A stretch of 64,000 nucleotides of DNA from Macrostomum lignano (taxonomy: Eukaryota): NCBI GenBank assembly GCA_002269645.1, contig NIVC01000851.1:62001-126000 (forward strand). Reading direction: 5' to 3'. The notes under the pieces were generated by a model. That model was not told the DNA's origin. It searched no databases and saw only the letters and a list, made by a program, of their open reading frames with translations. Below, piece after piece: positions 1 to 64,000 of this stretch; the stretch's first letter is position 1; every line of letters begins with the position of its first letter. Position numbers and translations under genes: made by a program.

Positions 1-51
1 GTGGCGCGAGAGTTGAATGGACAGACCGGCATTAAGACTGGCGCTGCCTAC

Positions 52-1143
52 CTGGAGTTGGTGCCGCACCACTGGGAGTGGCGCCTGCGCTGCTGCTGGA
101 GCTCGGCGGCCGACGGGTCAGCCGAAGACACGCCGGAGGATGAAGCTACGAGGCTTCGAGCAGTCGGCGACATCGCTGCGTCCGCCTCCTCCAGTCCGGA
201 GTCCTTGAACTCTTTATAGTCTTTGTTGCCAGCGTTTACGTAGTCTTTGTAGCGCCCGTCTTCGTCCTCGAAGTTTTCATAGTCGTCTTCGTCGTCTTCT
301 TCGGCGCCGTGCAGTCCGGGGGTCGACGCTGGCAGCGAGGCAGCGCAGTGCTCGAGGCTCTGGGCGACGTCCTCAGCGAACATGTGGTCGTAGTGGGCCG
401 GCGGCGTCGCCTCCAGCAGGTCGCGAAATATCGCCGCCAGTCGGCGAAGATGCCGCACCGGCTCCGTCAGGCAGCGGCGCAGCGGCGGCAGTGGCGTCGC
501 CGAGGGGGCTGATCGGCGCGCCATGCGCAGCGCCGTCCGCGCCTCAGGACAGGCGGCCAGCAGGGCGCGCAGGAGGCGCAGCGCCGTGGCATTCAAATTG
601 TCGGCATAGTCCCGATACTGGTCGCACAGCTGGTACAGCCGGGCCCGGTAGATCTGGCCGGCGTTGTCCACCAGGCCGCGAAGACTCTGCGACTGCCTGA
701 TGAGGCTCAGCGAAGAGCAGCTGGCCTCAAGCAGGTCCTCCAGGTTGAAGAACATCGCCCGGTGCTCGTCCGGTGTCAGGAACTCGGCCAGTCTGTCAGC
801 GTAAAACTGTCGGCAGGCGGCCAGCCCCAAAGCGAAGGCCTCCTCGCTGCTGGCCAGGCGGGCCACGGCCGCTTGGCGGGCCGCTTCGTTGGCCACTTCG
901 TCGACGCTTGGGCGCGAAGACGGTTGGGGCATCGGCGGCGGCAGTGGCTGCATTTGATTATTGAATCCACGCCGAGACAAGGAGAACGTGCTGAATGGTT
1001 CCTGTTGCAGTATCTGCTGCTGTTGCGGCTGCTGTTGCTGCTGCTGAGGTTGCGGCTGCCGTGGATTCGCAGCATCTGCAGTAGCTCTGTCAACATCCGC
1101 CAGCCAGCGTTGAACTCGAATCTCCAAGCGACCCGGGCTCTGT
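52..1143 (-). CDS. Large exon of a PDZ-DH (RhoGEF-like) gene: end of the PDZ domain, Q/P-rich linker, Dbl-homology domain, acidic tail
   Basis: Acceptor ttaaacAG at 1145-1144. The exon reads (R)QSPGRLEIRVQRW, the PDZ C-terminal strand. The DH signature is RQAAVARLASSEEAFALGL...FLTPDEHRAMFFNLEDLL...LTEPVRHLRRLAAIFRDLLEATPPAHYD. It ends either at donor CAG|GTAGGC (51-50), with the gene continuing beyond the window, or at TAG 50-48. Confidence 0.85.
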
Positions 1144-1224
1144 CTGTTTAATAATAAATCAGATTTACTAGCTCGTAATATGCTGGTTTGTGGGTTCTTT
1201 GAATCAGAGATCCACCCTCACCAT

Positions 1225-2052
1225 CCCTCCTCACTGTCCTCTCCTCACTCTCCTCTCCTCACTCTCCTCTCCTCACTGTCCTCTCCTCACTCTCCTCTCC
1301 TCACTCTCCTCTCCTCACTCTCCTCTCCTCACTCTCCTCTCCTCACTGTCCTCTCCTCACTCTCCTCTCCTCACTCTCCTCTCCTCACTCTCCTCTCCTC
1401 ACTCTCCTCTCCTCACTGTCCTCTCCTCACTGTCCTCTCCTCACTCTCCTCTCCTCACTCTCCTCTCCTCACTCTCCTCTCCTCACTGTCCTCTCCTCAC
1501 TGTCCTCTCCTCACTCTCCTCTCCTCACTTTCCTCTCCTCACTGTCCTCTCCTCACTCTCCTCTCCTCACTCTCCTCTCCTCACTGTCCTCTCCTCACTG
1601 TCCTCTCCTCACTCTCCTCTCCTCACTCTCCTCTCCTCACTGTCCTCTCCTCACTGTCCTCTCCTCACTCTCCTCTCCTCACTCTCCTCTCCTCACTGTC
1701 CTCTCCTCACTGTCCTCTCCTCACTCTCCTCTCCTCACTCTCCTCTCCTCACTGTCCTCTCCTCACTGTCCTCTCCTCACTCTCCTCTCCTCACTTTCCT
1801 CTCCTCACTCTCCTCTCCTCACTCTCCTCTCCTCACTCTCCTCTCCTCACTCTCCTCTCCTCACTCTCCTCTCCTCACTCTCCTCTCCTCACTGTCCTCT
1901 CCTCACTGTCCTCTCCTCACTCTCCTCTCCTCACTTTCCTCTCCTCACTCTCCTCTCCTCACTCTCCTCTCCTCACTCTCCTCTCCTCACTCTCCTCTCC
2001 TCACTCTCCTCTCCTCACTCTCCTCTCCTCACTGTCCTCTCCTCACTCTCCT
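1225..2052. repeat. 14-bp CT-rich minisatellite (CTCACTCTCCTCTC)n, intronic
   Basis: Tandem periodicity read directly. Confidence 0.95.
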
Positions 2053-3219
2053 AAATGCTAATAAAATACTATGTACTATTCAATAGAAAAAAGGCTGCTG
2101 TATGAATGAGCTATACTAGAGCAGCTGAGCATACTGAACACACTGTTGGAGCACTTTGAAAGCATCTCCACTGTCTAACTCCAGGTATTTGTTCTATCAA
2201 CCGACAATACCTTTCGCTATCTATTGTTAAGCCTCAGCTACATGTATAGAGCCAATAACTCATACTGCATGCACTGACTAATGCGGTGCCTACAGACAGT
2301 CTGCTCAGGTCTGAGTCACCTCAGCTCCCCTGTCTTTCTTAGTCCACGTCCCTCCCGCAGAGGACAAACGCACCGGGGCAGCTGCTTTTAAAAGAAGAAA
2401 GACTAGAAACAGTTGGACTGAGACTTTCTATCATGGAGGGGGACCCAGCCAGACAAGAAGGCTGCAGGAAACGCTGAGGCAACACAATTCTCTCCTAGAA
2501 GCCAGCAATAGCAGCTGAGGTGTTTATAATATGCACGTATTTATAATCTCAATACAAAGCCGACTGCTCAAGCAGACCTCGCTGTGACCTGAGCAGGTTA
2601 ACCCCCGAGGTCGCGCTCAGCCCCCCCCCCCGCAGACAAAGCACTGGCGGTTGGTAGTTGGGCAATGAAAAAACGCAGCCGAGCCCCCGAGCTAAAGAAG
2701 AAAGAACATGAGCAGAGTGAGAAGGGGTGGGGTTGGGCAGAAGCGGAAGCAGTCTTACTCAAGACAGAATCTATTTTTTTATCTTCCACGTTGCAAGTTA
2801 AGAGAGAAGGCCGGCCCTGCCTGCCCGCCTCTTCCTGACTTAATTCCGAATGAGAGATAAGAGGCGGCTCCTCAGCCCGCCCTGTAAGAGCTCGAGTGGA
2901 ATGTTTTCTATATACTCTTCTGTCTCACTGACTCAAGTCAGGGGGGGGGCACATCGGGCCACCAGTGGAATCAGACTGGGGTAGCCCGTTCTGGCATCAA
3001 GTCGAAATGAGCAGATGAGATGAGAGAGAAATTCTGCCGAATTGGCTTCTCAGTTTACATACTATCTGCTCACCGATCTGCTTCTGCTCAGCTCTTTCTA
3101 CTTTTATCATCGTTCCTCAGCTACAACGGAAGAAAACTCAGAGTCAGTTTAGCCCCAGGGGTTGGCAAACTTCACATTCGCAATGGCAACCATGCCCACT
3201 CAATGTGTGACTCGCCTCA

Positions 3220-4030
3220 GCTCTCTTCTCTCCTCTCTCCCCTCTTCTCTCTTCTCTCCCCTCTTCTCTCTTCTCTCCCCTCTTCTCTCTTCTCTCCTCT
3301 CTCCCCTCTTCTCTCTTCTCTCCTCTCTCCCCTCTTCTCTCTTCTCTCCCCTCTTCTCTCTTCTATCCTCTCATCTCTCTTCTCTCCCCTCTTCTCTCTT
3401 CTCTCCCCTCTTCTCTCTTCTATCCTCTCTCCCCTCTTCTCTCTTCTCCCCTCTCTCCCCTCTTCTCTCTTCTCCCCTCTCTCCCCTCTTCTCTCTTCTC
3501 CCCTCTCTCCCCTCTTCTCTCTTCTCTCCTCTCTCCCCTCTTCTCTCTTCTCTCCTCTCTCCCCTCTTCTCTCTTCTCCCCTCTCTCCCCTCTTCTCTCT
3601 TCTCCCCTCTTCTCTCTTCTCTCCTCTCTCCCCTCTTCTCTCATCTCTCTTCTCTCCCCTCTTCTATCTTCTCTCTTCTTTCCTCTCCTAACTCTTCTCT
3701 CTTCTCTCCCCTCTTCTGTCTTCTCTCTTCTCTCCCTTCTTCTCTCTTCTCTCCTCTCCTCTCTCCTCTCTTTCCACTCCCCTCTTCTGTCTTCTCTCTT
3801 CTCTCCCCTCTTCTCTCTTCTCTCTTCTCTCCCCACTTCCCTCTCCTCCTCCTCTCCTCTCTCCCTTCTTCTCTATTCTCTCCTCTCTCTCTCCAGCCCC
3901 TCTGCTAGCTCTCCTCTCCCTCTTTTTTCTTCCCTTTTCTCTCTCTCCTCTCCCCTCTCATTTCCTTTATTCTTCCCTCTCTTCTCTTCTCTCATCTCAT
4001 CTTTCTTCTATTCCCTCTCCTCTCCTCTCT
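3220..4030. repeat. Degenerate CT-rich polypyrimidine satellite, intronic
   Basis: CTCTTCTCTCCC-type units. Confidence 0.9.
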
Positions 4031-5321
4031 CGCCTGACCCGCAGCCAAGAGCATGGATTCTCCACCCGGCCCTTGGGATAAAAAAGTTTGCCTGTCCTCG
4101 ATTTAGCAGTCGCAACCGCACAACTACAGAGATAAGAAAACATGGATCAAACGGTCCCTCATTCCCAAGGTCACGGATGGCTTCAGTCTTTGTTGCGTGT
4201 TCCCTTTGTTTCTTCTATCCGAGCTCGTCAAAGCGAAGAGCAATTTTTGAGTACCAAATTTCGCCTCCGGGAAAAAGAAATTCGACACGCCTCCGTCAGT
4301 GACACTTTTCTCCATCGTTTGCAACCCTCAGGCAGTGAGGCTGGGGACTGCGCTTGCTTTGTGCTCTGGCCGGCAAAGCAAATCAGACATTGAAAACAAT
4401 TGCAAGGTGTCGGCTCTCTCACGGGCCAGGTAAATTCACAGGGACACTAATGCAGCATCCCCAGTTCCCCCTTCGACAGCTAGCTCTTTCCCATCTCCCT
4501 TCTACCCTTATACCAAGTCTCCCATCTCCCCATTATATAAACATTCACCCAGTCTGCTCATTCCCCAAATCTCCCATCTCCCCCATTCCCCAAATATCCC
4601 ATCTCCCCATTCCCCAAATATCCCATCTCCCTATACCCCAAATCCACCAATTCATTATTTAGAATGTGAAACACAGTGTTGGAGAACAAAGACTTGCACT
4701 GGAATGCAAGGGACGAGATACTTTAAAATAAATATATGCAAAAAGGGACTTTTTAAACCAGCACACACACAGCATCACTAACCCGCCAGTAGCAGGCCTC
4801 ACTGATGAAAGAGGACCCCAATGGGCTTCAATAAAGCTGCAATTCTCTACATTCATGCAGCTTCGCGTTCCCCGGCAGTCTTTGTCCAAACACAAAGACC
4901 CTTGGGGAGAATTCCACAATTTCCACCGCAGCAGTTGGTGGCTGTGCCTCTGCTAAAAACAGTTTTGAAAACATCTAGCATTGACAGCAAGAGGAGTAAC
5001 TAGCACTTGTTGACTGGCAAAGTCAGTTGTAAGTTTTCTTAGCACATTATTCACTTTGATGGAGCGAGAGAGGAGGCTGAGGATGAAGCGGTCCGGATTC
5101 CCGATTGAAGATTTACGATATGTAGAAATGCATAAACACAGGCTGTGCGGTCTTTCTCCTTCTCTCCCCTCCAGCCCACCTGGATGTTTGAACAGCTGCG
5201 CACACTTTTTGCACTGAAACTCTAAGTTAGTCTTCTTCTACTAAAAGAAATTCTCCAGAAAAAAATGCTGCAATTTGTCTCCTCAGTGACCCACTTTCTC
5301 TGACTCGTGTAGCTAAGGCAA

Positions 5322-5819
5322 GAATGGATTGCTAATCTAGCCAACATAATGAATGCATGAAGGAATATAATGGATTGCTAATCTAGTCAATATCTCATTG
5401 ATGAAGGAATGGAATGGATTGCTAATCTAGCCAACATAATGAATGCATGAAGGAATAGAATGGATTGCTAATCTAGCCAACATCATTTATGAAGGAATAG
5501 AATGGATTGCTAATCTAGCCAACATCATGAATGCATGAAGGAACAGAATGGATTGCTAATCTAGCCAACATCATTTATGAAGGAATAGAATGGATTGCTA
5601 ATCCAACCAACATCATTGATGAAGGAATAGAATGGATTGCTAATCCAACCAACATCATTGATGAAGGAATAGAATGGATTGCTAATCTAGCCAACATCAT
5701 TGATGAAGAAATAGAATGGATTGCTAATCTAGCCAACATCATTGATGAAGGAATAGAATGGATTGCTAATCTAGCCAACATCATTGATGAAGGAATAGAA
5801 TGGATTGCTAATCTAGCCT
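5322..5819. repeat. 42-bp minisatellite (GAATGGATTGCTAATCTAGCCAACATCATTGATGAAGGAATA)n
   Basis: About 11-12 copies, ending ~30 nt from the PDZ exon donor. Confidence 0.95.
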
Positions 5820-5849
5820 AAACCCATTGTCAGTCGGCCAGCCGCTCAC

Positions 5850-6040
5850 CTGATGGCCCGCACCACCCGGTCGCAGCAGCAGCTGAGCACCGAGTCGCCA
5901 TTGATTGACACGACGATGTCGCCGCTGCGAATTCCAGCCAGGCCGGCGGCGGACCCGGCGTCCACTTTGCCGACCCGAGTGGGCTGCGACCCGACCAGGG
6001 TGAAGCCGAAGCCGCCCTGGCAGCTGCGAGCCAGCGAGAA
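5850..6040 (-). CDS. PDZ-domain exon of the PDZ-DH gene (frame not in the ORF track)
   Basis: Acceptor cttcttctcgcgtccAG (6042-6041), donor AG|GTGAGC (5849). It translates FSLARSCQGGFGFTLVGSQPTRVGKVDAGSAAGLAGIRSGDIVVSINGDSVLSCCDRVVRAI, with a GFGF carboxylate loop and GD..ING motifs. The phase-2 end joins in frame to the 1143 exon. Confidence 0.9.
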
Positions 6041-6311
6041 CTGGACGCGAGAAGAAGGGTTGCAAGTTGCATTTGGCTCTCTTTGCTTACCGATAAGGTA
6101 AGCCTACTAATATGTACTTCATTTTGTCACGTGATTATACTTTTCTGGTCACGTGATTTGAATTCGCTAGTCATGCAAGGAATTGCTAGTCACGTGATTT
6201 GAATTCTCCACATAGTAAAAATTGCCACATATTTGAAGTGTTGCGCCATCTTACAACCAGCGAAGCCTACCATTAACCCCCCTGCCCTCTCCAGTGCCCC
6301 CTCCCGCTCAC

Positions 6312-6604
6312 CGTTCGCTGCTCAGTCCTGCCGCCTGGCCCGGCACCAAACCCGTCCCCGACGGTCACGCCGCAGGCTGGTACAGCGAAAGCCGCCGCTG
6401 CCGCCGCCGGCTCAGCCGAATCCAGAGTCGGAGGGTTCAACGGCGCCTGCCGGTCCAAGTCTGGCGCGCTCAGAACGAATCGCCAGCCCTCGGCCAGGCC
6501 GTAGGGGTCCTCGCCGTTGTCGTCTTCGTCTGGCTGAGGCTGCCGGCGCCGGCGGAGCAGCAGGCAGCCGCTCGTCGCGCTGCGGGGGATTGCGGGTGCC
6601 GGTG
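6312..6604 (-). CDS. Upstream exon of the PDZ-DH gene
   Basis: Open frame ...PAIPRSATSGCLLLRRRRQPQPDEDDNGEDPYG...GPGGRTEQRT with phase-0 donor ACG|GTGAGC at 6311. This joins the PDZ exon to give EQRT-FSLARSCQGGFGF. The 5' boundary is uncertain (tatAG at 6606-6605 or a nearby AG). Confidence 0.65.
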
Positions 6605-7164
6605 CTATACTTTCGGATATCCGTGTCTTGTGTTGTCCGCCCAGATAGTACAAGTGCTTTCTGATCTCCCCCCAGATATTCCAAGCATCTTAAAGTATCC
6701 GGTCCTCCGATCTCATCCGATCTCAAGCTGCTTTACATTCTCCGGGGTGCTTCCAGTCTCCCCCCGGAAGTCACAAGCAGGTTGAAATATCCGGCCGAAA
6801 AACTACTGTTTGCTTTGCGATATCCGGATTGTGATGTCCGGGTCAAAGAACGATAATGTATAAAAAATGATTTTTTGGAACACAAGGACTAAGTGAAAGT
6901 GTTTCAAGGATGTAAAATTACTGAGTTTGGAAAATTTTTAAACGTTTTTAAATACTATATATAATTTGGTAAATGAATGCCCTGCTTGTTGATGTTGTTG
7001 TTGGTTGTTTGCCCTGGCAAAGTCACATTTGTCTTGCAATCTCCGGCCGGAGACTGCAAGCGCACGGAGATTGCAAAGCCTAACACCGGGAGTTGAGCTC
7101 GGCTGTCCGACTCGAACTCGCTCTCTGCCGCTCTTCTCTTGTTCTTCCCTTCTTGCCCTCTCAA

Positions 7165-7575
7165 CCACTTCTTCCGCTCTCTTCCCCACCTGTTCTTCCG
7201 CTCTCTTCCCCACCTGTTCTTCCGCTCTCTTCCCCACCTGTTCTTCCGCTCTCTTCCCCACCTGTTCTTCCGCTCTCTTCCCCACCTGTTCTTCCGCTCT
7301 CTTCCCCACCTGTTCTTCCGCTCTCTTCCCCACCTGTTCTTCCGCTCTCTTCCCCACCTGTTCTTCCGCTCTCTTCCCCACCTGTTCTTCCGCTCTCTTC
7401 CCCACCTGTTCTTCCGCTCTCTTCCCCACCTGTTCTTCCGCTCTCTTCCCCACCTGTTCTTCCGCTCTCTTCCCCACCTGTTTTTTCGCTCTCTTCCCCA
7501 CCTGTTCTTCCGCTCTCTTCCCCACCTGTTCTTCCGCTCTCTTCCCCACCTGTTCTTCCGCTCTCTTCCTCCCAT
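7165..7575. repeat. 24-bp minisatellite (TTCTTCCGCTCTCTTCCCCACCTG)n
   Basis: Near-perfect tandem copies. Confidence 0.95.
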
Positions 7576-8324
7576 TTTGTTCCGCTCTCTCTCTCTCTCT
7601 CTCTCTTGTTCCCAATCTCACCATTATCCGCTATATTTTTATTTTTCAATTTGTTTATTACGTAATTCCAAATTATCGTCTTCCATCAAGTTATTCCCTT
7701 GACTTACTCCTTGACTGTCTCTTCTTGGCTTTTATCTTACTTCCACGCTCCCGTCCGCCTCTGCGCACTAACCATAAAGTAAATCTAACATATCTCGCAG
7801 TTTAGCTCTGATTAACCAACTTGACTATTTGCTAATCCGACTTGAACTAGTTCAGACAGTTAGGCAAGGGTTTCTTTCTGGGTCACTATTGTGCGATTAG
7901 CCTGCTTGGGTACACACACGCCTTAAGCTGCGAAATTCACTACCGCTAAAATAACGTCCCATTTCTGTTCTAAGATTCTTTTAACTGCGAAGTTCTTCGT
8001 ATCTGCTTCTTATACTTTCTGTCTCGAATTTCTAGACCGTTGCCACCGAGCCCGACCGCGAGGATCCCGCATGGATCCCACACGGACTCGGGACAGCGCT
8101 ACAGGGGCATAACGGAGTGTGGGAACACGCTCTCTCTTTCTCTCTCTCTCTCGAGCAAACGCAAAAGATTTTGTCCAATGCTAAGTCAAGTTGAACCTCG
8201 ACGCTCTTGCTACATGCGGCACTCTCACGCACACCGACTTGTCACAGCACTTTTTGTTGGCTTACAAGCTTTTTTAGTTATCATTTATACTAGCGTTGAT
8301 GTTAAATGCATCTTTTCATGTACA

Positions 8325-8795
8325 CTTCTCCAGTCTCCTCAGGTTGTTCCTCTGAATCTCCTCAGGTTGTTCCCCTGAATCTTCTCAGGTTGTTCCCCTG
8401 AATCTTCTCAGATTGTTCCCCTGAATCTCCTCAGGTTGTTCCCCTGAATCTTCTCAGATTGTTCCCTTGAATCTCCTCAGGTTGTTCCCCTGAATCTCCT
8501 CAGGTTGTTCCCCTGAATCTTCTCAGGTTGTTCCCCTGAATCTTCTCAGATTGTTCCCCTGAATCTCCTCAGGTTGTTCCCCTGAATCTTCTCAGATTGT
8601 TCCCCTGAATCTCCTCAGGTTGTTTCCCTAAATCTCCTCAGGTTGTTCCTCTGAATATCCGCTGGTTGCTCCTCTGAGTCTTCTCAGGTTGTTCCCCCGA
8701 ATCTTCTCAGGTTGTTCCCCCGAATCTTCTCAGGTTGTTCCTCTGAATCTTCTCAGGTTGTTCCTCTGAATCTCCTCAGGTTGTTTCTCTGAACC
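8325..8795. repeat. 23-bp minisatellite (GAATCTCCTCAGGTTGTTCCCCT)n
   Basis: Tandem copies. Confidence 0.95.
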
Positions 8796-8913
8796 TCTAA
8801 TGCTCCGCTCCTCCTTTCTTCCCCTTTCCTCCTCTTCTTTCTGCCCAGTCTCACTCCTGTACTCCCCAATCTCATCGTGGTCTCCCTAAATTCAAAAATA
8901 TTGCAAAACTCAC

Positions 8914-9143
8914 GCATCAGCTGGCAGGACGCCGCCATGCCGCAGGCCCAGCCGCTGTCGCTGCCGCAGGTGCGGCTCCTCATCCCGCATGCCGGTGAAG
9001 GCCAGATCAACCGCACGGCCGCACCTGCCACTGCCGCTGCTGCAGTCGGAGTTCGAGTCGGAGTCTGACTCCTTTCGGAAGCAGCTCAGCGGTCGCAGCA
9101 GCTTGCCCAGTCCTCCGCGCTTCTGAGTTGCTGCCGTGTGCAT
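8914..9143 (-). CDS. Probable first coding exon of the PDZ-DH gene
   Basis: GC-rich island. Acceptor ctcttgcAG at 9150-9149 is followed by ccaaATG (9143); reads MHTAATQKRGGLGKLLRPLSCFRKESDSD...; donor GC|GTGAGT at 8913. The phase link to the next exon is unresolved. A further strong minus-strand donor GAG|GTAAGC at 13552 may end a 5'UTR exon. Confidence 0.5.
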
Positions 9144-9465
9144 TTGGGCTGCAAGAGTCTGTCAATAGCGTGGGAATGCAGTTAATACATTTTGGCTGCA
9201 TGTGTCTTGGCCGCCCTATATTTAAAGCGCAGTTTGCTACTGTGACAGCCCGATTGGTTCCCAGTGCTCTGGGCCAATTCGAGAATTGTCTTTTGTGTTC
9301 TATTTTTAGAATCAACGTCATTTCCCGCCCCAATCTACTTCTGTTCCGTATGCGATTGTTATAGTAGTCAGCTTTATCTGGCCAAAGAGTACCAGACCAA
9401 GTAGTCTGAGCTGGAGATCTCTCCCAAATCAATGAGAATTAATTGTACTGAATGAACCATCTTAA

Positions 9466-11020
9466 ACAATCTAGACACATTCACAATCTAGACACATTCA
9501 CAATCTAGACACATTCACAATCTAGACACATTCACAATCTAGACACATTCACAATCTAGACACATTCACAATCTAGACACATTCACAATCTAGACACATT
9601 CACAATCTAGACACATTCACAATCTAGACACATTCACAATCTAGACACATTCACAATCTAGACACATTCACAATCTAGACACATTCACAATCTAGACACA
9701 TTCACAATCTAGACACATTCACAATCTAGACACATTCACAATCTAGACACATTCACAATCTAGACACATTCACAATCTAGACACATTCACAATCTAGACA
9801 CATTCACAATCTAGACACATTCACAATCTAGACACATTCACAATCTAGACACATTCACAATCTAGACACATTCACAATCTATACACATTCCCAATCTAGA
9901 CACATTCACAATCTAGACACATTCACAATCTAGACACATTCACAATCTAGACACATTCACAATCTAGACACATTCACAATCTAGACACATTCACAATCTA
10001 GACACATTCACAATCTAGACATATTCACAATCTAGACACATTCACAATCTGTACACATTCACAATCTAGACACATTCACAATCTAGACACATTCACAATC
10101 TAGACATATTCACAATCTAGACACATTCACAATCTAGACACATTCACAATCTAGACACATTCACAATCTGTACACATTCACAATCTAGACACATTCACAA
10201 TCTAGACACATTTACAATCTGTAAAAAATCACAATCTAGACACATTCACAATCTAGACCCATTCACAATCTAGACATATTCACAATCTAGACACATTCAC
10301 AATCTGTAAAAAATCACAATCTAGACACATTCCCAATCTAGACACATTCACAATCTAGACACATTCACAATCTAGACACATTCACAATCTAGACACATTC
10401 ACAATCTAGACACATTCACAATCTGTACACATTCACAATCTAGACACATTCACAATCTAGACACATTTACAATCTGTAAAAAATCACAATCTAGACACAT
10501 TCACAATCTAGACCCATTCACAATCTAGACATATTCACAATCTAGACACATTCACAATCTGTAAAAAATCACAATCTAGACACATTCCCAATCTAGACAC
10601 ATTCACAATCTAGACACATTCACAATATCTAGACACTTTCACAATCTAGACACATTCACAATCTAGACACATTCACAATCTAGACACATTCACAATCTAG
10701 ACACATTCACAATCTAGACACATTCACAATCTAGACACATTCACAATCTAGACACATTCACAATCTAGACACATTCACAATCTGTACACATTCACAATCT
10801 AGACGCATTCACAATCTAGACACATTCACAATCTAGACACATTCACAATCTAGACACATTCACAATCTAGACACATTCACAATCTAGACACATTCACAAT
10901 CTAGACACATTCACAATCTAGACACATTCACAATCTAGACACATTCACAATCTAGACACATTCACAATCTAGACACATTCACAATCTAGACACATTCACA
11001 ATCTAGACACATTCACAATC
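9466..11020. repeat. 17-bp minisatellite (TCTAGACACATTCACAA)n with an internal higher-order duplication
   Basis: About 90 copies; a variant block is repeated at a 255-bp offset (10211 vs 10466). Confidence 0.97.
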
Positions 11021-11539
11021 CACTCCAAATGTTTTATCTCGAACTCCATGGCAGAGCTTATCGGGGTAACTTGAAATACAAACTTTTTACAGTCCGGGGT
11101 AAATGAGTCATCTATATTGATTCGTAATCTTGTTTAGTTGGGCTTACAGAAGTGGGACACAAATTTTACGATTAATGCTAACTTTTATAGGGCCAGTGGG
11201 TGCAGTGCAAAGTGCTGGTAGACAAGCAGGTGAGGAGCTTGGCTTCATAGCTGATCCTCAACTGCGATCCCTATCTGAGGATTCATGTCTGAGGATTCAT
11301 GTAGATTCCCACTGCGTCGGGATTTTTGATAAGGGGGAAATGGGATTGGGGTTCAGGCACAGGTTGGGCCATCGATACAGACAGGTGAATGAATGCTATT
11401 TCGAACTTGCTTTGGTTATCAATTGTATGAAGCAGACTCGTTGCTGTTCGAAGCTGGGGACAGAATGGGGAAAAAAGAAAGACTACTAAAAATACTGATG
11501 ATATCAAACACAGCGGGGGGCACACTAGGGGATTTGTGA

Positions 11540-12140
11540 AGAGGAGAGGGAGAAGAGGAGAGGAGAGTGAGAAGAGGAGAGGAGAGTGAGAAGAGGAGAG
11601 GAGAGGGAGAAGAGGAGAGGAGAGGGAGAAGAGGAGAGGAGAGGGAGAAGAGGAGAGGAGAGGGAGAAGAGGAGAGGAGAGGAGAGGGAGAAGAGGAGAG
11701 GAGAGGAGAGGGAGAAGAGGAGAGGGAGAAGAGGAGAGGAGAGGAGAGGGAGAAGAGGAGAGGGAGAAGAGGAGAGGAGAGGAGAGGGAGAAGAGGAGAG
11801 GAGAGGGAGAAGAGGAGAGGGAGAAGAGGAGAGGAGAGGGAGAAGAGGAGAGGGAGAAGAGGAGAGGAGAGGAGAGGGAGAAGAGGAGAGGAGAGGGAGA
11901 AGAGAAGAGGAGAGGGAGAAGAGGAGAGGGAGAAGAGGAGAGGAGAGGAGAGGGAGAAGAGGAGAGGGAGAAGAGGAGAGGAGAGGAGAGGAGAGGGAGA
12001 AGAGGAGAGGAGAGGGAGAAGAGGAGAGGGAGAAGAGGAGAGGAGAGGGAGAAGAGGAGAGGGAGAAGAGGAGAGGAGAGGGAGAAGAGGAGAGGGAGAA
12101 GAGGAGAGGGAGAAGAGGAGAGGAGAGGAGAGGGAGAAGA
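11540..12140. repeat. GA-rich polypurine satellite
   Basis: GAGGAGAGGGAGAA-type units. Confidence 0.93.
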
Positions 12141-12489
12141 CCTTGCAAGGAACTTGTGCCCATGCATGTGATTAGCTTGCTGATCCCATACGATCTGATT
12201 GAGGTCTTTGCGAAAGTCAGGAATGCCATAATTTGAAGGCTTGAAAATGCAAAAACAGATGCAGAAGCTCTTTCATTAAGTGGAGCAAGTGCATTGTCAG
12301 GATTAGATACAGCTATTTATTCAAGCTCGTTCTTTCTTTCGTAGAAAACTTGATGTACATGTACGAGCGTATGATGAATTGATCATTCGAGAATCTTGAG
12401 TACTGCAATGTTTCTTTACAGAAACGTTGGTACCTTTTTAACGGAGAATGCTGAGATACCGATAAAATGCTAAATGAGAGTTTATAAGA

Positions 12490-13470
12490 AAGAGAAGAGA
12501 GGAGTGACACGAAGAGGGGAGTGACAAGGAGAGAGGAGTGACACGGGGAGTGGAGTGACAAGGAGAGAGGAGTGACACAAAGAGAGGAGTGACACGGAGA
12601 GGAGTGACACGAAGAGAGGAGTGACACGGAGAGAGGAGTGACATGGAGAGAGAAGTGACACGGAGAGGGGAGTGACAAGGAGAGAAGAGTGACATGGAGA
12701 GAGGAGTGACAAGGAGAGAGGAGTGACACGAAGAGAGGAGTGACACAGAGTGAGGAGTGACAAGGAGAGAGGAGTGACACAGAGAGGAGTGACACAGAGA
12801 GGAATGACACAGAGAGGAGTGACACGAAGAGAGGAGTGACACAGAGAGGAGTGACACGAAGAGAGGAGTGACACAGAGAGGAGTGACACGAAGAGAGGAG
12901 TGACACAGAGAGGAGTGACACAGAGAGGAGTGACACAGAGAGGAGTGACACAGAGAGGAGTGACATGAAGAGAGGAGTGACACAGAGAGGAGTGACACGA
13001 AGAGACGAGATGAGAGATGAGTGACACAGAGAGGAGTGACACGAGTAGAGGAGTGACACGAAGAGAGAAGTGACACGAGGAGAGGAGTGACACGAAGAGA
13101 GGAGTGACACAGAGAGAGGAGTGACACAGAGAGGAGTGACACGAAGAGAGGAGTGACACAGAGAGGAGTGACACAGAGAGGAGTGACACGAAGAGAGAAG
13201 TGACACAGAGAGGAGTGACACGAGGGAGGAGTGACACAGAGAGATGAGTGACACAGAGAGGAGTGACACGAGTAGAGGAGTGACACGAAGAGAGAAGTGA
13301 CACGAGGAGAGGAGTGACACGAAGAGAGAAGTGACACAGAGAGAGGAGTGACACAGAGAGGAGTGACACGAAGAGAGGAGTGACACAGAGAGGAGTGACA
13401 CGAGGGAGGAGTGACACAGAGAGGAGTGACACGAAGAGAGGAGTGACACGAAGAGAGAAGTGACGAAGAG
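12490..13470. repeat. ~15-bp minisatellite (GAGAGGAGTGACACA)n
   Basis: Tandem copies with 15-19 bp variants. Confidence 0.93.
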
Positions 13471-14104
13471 ACAGTAGTCATGAGAAGACTCAAGAGACAG
13501 ACACTTCAGCTGAAAGGGTCAGGCAGTTCAGCTACAGTTCAAATTCGCTTACCTCGAAAACAAAGCCTATGTGGACTCGGGCTGACAGGCAGCGCAGAGA
13601 GCAGCTCCAAGCTGAAATTCCTGACCACAAAGAAAAGATGGCAGGCAACTGCAGCAGAGGTCGGCGTTGATTAATAGCAAATAAAACTGTCAGCTCAGCT
13701 CGGAGTCAGAAAGACAGAGTGAGGGTCAGGGTGCTCTCATTCCTCTCAAACCCAAGATTTCACTGTTAGGGGGGCTTAGTGAGGTGGGCTTGATGGAACA
13801 CTTTGAGCTCTAGTAGATCATGACTGCTTCTAGTAGCTTTTGTGCCAGAGAACTGGCAACACGAGCTCAACAAAAAGCAGAGACCGCTGCGCCAAGCTAA
13901 CTGGCCTGAAGTGGCGCAGTTTGACTCAATAGAAACTGTTTTTAACTTCGAGTATTTGACCTGCTTGCATTGCATAATGGGCCGCACTGCTTGCACCTGC
14001 CCAACTGCTGGAAATGAGAGGAGGATAAACTAGCATGAGCCCCGAAATTTAACTTCATGACAATGCTCTTGTGAACATTTCTATGTCACTATACTGTATA
14101 CCAT

Positions 14105-14830
14105 CTCCTCTCTCTTCTCCTCTCCTCTCCCTCCTCTTTCTCCTCTCTAATCTAATCTTCTCTTCTCTCTCTCTCTTCTCCTCCTCCCCTCTCCATCCTC
14201 TCTCTCCCTTCTCTTTCTCCTCTCCCTCCTCTTTCTCCTCTCTAATCTAATCTCCTCTTCTCTCTCTCTCCTCTCCTCCTCTCCTCTCCCTCCTCTCTCT
14301 CCCTTCTCTTTCTCCTCTCCCTCCTCTTTCTCCTCTCTAATCTAATCTCCTCTTCTCTCTCTCTCTTCTCCTCCTCTCCTCTCCATCCTCTCTCTCCCTT
14401 CTCTTTCTCCTCTCCCTCCTCTTTCTCCTCTCTAATCTAATCTCCTCTTCTCTCTCTCTCCTCTCCTCCTCTCCTCTCCCTCCTCTCTCTCCCTTCTCTT
14501 TCTTCTCTCCTCTCTAATCTAATCTCCTCTTCTCTCTCTCTCTCTCCTCCTCTCCTCTCCCTCCTCTTTCTCCTCTCCCACCTCTCTCTCCTCTCTAATC
14601 TAATCTCCTCTTCTCTCTCTCCTCTCTCTCCTCTCTAATCTAATCTCCTCTTCTCTCTCTCCTCTCCTCCTCTCTCTCTCCCTCCTCTCTCTCTCTCTCC
14701 TCTCTCCTCTCTCTCTCCTCTCTCTCCTCTTTCCTCTCTCTCCTCTCCTCGTCTCTCTCCTCTCTTCGCTCCTCTCCTCCTGTCTCTCCTCTCCTCTCTC
14801 TCCTCTCATCCTCTCCCACCTTTCTCTCTT
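14105..14830. repeat. CT-rich satellite punctuated by CTAATCTAATCT
   Basis: Polypyrimidine units with a recurrent TAATCTAATC. Confidence 0.88.
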
Positions 14831-15354
14831 TTCCCTCCGCTCCCTCCTACCCCCCCCCCTGCTCACACTCCTCTCCTCCGCTGCCTGATCCCAGCCACTA
14901 TTCTGCAATCGGCAAGGAGCTGACGCAAGTGCTATAGCATGCCCCTCCCGCATAATTTGATCCATAATTGCAGGACAAAGAGTTTACAGCTCTCCATCTC
15001 AAAGTTGAGCGGGACGCACCTGCCGCAAGGTTTGCTGGTCTCTGCTAGTGCATCATCAAGCAGGCGGATCTGCCTTCAAGTCAAAGAAGCCGACAGCTGA
15101 TTGGCTTATTAATTATTTTTTACAGAATTAATTGTCATACATTGCACTCAAATTGAGCTCCACATTATCCTCCGTATTAGCCTGCGCGGATTAGTCTTTG
15201 TTCCCAGCCTAGCGGGCTTGAAGGAATAGAGCTTGATTCTACACTGCAATGACCTTGCAGTGACCCTGGCCTACCAATCAACCAGACCTGCAAAGCCTAT
15301 AATAACTCTGAGTCTTTGTTCCAGAATCATCCGCGTGCGTTATTATATAATTAG

Positions 15355-16350
15355 AGCATGTCCCATTCTATCTCATTGCATGTCCCATTCTATCTCATTG
15401 CATGTCCCATTCTATCTCATTCCATGTCCCATTCTATCTCATTGCATGTCCCATTCTATCTCATTGCATGTCCCATTCTATCTCATTGCATGTCCCATTC
15501 TATCTCATTCCATGTCCCATTCTATCTCATTGCATGTCCCATTCTATCTCATTCCATGTCCCATTCTATCTCATTCCATGTCCCATTCTATCTCATTCCA
15601 TGTCCCATTCTATCTCATTGCATGTCCCATTCTATCTTATTCCATGTCCCATTCTATCTCATTCCATGTCCCATTCTATCTCATTGCATGTCCCATTCTA
15701 TCTCATTCCATGTCCCATTCTATCTCATTCCATGTCCCATTCTATCTCATTCCATGTCCCATTCTATCTCATTCCATGTCCCATTCTATCTCATTGCATG
15801 TCCCATTCTATCTCATTCCATGTCCCATTCTATCTCATTCCTTGTCCCATTCTATCTCATTGCATGTCCCATTCTATCTCATTGCATGTCCCATTATATC
15901 TCATTCCATGTCCCATTAAATCTCATTCCATGTCCCATTCAATCTCATTCCATTTCCCATTCTATCTCATTCCATGTCCCATTAAATCTCATTCCATGTC
16001 CCATTCAATCTCATTCCATGTCCCATTCTATCTCATTCCAGTTCCCATCATATCTCACTCCATTTCCCATTCTATCTCACTCCATGTCCCATCATATCTC
16101 ATTCCATTTCCCATTCTATCTCACTCCATGTCCCATCATATCTCATTCCAGTTCCCATTCGATCTCACTCCATTTCCCATTCTATCTCATTCCATGTCCC
16201 ATCATATCTCACTCCATTTCCCATTCTATCTCACTCCATGTCCCATCATATCTCATTCCATTTCCCATTCTATCTCACTCCATGTCCCATCATATCTCAT
16301 TCCAGTTCCCATTCGATCTCATTCCAGTTCCCATTCTATCTCATTCCATT
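15355..16350. repeat. 22-bp minisatellite (TCCCATTCTATCTCATTGCATG)n
   Basis: Homogeneous 5' half, diverged 3' half. Confidence 0.95.
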
Positions 16351-17024
16351 CCTACTTGGCATTGATGCGGATCAATGTCTTACCTCACGCTTGGCAACGC
16401 ATACACAATGACAGATGCAATGCTTCAACGCTGTGACCTCATCCATTTGTGCTACGAGTTAAAAGCCCATCAAAGCATCGATAAGACCTCCATGAACTCG
16501 ATTCGGCATGCTTTCGGATAATCATCTGTGGCATTCTCGAGTTGATGCCACATCTAGCCAGACTCTCTTTGTTCTGAGCCACTTGACTGACAGAATTAGA
16601 GTTCCTTTGTTTTCGGGGAGCACTTGGGGGTGGGGGTTAGGAGGACATAAAGAAGTCACAATTGACAGAGAGAAAGTGGCTTCTCACTATCTCACTATTA
16701 CGTAATCCTCAGATTTATTCAAGCCGATGTGGTTGCCATAAAGCCCACGAAATCTCCCATTGATGGCATGCATCCAGACTGGGATTTAAAAAAGCAAGTA
16801 AAGCGAAAAAACATAACTCAATGCACCCTGTGAGTCACGTGGCATTAAAGTCAATCAGAAACCGCTGACACTCATATGACAATCTCTGGGGGAATGAGGT
16901 GTTGTAGAGGGATGAGAATAGCTAAAATAGAACAATGAGCCCCTCGGATTGCTGCAGTGGGACAACCATGGATGAGAAGGGATCATACAGCTCCGATAAC
17001 AAGAGGAAAGAGGAAAAGAGAAAA

Positions 17025-17860
17025 GGTGGGAGAGGACACAAGAGAGAGTGGGAGAGGACACAAAAGAGTGGGAGAGGACACAGGAGAGAGAGAGAGGGAG
17101 AGGACACAGGAGAGAGAGAGAGAGGACACAGGAGAGAGAGGGAGAGGACACTAGAGAGAGTGGGAGAGGACACTGGAGAGAGTGGGAGAGAACACAGGAG
17201 AGAGTGGGAGAGGACACAGGAGAGAGTGGGAGAGGACACAGGAGAGAGTGGGAGAGGACACAGGAGAGAGTGGGAGAGGACACAGGAGAGAGTGGGAGAG
17301 GACACAGGAGAGAGTGGGAGAGGACACAAGAGAGAGTGGGAGAGGACACAAGAGAGAGTGGGAGAGGACACAAGAGAGAGTGGGAGAGGACACAAGAGAG
17401 AGTGGGAGAGGACACAAGAGAGAGTGGGAGAGGACACAAGAGAGAGTGGGAGAGGACACAGGAGAGAGTGGGAGAGGACACAGGAGAGAGTGGGAGAGGA
17501 CACAAGAGAGAGTGGGAGAGGACACAAGAGAGAGTGGGAGAGGACACAGGAGAGAGTGGGAGAGGACACAGGAGAGAGTGGGAGAGGACACAGGAGAGAG
17601 TGGGAGAGGACACATGAGAAAGAGGGAGAGGACACAGGAGAAAGAGGGAGAGGACACAGGAGAAAGAGGGAGAGGACACAGGAGAAAGAGGGAGAGGACA
17701 CAGGAGAGAGTGGGAGAGGACACAGGAGAGAGTGGGAGAGGACACTGGAGAGAGAGGGAGAGGACACAGGAGAAAGAGGGAGAGGACACAGGAGAAAGAG
17801 GGAGAGGACACAGGAGAAAGAGGGAGAGGACACAGGAGAGAGTGGAAGAGGACACAGGAG
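17025..17860. repeat. 22-bp minisatellite (GGGAGAGGACACAGGAGAGAGT)n
   Basis: Tandem copies. Confidence 0.95.
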
Positions 17861-18719
17861 AGATCAGACAGAGTGGATGGGGATATATAAGTCACAGACA
17901 CACAGCAAGCGGTTCACAGCAGCCAGAAAGGAATATTTACAAGCAGACACAAGCAAGTTTCTTAAGACTGTTGTAACGCATGCAGGTATCAAGCCATATT
18001 GATTGCTTGACTTCGTGAGCGGACCAACCCCAGAGGAGATTAACAATAGCAACTTATTAGACAGCTTATCTGCCGGCAGTTATTGCACAACCGCAACTAA
18101 GGCAGATGAGTAAGAGCATTAAGCCACAGATATTTGCAATCACACGCAATCAGAGACGTTCGCCATTGAGCAACCGACTAACCCAAAATTACAGTTCGCA
18201 GCCTTAGTAACTAAAATTCTAGCTCGGAACTGTCTTTATAAGCTTTGAACAAATAAGCCTACTCAAGCCAGCTCACGATTGAGTCTGACAGTTGAGCAAT
18301 CAGCTTGTCAGCTGGGGCAGCCCCAACCTCTGGCTCAGTCTAACTTCCTGATTGCAGCACAGAATTTATCAGCTGAGAGTATTTAGCCAGGCGATTTGCT
18401 ACTTACTGGTAGATAAAGAGTTGACTGAAATTGTGGTTGTAAAACTGCCATTTGAATTCGTATTCAGTTTCTTTCTGATCGCTTAGAAAATACGCGAATA
18501 ATTTCATTACTCCGCTGTCAGTAGAGCGCAGCGAATGAGAATGCTAAATTTAGGTCTGTCTCAAGGTTATAATTAGCAGTGATAGGAGCTGTAATGGAGA
18601 ATGAACATGTGTTAGATGTTCCAGAAAGATTCATAAAAATCGCTGGCAGAGTATCGCCCTCCCAAGAGATCGCCATTCGACCTCCCATAGAGGGTCGCTC
18701 CAAGAAATCCAATGTACGA

Positions 18720-18995
18720 TCGCCCTCCATAAAAACGCCCCTCCCAGAAAATCGCCCACCAAAAATCGCCCTCCTTAAAATCGCCCCTCCCTTAGAAAAT
18801 CGCCCTCCAGAAAATCTCCCTCCAGAAAATCGCCCGTCCCTTAGAAAATCGCCCTCCAGAAAATCGCCCTCCTGAAAATCGCCCCTCCCTTAGAAAATCG
18901 CCCTCCAGAAAATCGCCCTCCAGAAAATCGCCCTCCTGAAAATCGCCCTCCAGAAAATCGCCCTCCAGAAAATCGCCCTCCAGAAAATCGCCCCA
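18720..18995. repeat. ~15-bp repeat (AAAATCGCCCTCCAG)n
   Basis: Tandem copies with a degenerate 5' flank. Confidence 0.9.
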
Positions 18996-19544
18996 GAACC
19001 GTCAGAACCCCTAGTGGACTGCAGTATATCTGCTGGGTGACCTTGGCAAGATTTGCAAGCCCGGATGCTTCAGATTTTGGCAGTGCATTTCCTACACAAA
19101 CAACTACACTGCGCAGGTGTGTATAGCAGGGGGTTTCTGTTTTGGCAGCCAGTCAGTTTCCAATGGCAACCGCATAAAATTAACCGGGTTGCCTGAATTC
19201 AGGCAAACAGGTCTAAATACATAGAAGTTAAACGCCAGGCTCGCACATGCAGTCACCTTTTTTTCTCGAGTTGTCGCAGATACTACAGAGAAGTCTGAGG
19301 GAATGTCTCTATGGCAACCGTGGCCGCGGCCGGGGCCGGCATCTGCTTGCAGCCTTCTCGACTTGAGTCACCTGGGCCCAAGTTCGAAGCGGCGCTTCCC
19401 AGTGGCGCCGGATGGTTCGAGTTCCTTTGAATATTTGTACTCTTATAAGTGGCTAATTCGAGATATAAAGTTGTGCATTCAATAAAGTGTACATTCATTA
19501 GGTTACGGAAAGTGTTTATGCTGTGTACATTTAAAATCTACGGA

Positions 19545-19985
19545 GGGTGTACATTGTCAAGTGTACATTCAAAAAGCAACAGAGAGTGTACATTGTCAAG
19601 TTGAATTCAAAAAGCAACAGAGAGTGTACATTGTCAAGTGTACATTCAAAAAGCAACAGAGAGTGTACATTGTCAAGTTGAATTCAAAAAGCAACAGAGA
19701 GTGTACATTGTCAAGTGTACATTCAAAAAGCAACAGAGAGTGTACATTGTCAAGTGTACATTCAAAAAGCAACAGAGAGTGTACATTGTCAAGTGTACAT
19801 TCAAAAAGCAACAGAGAGTGTACATAGTCAAGTTTACATTCAAAAAGCAACAGAGAGTGTACATAGTCAAGTTTACATTCAAAAAGCAACAGAGAGTGTA
19901 CATTGTCAAGTGTACATTCAAAAAGCAACAGAGAGTGTACATTGTCAAGTGTACATTCAAAAATGCAACAGAGGGTGTACATTGC
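19545..19985. repeat. 39-bp minisatellite with two TGTACA per unit
   Basis: (GTGTACATTGTCAAGTGTACATTCAAAAAGCAACAGAGA)n inside a TGTACA-rich region 19470-20200. Confidence 0.93.
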
Positions 19986-20200
19986 GTAATGTACGTTTAC
20001 CTAGTACAGCTAGGATGTGCAGCACATCGCGCAGTGTACGAGCTACATTTATTACATTCAACAAAGTACACTTGTACGCTCGTATGTAGGAATGTGCATC
20101 ATTTAATGTACACTCAACAAACTAGAGTGAGGTGCACATTTCTACATTTAAAAAGCTACCGAGATTGTTTGTATTTTATTGTATACATGTACATTCTGAT

Positions 20201-20400
20201 GGGGGGTTGTAGCCTAGAGGTTAGAGTGTCGGACTCGTGACCGACAGGTTGTGGGTTCGAATCTCGGCCCACTTGGAACAATTTGTGTCCTTGAGCAAGA
20301 CACTTAACTCTGAATTGCTTCAGTTAACCCAGCTGTAAAATGGGTGCCAGCATTAGCTGGGGTAATGGAGGCTGTGTGTGGCGACCCCTCCCCCATTTCT
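20201..20400 (+). mobile_element. tRNA-derived CORE-SINE
   Basis: A-box TAGCCTAGAGG, B-box GGTTCGAATC (~20254), then TGTGTCCTTGAGCAAGACACTTAACTC...CAGCTGTAAAATGGGT (20284-20345). This resembles the MIR CORE consensus as recalled. The 3' end is uncertain. Confidence 0.7.
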
Positions 20401-20552
20401 TGGACATTCAACCAACCTGTCTCCCGCAGGTCACATTCCGAACTCCATCGTGAGAGCAGTATACGAACCGTTTGATTCCACGGCAACTATCGATGAGAAG
20501 ACTGAGGTGAATTCAAATCGGCGCATTATACATGTACGCAATATCTAAAAAG

Positions 20553-20573
20553 TGACGTCATTGGCTATAAATA
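20553..20573 (+). promoter_or_regulatory. Compact promoter: CRE (TGACGTCA), inverted CCAAT (ATTGG), TATA (TATAAATA)
   Basis: TGACGTCA 20553-20560, ATTGG 20560-20564 and TATAAATA 20566-20573 are contiguous and lie ~40 nt upstream of the ATG at 20612. Confidence 0.7.
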
Positions 20574-20611
20574 GCAACCCGATATTTATTTGAAAACCGA
20601 AGGACCCAACT

Positions 20612-23600
20612 ATGGCGGCCCTGCGCCGACGCCTGATGCAGGCCCGCGCCGACGCGGCCGCCGATGCCGCCGCCACCGCCGCCAAGGAAGACGACGACTC
20701 GTTCGACGAATTGATCAGCCGATGGAGCTGGGCCGACGATGACGAGGATAAAGACAAAGACAAAGACAACGACAAGGACAACGACAAGGACAACGAAGAC
20801 AGAAGAAGCAAATACTGGGAGAAAGTCGATGTCTCAGAGAAAGTCGAGGCGAAGGCGGAGTTGCGACCGCTCGGAGTCGATTTAATCAGCGCGTTGCCAA
20901 GCGCCACTGGCGATCGCGGAAGCGCCGCCAGCCACGCAGTTTGGTTCGAGAAGCCGGTTGCTAGGCAACAGCCCAAGCTGCCTGACACTGATGAGGCGCC
21001 TGCGGCTAAGGCCAAGGCTGAGAACGGAGAGGGGCTCATTCGAGTGGTGAGTTGTTCTCAACTGTCTCACTCTCACCTGTCTCACTCTCACCTGTCTCAC
21101 TCTCACCTGTCTCACTCTCACCTGTCTCACTCTCACCTATCTCACTCTCACCCGTCTCACTCTCACCTGTCTCACTCTCACCTGTCTCACTCTCACCCGT
21201 CTCACTCTCACCTGTCTCACTCTCACCCGTCTCACTCTCACCTGTCTCACTCTCACCCGTCTCACTCTCACCTGTCTCACTCTCACCCGTCTCACTCTCA
21301 CCTGTCTCACTCTCGCCTATCTCACTCTCACTTGTCTCACTCTCACCTATCTCACTCTCGCCTGTTTCACTCTCACCTGTCTCACTCTCATCTATCTCAC
21401 TCTCACCTGTCTCACTCTCACCTGTCTCACTCTCACCCGTAATCACTCTCACCTGTCTCACTCTCACTCGTATCACTCTCACCTGTCTCACTCTCGCCTG
21501 TCTCACTCTCACCTGTCTCACTCTCGCCTGTCTCACTCTCACCTGTCTCACTCTCACCCGTAATCACTCTCACCTGTCTCACTCTCGCCTGTCTCACTCT
21601 CACCTGTCTCACTCTCACCTGTCTCACTCTCACCCGTAATCACTCTCACCTGTCTCACTCTCGCCTGTCTCACTCTCACCTGTCTCACTCTCACCTGTCT
21701 CACTCTCACCCGTAATCACTCTCAATTGTCTCACTCTCGCCTGTCTCACTCTCGCCTGTCTCACTCTCACCTATCTCACTCTCACATGCTGTTTTCACAA
21801 ATCACTCTTAAAGAAGATTCAATCAAACCATTCCCAAATTTGGTCTCTCGTGAAAGCTTAATCTGTGTAACATTATATTCAATACTACTCCTGGCTAGTA
21901 GTACATACGAATGACACAATCTTCATCACAGGAGGGTTCGAAACGGGCAGTAGAAGACAACGGAGCCGTACCGAAGACCGCCGACACCATCAGGACTGTC
22001 CAGGATGGCGGCGCGTCAGCCGACCTTCTGTCAGACTCCGCCACAGCTTCCGCAACCGTCAAAGCGGCCTCATCAACCACAGACGACGACCGCGACTGGC
22101 ACGGCGGCGTTGTTGGAGTCGAAGTTCGCTACGGCGGCGGCGCTGGAGTCCAGGTGGACGGCAACCTCGACGACTGGGAGCTGCGGCTGGTGGCTGAGGC
22201 CGCTGAACCGGGCCTCAATGAAGCTGGTGACGAGACAGACGGCTCGAGTTTTGCTGGGCTGGTGCGTGAGAAAACAAACTGACTGACTGACTGACTGACT
22301 GACTGACTGACTGACTGACTGACTGACTGAGTGGCTGACTGACTGACTGACTGACTGACTGACTGACTGACTGACTGACTGACTGACTGACTGACTGACT
22401 GGCTGACTGACTGACTGACTGACTGACTGGCTGACTGACTGACTGACTGACTGACTGACTGACTGACTGACTGACTGACTGACTGACTGACTGACTGACT
22501 GACTGACTGACTGACTGACTGACTGACTGACTGACTGGCTGACTGACTGACTGACTGACTGACTGACTGACTGACTAGCCAACTAACTAACTAGCTAAAA
22601 AAGTTGCGATTGAAAAAACAGCAAGTCATTAATTAATGCTTGAACTTGATGTTTATCCAGTCAGGGCCAGTGTCCGCAGCAGTGGCCGACCTACAAGACG
22701 AATTTTGTGCTCCAGTGGACTCAACAGCGGGACCCCCGCCGCCACCGACTTCTCAACGGGGCTCGGCTCAGCGGGTGACTTTGCGCCCAAGCCAGCGACC
22801 CGCTCGAGTGTCTGGAGGCTCGGCTGTCCCAGTAGCCGGCATGTACGAGTAAGTTTAAAATTAGTTTATTCCTAATTAGTATCTCCAACTGCTTGTACAG
22901 TGCTTGCACCTGCCCTGCCGACAGTCTGATGGGCGACCACCGGCTCAAGAAGCTGCTGCTGAGTCTGCCGAAAATCCGACCGCCGGACCTGCGGGCGATT
23001 GCGGCTCGACTTCTGAGGGTTAGGGACAGACGCAGGATCAGGTGACACGGGAAGGGGGGAAATGGGTACTCAGCCTCAGTCACCACTCAAGCAGAGAGTC
23101 TGGAGTTCAGTGACCACACTCACCTAGAGAGCCTGGAGGTCAGTGACCCCACTCACCTTAGAGCCTGGAGGTCAGTGACCCCACTCACCTAGAGAGCCTG
23201 GAGGACAATGACCCCACTCACCTATAGAGCCTGGAGGTCAGTGACCCCACTCACCTAGAGAGCCTGGAGGTCAGTGACCCCACTCACCTATAGAGCCTGG
23301 AGGTCAGTGACCCCACTCACCTAGAGAGCCTGGAGGTCAGTGACCCCACTCACCTATAGAGCCTGGAGGTCAGTGACCCCACTCACCTATAGAGCCTGGA
23401 GGTCAGTGACCCCACTCACCTATAGAGCCTGGAGGTCAGTGACCCCACTCACCCGACAAAAAAACTCACCCGAAAGTCTCTCGGAGATCCAACCAGTGTG
23501 GAAACCCCAACGGCAAAAAGATCAAAGGCAGCTTCCTTGTCCCCAAGGCAATGCATTGAGAAGATCTGTGATCACCTCCGCTTTCCGCAGCCGCGCCTCT

Positions 23601-23945
23601 CAGACTGGCTCGTCGCCGCCGCACTTGGCGAGTGCTTCGGACTTGTCAGTCGGCCTTGATGACGGCTTTCGACTCTCCCGAAGACGCCTGCCGGCTGCTG
23701 CTCAGGAATTCGCCGAAGCGGCAACGTCAAGAACTTCACTGACGGCGGCGCCCGCCTGCGGCGTCTGGGACGATTGGCGCCGCGCATCGGCCGGCTGGCC
23801 TGGACACTGTCCGATGGAGCGGCTGGCCAGGCGAGGCCTGGACCGGACAGTCGGCCTGTCGCCGGTGCCGCACCTGGCGCGAGAGCAGCTGCTGCGCCGG
23901 CTGCAGATGCAGCTGGCCACGTCAGCGACTGCCGGGCGGTGGTAG
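20612..23945 (+). CDS. Five-exon hypothetical protein (~480 aa, acidic/low-complexity N-terminus, more complex C-terminus)
   Basis: Exons 20612-21046, 21932-22261, 22661-22848, 22901-23041, 23591-23945. All junctions are GT-AG and phase-consistent (0,0,2,2), including a 52-nt intron at 22849-22900. The C-terminal part contains DSLMGDHRLKKLLLSLPKIRPPDL and GVWDDWRRASAGWPGHCPMERLARRG. No family recognised. Confidence 0.7.
21062..21785. repeat. 15-bp minisatellite (CTGTCTCACTCTCAC)n filling intron 1 of the hypothetical gene
   Basis: Starts ~15 nt after the donor at 21047. Confidence 0.95.
22277..22580. repeat. (GACT)n microsatellite in intron 2
   Basis: Direct reading. Confidence 0.97.
23075..23452. 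repeat. 33-bp minisatellite (GAGCCTGGAGGTCAGTGACCCCACTCACCTATA)n in intron 4
   Basis: About 11 copies. Confidence 0.95.
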
Positions 23946-23949
23946 CTGA

Positions 23950-24290
23950 GGAGATGGCGGCTCAGGTGGCGGTGATGGCGGCTCAGGTGGCGGTGATGGC
24001 GGCTCAGGTGGCGGTGATGGCCGCTCAGGTGGCGGAGATGGCGGCTCAGGTGGCGGAGGAGGCACGCAGTGAAGATGGCGGAGGAGGCACGCAGTGAAGA
24101 TGGCGGAGGAGGCAGTGAAGATGGCAGAGGAGGCAGTGAAGATGGCGGAGGATGCACGCAGTGAAGATGGCGGAGGAGGCAGTGAAGATGGCAGAGGAGG
24201 AAGTGAAGATGGCGGAGGAGGCACGCAGTGAAGATGGCGGAGGAGGCAGTGAAGATGGCAGAGGAGGCAGTGAAGATGGCGGACTGCAGT
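23950..24290. repeat. Two abutting ~21-bp GC-rich repeats just after the stop codon
   Basis: (GGCGGCTCAGGTGGCGGTGAT)n followed by (GCAGTGAAGATGGCGGAGGAG)n. Confidence 0.85.
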
Positions 24291-24639
24291 GAAATGTCTT
24301 AAAAATTATACAGTGGCTTCATTGCAGAGCAACATGTTTAGGTGCAAGAAATGACCTTCAGATGCTCTGTTGACCTTAATATTTATTTGCTTCCTATTTA
24401 TATCTTGATTATAGCTTCAATATTTCAGTCTCCTGTTTCCGACCTCGCCGTTACCCTTATGCACGCCTGTTCTAGCAACTGATGCAGCAATGGTATTTTA
24501 ATTACTGCGCACCTGTAATTGCATGCTGGAGCTACGGAGGAGAGAGAGAGACTGCTACGAGACTGCTTGTTATTTGTAGACCTCTGCAAAGCAGAGGCGA
24601 GAGGGTCAACAAAAAGTGTTAAATATAGGGAGTCAGGCC

Positions 24640-26660
24640 CCTCAACTAAATCAGTGTTATTCACCTAAATCATTGTCACTCACCTAAATCTTCTAAATCA
24701 GTGTCACTCCCCTAAACCACTGTTACTCAACTACGAGAATCAGTGTCTCTCTCTCTCCTAAATCAGTGTCTCTCTCACCTCAATCAGTGTCTCTCTCACC
24801 TCAATCAGTGTCTCTCTCTCTCCTAAATCAGTGTCTCTCTCACCTCAATCAGTGTCTCTATCACCTCAATCAATGTCTATCTCTCCTAAATCAGTCTCTC
24901 TCACCTCAATCAGTGTCGATCTCACCTAAATCAGTGTCTCTATCACCTAAATCAGTGTCTCTCTCACCTAAATCAGTGTCTCTCTCACCTAAATCAGTGT
25001 CTCTCCCACCTCAATCAATATCTATCACCTCAATCAGTGTCTCTATCACCTCAATCACTGTCTCTCTCACCTAAATCAGTGTCTCTATCACCTCAATCAG
25101 TGTCTCTCTCACCTAAATCAGTGTCTCTCTCACCTAAATCAGTGTCTCTCCCACCTCAATCAATATCTATCACCTCAATCAGTGTCTCTATCACCTCAAT
25201 CAATGTCTCTCTCACCTAAATCAGTGTCTCTCGCACCTCAATCAGTGTCTCTCTCACCTCAATCAATGTCTCTCTCACCTAAATCAGTGTCTCTCTCACC
25301 TAAATCAATGTCTCTCTCACCTAAATCAGTGTCTCTATCACCTCAATCATTGTCTCTCTCTCCTAAATCAGTGTCTCTCTCACCTAAATCAGTGTCTCTC
25401 TCACCTAAATCAGTGTCTCTCTCACCTAAATCAGTGTCTCTATCACCTAAATCAGTGTCTCTCTCACCTAAATCAGTGTCTCTCTCTCACCTAAATCAGT
25501 GTCTCTCTCACCTCAATCAATTTCTCTCTCCTAAATCAGTGTCTCTATCACCTAAATCAATGTCTCTATCACCTAAATCAGTGTCTCTATCACCTCAATC
25601 AGTGTCTCTCTCTCTCCTAAATCAGTGCCTCTATCACCTAAATCAGTGTCTCTCTCACCTAAATTAGTGTCTCTATCACCTAAATCAGTGTCTCTCTCGC
25701 CTAAATCAGTGTCTCTCTCACCTAAATCAGTGTCTCTATCACCTAAATCAGTGTCTCTATCACCTAAATCAGTGTCTCTATCACCTCAATCAGTGTCTCT
25801 ATCACCTAAATCAGTGTCTCTATCACCTAAATCAGTGTCTCTATCACCTAAATCAATGTCTCTTTCACCTAAATCAGTGTCTCTATCACCTCAATGAGTG
25901 TCTCTATCACCTAAATCAGTGTCTCTATCACCTAAATCAGTGTCTCTATCACCTAAATGAGTGTCTCTCTCACCTAAATCAGTGTCTCTATCACCTCAAT
26001 CAGTGTCTCTCTCACCTAAATCAGTGTCTCTCGCACCTCAATCAGTGTCTTTCTCACCTCAATCAATGTCTCTATCACCTCAATCAGTGTCTCTCTCACC
26101 TAAATCCGTGTCTCTCTCACCTAAATCAGTGTCTCTCTCCTAAATCAGTGTCTCTATCACCTAAATCAGTGTCTCTATCACCTAAATCAGTGTCTCTGTC
26201 ACCTCAATCAATGTCTCTCTCACCTAAATCAGTGTCTCTCTCCTAAATCAGTGTCTATCTTACCTAAATCAGTGTCTCTCTCACCAAAATCAGTGTCTCT
26301 CTCACCTAAATCAGTGTCTCTCTCACGTAAATCAGTGTCTCTCTCACCTAAATCAGTGTCTCTCTCTCACCTAAATCAGTGTCTCTCTCACCTCAATCAA
26401 TTTCTCTCTCCTAAATCAGTGTCTCTCTCCTAAATCAGTGTCTCTCTCACCTAAATCAGTGTCTCTCTCACCTAAATCAGTTTCTCTATCACCTAAATCA
26501 GTGCCTCTATCACCTAAATCAGTGTCTCTATCACCTCAATCAGTGTCTCTCTCACCTCAATCAATGTCTCTCTCACCTAAATCAGTGTCTCTATCACCTA
26601 ACTCAGTGTCTCTCTCACCTAAATCAGTGTCTGTCTCACCTAAATCAGTGTCACTCAACT
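24640..26660. repeat. 21-bp minisatellite (CCTAAATCAGTGTCTCTCTCA)n, ~2 kb
   Basis: Tandem copies with 2-bp indel variants. Confidence 0.95.
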
Positions 26661-27564
26661 ATAACAGCGTCGATCTTGTCACTAATTTTATTTCAGCGAG
26701 AAATAGTGACAGAGCTGTCCGTCTGTCACTGTGAGCTCACTTGAGCTGTATAGATTGGCAGAGTCACGCACAAAGACAGTGCAAGCTCAGGCAATGGCAA
26801 CAGAAGTTGCTTGTTAGTCAAATAAGATACAATTGAGTTGAGAAGATCCTCGCCGGAATCCTGACTAGCCATAAAATATCCCTACTAATTAACTCATCAG
26901 AAAATTTGCACACTTTGCAGATGTCAGAGAAGAAACACTGTTTGATTGAAAGTTATATTCAACAATCAAGTAAGGCAAGCAGTTAGAAGACAATTTAGCT
27001 CAGTTTACTTGATCAGAATTGCGGCCGAACGCAATTTGAAAGATTTATTTTCATTGAGATGGACAGGAAGTTCCGCTTTCATCAAGCGTTCAGTTTCAAA
27101 AACTAAGGAGCAACGGAGAAGCAAGGAGGGGAACAGTAGTTAGATGAGAGGAATTTCCCCACTTACAAGCGCATTTTCTATTCTAAAAATAGAAAACTTC
27201 TGGCCAATCAGAGTAAAGCAGGGCATTCCCTGCCTTTTGTATTTTTAAAAATAGCACGTCCCAGCCAATCAGAGTGAATCGGGGTTTCTCCATTTTAGCC
27301 GGTAGCTAAAAATATCCCTCCTTGCTTCCTGCGATCTGCTGCACTGCAACGCGATTAAAAGTGCGTCAAATTCTCTTCAAAACTTTTAACTAGCGAACCG
27401 CTTGAAACAAGTTAGTTAAATTAGACCAAAATCGAGCTCTTTTAATTAGAATTAATTTAAGGGTCAGGGGTCAGATTAGAAATCTGACGGAACGCATTAG
27501 GTTTTTCGAATTTCAGGTGTTATTGTCCCCAGATATCGGCCGAAATGGCAGCTGTTCGGTCAGC

Positions 27565-27753
27565 TTATCGCCCGTAGCAGCTGATTGGGTGCAGGATGCA
27601 CCGGTAGTCCATGCGTCGTTTCCGCCGCCGGTCCATCTGCGACTGCAGTCGGTGCTGCCACCAATCCCGGTCTGGCGACGGCATCTGCTGCAGCTGCTGT
27701 CGCTGTTCCAACTCGGCTGCTGCATCCTTGGCTGCGTCTGCCGAGACTGCCTG
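27565..27753 (-). CDS. Terminal exon of an allatostatin-C/somatostatin-like neuropeptide precursor
   Basis: Acceptor actccAG (27755-27754). Reads QAVSADAAKDAAAELEQRQQLQQMPSPDRDWWQHRLQSQMDRRRKRR-MDYRCILHPISCY-GR-stop (TAA 27567-27565). It has a polybasic cleavage site, C-x6-C with PISC[FY], and a Gly amide donor. AATAAA on the minus strand at 27049-27044. Confidence 0.85.
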   Translation of the reverse strand, partial: QAVSADAAKDAAAELEQRQQLQQMPSPDRDWWQHRLQSQMDRRRKRRMDYRCILHPISCYGR

Positions 27754-27874
27754 CTGGAGTTCATCGTTTCATAATCAGTGACTGAACAGCGAATTTCGAA
27801 CAACTTTAAAACTGCTTGCTTCGGGACCGCCGCTTTTTTTCTTTTGTCTCTCTAAAACTTGCTGTGTTTCCCGC

Positions 27875-28840
27875 TTTGGCTCCCCCTCTCTCCATGGCTC
27901 CCCCTTTCTCCCTGGCTCCCCCTCTCTCTCTGGCTCCCCTCTCTCTCTGGCTCCCCTCTCTCCCTGGCTCCCCCTCTCTCCCTGGCTCCCCCTCTCTCCC
28001 TGGCTCCCCCTCTCTCCCTGGCTCCCCCTCTCTCCCTGGCTCCCCCTCTCTCCCTGGCTCCCCTCTCTCCCTGGCTCCCCTCTCTCCCTGGCTCCCCCTC
28101 TCTCCCTGGCTCCCCCTCTCTCCCTGGCTCCCCCTCTCTCCCTGGCTCCCCCTCTCTCCCTGGCTCCCCCTCTCTCCCTGGCTCCCCCTCTCTCCCTGGC
28201 TCCCCCTCTCTCCCTGGCTCCCCCTCTCTCCCTGGCTCCCCCTCTCTCCCTGGCTCCCCCTCTCTCCCTGGCTCCCCCTCTCTCCCTGGCTCCCCCTCTC
28301 TCCCTGGCTCCCCCTCTCTCCCTGGCTCCCCCTCTCTCCCTGGCTCCCCTCTCTCCCTGGCTCCCCCTCTCTCCCTGGCTCCCCCTCTCTCCCTGGCTCC
28401 CCCTCTCTCCCTGGCTCCCCCTCTCTCCCTGGCTCCCCCTCTCTCCCTGGCTCCCCCTCTCTCCCTGGCTCCCCCTCTCTCCCTGGCTCCCCCTCTCTCC
28501 CTGGCTCCCCCTCTCTCCCTGGCTCCCCCTCTCTCCCTGGCTCCCCCTCTCTCCCTGGCCCCCCTCTCCCTGGCTCCCCCTCTCTCCCTGGCTCCCCCTC
28601 TCTCCCTGGCTCCCCCTCTCTCCCTGGCCCCCCTCTCTCCCTGGCTCCCCCTCTCTCCCTGGCTCCCCCTCTCTCCCTGGCTCCCCCTCTCTCCCTGGCT
28701 CCCCCTCTCTCCCTGGCTCCCCCTCTCTCCCTGGCTCCCCCTCTCTCCCTGGCTCCCCCTCTCTCCCTGGCTCCCCCTCTCTCCCTGGCTCCCCCTCTCT
28801 CCCTGGCTCCCCCTCTCTCCCTGGCTCCCCCTCTCTCCCC
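27875..28840. repeat. 18-bp minisatellite (CTGGCTCCCCCTCTCTCC)n inside the AstC-like intron
   Basis: Tandem copies with 17/18-bp variants. Confidence 0.95.
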
Positions 28841-29259
28841 ATTTCCCCTCTCTCTACTCTCTCTCCCTCTCCCTTTCTCCATCTCCTTCACACGACTAAA
28901 CTATGACTCCGCAAGAATGCCTTCACGTTTTCTTAGTTCTCTATAGTCCATTTTTAGATTGATATTGAATAAGTATCTTAGCTAGAATTATATGTAGCTT
29001 CTCCAATAATTAAACATTTTTTACAGCTAAACAGTGTTTTAACAGTGCAACATAAGCTTTTCGATTTGATTAAGTATTTTATGCTGTTATAAAAATAAAA
29101 GCGTTGTCCTTAAATTAGTTTACAGCTAGAATAGGAGTAATTGAATATTGATAACTATTGATATATTGTTAATATACTTGCAAAAAATATACACCAAATA
29201 TCGCTTAAAAATACTGTAAGTGAGTGCATGCAGAGCTGTAGAGTAGGACGGATAAATAC

Positions 29260-29630
29260 GTAGGTAGGTAAGTAGGTAGGTAAGTAGGTAGATAGGTAGC
29301 CAGGTAGGTAGGCAGGTAGATAGGTAGCTAGGTAGGTAGGTAGGTAGGTAGATAGGTAGGTAGGTAGGTAGGCAAGTAGGTAGGTAAGTAGGTAGATAGG
29401 TAGCCAGGTAGGTAGGCAGGTAGATAGGTAGCCAGGTAGGTAGGTAGGTAGATAAGTAGGTAGATAGGTAGCCAGGTAGGTAGGTAGGTAGATAGGTAGC
29501 CAGGTAGGTAGGCAGGTAGGTAGGCAGGTAGGTAAGTAGGTAGATAGGTTGCCAGGTAGGTAGGTAGGTAGGTAGGTAGGTAGGTAGGTAGCCAGGTAAG
29601 TAGGCAGGTAGGCAGGTAGGCAGGTAGGTA
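29260..29630. repeat. Degenerate (GTAG)n microsatellite
   Basis: Direct reading. Confidence 0.93.
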
Positions 29631-29697
29631 AGGTTAGACATTGGTAGCATAAGCCTTCATCCACCCTATTGAATTCTGATCACCGCAGCTCATTTAC

Positions 29698-29784
29698 TTG
29701 AATGGCAGAACTAATTAACAGGTAGCACAGAGAGGAGAGAAGCGAGGAGAGCGGAAACAAAGTGAAGACAAGTCGCTCAGTCTT
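29698..29784 (-). CDS. Signal-peptide exon of the AstC-like precursor
   Basis: Strong acceptor ctctcctgcttctAG (29786-29785). 87 nt = KTERLVFTLFPLSSLLSSLCYLLISSAIQ (basic N-region plus hydrophobic core). Phase-0 donor CAA|GTAAAT (29697) matches the phase-0 acceptor at 27753. There is no ATG inside the exon. Confidence 0.6.
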
Positions 29785-29947
29785 CTAGAAGCAGGAGAGC
29801 CAGCCGGACAGAGTCTGAAACTTATCTGGCAGCATTGCTTTCAATCAGCCAAATTTAGACTTGCAGAAAGAAACAGCGGGCTCAAGAAGACAGAGCTAGT
29901 CTGGAGACGGCCCCTCAGCCAGCCTCAGTCAGCCAATAAATAACTTT

Positions 29948-29954
29948 CTTTATA
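29948..29954 (-). promoter_or_regulatory. Candidate TATA box of the AstC-like gene
   Basis: TATAAAG on the minus strand at 29954-29948, ~165 nt upstream of the 29784 acceptor. Confidence 0.4.
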
Positions 29955-30164
29955 CTTCCATTCGGATTTCTGCTTTCGATGAGAAAAGCGCAGTTGATGA
30001 GATTTGGAGATGAGCTCTGGAGCTGACTCAGTCACCCCTTCCTGACTCGACTGTTCGGAAATAATGGGGAAAAGTCAAGATAGACCAAAATTAGAAAAGT
30101 GGTGGATAGGGGGATATTCTCCCATTTGGTGCAAAGTTTATTGTTTGGGAGTTCAAGTCTAAGA

Positions 30165-30645
30165 GATCATTCGGTAATCTTTGATGAGACTGTTCGGTAA
30201 TCTATGATGAGACTGTTCGGTAATCTATGATGAGACTGTTCGGTAATCTTTGATGAGACTGTTCGGTAATCTTTGATGAGGCTGTTCGGTAATCTTTGAT
30301 GAGACTGTTCGGTAATCTTTGATGAGACTGTTCGGTAATCTTTGATGAGACTGTTCGGTAATCTATGATGAGACTGTTCGGTAATCTTTGATGAGACTGT
30401 TCGGTAATCTCTGATGAGACTGTTCGGTAATCTTTGATGAGACTGTTCGGTAATCTTTGATGAGACTGTTCGGTAATCTTTGATGAGACTGTTCGGTAAT
30501 CTATGATGACTGTTCGGTAATCTTTGATGAGACTGTTCGGTAATCTTTGGTGAGACTGTTCGGTAATCTTTGATGAGACTGTTCGGTAATCTATGATGAC
30601 TGTTCGGTAATCTTTGATGAGACTGTTCGGTAATCTATGGTGAGA
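30165..30645. repeat. 23-bp minisatellite (GACTGTTCGGTAATCTTTGATGA)n
   Basis: About 20 copies, abutting the SINE 5' end. Confidence 0.95.
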
Positions 30646-31020
30646 CCGTAGCCCAGTGGTCTGGCGCGGCCCTCCGATGTGCCAGTGGCCCAGGCTCGAT
30701 TCTAAGTGCAGTCACATTAATTTGGGGCTGAATTGGAATGTCGGCTTGGCTCTGCTCGTGCAATTAACGCTCCTGATGGCCAACCCCCCAAGGCGCAGTG
30801 AAGTGTACATGCCTAACGATAATATAAAGTTAGGGCCGCTGTACACTCCTGTGTGAGTGCCTGTGCGTATGACTGCGTACGTATCCGCGCGCTTGTGTGC
30901 CTGCTCAGGGGAGTCGGCGGAATGGGCAGCAATGCCTCTCACCGGTTGTGTGACAATGTCGCTTAGAGTGCGCCAGGGTGCAAACGCAGACATCGAAAAC
31001 AGAGTCTTGCACAAAAATAG
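30645..31020 (+). mobile_element. tRNA-derived SINE, second family, near full length
   Basis: A-box TAGCCCAGTGG, degenerate B-box GGCTCGATTCT (30693). Body motifs TTAATTTGGG, GTGTACATGCCT (30803) and GGCCGCTGTACAC (30834) are shared with the element at 51050. A-rich end. Confidence 0.55.
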
Positions 31021-31834
31021 TCAAAGTCCAATTCGCTCTCTCACCCAGAAGGACTGCCGAACTCTCCCAGCGGTGCTGGCGGTCCCCGGCTGCTGACTCA
31101 GGGCCAGCACGAGTAAAATCAGAAATAGCGCCGTGACCTTCATTGTCTGGAAGACGATTGTAAGATTAAGTTAAAAATAAAAATATCCTAGTGAAGGAAT
31201 CCTACTTTACAATCTGTCTCATCAAACAGCAAGCACCGCATGCTATGGATATTTTCAGTCTTGTGCCTGTACACCAAAAAATACCGAGCAAAAGTTACAT
31301 GGACTTTTCTAGCTAAGCACCTGGATTGGAGACAAAAAATGACTCGATTTTTTTAGCAACATGAGGCCATGGTTTTCAAGCCCAATTGAGTAAGGCGATT
31401 GATCCAGTTTAGTTGATTTCATTTGAGTTCGAACTGCGGGAAATCTATGGCCTCATGTTTTCAAAACTCTGGGCAGAGCCTTCCGGTCCAGATGCCAGCT
31501 TGAGAAGTCCATGTCTCGGGAATTTAATTCCTGGCCATAGACAGCTCCTCTGCTCGCTGACCGCTGGCACAAATTTAATTCAAGAAGCAGTTTAAGCCCC
31601 AGATTCTATACACCCCAATACACAGCACTGCTGTCTATGGCCAAAAGTCTCTAAATATAGACTACAGACGTATCGAATCCATATTGTCTATGGCTACGTT
31701 ATAGCGAGTATCACGAGACGGAGTCCTAACCAAAATTTGTGCCTTGACAACGAATTGAGCACTTGGGTAAGATAATTAAACTGAATGGCTATTTTCGAGT
31801 CATACTTCTAAAGCATAGATATGCTATCAGAAAC

Positions 31835-32560
31835 AGTATGTCAGTGTGTCTATGGTTGTTTAATGTCAATGCAGTATGTCAGTGTGTCTATGGTTGTTTA
31901 ATGTCAATGCAGTATGTCAGTGTGTCTATGGTTGTTTAATGTCAATGCAGTATGTCAGTGTGTCTATGGCTGTTTAATGTCAATGCAGTATGTCAGTGTG
32001 TCTATGGCTGTTTAATGTCAATGCAGTATGTCAGTGTCTATGGCTGTTTAATGTCAATGCAGTATGTCAGTGTCTATGGTTGTTTAATGTCAATGCAGTA
32101 TGTCAGTGTGTCTATGGTTGTTTAATGTCAATGCAGTATGTCAGCGTGTCTATGGTTGTTTAATGTCAATGCAGTATGTCAGCGTGTCTATGGTTGTTTA
32201 ATGTCAATGCAGTATGTCAGCGTGTCTATGGTTGTTTAATGTCAATGCAGTATGTCAGTGTGTCTATGGTTGTTTAATGTCAATGCAGTATGTCAGTGTC
32301 TATGGCTGTTTAATGTCAATGCAGTATGTCAGTGTCTATGGCTGTTTAATGTCAATGCAGTATGTCAGCGTGTCTATGGTTGTTTAATGTCAATGCAGTA
32401 TGTCAGCGTGTCTATGGTTGTTTAATGTCAATGCAGTATGTCAGTGTCTATGGTTGTTTAATGTCAATGCAGTATGTCAGTGTCTATGGTTGTTTAATGT
32501 CAATGCAGTATGTCAGTGTCTATGGTTGTTTAATGTCAATGCAGTATGTCAGTGTGTTTA
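31835..32560. repeat. 36/38-bp minisatellite (GTATGTCAGTGTGTCTATGGTTGTTTAATGTCAATGCA)n
   Basis: About 19 copies. Confidence 0.95.
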
Positions 32561-33004
32561 TGGTTGTTGGTTGCGTGTCCATTCTGTTTTAGTGTGAGGT
32601 GAATGAAAGGTCGGAATGAAAAATTGAACTTTATTAAAAGAAGTGACTTCCTCACCTAGAGCCCGTGGGTTGCTGCTTTTGATTGATGCTTAGTACCAGC
32701 TAGAACGGTCTGAGTCAAATATTTATAAATTTTTCTGCGCTTCAGGCCGCCTCGATCGCAGGTTTAGGATATTTCTCCCTCCCTACGCAGAGATAGATGC
32801 AGTAGTTATAGGAATGGTTAATCAGCCAATAGGAAGGGAGGCTGGGAGCGGCCTTGTGATGAAGAAATATCCGTTGTTGATGAGACGGTAACTCCTTTAA
32901 AAATTGGCAAGTCAAGCGGAAATGCCATAGCAAATTGGAGTTGCTGATGTTGGCCTAGTGAGCTGTGACAGCCCGAAGATTGGGGCCCATGTGTTCTAAA
33001 ACCG

Positions 33005-34420
33005 GATCTTCCCAACCCAAATGTTCCCAACCCGAATGTTCCCAACCCGAATGTTCCCAACCCGAATGTTCCCAACCCGAATGTTCCCAACCCGAATGTT
33101 CCCAACCCGAATGTTCGCAACCCGAATGTTCCCAACCCGAATGTTCCCAACCCGAATGTTCCCAACCCGAATGTTCCCAACCCGAATGTTCCCAACCCGA
33201 ATCTTCCCAACCCGAATCTTCCTAACTCGAATCTTCCCAACCCGAATCTTCCCAACCCGAATCTTTCCAACCCGAATCTTCCCAACCCGAATCTTCCCAA
33301 CCCGAATGTTCCCAACCCGAATGTTCTCAACCCGAATGTTCCCAACCCGAATCTTCCTAACTCGAATGTTCCCAACCCGAATCTTCCCAAACCGAATCTT
33401 CCCAACCCGAATCTTTCCAACCCGAATCCTCCCAAACCGAATCTTCTCAAACCGAATCTTCCTAAACCTTCCCAAACCGAATCTTCCCAAACCGAATCTT
33501 TCCAACCCGAATCTTCCCAACCCGAATCTTCCCAACCTGAATATCCCAACCCGAATCTTCCCAACCCGAATCTTCCCAATCATAATCTTCCAACCCAATT
33601 CTTCCCAACCCGAATCTTCCCCACCCGAATCTTCCCAACCCGAATCTTCCCAATCATATTCTTCCCAACCCAATTCTTCCCAACCCGAATCTTCCCAACC
33701 CGAATCTTCCCGACCCGAATCTTCCCAACACGAATCTTCCCAACCCGAATCTTCCTAACTCGAATCTTTCCTAACCAGAATCCTCCCAAACCGAATCTTC
33801 CTAAACCTTCCCAAACCGAATCTTCCCAAACCGAATCTTCCCAACCCGAATCTTCCCAACCCGAATCTTCCCAACCTGAATATCCCAATCCGAATCTTCC
33901 CAACCCGAATCTTCCCAATCATAATCTTCCCAACCCAATTCTTCCCAACCCGAATCTTCCCCACCCGAATCTTCCCAACCGAATCTTCCCAACCGAATCT
34001 TCCCAACCCGAATCTTCCCAATCATATTCTTCCCAACCCAATTCTTCCCGACCCGAATCTTCCCAACACGAATCTTCCCGACCCGAATCTTCCCAACACG
34101 AATCTTCCTAACCCGAATCTTCCTAACTCGAATCTTCCCAACCTGAATCTTTCCAACCCGAATCTTCCCTAACCAGAATCCTCCCAAACCGAATCTTCTC
34201 AAACCGAATCTTCCTAAATCTTCCCAAACCGAATCTTCCCAACCCGAATCTTTCCAACCCGAATCTTCCCAACCTGAATCTTCCCAACCCGAATCTTCCC
34301 AACCCGAATCTTCCTAACTCGAATCTTCCCAACCTGAATCTTTCCAACCCGAATCTTCCCTACCCAGAATCTTCCCAACCATAATCTTCCCAACCCGCCC
34401 GAATCTTCCCAACCCGAATC
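33005..34420. repeat. 15-bp minisatellite (TTCCCAACCCGAATC)n with higher-order blocks
   Basis: The variant AACCTGAATATCCC recurs at ~33535 and ~33873. Confidence 0.93.
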
Positions 34421-35289
34421 TTCGCTATGCCTAATTTCCCCCAGCCCGAACCTTAGCTTTCTTAGCATGAAATTTTAAGCAGCGGCTTCTATATTAAGAA
34501 AGCGTCTTCCTCATTGAATGTCTCGAATCCTGTCAGCAAAGCCGAACTCCACAAGCAGCAAGACGACCTTTTTCACTGCTCCTTCAAACCGGAAGCTCTA
34601 ATCAACGGGTGCCCCGCACTTGCACTTCCTCTACAAAAGAAGTGGCTGATTCATTCACAAGGCGGTGCTAAAAATGGCCAGAAGAAGTGGGCGGCGCTCT
34701 CTGATGGGGATTATTCCGGCAGTCAAGTGCAGGTTGGGGAGCAGGACTCGGACCGGGCTGATTGCCAGCAGCGGGTCCGGCAAATTGACCAAGGACGCTG
34801 GGGAAGAAGTTCGCACGCAAGCTATTGACAATAATGCCACTAGGCAATAATTATGGCCACATGTGGGCGGTGATGCAGCTGGGCTAGTCACTCTCACTCA
34901 ACACTGCTCCTTTATTCTCTTATTACCGTGCCAGTTGGCAATACGGCTCGTAATAAGGCTCTACCCGGGCAAAAACTGGTCCGTGTCAATGCGGCCAGCA
35001 CTGATAATTATTATGATTAGTAGTTGCAACTGCTGGATAGATGGTAGGGGGTTCATGCAACGGGTCAGAAAATCCCCCTCCACAGTTAATAACATCTTCT
35101 TTCCCCTTGGTTGCATACTCGATCGGAGGTGCATCCCGTAAAATAATAATAACTCAGGCAGTCGGGGTGCTGCTGTCAGTTGCCCATCTGTTGGTCGTGC
35201 GAGTCACGAAGTTTGTACTTTTCATTTCATTTTTTAGTCTGAGCGCAGTACAGCGTGAACTGCTATTGATGCTATTGATGCAAGTATAT

Positions 35290-35620
35290 GAGTGAGGTGG
35301 GTGTAGAACTGGGAGTGAGGTGGGTGCAGAACTGGGAGTGAGGTGGGTGCAAAACTGGGAGTGAGGTGGGTGTATAACTGGGAGTGAGGTGGGTGCAGAA
35401 CTGGGAGTGAGGTGGGTGTAGAACTGGGAGTGAGGTGGGTGCAGAACTGAGAGTGAGGTGGGTGTAGAACTGGGAGTGAGGTGAGTGTAGAACTGAGAGT
35501 GAGGTGGGTGTAGAACTGGGAGTGAGGTGGGTGTAGAACTGGGAGTGAGGTGGGTGTAGAACTGAGAGTGAGGTGGGTGTAGAACTGAGAGTGAGGTGGG
35601 TGTAGAACCGGGAGTGAGGT
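35290..35620. repeat. 23-bp minisatellite (GTGAGGTGGGTGTAGAACTGGGA)n
   Basis: About 14 copies. Confidence 0.95.
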
Positions 35621-36775
35621 TATTTGCATTACATTGGGTATACAATTAATGGATTTTGTTGGCTCCGGAAAAGCGTAAGCATTGATAGGTTATAAAATTT
35701 TGATTCGGATTTAAATAGAAACTCTCTTTCTATTTGAAGCAGTTCCAAACGAGACTACTATCAGTAGCTCCATAAGTTTGACCATGGCAATGGCATACTA
35801 GTTTATGCTTGGCTGCTGCTGTAAGCAGTAAATTATGGCGATAATCCATACTTTACGGCTTCCTCCACCCCTCCTCTCCCGCTCTGTCTTTGAGAAGATT
35901 GTCACGGTGATTGATGGCAGCAGCGCGGGGGACCACCCGGCGGCTCCATTGAAAAAGTTGGCCATGACAGGAAAATTTATTGTCACTTGGGGCAGGGGCT
36001 GAACGGGCCTCCCCCAGTCTGCGATGCAATAAATATAAATATGTGAATATGCAAATCTTTTGTGCTGTGCAGCCCCATTTTGTTTTGAAATTGTCCAAGC
36101 TTACGGGCTCTCGCTCTCCCCTCCCTCCCCTCCTCGCTCCCACTCTCTCGCTGCCCCATTGATTCATCGATCTGCCAGAAATCAGCTGGTAGTTCATGTG
36201 AGCTGCCAAACCTTTCTCTCTCTCTCTTTCTGGTTGCGCGGTGTGTCTTTCACAGTGCCGCCACCGCCTCCAGCGGCTTTTGAGTCGAGGATTTGAGAAG
36301 GCTGAACTGCGAGTCCCCCTGTCCCTCGGAGTCGGCCGGTCTCCCCATTATCCTGGCCTATCAATCACTCCCCGATTTGCTGGGCCGGTGGGGCCTGGCC
36401 GCGGCTCCTTTGACTGAACGACCTTCCAACCCCCCCCCCTTCACAGGCCTTCGCCGGCCTCCTCACTTGGCCGCGGTCATTCTGCGGAGGCTGAACTGCC
36501 GACAATTTGACGGCTGTCATTGCTAGTGGCTCACCGCGTGGTGGAGAGCAAGAGGGAAGTGGAGAACTCGCGGATGAAGTCCGGTGATTGATAGCTCGGC
36601 GGTCTGAGAGCGCGGCGAATCGCGCACACTGCATGCTTTGCGGCTGCGGCTAATGCAGAACTTCTGTACGGCAGGCCTGGTGCGGAAAACAATATTTACC
36701 ACTCTGTGATCCGCACTGGTATTTAACAGCATATAGCACTTTTATAGTGCTGTGCTTATGTTGGAAATTTGTTTA

Positions 36776-38378
<1,603 letters not shown>

Positions 38379-38929
38379 CAGTCCCAATGGCTCTCCAGCT
38401 GTTAAGAGCCTATAGGTGAGGCTAGTCTGCATGCAGTTCCAAATGCACCTGTCTGCGCACGCCTGTTTCGTGAGTTATTTTTTATAAAATGAATGGCCCG
38501 GCACGCCACACATTTTGATTTACTTCTTCGCTCACAAGAGGCGGCAATCTGTTGCACAGCCCGGGTAATGTATGCCCAGGGCGCGTGACACTTGCCGACA
38601 GGGAGGTGTTGGAGCCGCTTGGTCGGAAACCTTGCCTTTATTTGACTTTTTCTTTGCTAGTAAATCATGCTGCAATGAGATTTTGCCGAAGAAAACAAAA
38701 CAAGCGACAAAGAAACTTCATGCGATATTTGTCTGCAGTATACACTGGTTGTAATCCCACAAAGTCGAGCAAACAGTGTCTGCTATTGAAGACGTTCTTG
38801 AGCACAGTGGATAAGTGATGCTGCGTGGATAGATGGTCACTGGGACCATTGGATAGACAGTTTCTTCTTCCTTTTCAAATCACTGAGAGCTGTGAAGAAT
38901 CTTACGAGATCAAATATTGCACTGTTTGA

Positions 38930-39260
38930 GTCTCTCTCTGGTGTATCATGGAGGGTTCCTGATTCTCTCTGGTTTATCATGGAGGGTTCCTGATTCTCTC
39001 TGGTTTATCACGGAGGGTTCCTGATTCTCTCTGGTTTATCACGGAGGGTTCCTGATTCTCTCTGGTTTATCATGGAGGGTTCCTGATTCTCTCTCTGGTT
39101 TATCATGGAGGGTTCCTGATTCTCTCTGGTGTATCACGCAGGGTTCCTGATTCTCTCTGGTGTATCACGCAGGGTTCCTGATTCTCTCTGGTGTATCACG
39201 GAGGGTTCCTGATTCTCACTGGTTTATCACGGAGGGTTCCTGATTCTCTCTGGTTTATCA
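38930..39260. repeat. 31-bp minisatellite (GGAGGGTTCCTGATTCTCTCTGGTTTATCAT)n
   Basis: About 10 copies. Confidence 0.93.
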
Positions 39261-41255
39261 TAACCAACAAAAGCTTTGACCCTGAAGGTTCATTCATCGA
39301 GAATCACACGCTCGTACGTCGTTCAAAATGTATAAAAAATACCATTAAAACAAAGTCAGTTAAATTGCTTAACTTAATCCCAAAATCAGTAATTACTTAT
39401 TTATGAATTTACTGAAGTCACTTCAAGCCTCAGCCCGTCTGCGGTAGGCTAGATGGATGCTGGGCCGCCTCAGCACTGGAATGATGAAGATTTTTGACGG
39501 CGGCGAATACTGAAGAAATTTTTTAGTGTCGCATACGTTCTGTGCAGCCATTTTTTAGCTAGACTATCATCACGCGGTAAAAAAATAGGTCCCAGAATCC
39601 CAGAAGGCTACGCAGACTTAGAGTATACACTTACAAATGGAGATGCAGTGCATTGTAGCAGCTTTCGGCCAAAGCTAAAACAGTTAAAGAATTTTACAGA
39701 GACTTCTATTCTGATACTTGCCAGACTTCTATGCCAGTGCAGGCAGTTATTCCTCCCCTTCTTCTGGACCCTAAGGACGAATAACACCATAAACCTTTCC
39801 GCGACCCTCTACCCCCAGTCCTGGAAGCTGGTAAGGCGACCCAATAGCGAATAACTACACCGCCCAGCGATGGCTGCGCGCTACTTTCTTAGAAAACTGC
39901 GCAAGGGGGCCTGTGGCTGCAGGCTTGGCCCCGCCTGGTGGCTGTTGTTGAGGCGGCTCAGTGCTGTGTGGTGTGTTTGGTAGGGTAGACTCTCTTGTCA
40001 CTTTTATAATGACCATCAATCAAGTGGCTGCGCAGGGGTGGGGGCCCGGCGGGCGGAAAGAGAGAAAGAGAGAGAGAGGGGGTTATAAATAGGAGTCCCA
40101 CAGTTTTACACCCATCATGCGCAGACATAAATCAGGTTTCAGACTGACGAACGACACAGTCAGTATGCGCCAGGGACTGAGAGAGAGGCAGGCATCGGAC
40201 CAGGGAGGGGGAGGGGTAGAAGAGAGGGCGCGACCCCCCTTCTCTGTGATCTTGCCGCCGATGCGGTCGCCCCATTGGATCACGAGGGTTGGTGGGCGGG
40301 GGTTAGCGGCCCCTACCTCCTCATCCATTCCAAGATCGGGTGGCCATAAACTCAGCGCGCGCATGCGTTACAGGCGAATACACGCAACTGCGCTCACAAG
40401 CACACAGAGGGGGCAGTCGTTAAATTTTTTAACTCCAAAAAGCCAAAAGCTCCTGCTGCAAAGCGAGATCAAAGATCCTTAAGCCTTACATGCCCTTACA
40501 TTGTGTTCAGCGCTTTCGAACTTGACCAAAAAGTAAGTTTGTTTGGCTTGCTGAACCTTATCTATAGATCTTCATCTGCTCTCAAGCATGTCAATCAAAT
40601 TATTTAACTGCATGCGATGCCTTTATAACAAAGAAAAACGAAGGAATTTCCATATCGAGTTGGTCTCAGATTCCAGATCATCACTTCCTCCCAGATTCTC
40701 CTCAGCTTCATCAACCCCTACCCCCTAATCCAGGTGAAGTGAAGGCATAGCTAATGTGTGTCTGCTGCAAGCAAGGATGGGGCTATGCAGTAAAGAGACA
40801 AGCTGCAGTGCTCAGGGGCGATATTCTCCTCTATATAATAATGCGCACTTTCTCCTTGCAGCACTTCCCATCTATGCAGCGAGCCTGCTCCATCTTTCAC
40901 TCTCCCCGATCTCCTCTTTTCTCCCCCTTTCTCTCCTCTCCTCAATTTCTGCCAGCTCCCCAAACCTACTTATCCATCATCAGGGGTGCCTCTCTCCCCA
41001 AAGAACTAGCATATAATATATAGTATTTGCTCTTGTCTGATAGCCTCCGAGATTGACAGTTCGCTGATTACATGTCACCGCTGGGAGACCGGGGACGGAC
41101 TGCCTGGTTCCAACTATTTATAAATATGTATATGATTATGAAGGTTCTCTCCGGCTCCACTCCCCAGTGCCTCACTCTTCACCTCTTGTCCCAGTCCCCC
41201 TTAATCCCTTATACTCGCTGCACCTTTCGGACTCAAACTCGGTTTTGGACTGCTT

Positions 41256-41810
41256 ACATCAATTTAGACATTGCTGACATCAATTTAGACATTGCTGACA
41301 TCAATTTAGACATTGCTGACATCAATTTAGACAATGCTGACATCAATTTAGACATTGCTGACATCAATTTAGACATTGCTGACATCAATTTAGACATTGC
41401 TGACATCAATTTAGACATTGCTGACATCAATTTAGACATTGCTGACATCAATTTAGACATTGCTGACATCAATTTAGACATTGCTGACATCAATTTAGAC
41501 ATTGCTGACATCAATTTAGACATTGCTGACATCAATTTAGACATTGCTGACATCAATTTAGACATTGCTGACATCAATTTAGACATTGCTGACATCAATT
41601 TAGACATTGCTGACATCAATTTAGACATTGCTGACATCAATTTAGACATTGCTGACATCAATTTAGACATTGCTGACATCAATTTAGACATTGCTGACAT
41701 CAATTTAGACATTGCTGACATCAATTTAGACATTGCTGACATCAATTTAGACAATGCTGACATCAATTTAGACAATGCTGACATCAATTAGAAAATGCTG
41801 ACATCAAATA
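41256..41810. repeat. 21-bp minisatellite (ACATCAATTTAGACATTGCTG)n
   Basis: About 26 near-perfect copies. Confidence 0.97.
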
Positions 41811-42084
41811 ATCAATAGAAATCAACCCTAAAATTATTGGAACACGTGAAAAATTCTTTTAGCGACCGAAATAATCTTTAATGACATCGGAGCGTCAAGT
41901 AGGTCTGGCAATTCAAAAATGTCACGGCTATACTATAATGGTTTGCAGAGAATCAGTTTGGCATTAATCAAGTGTCTGAGTTGTATTAAGTCGAATTTGC
42001 ATTTTTACAATCGTATTTAAACCTCAGCGACCTTTGCGAGATCTGGCGGTCGCTCCTTCTGCGCAGAATTGGCTGAGACCCAAG

Positions 42085-42350
42085 AGTTTTGGGTCGTAAA
42101 TCATAGAGTGGTAGATCATATACTCGTAGATCATAGAGAGATAGATCATAGATCATAGAGAGATAGATCATAGATCATAAAGAGGTAGATCATAGATCAT
42201 AGAGTGGTAGATCATAGAGAGATAGATTATAGATCATAGATAGAGAGATAGATTATAGATCATAGAGAGATAGATCATAGAGAGATAGATTATAGATCAT
42301 AGATAGAGAGATAGATTATAGATTATAGATAGAGAGATAGATCATAGATC
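42085..42350. repeat. AGATCATAG/GATAGA-type degenerate satellite
   Basis: Direct reading. Confidence 0.85.
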
Positions 42351-42409
42351 ATAGTGTTAGAGTGATGAAGTGAGTGGTAGATTAGAAATCAAATAGAGCA
42401 TTTAGAAGA

Positions 42410-44030
42410 GAGACAGAGGCAGAGAGATCGCAGAGCAGCAGAGAGACAGTGGCAGAGAGATCGCAGAGCAGCAGAGAGACAGAGGCAGAGAGACAGTGGC
42501 AGAGAGATCGCAGAGCAGCAGAGAGACAGAGGCAGAGAGATCGCAGAGCAGCAGAGAGACAGAGGCAGAGAGACAGAGGCAGAGAGACAGAGGCAGAGAG
42601 ACAGAGGCAGAGAGACAGAGGCAGAGAGACAGAGGCAGAGAGACAGAGGCAGAGAGACAGAGGCAGAGAGACAGAGGCAGAGAGACAGAGGCAGAGAGAC
42701 AGAGGCAGAGAGACAGAGGCAGAGAGACAGAGGCAGAGAGACAGAGGCAGAGAGACAGAGGCAGAGAGACAGAGGCAGAGAGACAGAGGCAGAGAGACAG
42801 AGGCAGAGAGACAGAGGCAGAGAGACAGAGGCAGAGAGACAGAGGCAGAGAGACAGAGGCAGAGAGACAGAGGCAGAGAGACAGAGGCAGAGAGACAGAG
42901 GCAGAGAGACAGAGGCAGAGAGACAGAGGCAGAGAGACAGAGGCAGAGAGACAGAGGCAGAGAGACAGAGGCAGAGAGACAGAGGCAGAGAGACAGAGGC
43001 AGAGAGACAGAGGCAGAGAGATCGCAGAGCAGCAGAGAGACAGAGGCAGAGAGATCGCAGAGCAGCAGAGAGACAGAGGCAGAGAGATCGCAGAGCAGCA
43101 GAGAGACAGAGGCAGAGAGATCGCAGAGCAGCAGAGAGACAGAGGCAGAGAGATCGCAGAGCAGCAGAGAGACAGAGGCAGAGAGACAGAGGCAGAGAGA
43201 CAGAGGCAGAGAGACAGAGGCAGAGAGACAGAGGCAGAGAGACAGAGGCAGAGAGATCGCAGAGCAGCAGAGAGACAGAGGCAGAGAGTCAGTGGCAGAG
43301 AGATCGCAGAGCAGCAGAGAGACAGAGGCAGAGAGATCGCAGAGCAGCAGAGAGACAGAGGCAGAGAGACAGAGGCAGAGAGATCGCAGAGCAGCAGAGA
43401 GACAGAGGCAGAGAGATCGCAGAGCAGCAGAGAGACAGAGGCAGAGAGACAGAGGCAGAGAGATCGCAGAGCAGCAGAGAGACAGAGGCAGAGAGACAGA
43501 GGCAGAGAGATCGCAGAGCAGCAGAGAGACAGAGGCAGAGAGACAGAGGCAGAGAGATCGCAGAGCAGCAGAGAGACAGAGGCAGAGAGACAGAGGCAGA
43601 GAGATCGCAGAGCAGCAGAGAGACAGAGGCAGAGAGACAGAGGCAGAGAGATCGCAGAGCAGCAGAGAGACAGAGGCAGAGAGACAGAGGCAGAGAGATC
43701 GCAGAGCAGCAGAGAGACAGAGGCAGAGAGACAGAGGCAGAGAGATCGCAGAGCAGCAGAGAGACAGAGGCAGAGAGACAGAGGCAGAGAGATCGCAGAG
43801 CAGCAGAGAGACAGAGGCAGAGAGACAGAGGCAGAGAGATCGCAGAGCAGCAGAGAGACAGAGGCAGAGAGACAGAGGCAGAGAGACAGAGGCAGAGAGA
43901 TCGCAGAGCAGCAGAGAGACAGAGGCAGAGAGATCGCAGAGCAGCAGAGAGACAGAGGCAGAGAGACAGAGGCAGAGAGATCGCAGAGCAGCAGAGAGAC
44001 AGAGGCAGAGAGACAGAGGCAGAGAGACAG
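42410..44030. repeat. Composite satellite of 14-bp (GAGACAGAGGCAGA) and 19-bp (GAGATCGCAGAGCAGCAGA) units
   Basis: A pure 14-mer run is followed by alternating 14/19-mer patterns. Confidence 0.95.
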
Positions 44031-45169
44031 TTGTTGGCGCTAGGCATATGAAATGAAAAAGACAGCAGAAGCAGAACGCACCAACCGACCACTGTTGTGA
44101 CGGTGGCAGCTGCTGCAGCCACCGCGTAAATGATAAATTGTATAGCCTATTGAGTACAGCCTACCTTTAAAGCCCCCAGTGTCTTAAAGTTTACAACTTT
44201 CCGTGGGTTTTTAGCCCCCCCCCTTCCTCCCAAGTCTCAGTCTCAGACCGACCGACACCTTTTTAACTGGAGGCCTGGCCCTGAGGCTTTAGGTAATAGA
44301 CAGACAGACAGACAGACCGCGCGGTGGAGTGGACGGCGGAGTCAAGAGAGCGAGTGGCTGCGACTGCAACTGGCAAAGTGACACACCAGTCACATGCACC
44401 CAATAGCGGTTATTGTGGGTTACACACAGGAATGAAATGAGCGGGGCAGAGAGAGGGTGCAATAAAATTGTCTGAGAATGCCGCCCGCCGCCGTCCGCGG
44501 GGCTCATGCATCAAAGTGGCGTTTTACGACCGGCCTGCCCTTGCCCCCCCCCCCCTCCTCCCCATAGCTTTTGGTGGCGGGCCGCCTTTGATGCAATGAT
44601 GCGACTCGTCTGCGCTGACAGATTGATGTCTTTCGAGGAGGCCGGCACGCGAGCCAGCCCTAGAGAGGGGGGGGGGAGGGGCGGCAGCGACTGCGCAGCG
44701 GTTTTGATTTACGGCTGAGGCCCCCGCAACCTTCCAATCCAATTCCAGAGTTTTGGCCGGGGGGCTGCTGCGGCTGCTAGGGCAGGAAGATAGAGAAAGA
44801 AACAGGAAAACATTGAAAGAAAATTTAAAGGTGAGATAGAGGGATAGACCCGGTATTGTCTGGGCCATCAGTCTCCTAAGTCTGACTTTAGGGAAACCAA
44901 ACGCAGACTGTGGGGTCGGCAACTGCCATAATTTTATCTTTGTTTCCGCATTTGCTTTAAAGAAGAAAGGTGAGCCAGCCAGGTTTCTTCTAGGTGCAAC
45001 GCAAGTAGTGAGGTGAGGCCCGTGCTGTTCCACTTTAAAATGGAATTTACCGGATGACCGAAACTTCAAACTGGCAATCTTCGTATTAAAATTGGCTCCG
45101 TTTGAAAAAAATGACAATCAGAAAGAAGCTACCCAAATACCGGTAAAAATCGCACCCCAGACCTCAGAT

Positions 45170-46840
45170 TAGAAAATGGCACCTCAGAGTAAAAAGGACA
45201 TTCTCAGAATTAAAATGGCAGTCTCAGATCTAAAAATGGCACCCTCAGATTAAAGAATGGTACCTTTAGCTCTATGGCTATGGCACGCTCAGATAAAAAA
45301 TGGCACCCTCAGATAAAAAATTACACCCTCAAATTAAAAAATGGCACCCTCAGATAAAAAATGGCACCCTCAGATAAAAAATACCACCCTCAGATAAATA
45401 ATGACACCCTGAGATTGAAACATGGCACTTGAGATTTATGACAACCTCAGATTAAAAATGGCACCTCAGATTAAAAATGGCACCCTCAGATTAAAAATGG
45501 CACCTCAGATTAAAAATGGCACCCTCAGATTAAAAACGGCATCTCCAGATTAAAAAGGCATTCTCAGCTTAATAATGGCATTCTCAGATTCAAAAATGGC
45601 ACCTCAGATTTGAGAATGGCATCCTCAGATTAAAAATGGCATCCTCAGATTAAAAATGGCATCCTCAGATTAAAAATGGCATCCTCAGATTAAAAATGGC
45701 ATCCTCAGATCAAAAATGGCACCTCAGATTAAAAATGGGACCCTCAGATTAAAAATGGCACCTCAGATTAAAAATGGCACCCTCAGATTAAAAACGGCAT
45801 CCTCAGATTAAAAATGGCATCCTCAGATTAAAAATGGCATCCTCAGATTAAAAATGGCATCCTCAGATTAAAAATAACATCCTCAGATCAAAAATGGCAC
45901 CTCAGATTAAAAACGGCATCTCCAGATTAAAAAGGCATTCTCAGCTTAATAATGGCATTCTCAGATTCAAAAATGGCACCTCAGATTTGAGAATGGCATC
46001 CTCAGATTAAAAATGGCATCCTCAGATTAAAAATGGCATCCTCAGATTAAAAATGGCATCCTCAGATTAAAAATGGCATCCTCAGATTAAAAATGGCATC
46101 CTCAGATCAAAAATGGCACCTCAGATTAAAAACGGCATCTCCAGATTAAAAAGGCATTCTCAGCTTAATAATGGCATTCTCAGATTTAAAAATGGCACCT
46201 CAGATTAAAAATGACACCCTGAGATTGAAACATGGCACTTGAGATTTATGACAACCTCAGATTAAAAAATGGCACCTCAGATTAAAAATGGCACCCTCAG
46301 ATAAAAAATGACACCCTCAAATTAAAAAATGGCACCCTCAGATAAAAAATACCACCCTCAGATAAAAAATACCACCCTCAGATAAAAAATGACACCCTGA
46401 GATTGAAACATGGCACTTGAGATTTATGACAACCTCAGATTAAAAATGGCACCTCAGATTAAAAATGGCACCCTCAGATTAAAAATGGCACCTCAGATTA
46501 AAAATGGCACCCTCAGATAAAAAATGACACCCTCAAATTAAAAAATGGCACCCTCAGATAAAAAATGGCACCCTCAGATAAAAAATACCACCCTCAGATA
46601 AAAAATGACACCCTGAGATTGAAACATGGCACTTGAGATTTATGACAACCTCAGATTCAAAAATGGCACCTCAGATTAAAAATGGCATCTCCAGATTAAA
46701 AAGGCATTCTCAGCTTAATAATGGCATTCTCAGATTCAAAAATGTCACCATCAGATTTGAGAATGGCATCCTCAGATTCAAAAATGGCACCCTCAGATTT
46801 GAGAATGGCATCCTCAGATTAAAAATGGCATCCTCAGATA
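45170..46840. repeat. ~19-20-bp satellite (AAAAATGGCACCCTCAGATT)n with higher-order cassettes
   Basis: Two distinctive cassettes each recur four times. Confidence 0.92.
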
Positions 46841-48358
46841 AAGCCAGTTAAAGTGCCTGCGTGCAGTGGAATTTTATGCGGCAAGATACAAAACCCTTTA
46901 CACTTTCACAACGCTTGCCGCAATTCTCTCTCTGAGTTTTATTTATTGCCAACATGCATATATTCCATGCAGTTTCCAACTTGCTGATTTCTCCTCCTTT
47001 CCTAGAGTCTACATTCGAGCCTTTTGAAGTTCAAGCTGCCTCCGCCCATACGTGAAATATAGATATTTATTCACCCCGCGGGGAAAAAGGCTTTCAGCGC
47101 CAAGGCGCAATAATTGTATAGAATTTCGGCTGTCTCCAAGTGAGGTCGTGTCCCCCCCCTATTTGGCGCTTTGATGCAACTCAAATAGCTCAGAGCTTTG
47201 GCACCAAATTGCTCTGTTTTCAACCTATTGCATATACAGCGGCTTCTGGGCCTTGGCAGTGGGTGGTCGTTATTGCCTTTTTGTAGCACTTCTGCTCTCC
47301 GGCTGGCAAGAGGGCGGAGGGATCAGGTTTGGGGCACTAAATTATGTTTCAGAAATGTTTCAGAAGTTTTCCAGCCGTTAACCCCCCCCCTCTCTCTCTC
47401 TGCCTCACCTCAAATCATGCGATATATGCTCGATGGGTTTAGGAGAGCGGAGAGGCTGGTTCGCAGCAGCAGCAGCACCGCAAAAGTTCCGACAGTTTTA
47501 CAGCGTCCCTGTCAGGCCCCGATTCTTTACTCCCCCTGGTTCTCTCCCGGTTGCCGCTTTGCAGGTAAAAAAGTGGTTAATCGAAAAAATAACAAAATAA
47601 ACAACACAAAAAAGAGGCCAGACAGACTTCCTCGCAGATCTATCGCATTACTGCATGCAGTCCAGCTGCACTACCGGGCGTGTTTAAGGCGCATATTATT
47701 AATATGAAGTTGAATAGAGAGGCTGCATATATTCGAGTTCGTGAATGATATATGATGCAGGTCGCTAGTCTGTCACTGAGTCCTCGCGCTAGAATATTGG
47801 AGCTGAGTTTGTCTAGTTCAAGATGACTCCCCCCAGCAGCCTCGGAGCCTCATCTATTCAGTTTATGGTAGTTCTTGAAATTTATTGCCATTCAGGCCTG
47901 CATTTGATTATGGAAGTTTTTTCTGTCTCTCCGCCTGAGTCACTGACTAGCCCCGGTCCGCTCCAGCAAAACAGATACATTACAGCTCTGCTGCCTGCTT
48001 CCCTCCTCGGCCTCTTAAATCTTATTTCCCCGCGTAGACTAAAAATTTAGTTCATTAATTTAGATATATAGATTCGTGCTTTCTTGTTGAAGAGGAGCGA
48101 AGACCGCCGACTATCCCGCATGCACGGGCGGGCGCTGGCTGCTTGGAGGATTGCAAATACGTTTTTACTCGAATCAAATTGTAGCTAATACCGGAGAGGG
48201 AAACTGTTTTAAACTTTTTTTATTTGACAGAATTGGTTCCGCGACAGTTTATGTATGCTTGAAGCATCTTAAACTTAACAAAGAATCATCTTTATTCACT
48301 TGTGCCCGCCCGCACCTGCATTTCTGCTCTACAGCAGGCATCCGCCCGACTCATCAGG

Positions 48359-50884
48359 ATGTCGTCGCCTACGCCGCAGGGGCAGCAGCAGCAGAAGCGC
48401 TCAGCCAGCGCCGAGCTGCCCTCCGCCTTCAGACCGCCACCAACAGCCTCCGCCACCGCCGCCGCCAGCTCTGTACCGCCGAAGAAGCGGGCCAGAAACC
48501 ATCAGGACGGGGAGCCGGAGCCCGGAGCTGCGTCTCCTCTGGACCTGTCTACACCTGCCAGTTTAAGCCGGAATGCTGCTGCTAACGCTGCGGAACCGGA
48601 TGTCGATACCAGCGACGACCCGGAAGCTGTTCGTCACGGTGTGTCTTCGTCTGCCGCAGCTGCAGCGGCGGCCTACATGGCCCGCTGCGCTGAGACATTC
48701 CGGACGATGAACTCCACAGCATCGGCTGAGGAGCCCGCAGTCACATCAGCTGCCGACTGCTGGACGGCCATGAACCAGTGGCAGGCCTCTCTGCAGGCTC
48801 AGTACCTGTACTATTCGTCTCTGGCCCTCTCCGGCCTGGTGCCACCGCTGCCGCCGCCGCCGCCACCGGCACCGCAGCAGCTCCAATCGACCGCCGCTGG
48901 CCCCAAGCTCCACCACGCCGCAGGCATCTTGTCGCCAGGTTTCAGCAGCCTCTTCTCGTCGCTGCAGATTCCTCCGCCACCGCCACCACCACCAACGTCG
49001 TTTCCAGCGACGGTGCCACAGGCTTCGAGTCTGGCTGCATCGGCTTTGGCGCAGTCTCAGCGCTCAATTCAAGAAGATTCGCCGAGTCCGTCCTGGCGGC
49101 AGCAGCTGACGCCTCAGCCGAACCCGTCATCGTCATCAGTCTTGACACAGCAGCAGCAGCAGCGCCGCATAAAGGCGACCAGAGCAACACCTGCCGCGAG
49201 CATCCCAGCGCCCGTGATTGCCGCAGCAGCCGCCGCCGCTGCCGCCGCTGCCCCGCCGGGCAGTTCCAAGGCGTCGCCGCCGTCGTCAGTTTTCCCAACT
49301 ACTGAGCGGCAGTCGAGCGGCGAGACCGACTTTCAGTGCTCCTGCGGCCGGGCTTTTGCCAGCCTCATCAGCCTGACGCTGCACCTGAAGGAGACTGGCC
49401 ACGGACCGGGAGTCGCCTGCGGCCGCGACCGCGACATCCCCAAGCTGGTGCGTGGCCAGGACATGTGGATCAACTCCGAGACGGAGCAGACCAGAGAGAT
49501 TCTGCGCTGCATCCGCTGCAAGCAGAGCTTCCGCACCCTGCCGGAGCTCACAATGCACATGATGAAGACTCGGCACTATACGGAGATCATCTACACGGAT
49601 TCGGCGCCGTCCCAGCAGCAGCAGCAGCAGCAGCAACAACAACAACAACAGCAAGCAGGCACTGGGTCTTCTGCAGCGGCTCGATTTCCTTCGGTGGGCA
49701 AGGACGAGCGCCCAGCAGCAGCGGCTGCAGCTGCCGGTAAGGAGCGAGCAGGACAGCAGCAGAGCCGCGGTAGCCGCGCGGAGGTGAAGGAGGCAGACTC
49801 CGCCACCGATCCCCAGCAGCAGCAGCAGCAGCAGCGAGCGGGCGGCGCTACCAGCACCCTGCAGAAGATGCAGCACTTTGTGGAAGCCAGTCTGCCTAGG
49901 CCGGGTCTCCGGCGGCCGGGCATGTTTCAAGAGGTGCTACAGAGCTCCGTGTTCGACGGCAACGAGCGAAGCGGCGGCACCGGCGCCGGGGCCAGCGGCG
50001 GAGACTCTGATAACGACGACGAGCGCCGGGAAGGTGACAGCGGCGGTCTCGGCGCGGCGGGCAGGGACAGCGTGAGCTATCTGAGCCCGGACAGGCCGAC
50101 CGAGCAGAAGGAGAACCCGCTGTCCTCGCTGCAGAAGCTGGTGGACACCGCCGAGAAGCCGTCGGCCGGGTCCGCTGCCGCATCTGCCACATCGGTCGCA
50201 TCCGCCGCCGCTGCTCCTGCGATGTCTCCGTCGTTGACGCCACCAGCTTCGGAGATGACATCATCAACAGCCAGACCGGAAAGTCCGGCAGTCTCAGCCG
50301 CCGCATCGGCCGTCAGCAGCAGGCATACGGTGATCATGCTGAGCCCAACGTACATCTACCAGAGCGGCCTGTACCCATCGGGATTCCCCGTTTGCCACCC
50401 GTCGGCGCTGGACCTGTCCAAGCTGCAGCAGCGCTCTGATGAAATTTCGCCGCTGAAAAAGTCTACCGCGGCATCTACTGCTGCCGCTGCCGTCTCCTTG
50501 GCGCCTGTCGCATCGTCGGGTTCGACAACGGCCGCGTCGCTGCCAGCAACCAGCGGCGCGGAGCCGGCGGCTGCCGACAAGCCGACGAGCGCTTGGCCGG
50601 ACTCGCTGATGCAGAAAAAGGCCAAGTGCCACTACTGCAGCAAGCCGTTCGCCAACAAAGGTCAGGTGCGCCTGCACGTCAGCAAGGGCAAGTGCCCCAG
50701 CCTGCTGGCCCGCCTGCCCACCGCCGCGCTGCCGCCGTTCCCCTTCTTCCCGGCGCTGGACTACATCAAAGCGGCAGGTCGCTTCCATGCCGCCGCCGCT
50801 GCCGCCGCCGCGGCCGCCTCCGTGGCATCAGCGACAGCACCTTCGGGCGGCTCAACAGCTGCAGGCAAGGAGTTGCAGGCCTGA
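48359..50884 (+). CDS. tsh: Teashirt/tiptop family zinc-finger transcription factor
   Basis: Diagnostic DIPKLVRGQDMWINSETEQTREILRCIRCKQSFRTLPELTMHMMKTRHYTEII. Finger FQCSCGRAFASLISLTLHLKETGH (49331-49402), CtBP motif PLDLS (48536-48550), C-terminal finger KCHYCSKPFANKGQVRLHVSKGKC (50624-50695). First ATG at 48359. An acceptor ctctacAG at 48333-48334 suggests an upstream exon. Confidence 0.92.
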   Translation: MSSPTPQGQQQQKRSASAELPSAFRPPPTASATAAASSVPPKKRARNHQDGEPEPGAASPLDLSTPASLSRNAAANAAEPDVDTSDDPEAVRHGVSSSAAAAAAAYMARCAETFRTMNSTASAEEPAVTSAADCWTAMNQWQASLQAQYLYYSSLALSGLVPPLPPPPPPAPQQLQSTAAGPKLHHAAGILSPGFSSLFSSLQIPPPPPPPPTSFPATVPQASSLAASALAQSQRSIQEDSPSPSWRQQLTPQPNPSSSSVLTQQQQQRRIKATRATPAASIPAPVIAAAAAAAAAAAPPGSSKASPPSSVFPTTERQSSGETDFQCSCGRAFASLISLTLHLKETGHGPGVACGRDRDIPKLVRGQDMWINSETEQTREILRCIRCKQSFRTLPELTMHMMKTRHYTEIIYTDSAPSQQQQQQQQQQQQQQAGTGSSAAARFPSVGKDERPAAAAAAAGKERAGQQQSRGSRAEVKEADSATDPQQQQQQQRAGGATSTLQKMQHFVEASLPRPGLRRPGMFQEVLQSSVFDGNERSGGTGAGASGGDSDNDDERREGDSGGLGAAGRDSVSYLSPDRPTEQKENPLSSLQKLVDTAEKPSAGSAAASATSVASAAAAPAMSPSLTPPASEMTSSTARPESPAVSAAASAVSSRHTVIMLSPTYIYQSGLYPSGFPVCHPSALDLSKLQQRSDEISPLKKSTAASTAAAAVSLAPVASSGSTTAASLPATSGAEPAAADKPTSAWPDSLMQKKAKCHYCSKPFANKGQVRLHVSKGKCPSLLARLPTAALPPFPFFPALDYIKAAGRFHAAAAAAAAAASVASATAPSGGSTAAGKELQA

Positions 50885-51044
50885 ACTGTGGTTGGACACT
50901 CAGCATACCGAGCTCGTTGAGAACTGTGCGGCTTTTGTATTGAATTTTAATCAGTTCCGAACAACTCAAAACAAATCTGAGAGGGTCGTTCAAACCACAA
51001 TCAGGATTGCTCAAACTTTGTGCTTCGATTCATTGGGTGGGGGG

Positions 51045-51212
51045 GGGGGCTATCACGTCCTCCGACTCTCGCGTCATACCCCCTAGTATCCGGGTTCGAG
51101 TCCGTGAGCGGGCAATTTAATTTGGGCTTCGAGGCACATAAATTGACTTAGAAGGTGTCTGCGGAGTGTGTGTGTACATGCCTGGTGATGAAAAGTCAAG
51201 GCCGCTGTACAC
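51045..51212 (+). mobile_element. tRNA-derived SINE fragment related to 30645-31020
   Basis: B-box GGTTCGAGTCC (51093-51103), then TTAATTTGGG, GTGTACATGCCT (51172) and GGCCGCTGTACAC (51200) in the same order as the 30.7 kb copy. Confidence 0.55.
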
Positions 51213-51440
51213 CTGCTCTGAGCTCAGGTGGGCAGTCAGGGCCGCTGTACACACCTGCTCTGAGCTCAGGTGGGCAGTCAGGGCCGCTGTACACACCTGC
51301 TCTGAGCTCAGGGGGACAGTCAGGGCCGCTGTACACACCTGCTCTGAGCTCAGGGGGACAGTCAGGGCCGCTGTACACCTGCTCTGAGCTCAGGGGGACA
51401 GTCAGGGCCGCTGTACACACCTGCTCTGAGCTCAGGTGGA
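51199..51440. repeat. 42-bp minisatellite grown from a SINE body
   Basis: (GGGCCGCTGTACACACCTGCTCTGAGCTCAGGTGGGCAGTCA)n, about 6 copies. Confidence 0.9.
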
Positions 51441-52224
51441 CGTGACTGTTAACTACTTTTCTGCGGGTCAACTTTCTAGATTGGTTAGTGGTGGCGTGAA
51501 CGGCCTAGTTAAAGCTTTAATACCATAGCAACGTCAATTCGAAAAGAGCTCTTGCTGATCTTGTACTGCAGCGATTCCAGTTGAAAAAAAGTTAAAATGG
51601 CGCCCCAGCTTGTCTCCTGATGGGATTCAGTTCAAGTATTTTGCATAGCGCGCTCTCTTATCGTAGGAAAACAGATTACACATTAAGAAGTATTGTTTTG
51701 TAATTATTTTCACTCAACCCGTACCGCCAATGCTTTTTGTGCACCGCATCGCCTGCTTACCGCTACTCATGCCCGTCTGCTGCGTTCTAACAAATTTTAA
51801 AAAAATCAGATCAAACTGCCGATCGTTGCTCTGGTATACTATATTGCATATTATAGTTTCGAATATTATTTATTGTACAACGTTAAAAAACTTTGCTAAA
51901 CCTCAGCGTATTAATGCCTTGTTAACACTGTAAACTAACTTCAACGTTCTGGTCACCATAATTGTCCAGATTGCACAAGGCAATCAGTTTTAGGCGAATC
52001 TGTCCATGGCTTTTTTCTAGCGTCTACCATGGTTAAACTATGCACAATAAATTTAATAAGCTTTTAATCGGATTTCAGTCAGTTGCTTTATAATTATCTT
52101 ATTTGATTTCAATTTAAATTTGAAGCAACAATAAAGATGTCAAGTTCTAGTATGTCCTTGCTTATTTTGGAACTATAGAAACTAATAATTATGATATGAC
52201 TTTGATAAAAATATGATGCTGTTA

Positions 52225-52980
52225 TTGGCGAGCACCTGACACAACACATGATCCTGCTATTGGTGAGCATCTGACACAACACATGATCCTGCTATTGGTG
52301 AGCATCTGACACAGCACATGATCCTGCTATTGGTGAGCATCTGACACAACACATGATCCTGCTATTGGTGAGCACCTGAACACAACACATGATCCTGCTA
52401 TTGGTGAGCACCTGACACAGCACATGATCCTGCTATTGGTGAGAACCTGACACAACACATGATCCTGCTATTGGTGAGAACCTGACACAACACATGATCC
52501 TGCTATTGGTGAGCATCTGACACAACACATGATCCTGCTATTGGTGAGCACCTGACACAGCACATGATCCTGCTATTGGTGAGCATCTGACACAACACAT
52601 GATCCTGCTATTGGTGAGCATCTGACACAACACATGATCCTGCTATTGGTGAGAACCTGACACAGCACATGATCCTGCTATTGGTGAGCATCTGACACAG
52701 CACATGATCCTGCTATTGGTGAGCATCTGACACAGCACATGATCCTGCTATTGGTGAGCATCTGACACAGCACATGATCCTGCTATTGGTGAGCATCTGA
52801 CACAGCACATGATCCTGCTATTGGTGAGCATCTGACACAACACATGATCCTGCTATTGGTGAGAACCTGACACAACACATGATCCTGCTATTGGTGAGCA
52901 CCTGACACAGCACATGATCCTGCTATTGGTGAGAACCTGACACAACACATGATCCTGCTATTGGTGAGCACCTGACACCT
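52225..52980. repeat. 35-bp minisatellite (CATGATCCTGCTATTGGTGAGCATCTGACACAACA)n
   Basis: About 21 copies. Confidence 0.96.
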
Positions 52981-54109
52981 ACATGTACATGTCAGCTGTA
53001 CTATTGGTACCCTCTCTGACACCTAACACAGGCATTAGCTACAAATCAATCAAGGCTATAAACTTTGATAGCAGGTAATTAGGGTCTAAAGCTTGAGACC
53101 TGTCAGCCTGGCTTGCTCAGACTCGCACAGACAACTCTAGCCGTGAGATACTCAGAGTCGAACCCACTTGAAACAAGCAAATGTTTTGCTAATGCTGAAT
53201 GCTTTGGAGCTGTTTGCTTGATTAATCAGCCGCTGCCATGACTCCAACCAGCTGCACGCCGAGAATTTGTCTTGAGTTATTTCACAGAAAGCTCCCTTCA
53301 GTCTCCAGCCAGGCGCACTTGCGGCTCTGATGGATGGCTGCGTAATGGCTTCGGCGTGCGCCGGAGACCACCTAAGGATCAATTATTGCTGGGGATTTCA
53401 CTGAGCCCCCCTGATGGAGCGCCTGGGAGATGCTGGGCAGGGTGGCGGGGCGGGGGGAGAGGAGAGATTTATGGGACAATTATTCGGTTTGAAAATCCAT
53501 CTGATAAATTATCGCCCCCACCCCGCGAGAGCCTGCGGGCCTTTCCGACAGTTTCCTGGAATACTGGAGCGGCCTGGAAGGCCAAAGAGGCCGCCAGCTG
53601 TGTGCGTTGGCTTTTGGCTGCTCAAATTTATGTTTGAGAGCGGAGCCCCGGAGAGTCGGTTCTCAGGGACCAGCAGCATTGCGCATTGATTTATCAGCAT
53701 CTGGGAGGCTGCAGGAGGAGCGCGCTGCGCTGGCAGGCCGCTGTGAACTGCGCTATAAATCTTCAAACTGTGCTTGCTACACTGCGATGGCTGGCTGGGG
53801 GGGAGTTGACAAGGCGCGCTCTGGAGGGAGGTGGGGCGCCGGCCTGATACGGCCGGCAGCATCGGGGCAAGCAGCCCGTTGAGACCGGCCGCCGGGAGCA
53901 ACAACTGAGGAAAACTGCTGGGAAACCATCCGGAGTGACTATTGGTTTTCAAACTTCTAATTCAAACTGTCGAACTTATATTTCGTCAAGGGGCACTGCC
54001 AACCTGCAGTTAGTAATGCTATATTGATTTTGTATTAAAGCGTGTATTAGATAGTTATTCACGGTAATAAAGAAAGGTTGCTCGCTTAATACATAATTTG
54101 GAACATATT

Positions 54110-55590
54110 GGGACCGTAATTGGCACCATAGACTTACAATAGAGATCATAGATTTACAATTGGGACCATAGACTTACAATAGAGGCCATAGACTTACAAT
54201 AGACACCATAAACTTACAATAGAGGCCATAGACTTACAATAGGCACCATAGACTTACAATAGAGACAATAGACTTACAATAGACACCATAGACTTACAAT
54301 AGACACCATAGACTTACAATAGGCACCATAGACTTACAATAGAGACGATAGACTTACAATAGACACCATAGACTTACAATAGGGACCATAGACTTACAAT
54401 AGAGATCATAGACTTACAATAGAGATCATATATTTACAATTGGGACCATAGACTTACAATAGACACCATAGACTTACAATTGGCACCATAGACTTACAAT
54501 AGACACCATAGACTTACAATAGAGATCATAGATTTACAATTGGGACCAAAGATTTACAATAGACACCATAGACTTACAATAGAGATCATAGATTTACAAT
54601 TGGGACCATAGACTTACAATAGGCACCATAGACTTACAATAGACACCATAGACTTACAATAGGCACCATAGACCTACAATAGAGACGATAGACTTACAAT
54701 AGACACCATAGACTTACAATAGGGACCATAGACTTACAATAGAGATCATAGACTTACAATAGAGATCATAGATTTACAATTGGGACCATAGGCTTACAAT
54801 AGACACCATAGACTTACAATTGGCACCATAGACTTACAATAGACACCATAGACTTACAATAGAGATCATAGATTTACAATTGGGACCATAGACTTACAAT
54901 AGACACCATAGACTTACAATAGAGATCATAGACTTACAATAGGCACCATAGACTTACAATTGGCACCATAGACTTACAATAGACACCATAGACTTACAAT
55001 AGGCACCATGGACTTACAATTGGCACCATAGACTTACAATAGACACCATAGACTTACAATTGGCACCATAGACTTACAATAGAGACAATAGACTTACAAT
55101 AGGGATCATAGATGTACAATGGGGATCATAGACGTACAATAGAGACCATATGCTTACAATACGGATCATAGACTTATAATTCAGACCATAGACTTACCTT
55201 ACAATTGGGACCATATACTTACAATGGTGACCATAGACTTTATTGGGACCATAGACTTACATTGGGACAATAGACTTACGAGTACAATGGGGACTATAGA
55301 ATTACTATTGGGGCCATAGACTTACTATTGGGACCATAGACTTACTATTGGGACCATAGACTTACTATTGGGACCATAGACTTACTATTGGGACCATAGA
55401 CTTACTATTGGGGCCATAGACTTACTATTGGGACCATAGACTTACTATTGGGACCATAGACTTACTATTGGGGCCATAGACTTACTATTGGGGCCATAGA
55501 CTTACTATTGGGGCCATAGACTTACTATTGGGGCCATAGTAGACTTAATATTGGGGCCATAGACTTACTATTGGGGCCATAGACTTACAA
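54110..55590. repeat. 20-bp minisatellite whose consensus shifts from CATAGACTTACAATAGACAC to CATAGACTTACTATTGGGAC
   Basis: Exact 20-bp register to ~55190, then a second subfamily. Confidence 0.95.
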
Positions 55591-56724
55591 TACGTCAAGT
55601 TCGTCATCAGAAACTCATGGTCACCCGTCTAGGAGAGGTCAAGACCCCTGTGACCCCTCTTGGATGCACCACTGGTTGGAAACTATTGTAACAGGACTGA
55701 CAGGCAGAACAGAGGGAGGGCAACAGGCGGCATTGTTGTGAACATTGAGCGGCAGACCATCATCGTCCACTGTAATCCCCAAGGCCTACTTCCTTTTTGA
55801 TCTGGCCCGCTGGGGCACTTGCCAGTTGGAGAAGAATTTATATATTGTTCGCCGCTTCCCTTCATCTCTTTGAGCTTCGCTCATCCTTCCATCTCCCGGC
55901 CCGGCGCGCGGCTTCATCAATCAGCGGAATCGGCCCCATCGTTTAACTTGTCAACCTCGCCAGCCTCTCTGGGCCTTGGACGCCTGGTGGCTCTTTTATC
56001 GCCGCGGGCTCTCATAGAGCTTTGCCTATCCGATAGAAGAGGAGAGATGGCTGCCGGGGCCAACGCGCGTGGATCAGTTAATCCTGGGAGCGCTGCCCTC
56101 CCCTGAAGCCGATTGATTTAGGGCCCACCTCCCCATGCGCCGTCTGCGTCTCCCTCTGTCTGTTGTTAGCCGGCGGTACTGATAGGGGGGAGAGATATGG
56201 GAAGCGGTGCTGCCGGCCAAGGCTGCCGGGGGTGGGTCTTTATTTTCAAGTGATCTATGGCTTCCTCCGATTCGGTCGGCTATAAGGGGGGGGGCGGCGG
56301 ACGGACACCGCAAACAGAATGCGTGTGTGTCGCCACATGTCTGATTTATGGTCACCCGGCACCCCAATCTCCGATCCACGCCAGCTGACCGGGGTCCCGA
56401 CCGACTCCCATCGGAGCATCAGGAGCTACTCGACTGACTAAAAGCAGTTTTAGATGTAAAGTTTTTTAAAACCTATTCGAGCTACAAGGTATTAGCCCGT
56501 GTAGCTCCTGGGTAAAGCTGTAATATCGTAAATCCGGAATTCGATAACAATTTTCTGTCATTTACTGTAGCCTTATGCATTGCTTTGAGAACTTCCGATA
56601 CTGCTATTCGATTTCTTGCGCTAATTTACCCCTTTTTGTGCAGATATGAGCGTGGCATCAACAATACAAACCCACTACTTGCCAAGATCCTACTTCCAGT
56701 AGCGACTGAGGCTACTGTAATGAA

Positions 56725-57087
56725 ACTGACTGACTGACTGACTGACTGACTGACTGACTGACTGACTGACTGACTGACTGACTGACTGACTGACTGACTG
56801 ACTGACTGACTGACTGACTGACTGACTGACTGACTGACTGACTGACTGACTGACTGACTGACTGACTGACTGACTGACTGACTGACTGACTGACTGACTG
56901 ACTGACTGACTGACTGACTGACTGACTGACTGACTGACTGACTGACTGACTGACTGACTGACTGACTGACTGACTGACTGACTGACTGACTGACTGACTG
57001 ACTGACTGACTGACTGACTGACTGACTGACTGACTGACTGACTGACTGACTGACTGACTGACTGACTGACTGACTGACTGACTGACT
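56725..57087. repeat. Perfect (ACTG)n microsatellite
   Basis: Direct reading. Confidence 0.98.
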
Positions 57088-57819
57088 GGCGCAGTCCAAG
57101 GCCAGTGGCGGCCAGTTCAAAGGAGCGCATAAATGCTTAGCTCTCAGTTCTTGCGCATCAGAAATTCAGAAGCTGTGAGTTGCTTTTGCAACAAAAAGTT
57201 TAATCGAATTAATGCGAAGGTCGCCAAGGAGACGCGGCCACTGCCAATAGGCGGTCTTGGAGCGACCCGCGTGGGAAATTCCCAAGCTGAGGCCAGCTGA
57301 TTTGCAGAATATTATTATTGCTCAAAATCTGATTGTGACAAAAAGCAATCAAGTGAGGAGCTCTTGCTTCTCAAAGAACAATCGCTTATTGCGGACGTCT
57401 TGGTTGGCATGGCAACGCAGCGGACCATGATTGAAGCTTTGATTGACAGGCCAGCTGGCAGCGGCTCAACTGCTGGGCAAACAAGCAGCCGGGCTTGGGC
57501 TTAATCACGCTCAAAAACACGGCGTGCATGGATCGATGGAGAGTGGAATTCGGAGCCGAATCGGAGGAATCAATTACACACCCAGGAGAAAATTTCCACC
57601 TGCTTTCTGAATTATTCCTGACTAAAGCATCCAGAGACGGATTGGGGAGCCACTGGCGCCAACCCGTTTGGGATTAGAGTATAAGGCCTGAGACCTTTTC
57701 GAGTCGTCCAATCAGCCTCCATTGCTACTGGCTTGCCAGACAGAAGAAGCAGTACAAAAATACGTCAGCACAGAAGGTTTCGAGAGCCTGAGAATACTGA
57801 GAAGCAGCAGCTAATCGAC

Positions 57820-59406
57820 ATGCCGGAACTGACGGGCGCGAACTCTGCCGGCGGACGGGCCGTCCAGCCAGCGAATGTCATCAGCCAAAGCCGCAGGCAG
57901 GCCTGGTACAACTTCGTTGAAACCACCACCGCGCACGGATTCAGCAAGTTCAATAGCGGCTCCACCCGACGCAAGACCTTCTGGCTGATTGTGCTCATCC
58001 TGGCCAACGTCGGTTTCATCGTCCATCTCAGCTTCCTGGTGATGCGCTTTTCCGATGTGCCCGTCACCTCGTCGAGAAACGAAGCCCCTGAAGATTTCAA
58101 GTTTCCCGACGTGACCTTCTGCCCTAGCAGTCCCGTCAGCGATGTCAAGATGAGAAACATCTACGTGCCTGACCTCGGCAACCGCAGCCTCAGCGAGGTG
58201 GCCAGCCTCCTGGAGCCGGTGTGGCAGCAAATCACCTTGAACGCTACCGACTACATGGACTACCCGCTGCTGACTCTGCATGCTCGCCTGATCAGGGAGT
58301 CGGCGATCTACCTGCCTCCCGAGATGGTCATGATGTGCCAGTTCTTTGGCTACCCGTGCGACCTGCGCAACTTCACCGGCTACGTGGATCCGCGCCGTCT
58401 CGGCTGCGCCACCTTCAGCGCCCCTGACAGCCTGCAGCGCGAGTCGCCGGGCAGCCTGGTCCGCGGCCTCGGTGTAGTCGGCATCTCCCGGACAGACGAC
58501 TCCACTCTGTCGGCGCGCTACCAATCGCGCAAGATGGCCCTGTTCCAGGGCATGACGGTCACAGTGCACGAGCGTGGCACCATGCCAAGCTTTGTGGAGA
58601 ATACATTTAACAGCCACAATTCCGAGTACTTCGTCATGCGCATGTCTACCGGAGTCTACCAGGCGATGCAGACGCCGAGCAATCCCTGCCAGAAGGAGCG
58701 AGGCAGCATCACGGTGGTGACACCGGGGACGCAGGCCACTGCCACTTATCTGGAAACGGAGAACGACTGCGAGGAAGCCTGCCTGCAGGACAGCATCCAG
58801 GCTGACTGCAACTGTACGAGCGAGCTGCTTCTGATCACCGCCGCCCAGGCAGCCCGCAACCTGCCCGGCTGCCATAGGGAGGCTGAGCGCTTCATCAATG
58901 CCACGCCGAGCGAAGCAGAACTGGCCGGCATGCGGCAGAGGTGGCGCTGCCACCGGCGCTGGCTGCTGGCCAGCCGCACCAGCCGGCTGCCCTGCCAGTG
59001 CACGGCCTACTGCGACCGGGCTCTCATCGAGGGCAGCGTCAGCAGCTACGACTTCGCCGACGAAACCACCGGACGGGACTTTGCGCTGCTCACCTTCAAC
59101 CAGAACCTAGCCCCGGCCTACCAGGCGGCTAGGTCGGCGGCGAACTTCAGCTCGCTGGTGAACATCAACGACGTGGTGTTTTACTACGACCCGCTGGTAG
59201 AGAACCCGCCGCTAGCCCAGACTGTTACGCAGTTCGAGATCCTGCCCGAGGTGTCCAAGTCAATGAAGGTCACGGAGTCCAAGACCTACAGTGTTGACGC
59301 GTTGTGCTCCGACTTTGGCTCCATAATGGGTCTCTGGCTAGGCATGTCAGTGCTGACTGTGTGCGAGTTCCTGGAGATGGCCCTGCGTCTGGTCGCCGCT
59401 ATCTAA
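57820..59406 (+). CDS. Intronless DEG/ENaC/ASIC-superfamily sodium channel subunit (~528 aa)
   Basis: Pre-TM1 TTAHG motif, TM1 TFWLIVLILANVGFIVHLSFLV, FPDVTFC, Cys-rich thumb (CEEAC...DCNC...LPGC...CQCTAYC), TM2 SDFGSIMGLWLGMSVLTVCEFLE. First ATG at 57820; TATAAG at 57680. Confidence 0.95.
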   Translation: MPELTGANSAGGRAVQPANVISQSRRQAWYNFVETTTAHGFSKFNSGSTRRKTFWLIVLILANVGFIVHLSFLVMRFSDVPVTSSRNEAPEDFKFPDVTFCPSSPVSDVKMRNIYVPDLGNRSLSEVASLLEPVWQQITLNATDYMDYPLLTLHARLIRESAIYLPPEMVMMCQFFGYPCDLRNFTGYVDPRRLGCATFSAPDSLQRESPGSLVRGLGVVGISRTDDSTLSARYQSRKMALFQGMTVTVHERGTMPSFVENTFNSHNSEYFVMRMSTGVYQAMQTPSNPCQKERGSITVVTPGTQATATYLETENDCEEACLQDSIQADCNCTSELLLITAAQAARNLPGCHREAERFINATPSEAELAGMRQRWRCHRRWLLASRTSRLPCQCTAYCDRALIEGSVSSYDFADETTGRDFALLTFNQNLAPAYQAARSAANFSSLVNINDVVFYYDPLVENPPLAQTVTQFEILPEVSKSMKVTESKTYSVDALCSDFGSIMGLWLGMSVLTVCEFLEMALRLVAAI

Positions 59407-60654
59407 GAAGCTTCGAAGTGTTCACATAAACAGCCGAGTTTGTCTGCTGGAAATTTCTTTGGAAGCTACGCTCGTTTTCTATAATACTTGTTGGAATTTA
59501 CTCGTAAGGCCGGCTATTCGCAAATTTACTTCTGCTTATTGGTTGTACCTAAAAAGTAATTTTATTTGAGATGTTGACTCTTTTGTTGTCGAGATTCAAC
59601 CTTTAGATTTCACAATCTAGCGTAGATGAACTATTAGTGAACCAGTCATAAAAGTATAATACCTATCCATATAAGCGCATATAATAATTATGATGCTGTG
59701 CCATTACCGATGCACTACTCTACATAATGTCGCACTGCTTCTTCTAAAGCCACATGTGCTTTTGCTTGGACACGTCTACCTCGTAAATTTACCTGAAAGT
59801 ACGCGGTCGCTTGTCCCATTAGTAGTACAACTATAATCCGCTAAACTATATAGCTTTTAGAGCCGGAGTCTCAGCCTCCCCGCCCACTTCACTTCATCAG
59901 TCTAACTCGCATATGCTCGTCTTATTACATCGGAGGCTTTGACCTAAATAATTGATGAGCTCAGTTAAACTTTTCAGCTGCTCTCCGCAGGCAGTCGCTA
60001 CCGCTTGTCAATCTTGCCTGGCTTTTCCTTATTGGTGCTTGATTTCCTATAGCTGGGAAGCGCATCGAGCTTGGCTAAAACTGATGATAGCTAACCAAAG
60101 TACATCGTAGCTTAATGGCTTCTTCACGACTTGTCGATCGCGAGACCCAAGGGTTACAAGAATAGCAGCAGAGCTGCCAATTGCTTCGCGGAGTATTGAT
60201 CGATTAACTGTGCAAGCGAGCTGGAGCCGCTGAGTTAGCGGCTCACCATAAAAAAAGGGTTTGAAGTTTGAACGGGAAATTGCGATTGACGCGAGGCAGA
60301 ATATTGAGGGTAAGTCGACTTGCAAGCCAATTAACAAAACTGACTTTAGACCTGTTGGGAAAAGTGGTAATGGGGCCAATTAACTTTCTCCAGTTTAAGA
60401 TTAAGGCGTACAAGGACTTGCTACAGTTTCTTGCAGCCTGGAATCAAGTCGACAAAGAGCCCCAGATTATTTAACGAGACTCTTCAGTTTATTTTATACC
60501 AGACATGGGGAGAATGAAGTGAGCAGTGCCGTAAAGTGTATAAGCCACAGATACAAGAATAACAAAATACGAGCTATGTCACTTACAAAATGCAAAATCG
60601 CGTTTCTGTCCTTATAGGAGCTATTGACCTTGTGTCTGACTTCGATCCTCTCTC

Positions 60655-60860
60655 CTTACTGCTGCTCTCTCATTGGCTGACCTACGAGGTACATTGGGCC
60701 TGCCCCCCCCCCAGGCTGAGTTTCGTCCGTCTGACTTTGCCCTCTACCCTTACTGCTCTCTCATTGGCTGACCAACATTGGGCCTGCCCCCTAGGCTGAG
60801 TTTCGTCCGTCTGATTTTGCCCTCTATCCTTACTGCTCTCTCATTGGCTGACCTAAATTG
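60655..60860. repeat. ~80-90-bp tandem duplication (2.3 copies), each unit starting CTCTCATTGGCTGACC
   Basis: Shared AGGCTGAGTTTCGTCCGTCTGA and CCTTACTGCT. Confidence 0.85.
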
Positions 60861-62026
60861 GGTCTGGTTTTGTCTGTCTTGCATATACGAGTATACTCGT
60901 ACTTCAGTATTTGTGTACATCGAGTTGTTCTCGATGCTTATTGTTCATTCCTAAACCCATATGCTCCCGAGGCCGCAAACCCGGAAGGAAAGGAATTTTT
61001 TTAGCTGTCACATTAAATTTAAGTGACACTGCACAGCGAAACTACAAGTAGACGCTACACTTTTTAGACAACTTTGAAAGACATATCTAGTTATTCTACC
61101 ACGAAGTAGTATCTGTGAGTACACAGATCTGTCTGTATAACAATTAAGGGTAATTCTAAAGCTGAGAAATTTCCTACATGCGGTATTGGAAAGCAGACAA
61201 AAGTTGCATTTTTGTGTGCGACCTAACATTGTGATGCGGGAATGTGATCCTAAATTTACAACTTAAAGTAAAACATTTTGAAAGGGCAAGGGCCAATTAA
61301 TCACATTGGAGGATTGTGGGTAGACATAACCATGGACACTCCAGCCATTCGACCACAGCTAGGTTAAAAGCAAAAAACTCAGACAAGAAGGCATGATTAA
61401 AATGTATTTTACTACACTCGGGCAGTGAAATCTGAGTGAAACTTTACGAGTGCAAATTTAACGACCTTCACAACCGGGGTCGTTGTGATGCACATTTATT
61501 GTTGCATAATTCTAGTATGAATATACATACCTGTGCTAATAATAAATAATAGTACGTATAAAATATGCACAGTACACATTAGTCAATATAACTGTCTGTA
61601 TTCGGTACTAGAAGCTAAGCGTCAGTGTCAGTAGTAATTATTGAAATTTGCTAAAGCTTTTTCAAAAAGACAAATGGTTAAATTGTATTTTCGATGCAAA
61701 GGCCTACAATGGATTCAGAGTGGGTGGTTAGCACCAGCTAAAATTGAAAAAAATCGACAAACAGGTCAATGCATTCTAACAAGAAAATGTAATTTCTAAA
61801 TGTTGGTAAGCAGTGAGCTGGAAGCTTGCAAAAATACAGTAAATTAGCTTGAAAACATGTAAAAACGGTATAAATTTTTGCAGAGAAGGCACTTCAACAA
61901 AATTTTCTAAACTTTCTAACAAGTATTTATCTGATACGTTGTCAGCTTCTTAGCCATATGAGTGACAACAATTATCAAATAATTTTCTTTTATCACAGAA
62001 AAACAGGACGTGTGTGTCTGAGATAG

Positions 62027-62290
62027 CTGAATCTCACCTATGAGATAGCTGAATCTCACCTATGAGATAGCTGAATCTCAAATATGGGACAGCTTAATCT
62101 CACCTATGAGATAGCTGAATCTCACCTATGAGATAGCTGAATCTCACCTATGAGATAGCTGAATCTCAAATATGGGATAGCTGAATCTCACTTATGAGAT
62201 AGCTGAATCTCACCTATGAGATAGCTGAATCTCAAATATGGGATAGCTGAATCTCACTTATGAGATAGCTGAATCTCACCTATGAGATAC
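62027..62290. repeat. 22-bp minisatellite (GAGATAGCTGAATCTCACCTAT)n
   Basis: About 12 copies. Confidence 0.95.
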
Positions 62291-62744
62291 ATTAAAATCT
62301 AGATTTTTATACTCAGTTTGAAGTAAAAAATAAAACAACAACAGGGATATGTGAGCCAGATAAAAAGATGCATATGTACATAATTAATTGAATATTGATT
62401 ACTAACTTAAAAATTACTCTGATTTCCTAAAACCGTATCAGTGTAAAATTAGCAAAACTAATTTGCTAGATACTCCTTTAATGAAAATAGATCCGAAACA
62501 CCAAAAAATTCTTTACACTGCTGTTCGAACGGCAAAAAAAACTTTGCGGGGAAACAAAAAGAGAAGGCACAAATAGAGCAATTGATACTACTTGTTTAGT
62601 AGCAACATGCAAAAGTTCACAGCTATAAGGACACAAATACAGACAGCAGATGGCACAGCACAGGACTAACAAAAGCAAAAGTCAAAATAAAAGAAGTTAG
62701 AAATGATAAGAAACAGCACAGGCCCGCTGCAATGGTAGCACTGA

Positions 62745-62828
62745 CTATAAAGCTTGCAGCCTCCGCAGCAATTCATCTATGAAGCGGCGCACCTGCGACT
62801 GGGGCGCCTTGGCCAACTGCAGTTTTTC
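62745..62828 (-). CDS. PPP1R14: PPP1R14-type inhibitor, exon 3
   Basis: Acceptor cctcgtttccAG; reads EKLQLAKAPQSQVRRFIDELLRRLQAL-stop (TAG 62747-62745). Total protein 109 aa. Confidence 0.88.
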   Translation of the reverse strand, partial: EKLQLAKAPQSQVRRFIDELLRRLQAL

Positions 62829-62968
62829 CTGGAAACGAGGAAGACATTAAAAAAATGCAAAGTAACAATTCGCAGTTTTAAAACAAGCGCAAATTTTTCT
62901 ACTTTGCAAACGCGTTTAATCTACTAACAGTAGCTGATAAGTATATTTTATCTAAGCAAGCGACCTAC

Positions 62969-63055
62969 ACGAAGACACGCGTCCCGTTCCTGGTCTGTGT
63001 CAAGGTCGAGCAGCTCGTCCAAATCGATGTCGCAGTCGTGATCATCTTCATCGTT
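62969..63055 (-). CDS. PPP1R14: PPP1R14-type inhibitor, exon 2
   Basis: Acceptor tttcccgcAG; reads NDEDDHDCDIDLDELLDLDTDQERDACLR (family I-D-x-D-E-L-L motif); donor GTAGGT at 62968; phase 0. Confidence 0.88.
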
Positions 63056-63244
63056 CTGCGGGGAAACATCAACCACTGTATTTCATTACTTATTACTTTA
63101 ATTAGTTAACACTATGGGTTGAGACCTTGTCGAGATTAGAGTAAAAACAATACATCAGAAGATCTAGAACTGCGGGTGAGGATTAATCAGTGTGAGGATT
63201 ATGAACTTATTAAGACAAACACTTATAAAATTAACTCTACTTAC

Positions 63245-63403
63245 CTGACAATTGAATAAAACCCGCAACTCATCATATACAAAGTCTTCAACTGCTAATC
63301 GTTGCTTTATAAGTGACATTGTCTGCTTGTCATATTTGGCAGTCAGAAATTTTGACTTTTTGTCTTGATAGGCATCCGATTTCTTGAAATTCACCGATGA
63401 CAT
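63245..63403 (-). CDS. PPP1R14: PPP1R14/CPI-17/PHI-type protein phosphatase 1 inhibitor, exon 1
   Basis: MSSVNFKKSDAYQDKKSKFLTAKYDKQTMSLIKQRLAVEDFVYDELRVLFNCQ resembles CPI-17 RVTVKYD...RRLDVEKWI. Phospho-Thr codon at 63343-63341; donor CAG|GTAAGT at 63244. Confidence 0.88.
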
Positions 63404-64000
63404 TCTTCAGCTTGATGCTAAAGTGCTAAAATTAAATGAAATAAATTGACAATAAATATATGCTCAAAGTGGCTCTATTTATGCCTTTAATTTTCACATT
63501 TAAAGAAGGAAAACATAGTCATATAGAGAAAATAATCTAACAAGTCAAAATATAAATTTATGAGTGGCATTTTCAAATTGAAAAATTAGAGTTCCACTGT
63601 AGCTACAGATATAGCTATAGAATTATGGATATGGAGGTTTTTAAACAGAATATACAAACATATATATGGTTATAAGAACACATAGGCCTATTTCCTATAT
63701 CTAGGCTACTCAATAACTTGGAAGACTTGAGACTTGAAATACCAAGGAACCATTGATTTGATGGCTAGGGGTAGAGCAATAGAATTTTCTTAGAAATGAA
63801 TGACTGCTACCAATTTCAAAGCTTTTGTGAAACAAGCTTTTTAAGTCTCTAGGGTTGGTAACTCAAGCAATAGAGATTTTTGATGCCATATGCATGTTGA
63901 AGTTGGGATAGTGGGGGCTTAAGTTCAGATTAATTTTCCACTTCAAATGGTACAGGAGCTCTTAAGTCCTTGGGATTGATCTGCGTAGTCAAGCAGCAGA

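What the first reader, a model, noticed from the sequence alone, without database searches (positions are those of the whole stretch)
27565..29784. Hidden allatostatin-C/somatostatin-type neuropeptide gene (MDYRCILHPISCY-amide)
Seen in the sequence: two minus-strand exons, neither in the ORF track, splice in phase 0 to [M]KTERLVFTLFPLSSLLSSLCYLLISSAIQ|QAVSA-DAAKDAAAELEQRQQLQQMPSPDRDWWQHRLQSQMD-RRRKRR-MDYRCILHPISCY-GR*. That is a signal peptide, a pro-region, a polybasic convertase site, a single C-terminal peptide with C-x6-C, and a Gly amide donor. Established: arthropod AstC ends CYFNPISCF with the same Cys spacing, amidated paralogues (AstCCC) and amidated spiralian AstCs exist, and the family is orthologous to somatostatin. 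Inference: this is an AstC precursor combining the PISC motif with amidation. To my knowledge AstC ligands are poorly documented in flatworms, and ORF-based annotation would miss this gene.
Basis: partly seen in the sequence, partly recalled or inferred. Interest (0 to 1): 0.85.

Follow-up and report, generated by a model that had tools for sequence, protein, structure and literature searches.

The report
Flatworm allatostatin-C gene, already annotated

Summary
The window is Macrostomum lignano DNA (scaffold NIVC01000851.1).

**What holds.** Window 27750-27565 (minus strand) encodes a pro-region, RRRKRR, MDYRCILHPISCY, then Gly-Arg-stop.

**What does not hold.**
It lies inside the intron of the RNA-based GenBank gene model.
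- The annotated first exon is at 31143-31045 (MKVTALFLILLVLAL...SFW). It has a consensus GTGAGA donor and is followed by a single phase-0 intron of 3,294 nt packed with minisatellites.
- The gene is not hidden. The 94-aa protein is PAA75984.1/PAA80541.1 ("hypothetical protein"). A two-residue variant in UniProt, A0A1I8HTR2, is named "Allatostatin".

**Family.** A profile of 15 published spiralian AstC precursors scores the protein at 30.8 bits (E 4e-8 against all 2,224 targets: the window's six-frame ORFs plus the two gene models). The next chance ORF scores 6 bits. The six-residue Cys loop, C-terminal position, amidation signal and phase-0 intron all fit AstC. Somatostatin/urotensin-like motifs are absent.

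**Literature.** I found no paper describing a flatworm AstC ligand and no other flatworm homologue. Receptor, expression and processing were not tested.

**Verdict.** A real but ordinary gene: the peptide call was right, the gene model was wrong, and interest is low to moderate.

The parts
31147..31152 (-). TTCCAG acceptor-like motif 3 nt upstream of the ATG. It could be the SL trans-splice site or the acceptor of a 5'UTR intron (inferred only).
   Evidence: Sequence. It matches the [T/C]TNCAG motif reported as enriched at M. lignano SL trans-splice acceptors (PMC8629364). No read evidence is available here.
31045..31143 (-). Coding exon 1, aa 1-33: MKVTALFLILLVLALSQQPGTASTAGRVRQSFW. It holds the start codon, the signal peptide (about aa 1-22/25) and the start of the pro-region.
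   Evidence: tblastn shows 100% identity to residues 1-33 of PAA75984.1/PAA80541.1. It has the highest hydropathy (3.13) of all candidate upstream exons.
27751..31044 (-). The single intron: phase 0, 3,294 nt, GT...AG, lying in the pro-region. It contains three tandem-repeat arrays at 30170-30646, 29260-29630 and 27877-28839.
   Evidence: Exon mapping, boundary sequences, and tandem repeats. A single phase-0 intron in the pro-region is the reported structure of spiralian ASTC genes (PMC9048919).
29698..29784 (-). It is rejected as an intronic, pyrimidine-rich open frame of 87 nt with no ATG and an in-frame TAG immediately upstream.
   Evidence: It is absent from the annotated protein. No database protein contains it (3 candidates, and only P0001 passes).
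27565..27750 (-). Coding exon 2, aa 34-94 plus the TAA stop. It holds the pro-region, cleavage site, mature peptide and amidation signal.
   Evidence: Translation. tblastn shows 100% identity to residues 34-94 of P0001.
27613..27630 (-). The polybasic prohormone-convertase site RRRKRR (aa 74-79).
   Evidence: Sequence. It aligns with the RKR/KKR sites of AstC precursors.
27574..27612 (-). The predicted mature peptide MDYRCILHPISCY (aa 80-92). A Cys84-Cys91 disulfide ring encloses six residues. The calculated monoisotopic mass, amidated and oxidised, is 1609.72 Da.
   Evidence: Sequence.
27568..27573 (-). Gly93-Arg94: a C-terminal basic residue to be trimmed, then the Gly amide donor.
   Evidence: Sequence. 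The same C-terminal architecture (CYGRK / CYGK / CFGK) occurs in nemertean, brachiopod and arthropod AstC-family precursors. Amidation was confirmed by mass spectrometry for nemertean AstC2.
27441..27446 (-). ATTAAA, a candidate polyadenylation signal about 120 nt after the stop codon (inferred).
   Evidence: Sequence only. It is not supported by read data here.

Best explanation
This is the Macrostomum lignano allatostatin-C-type neuropeptide precursor gene (GenBank gene Mlig009589, 94 aa), on the minus strand.

**Gene structure**
- Two coding exons: 31143-31045 and 27750-27565.
- One phase-0 intron of 3.3 kb separates them.

**Inferred processing**
1. Exon 1 supplies a classical signal peptide that directs the prepropeptide into the secretory pathway.
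2. A prohormone convertase cuts after RRRKRR (aa 74-79).
3. A carboxypeptidase removes Arg94.
4. Peptidylglycine alpha-amidating monooxygenase (PAM) converts Gly93 into a C-terminal amide.
5. Cys84 and Cys91 form a disulfide bond.

The product is the 13-residue cyclic peptide MDYRC(ILHPIS)CY-NH2. By analogy with other AstC peptides it would act as a neuropeptide or hormone on an AstC-type rhodopsin-gamma GPCR.

**Shown versus inferred**
- Shown: the sequence, the exon structure as annotated from RNA data, and the family-level similarity.
- Inferred: processing, amidation, disulfide formation, neuronal expression and the receptor.
For: **Identity and gene model**
- Exon 2 is 100% identical to PAA75984.1/PAA80541.1 of M. 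lignano. A two-residue variant, A0A1I8HTR2, is named 'Allatostatin'.
- Both exons map at 100% in the window. The window equals NIVC01000851.1.
- The GenBank annotation was built from RNA-seq and a transcriptome assembly (PMC5730564).
- The splice sites fit the reported M. lignano consensus GT[G/A]AG ... CAG: donor TGG|GTGAGA and acceptor cagcag|GCA.

**Family**
- An HMM of 15 spiralian AstC/AstC2 precursors from the PMC8557429 supplement gives a co-linear, full-length alignment of 30.8 bits (E 4.3e-8, Z=2224). The best chance ORF in the window scores 6.0 bits.
- An HMM of 55 non-redundant arthropod AstC/AstCCC precursors gives 19.2 bits (E 1.9e-4). The next ORF scores 4.9 bits.
- hhalign aligns the last 19 residues end to end with probability 70% and E 4e-5.
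- The loop is 6/9 identical to nemertean AstC2 (CFFHAISCY) and to the aplacophoran mollusc Scutopus (CMVHVISCY) and a further mollusc sequence (CMVHLISCY). It is 5/9 identical to arthropod CYFNPISCF.
- The six-residue loop and the phase-0 pro-region intron match published AstC properties (PMC9048919).

**Other**
- The strict C-terminal pattern occurs in 0 of 400 shuffled windows.
- The only two differences between database variants (L53P, M56T) fall in the pro-region, not in the signal peptide, cleavage site or peptide.
Against: - No transcript reads, peptidomics or expression data could be examined directly. The exon structure rests on the public RNA-based annotation.
- No orthologue in any other flatworm was detected. 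Cross-species conservation of the reading frame is therefore untested.
- The duplicate locus is almost 100% identical and gives no information.
- The loop lacks the Asn found in most AstC peptides and the Phe of the FxP motif.
- The signal peptide was judged by hydropathy and HMM alignment only, not with SignalP.
- Whether M. lignano has an AstC-type receptor was not tested.
Confidence: 0.88

Rival explanations
1. The reader's gene model is correct, at least as an isoform. The 87-nt segment 29784-29698 would be used as an alternative first exon, with its AUG donated by the spliced leader, which ends in ATG. Alternatively it would be a frame-preserving cassette exon between exon 1 and exon 2.
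For: - The M. lignano spliced leader ends in ...TTGCATG (PMC8629364).
- The segment is open and 87 nt long (a multiple of 3). It is flanked by AG and GT and is moderately hydrophobic.
Against: - The RNA-based GenBank model does not contain it.
- No protein among 5.8 billion clusters contains it.
- The acceptor is TAG, not the enriched [T/C]TNCAG. The donor GTAAAT lacks the G of GT[G/A]AG.
- Open, hydrophobic, GT-terminated frames are common in this pyrimidine-rich, repeat-rich intron.
Confidence: 0.05
2. The peptide is a somatostatin/urotensin-II-like (SSRP-like) peptide rather than an AstC-type peptide.
For: It shares the general architecture: a signal peptide, a pro-region with a phase-0 intron, and a C-terminal disulfide-looped peptide. 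Gene structure alone does not discriminate between the families (PMC9048919).
Against: - There is no WK/FWK motif.
- The loop has six residues, as in all protostome AstCs. Published examples of SSRP-like peptides have a much shorter loop, such as CIWKVC in an annelid peptide (loop properties).
- No Pfam match to any somatostatin family appears, even at E<=10.
- The protein matches AstC profiles significantly.
Confidence: 0.03
3. The peptide-like ORF is a chance product of a repeat-rich, GC-rich genome and is not a functional gene.
For: - The window is full of long spurious ORFs produced by minisatellites.
- An overlapping 96-aa ORF exists in another frame of exon 2.
- No orthologues were found.
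Against: - The strict pattern occurs in 0 of 400 shuffles.
- The profile E-value is 4e-8, with a gap of about 25 bits to the next ORF.
- A canonical signal-peptide exon sits upstream with a consensus donor in the correct phase.
- The gene is present in an RNA-evidence-based annotation at two loci.
Confidence: 0.02

Closest known systems
Nemertean 'Allatostatin C2' precursors (e.g. Lineus longissimus, peptide DYVRDCFFHAVSCY-NH2, confirmed by mass spectrometry; Thiel et al. 2021, PMC8557429)
   Same: - Precursor of about 90-100 aa with an N-terminal signal peptide.
- A single peptide at the extreme C-terminus, after a K/R-rich site.
- A DY...R...C start, His at loop position 3, Ser-Cys-Tyr at the end, and a Gly-Arg(-Lys) amidation signal.
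- 5-6 of 9 loop-to-Tyr positions are identical.
   Different: - M. lignano has one residue, not three, between DY and the first Cys.
- Its first two loop residues are aliphatic (Ile-Leu), not Phe-Phe.
- It has Pro-Ile where the nemerteans have Ala-Val/Ile.
- The pro-regions are not alignable with confidence.
Molluscan AstC precursors (e.g. the aplacophoran Scutopus ...CMVHVISCYKKKK and a further mollusc sequence ...CMVHLISCYKK; Lottia ...CLVNLISCFRKR)
   Same: - An aliphatic first loop residue.
- His (in Scutopus and a further mollusc sequence) and Ile-Ser-Cys-Tyr.
- A six-residue loop and a C-terminal position.
- 6/9 identity for the two CMVH[LV]ISCY sequences.
   Different: The molluscan examples seen end in basic residues without Gly, so they are predicted not to be amidated. 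They also lack the loop Pro.
Arthropod allatostatin C (QVR[FY]RQCYFNPISCF) and AstCCC / 'prohormone-1' (SYWKQCAFNAVSCF-NH2)
   Same: - The six-residue loop, and Pro-Ile-Ser-Cys-aromatic identical to classical AstC.
- A Gly-basic amidation end as in AstCCC.
- A similar precursor length of 85-97 aa.
- Significant profile match.
   Different: - The first loop residue is aliphatic, not aromatic, and there is no Asn.
- Classical arthropod AstC is not amidated.
- Ecdysozoan genes carry an additional phase-2 intron (PMC9048919). The M. lignano gene has only the phase-0 intron.
Chordate somatostatin/cortistatin and protostome SSRP-like (urotensin-II-like) peptides
   Same: A C-terminal disulfide-looped peptide on a small precursor with a phase-0 intron in the pro-region.
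   Different: - There is no FWK/WK motif and the loop size differs.
- There is no detectable sequence similarity.
- Current literature treats SS-type and AstC-type peptides as paralogous or distinct families (PMC8851493, PMC9048919).

Membership tests
Allatostatin-C (AstC) type neuropeptide precursors | An N-terminal signal peptide on a small precursor of about 85-140 aa | tested here: met
   - The 94-aa protein starts MK + VTALFLILLVLAL + SQQPGTAS.
- Mean hydropathy of the best 12-mer is 3.13.
- It aligns with the signal peptides of AstC precursors in both HMMs.
- This is a heuristic test only; SignalP was not available.
Allatostatin-C (AstC) type neuropeptide precursors | A single bioactive peptide at the extreme C-terminus, preceded by a di- or polybasic cleavage site | tested here: met
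   RRRKRR (aa 74-79) is followed by 13 residues, then Gly-Arg-stop. There are no other peptide copies.
Allatostatin-C (AstC) type neuropeptide precursors | [quoted passage not shown] | tested here: met
   C84-ILHPIS-C91. The two Cys are the only invariant columns in the alignment with 13 spiralian AstCs.
Allatostatin-C (AstC) type neuropeptide precursors | Loop composition: Asn common at loop position 3, an FxP motif in many members, and an aromatic residue after the second Cys | tested here: inconclusive
   - Tyr after the second Cys, and Pro-Ile-Ser, are present.
- Asn is replaced by His, as in nemertean AstC2, the aplacophoran Scutopus and a further mollusc sequence.
- The Phe of FxP is absent.
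- The literature states there is no strictly conserved motif.
Allatostatin-C (AstC) type neuropeptide precursors | Gene structure: a phase-0 intron in the pro-region, which is the only intron in spiralian ASTC genes | tested here: met
   There is one intron between codons 33 and 34 (phase 0), at 31044-27751. The criterion is from PMC9048919. The authors note that this feature is shared with SS-type genes, so it does not discriminate.
Allatostatin-C (AstC) type neuropeptide precursors | Significant sequence similarity to, or clustering with, accepted AstC precursors | tested here: met
   - Spiralian AstC HMM: 30.8 bits, E 4.3e-8.
- Arthropod AstC-family HMM: 19.2 bits, E 1.9e-4.
- hhalign: probability 70%, E 4e-5.
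- E-values are for a search space of 2,224 targets (the window's six-frame ORFs plus the two gene models), not a proteome or database.
- A formal CLANS analysis was not done.
Allatostatin-C (AstC) type neuropeptide precursors | The mature peptide activates an AstC-type (rhodopsin-gamma, SSTR/opioid-related) GPCR | not testable with these tools
   No M. lignano proteome or genome search for the receptor was possible, and no assay was available.
Allatostatin-C (AstC) type neuropeptide precursors | Expression in neurons or endocrine cells, and detection of the processed peptide | not testable with these tools
   No RNA-seq, in situ or peptidomic data were accessible. The protein collection holds only genome-derived records for this protein.
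Somatostatin / urotensin-II / protostome SSRP-like peptides | An FWK or WK motif within the disulfide loop, and a loop of a different size (published examples are not six residues) | tested here: not met
   The loop is ILHPIS: six residues with no Trp-Lys. The motif description is from PMC8851493 and PMC9048919.
Somatostatin / urotensin-II / protostome SSRP-like peptides | A match to a somatostatin-family profile | tested here: not met
   No somatostatin-related Pfam family appears among the hits at E<=10.

The most novel reading that the evidence does not exclude
This may be the first documented AstC-type ligand in Platyhelminthes.
- It combines the ancestral, arthropod-like loop Pro-Ile-Ser with the C-terminal amidation seen in nemerteans and brachiopods.
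- It may be retained in the early-branching Macrostomorpha while absent or unrecognisably diverged in planarians and parasitic flatworms.
- If so, it would anchor AstC signalling in the flatworm ancestor and give a ligand for deorphanising flatworm 'allatostatin-like' GPCRs.

My evidence does not exclude that subscription-only literature (e.g. Koziol et al. 2016) already lists it.
Probability: 0.45. Interest if true: 0.4.

Novelty: already known. Interest (0 to 1): 0.25.

Why it matters
- **State of knowledge.** Flatworm neuropeptide catalogues, as far as I could search them, do not list an AstC ligand. A 2018 GPCR survey explicitly said allatostatin ligands were unreported in flatworms, although allatostatin-like receptors are present.
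- **What a confirmed peptide would add.** It would fill in one of the conserved bilaterian peptide systems for the phylum. It would give a defined ligand (MDYRCILHPISCY-NH2, disulfide-bridged, 1609.72 Da) for receptor deorphanisation. It would also add a spiralian data point with the 'arthropod' Pro-Ile-Ser loop to the somatostatin/AstC evolution debate.
- **Limit.** The gain is incremental, because the gene and its family label already sit in public databases.
- **For the scan itself.** The peptide-end heuristic worked. In this repeat-rich genome, however, an upstream 'signal-peptide exon' cannot be chosen by eye.

Tried and rejected
- **PDB.** A sequence search gave only noise.
- **Single-sequence HMMER.** Exon 2 against 1.84 billion representative proteins returned only the protein itself plus one spurious 1,603-aa hit at E 9e-4.
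- **Word-indexed searches.**
  - A spiralian AstC + M. lignano profile returned only Lingula and M. lignano, both of them query members.
  - So no other flatworm AstC was found. Sensitivity for peptides this short is poor, so this is weak negative evidence.
- **Duplicate locus.** Comparison with NIVC01000575.1 to look for exon-versus-intron conservation gave no information. The loci are almost 100% identical outside repeat copy number.
- **Transcript evidence.** The look-up of encoding contigs returned only the two genome scaffolds and no assembled RNA contigs.
- **Literature.**
  - Ten full-text searches found no paper describing a flatworm AstC ligand, and none containing the peptide string.
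  - Koziol et al. 2016 is not held in the library.
  - The planarian prohormone supplement of Collins et al. 2010 contains no PISC / SC[FY]G strings.
  - The Thiel 2021 sequence collections contain flatworm entries for other families but no PISCY/HPISC string, as far as the truncated files show.
- **C-terminal-only arthropod profile.** A 30-residue profile dominated by CAFNAVSC did not separate the gene from chance ORFs ('tail'). Only full-length profiles did.
Full report
**Source of the window.** It returned one hit, 100% identical over the exon-2 part: 'hypothetical protein BOX15_Mlig009589g1 [Macrostomum lignano]'. The cluster look-up gives accessions PAA75984.1 and PAA80541.1 (genes g1 and g2). 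It also gives a 94-aa variant, UniRef100_A0A1I8HTR2, whose source name is 'Allatostatin'. The protein is encoded on two scaffolds of assembly GCA_002269645.1. The window is 100% identical to NIVC01000851.1. The second locus, NIVC01000575.1, differs essentially only in repeat copy number.

**The observation.**
- 27753-27565 translates to QAVSADAAKDAAAELEQRQQLQQMPSPDRDWWQHRLQSQMDRRRKRRMDYRCILHPISCYGR*.
- 29784-29698 translates to KTERLVFTLFPLSSLLSSLCYLLISSAIQ, followed by GTAAAT.
The preceding codon is TAG and the segment contains no ATG.

**The annotated gene model.** The database protein reads MKVTALFLILLVLALSQQPGTASTAGRVRQSFW|AVSADAAKD...CYGR.
- tblastn places residues 1-33 at window 31143-31045 and residues 34-94 at 27750-27568, both at 100% identity.
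- Exon 1 has the ATG in the context ACAATGA. It ends TGG|GTGAGA. Exon 2 begins after cagcag|.
- The intron (31044-27751, 3,294 nt) is in phase 0. It contains three tandem arrays, including 54 copies of an 18-mer.
- The GenBank annotation of this assembly was derived from RNA-seq and a transcriptome assembly, not from ORF finding (PMC5730564). The model therefore carries indirect transcript support.

- I enumerated all 298 GT dinucleotides on the minus strand in the 8.2 kb upstream of exon 2.
  - 175 have at least 20 open codons upstream in phase 0.
  - 12 of these also carry a hydrophobic 12-mer.
  - 3 of those also have a usable donor.
- Of these three, the annotated exon stands out: hydropathy 3.13, an ATG, and donor GTGAGA.
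- The segment is pyrimidine-rich low-complexity DNA, which translates to Leu/Ser/Phe/Pro.
- One route could rescue it. The M. lignano spliced leader ends in ATG (PMC8629364), so trans-splicing at ttctag|AAG would give M-KTER.... The segment is also 87 nt long and frame-preserving, so it could formally be a cassette exon.
- Nothing supports either use.
  - The annotated protein lacks the segment.
  - No protein in the collection contains it.
  - The acceptor is TAG rather than the enriched [T/C]TNCAG.
  - By contrast, the sequence just before the annotated ATG is TTCCAG|ACAATG, which fits that trans-splice motif. This is inference only.

**Is the peptide end more than chance?** The strict pattern is a dibasic site, 2-10 residues, C-x6-C-[FY]-G-[KR]+, then a stop. 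It occurs once in the six-frame translation and in none of 400 shuffles that preserve composition in 1-kb blocks. A looser pattern without the Gly-basic end occurs 0.22 times per shuffle.

**Family assignment.** Pfam has no matching family. I therefore built profiles from accepted family members.

*Arthropod profile.*
- A search with typed arthropod AstC/AstCCC peptides returned 174 proteins, of which the best 120 were retrieved. Many are named allatostatin C, allatostatin-CCC or prohormone-1.
- 108 of the 120 end CAFNAVSCFG[K/R], which predicts amidation. The other 12 end CYFNPISCF[R/K], which does not.
- An HMM of 55 non-redundant full-length precursors scored the annotated protein at 19.2 bits (E 1.9e-4). 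The target set held 2,224 sequences: 2,222 six-frame ORFs of the window plus the two gene models.
The best unrelated ORF scored 4.9.
- hhalign aligned the last 19 residues end to end (probability 70%, E 4e-5).

*Spiralian profile.*
- I built it from 15 sequences in the supplement of Thiel et al. 2021: nemertean AstC and AstC2, brachiopod AstC and molluscan AstC.
- It gave a co-linear alignment from signal peptide to C-terminus at 30.8 bits (E 4.3e-8). The next ORF scored 6.0 bits.

*Peptide-level comparison.*
- CILHPISCY is 6/9 identical to nemertean AstC2 (CFFHAISCY), whose DYVRDCFFHAVSCY-amide form was confirmed by mass spectrometry.
- It is also 6/9 identical to the aplacophoran mollusc Scutopus (CMVHVISCY) and a further mollusc sequence (CMVHLISCY), and 5/9 identical to arthropod CYFNPISCF.

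*Fit to published AstC properties.*
- The loop of exactly six residues and the aliphatic first loop residue agree with published descriptions of spiralian AstC (PMC9048919). The Gly-basic amidation end is seen in the nemertean and brachiopod sequences.
- The single phase-0 intron in the pro-region agrees as well (PMC9048919).
- Retention of the loop Pro is arthropod- and echinoderm-like. Other lophotrochozoan AstCs have V/L/I at that position (PMC8851493).
- SS/urotensin-type features are absent: there is no WK/FWK motif and the loop size differs.

**Mechanism.**
- Shown: the precursor architecture.
- Inferred from established prohormone processing:
  1. Signal-peptide cleavage near residues 22-25.
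  2. Convertase cleavage after RRRKRR.
  3. Carboxypeptidase removal of Arg94.
  4. Amidation by PAM using Gly93.
  5. A Cys84-Cys91 disulfide.
- The product is MDYRCILHPISCY-NH2 (1609.72 Da).
- Action on an AstC-type GPCR is by analogy only. The receptor was not examined.

**How new is it?**
- The gene is neither hidden nor missed. It is in GenBank at two loci, and a near-identical UniProt entry already carries the name 'Allatostatin'.
- In the searchable literature I found no description of a flatworm AstC ligand. McVeigh et al. 2018 stated that allatostatin ligands had not been reported in flatworms (PMC6114109).
- The 2021-2022 AstC/somatostatin evolution papers do not mention flatworms in their main text.
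- The planarian prohormone supplement has no such peptide.
- Koziol et al. 2016, the most likely place for a prior description, is not held.
- Database searches found no other flatworm homologue, but such short peptides are near the detection limit.
- I therefore rate the feature 'already known' at the database level. There is a moderate chance that its recognition as the first flatworm AstC ligand would be new to the literature.

- Arthropod CYFNPISCF, amidated AstCCC-type paralogues and amidated spiralian AstCs are all verified here.
- 'Orthologous to somatostatin' is contested. Zhang et al. 2022 and Koch et al. 2022 argue that SS-type and AstC-type peptides are paralogous or distinct.

**Limits.**
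- I examined no transcript reads, SignalP output, receptor search, orthologues or expression data.
- The profile E-values refer to a window-sized search space.

Noticed in passing
window 57733-59406 (+): A 557-aa open frame with a full-length match to the amiloride-sensitive sodium channel family (DEG/ENaC, Pfam PF00858, E 4.6e-46). It is probably a large exon or an intron-poor gene for a peptide- or acid-gated channel relative.
   Followed up: partly
window 48302-50884 (+): An 860-aa Gln/Ala/Pro-rich open frame with several weak C2H2 zinc-finger matches. It is a likely transcription-factor gene, and its GC content (about 60%) is much higher than that of the surroundings.
   Followed up: partly
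window 48-1127 (-): An open frame with a RhoGEF (Dbl-homology) domain (PF00621, E 5.8e-12). It runs towards the window edge and is probably an exon of a larger gene.
   Followed up: partly
whole window, e.g. 1180-2086, 6938-7805, 11283-13493, 15233-16436, 16855-18002, 36756-38432, 42449-44122; within the AstC intron 30170-30646, 29260-29630, 27877-28839: There are very many minisatellite and microsatellite arrays that create long ORFs in several frames on both strands. Any ORF-based reading of this genome is dominated by such artefacts. This fits the published estimate that simple and tandem repeats make up about 15% of the M. lignano genome.
   Followed up: partly
L001 (NIVC01000575.1) versus L002 / window 27343-31443: A second copy of the whole AstC locus exists on another scaffold. 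It is almost 100% identical in exons, intron and flanks and differs only in tandem-repeat copy number. This fits the recent duplication or extra chromosomes of the sequenced DV1 line.
   Followed up: yes
window 27513-27803 (-): A 96-aa ORF in another frame (with an internal ATG giving MNSSRQSRQTQ...) overlaps the AstC exon 2. It has no signal peptide and no database support, so it is probably a by-product of the GC-rich coding sequence.
   Followed up: partly
window 31144-31152 (-): If the spliced leader (which ends in ATG) is joined at TTCCAG|ACAATG, the leader's AUG would be in frame with the gene's own ATG, giving M-T-M-K.... This would add two residues to the signal peptide. No read evidence was available.
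   Followed up: no
protein P0002 (UniProt A0A1I8HTR2) versus P0001: The two public variants of the precursor differ at L53P and M56T, both in the pro-region. The signal peptide, cleavage site and mature peptide are identical.
   Followed up: yes
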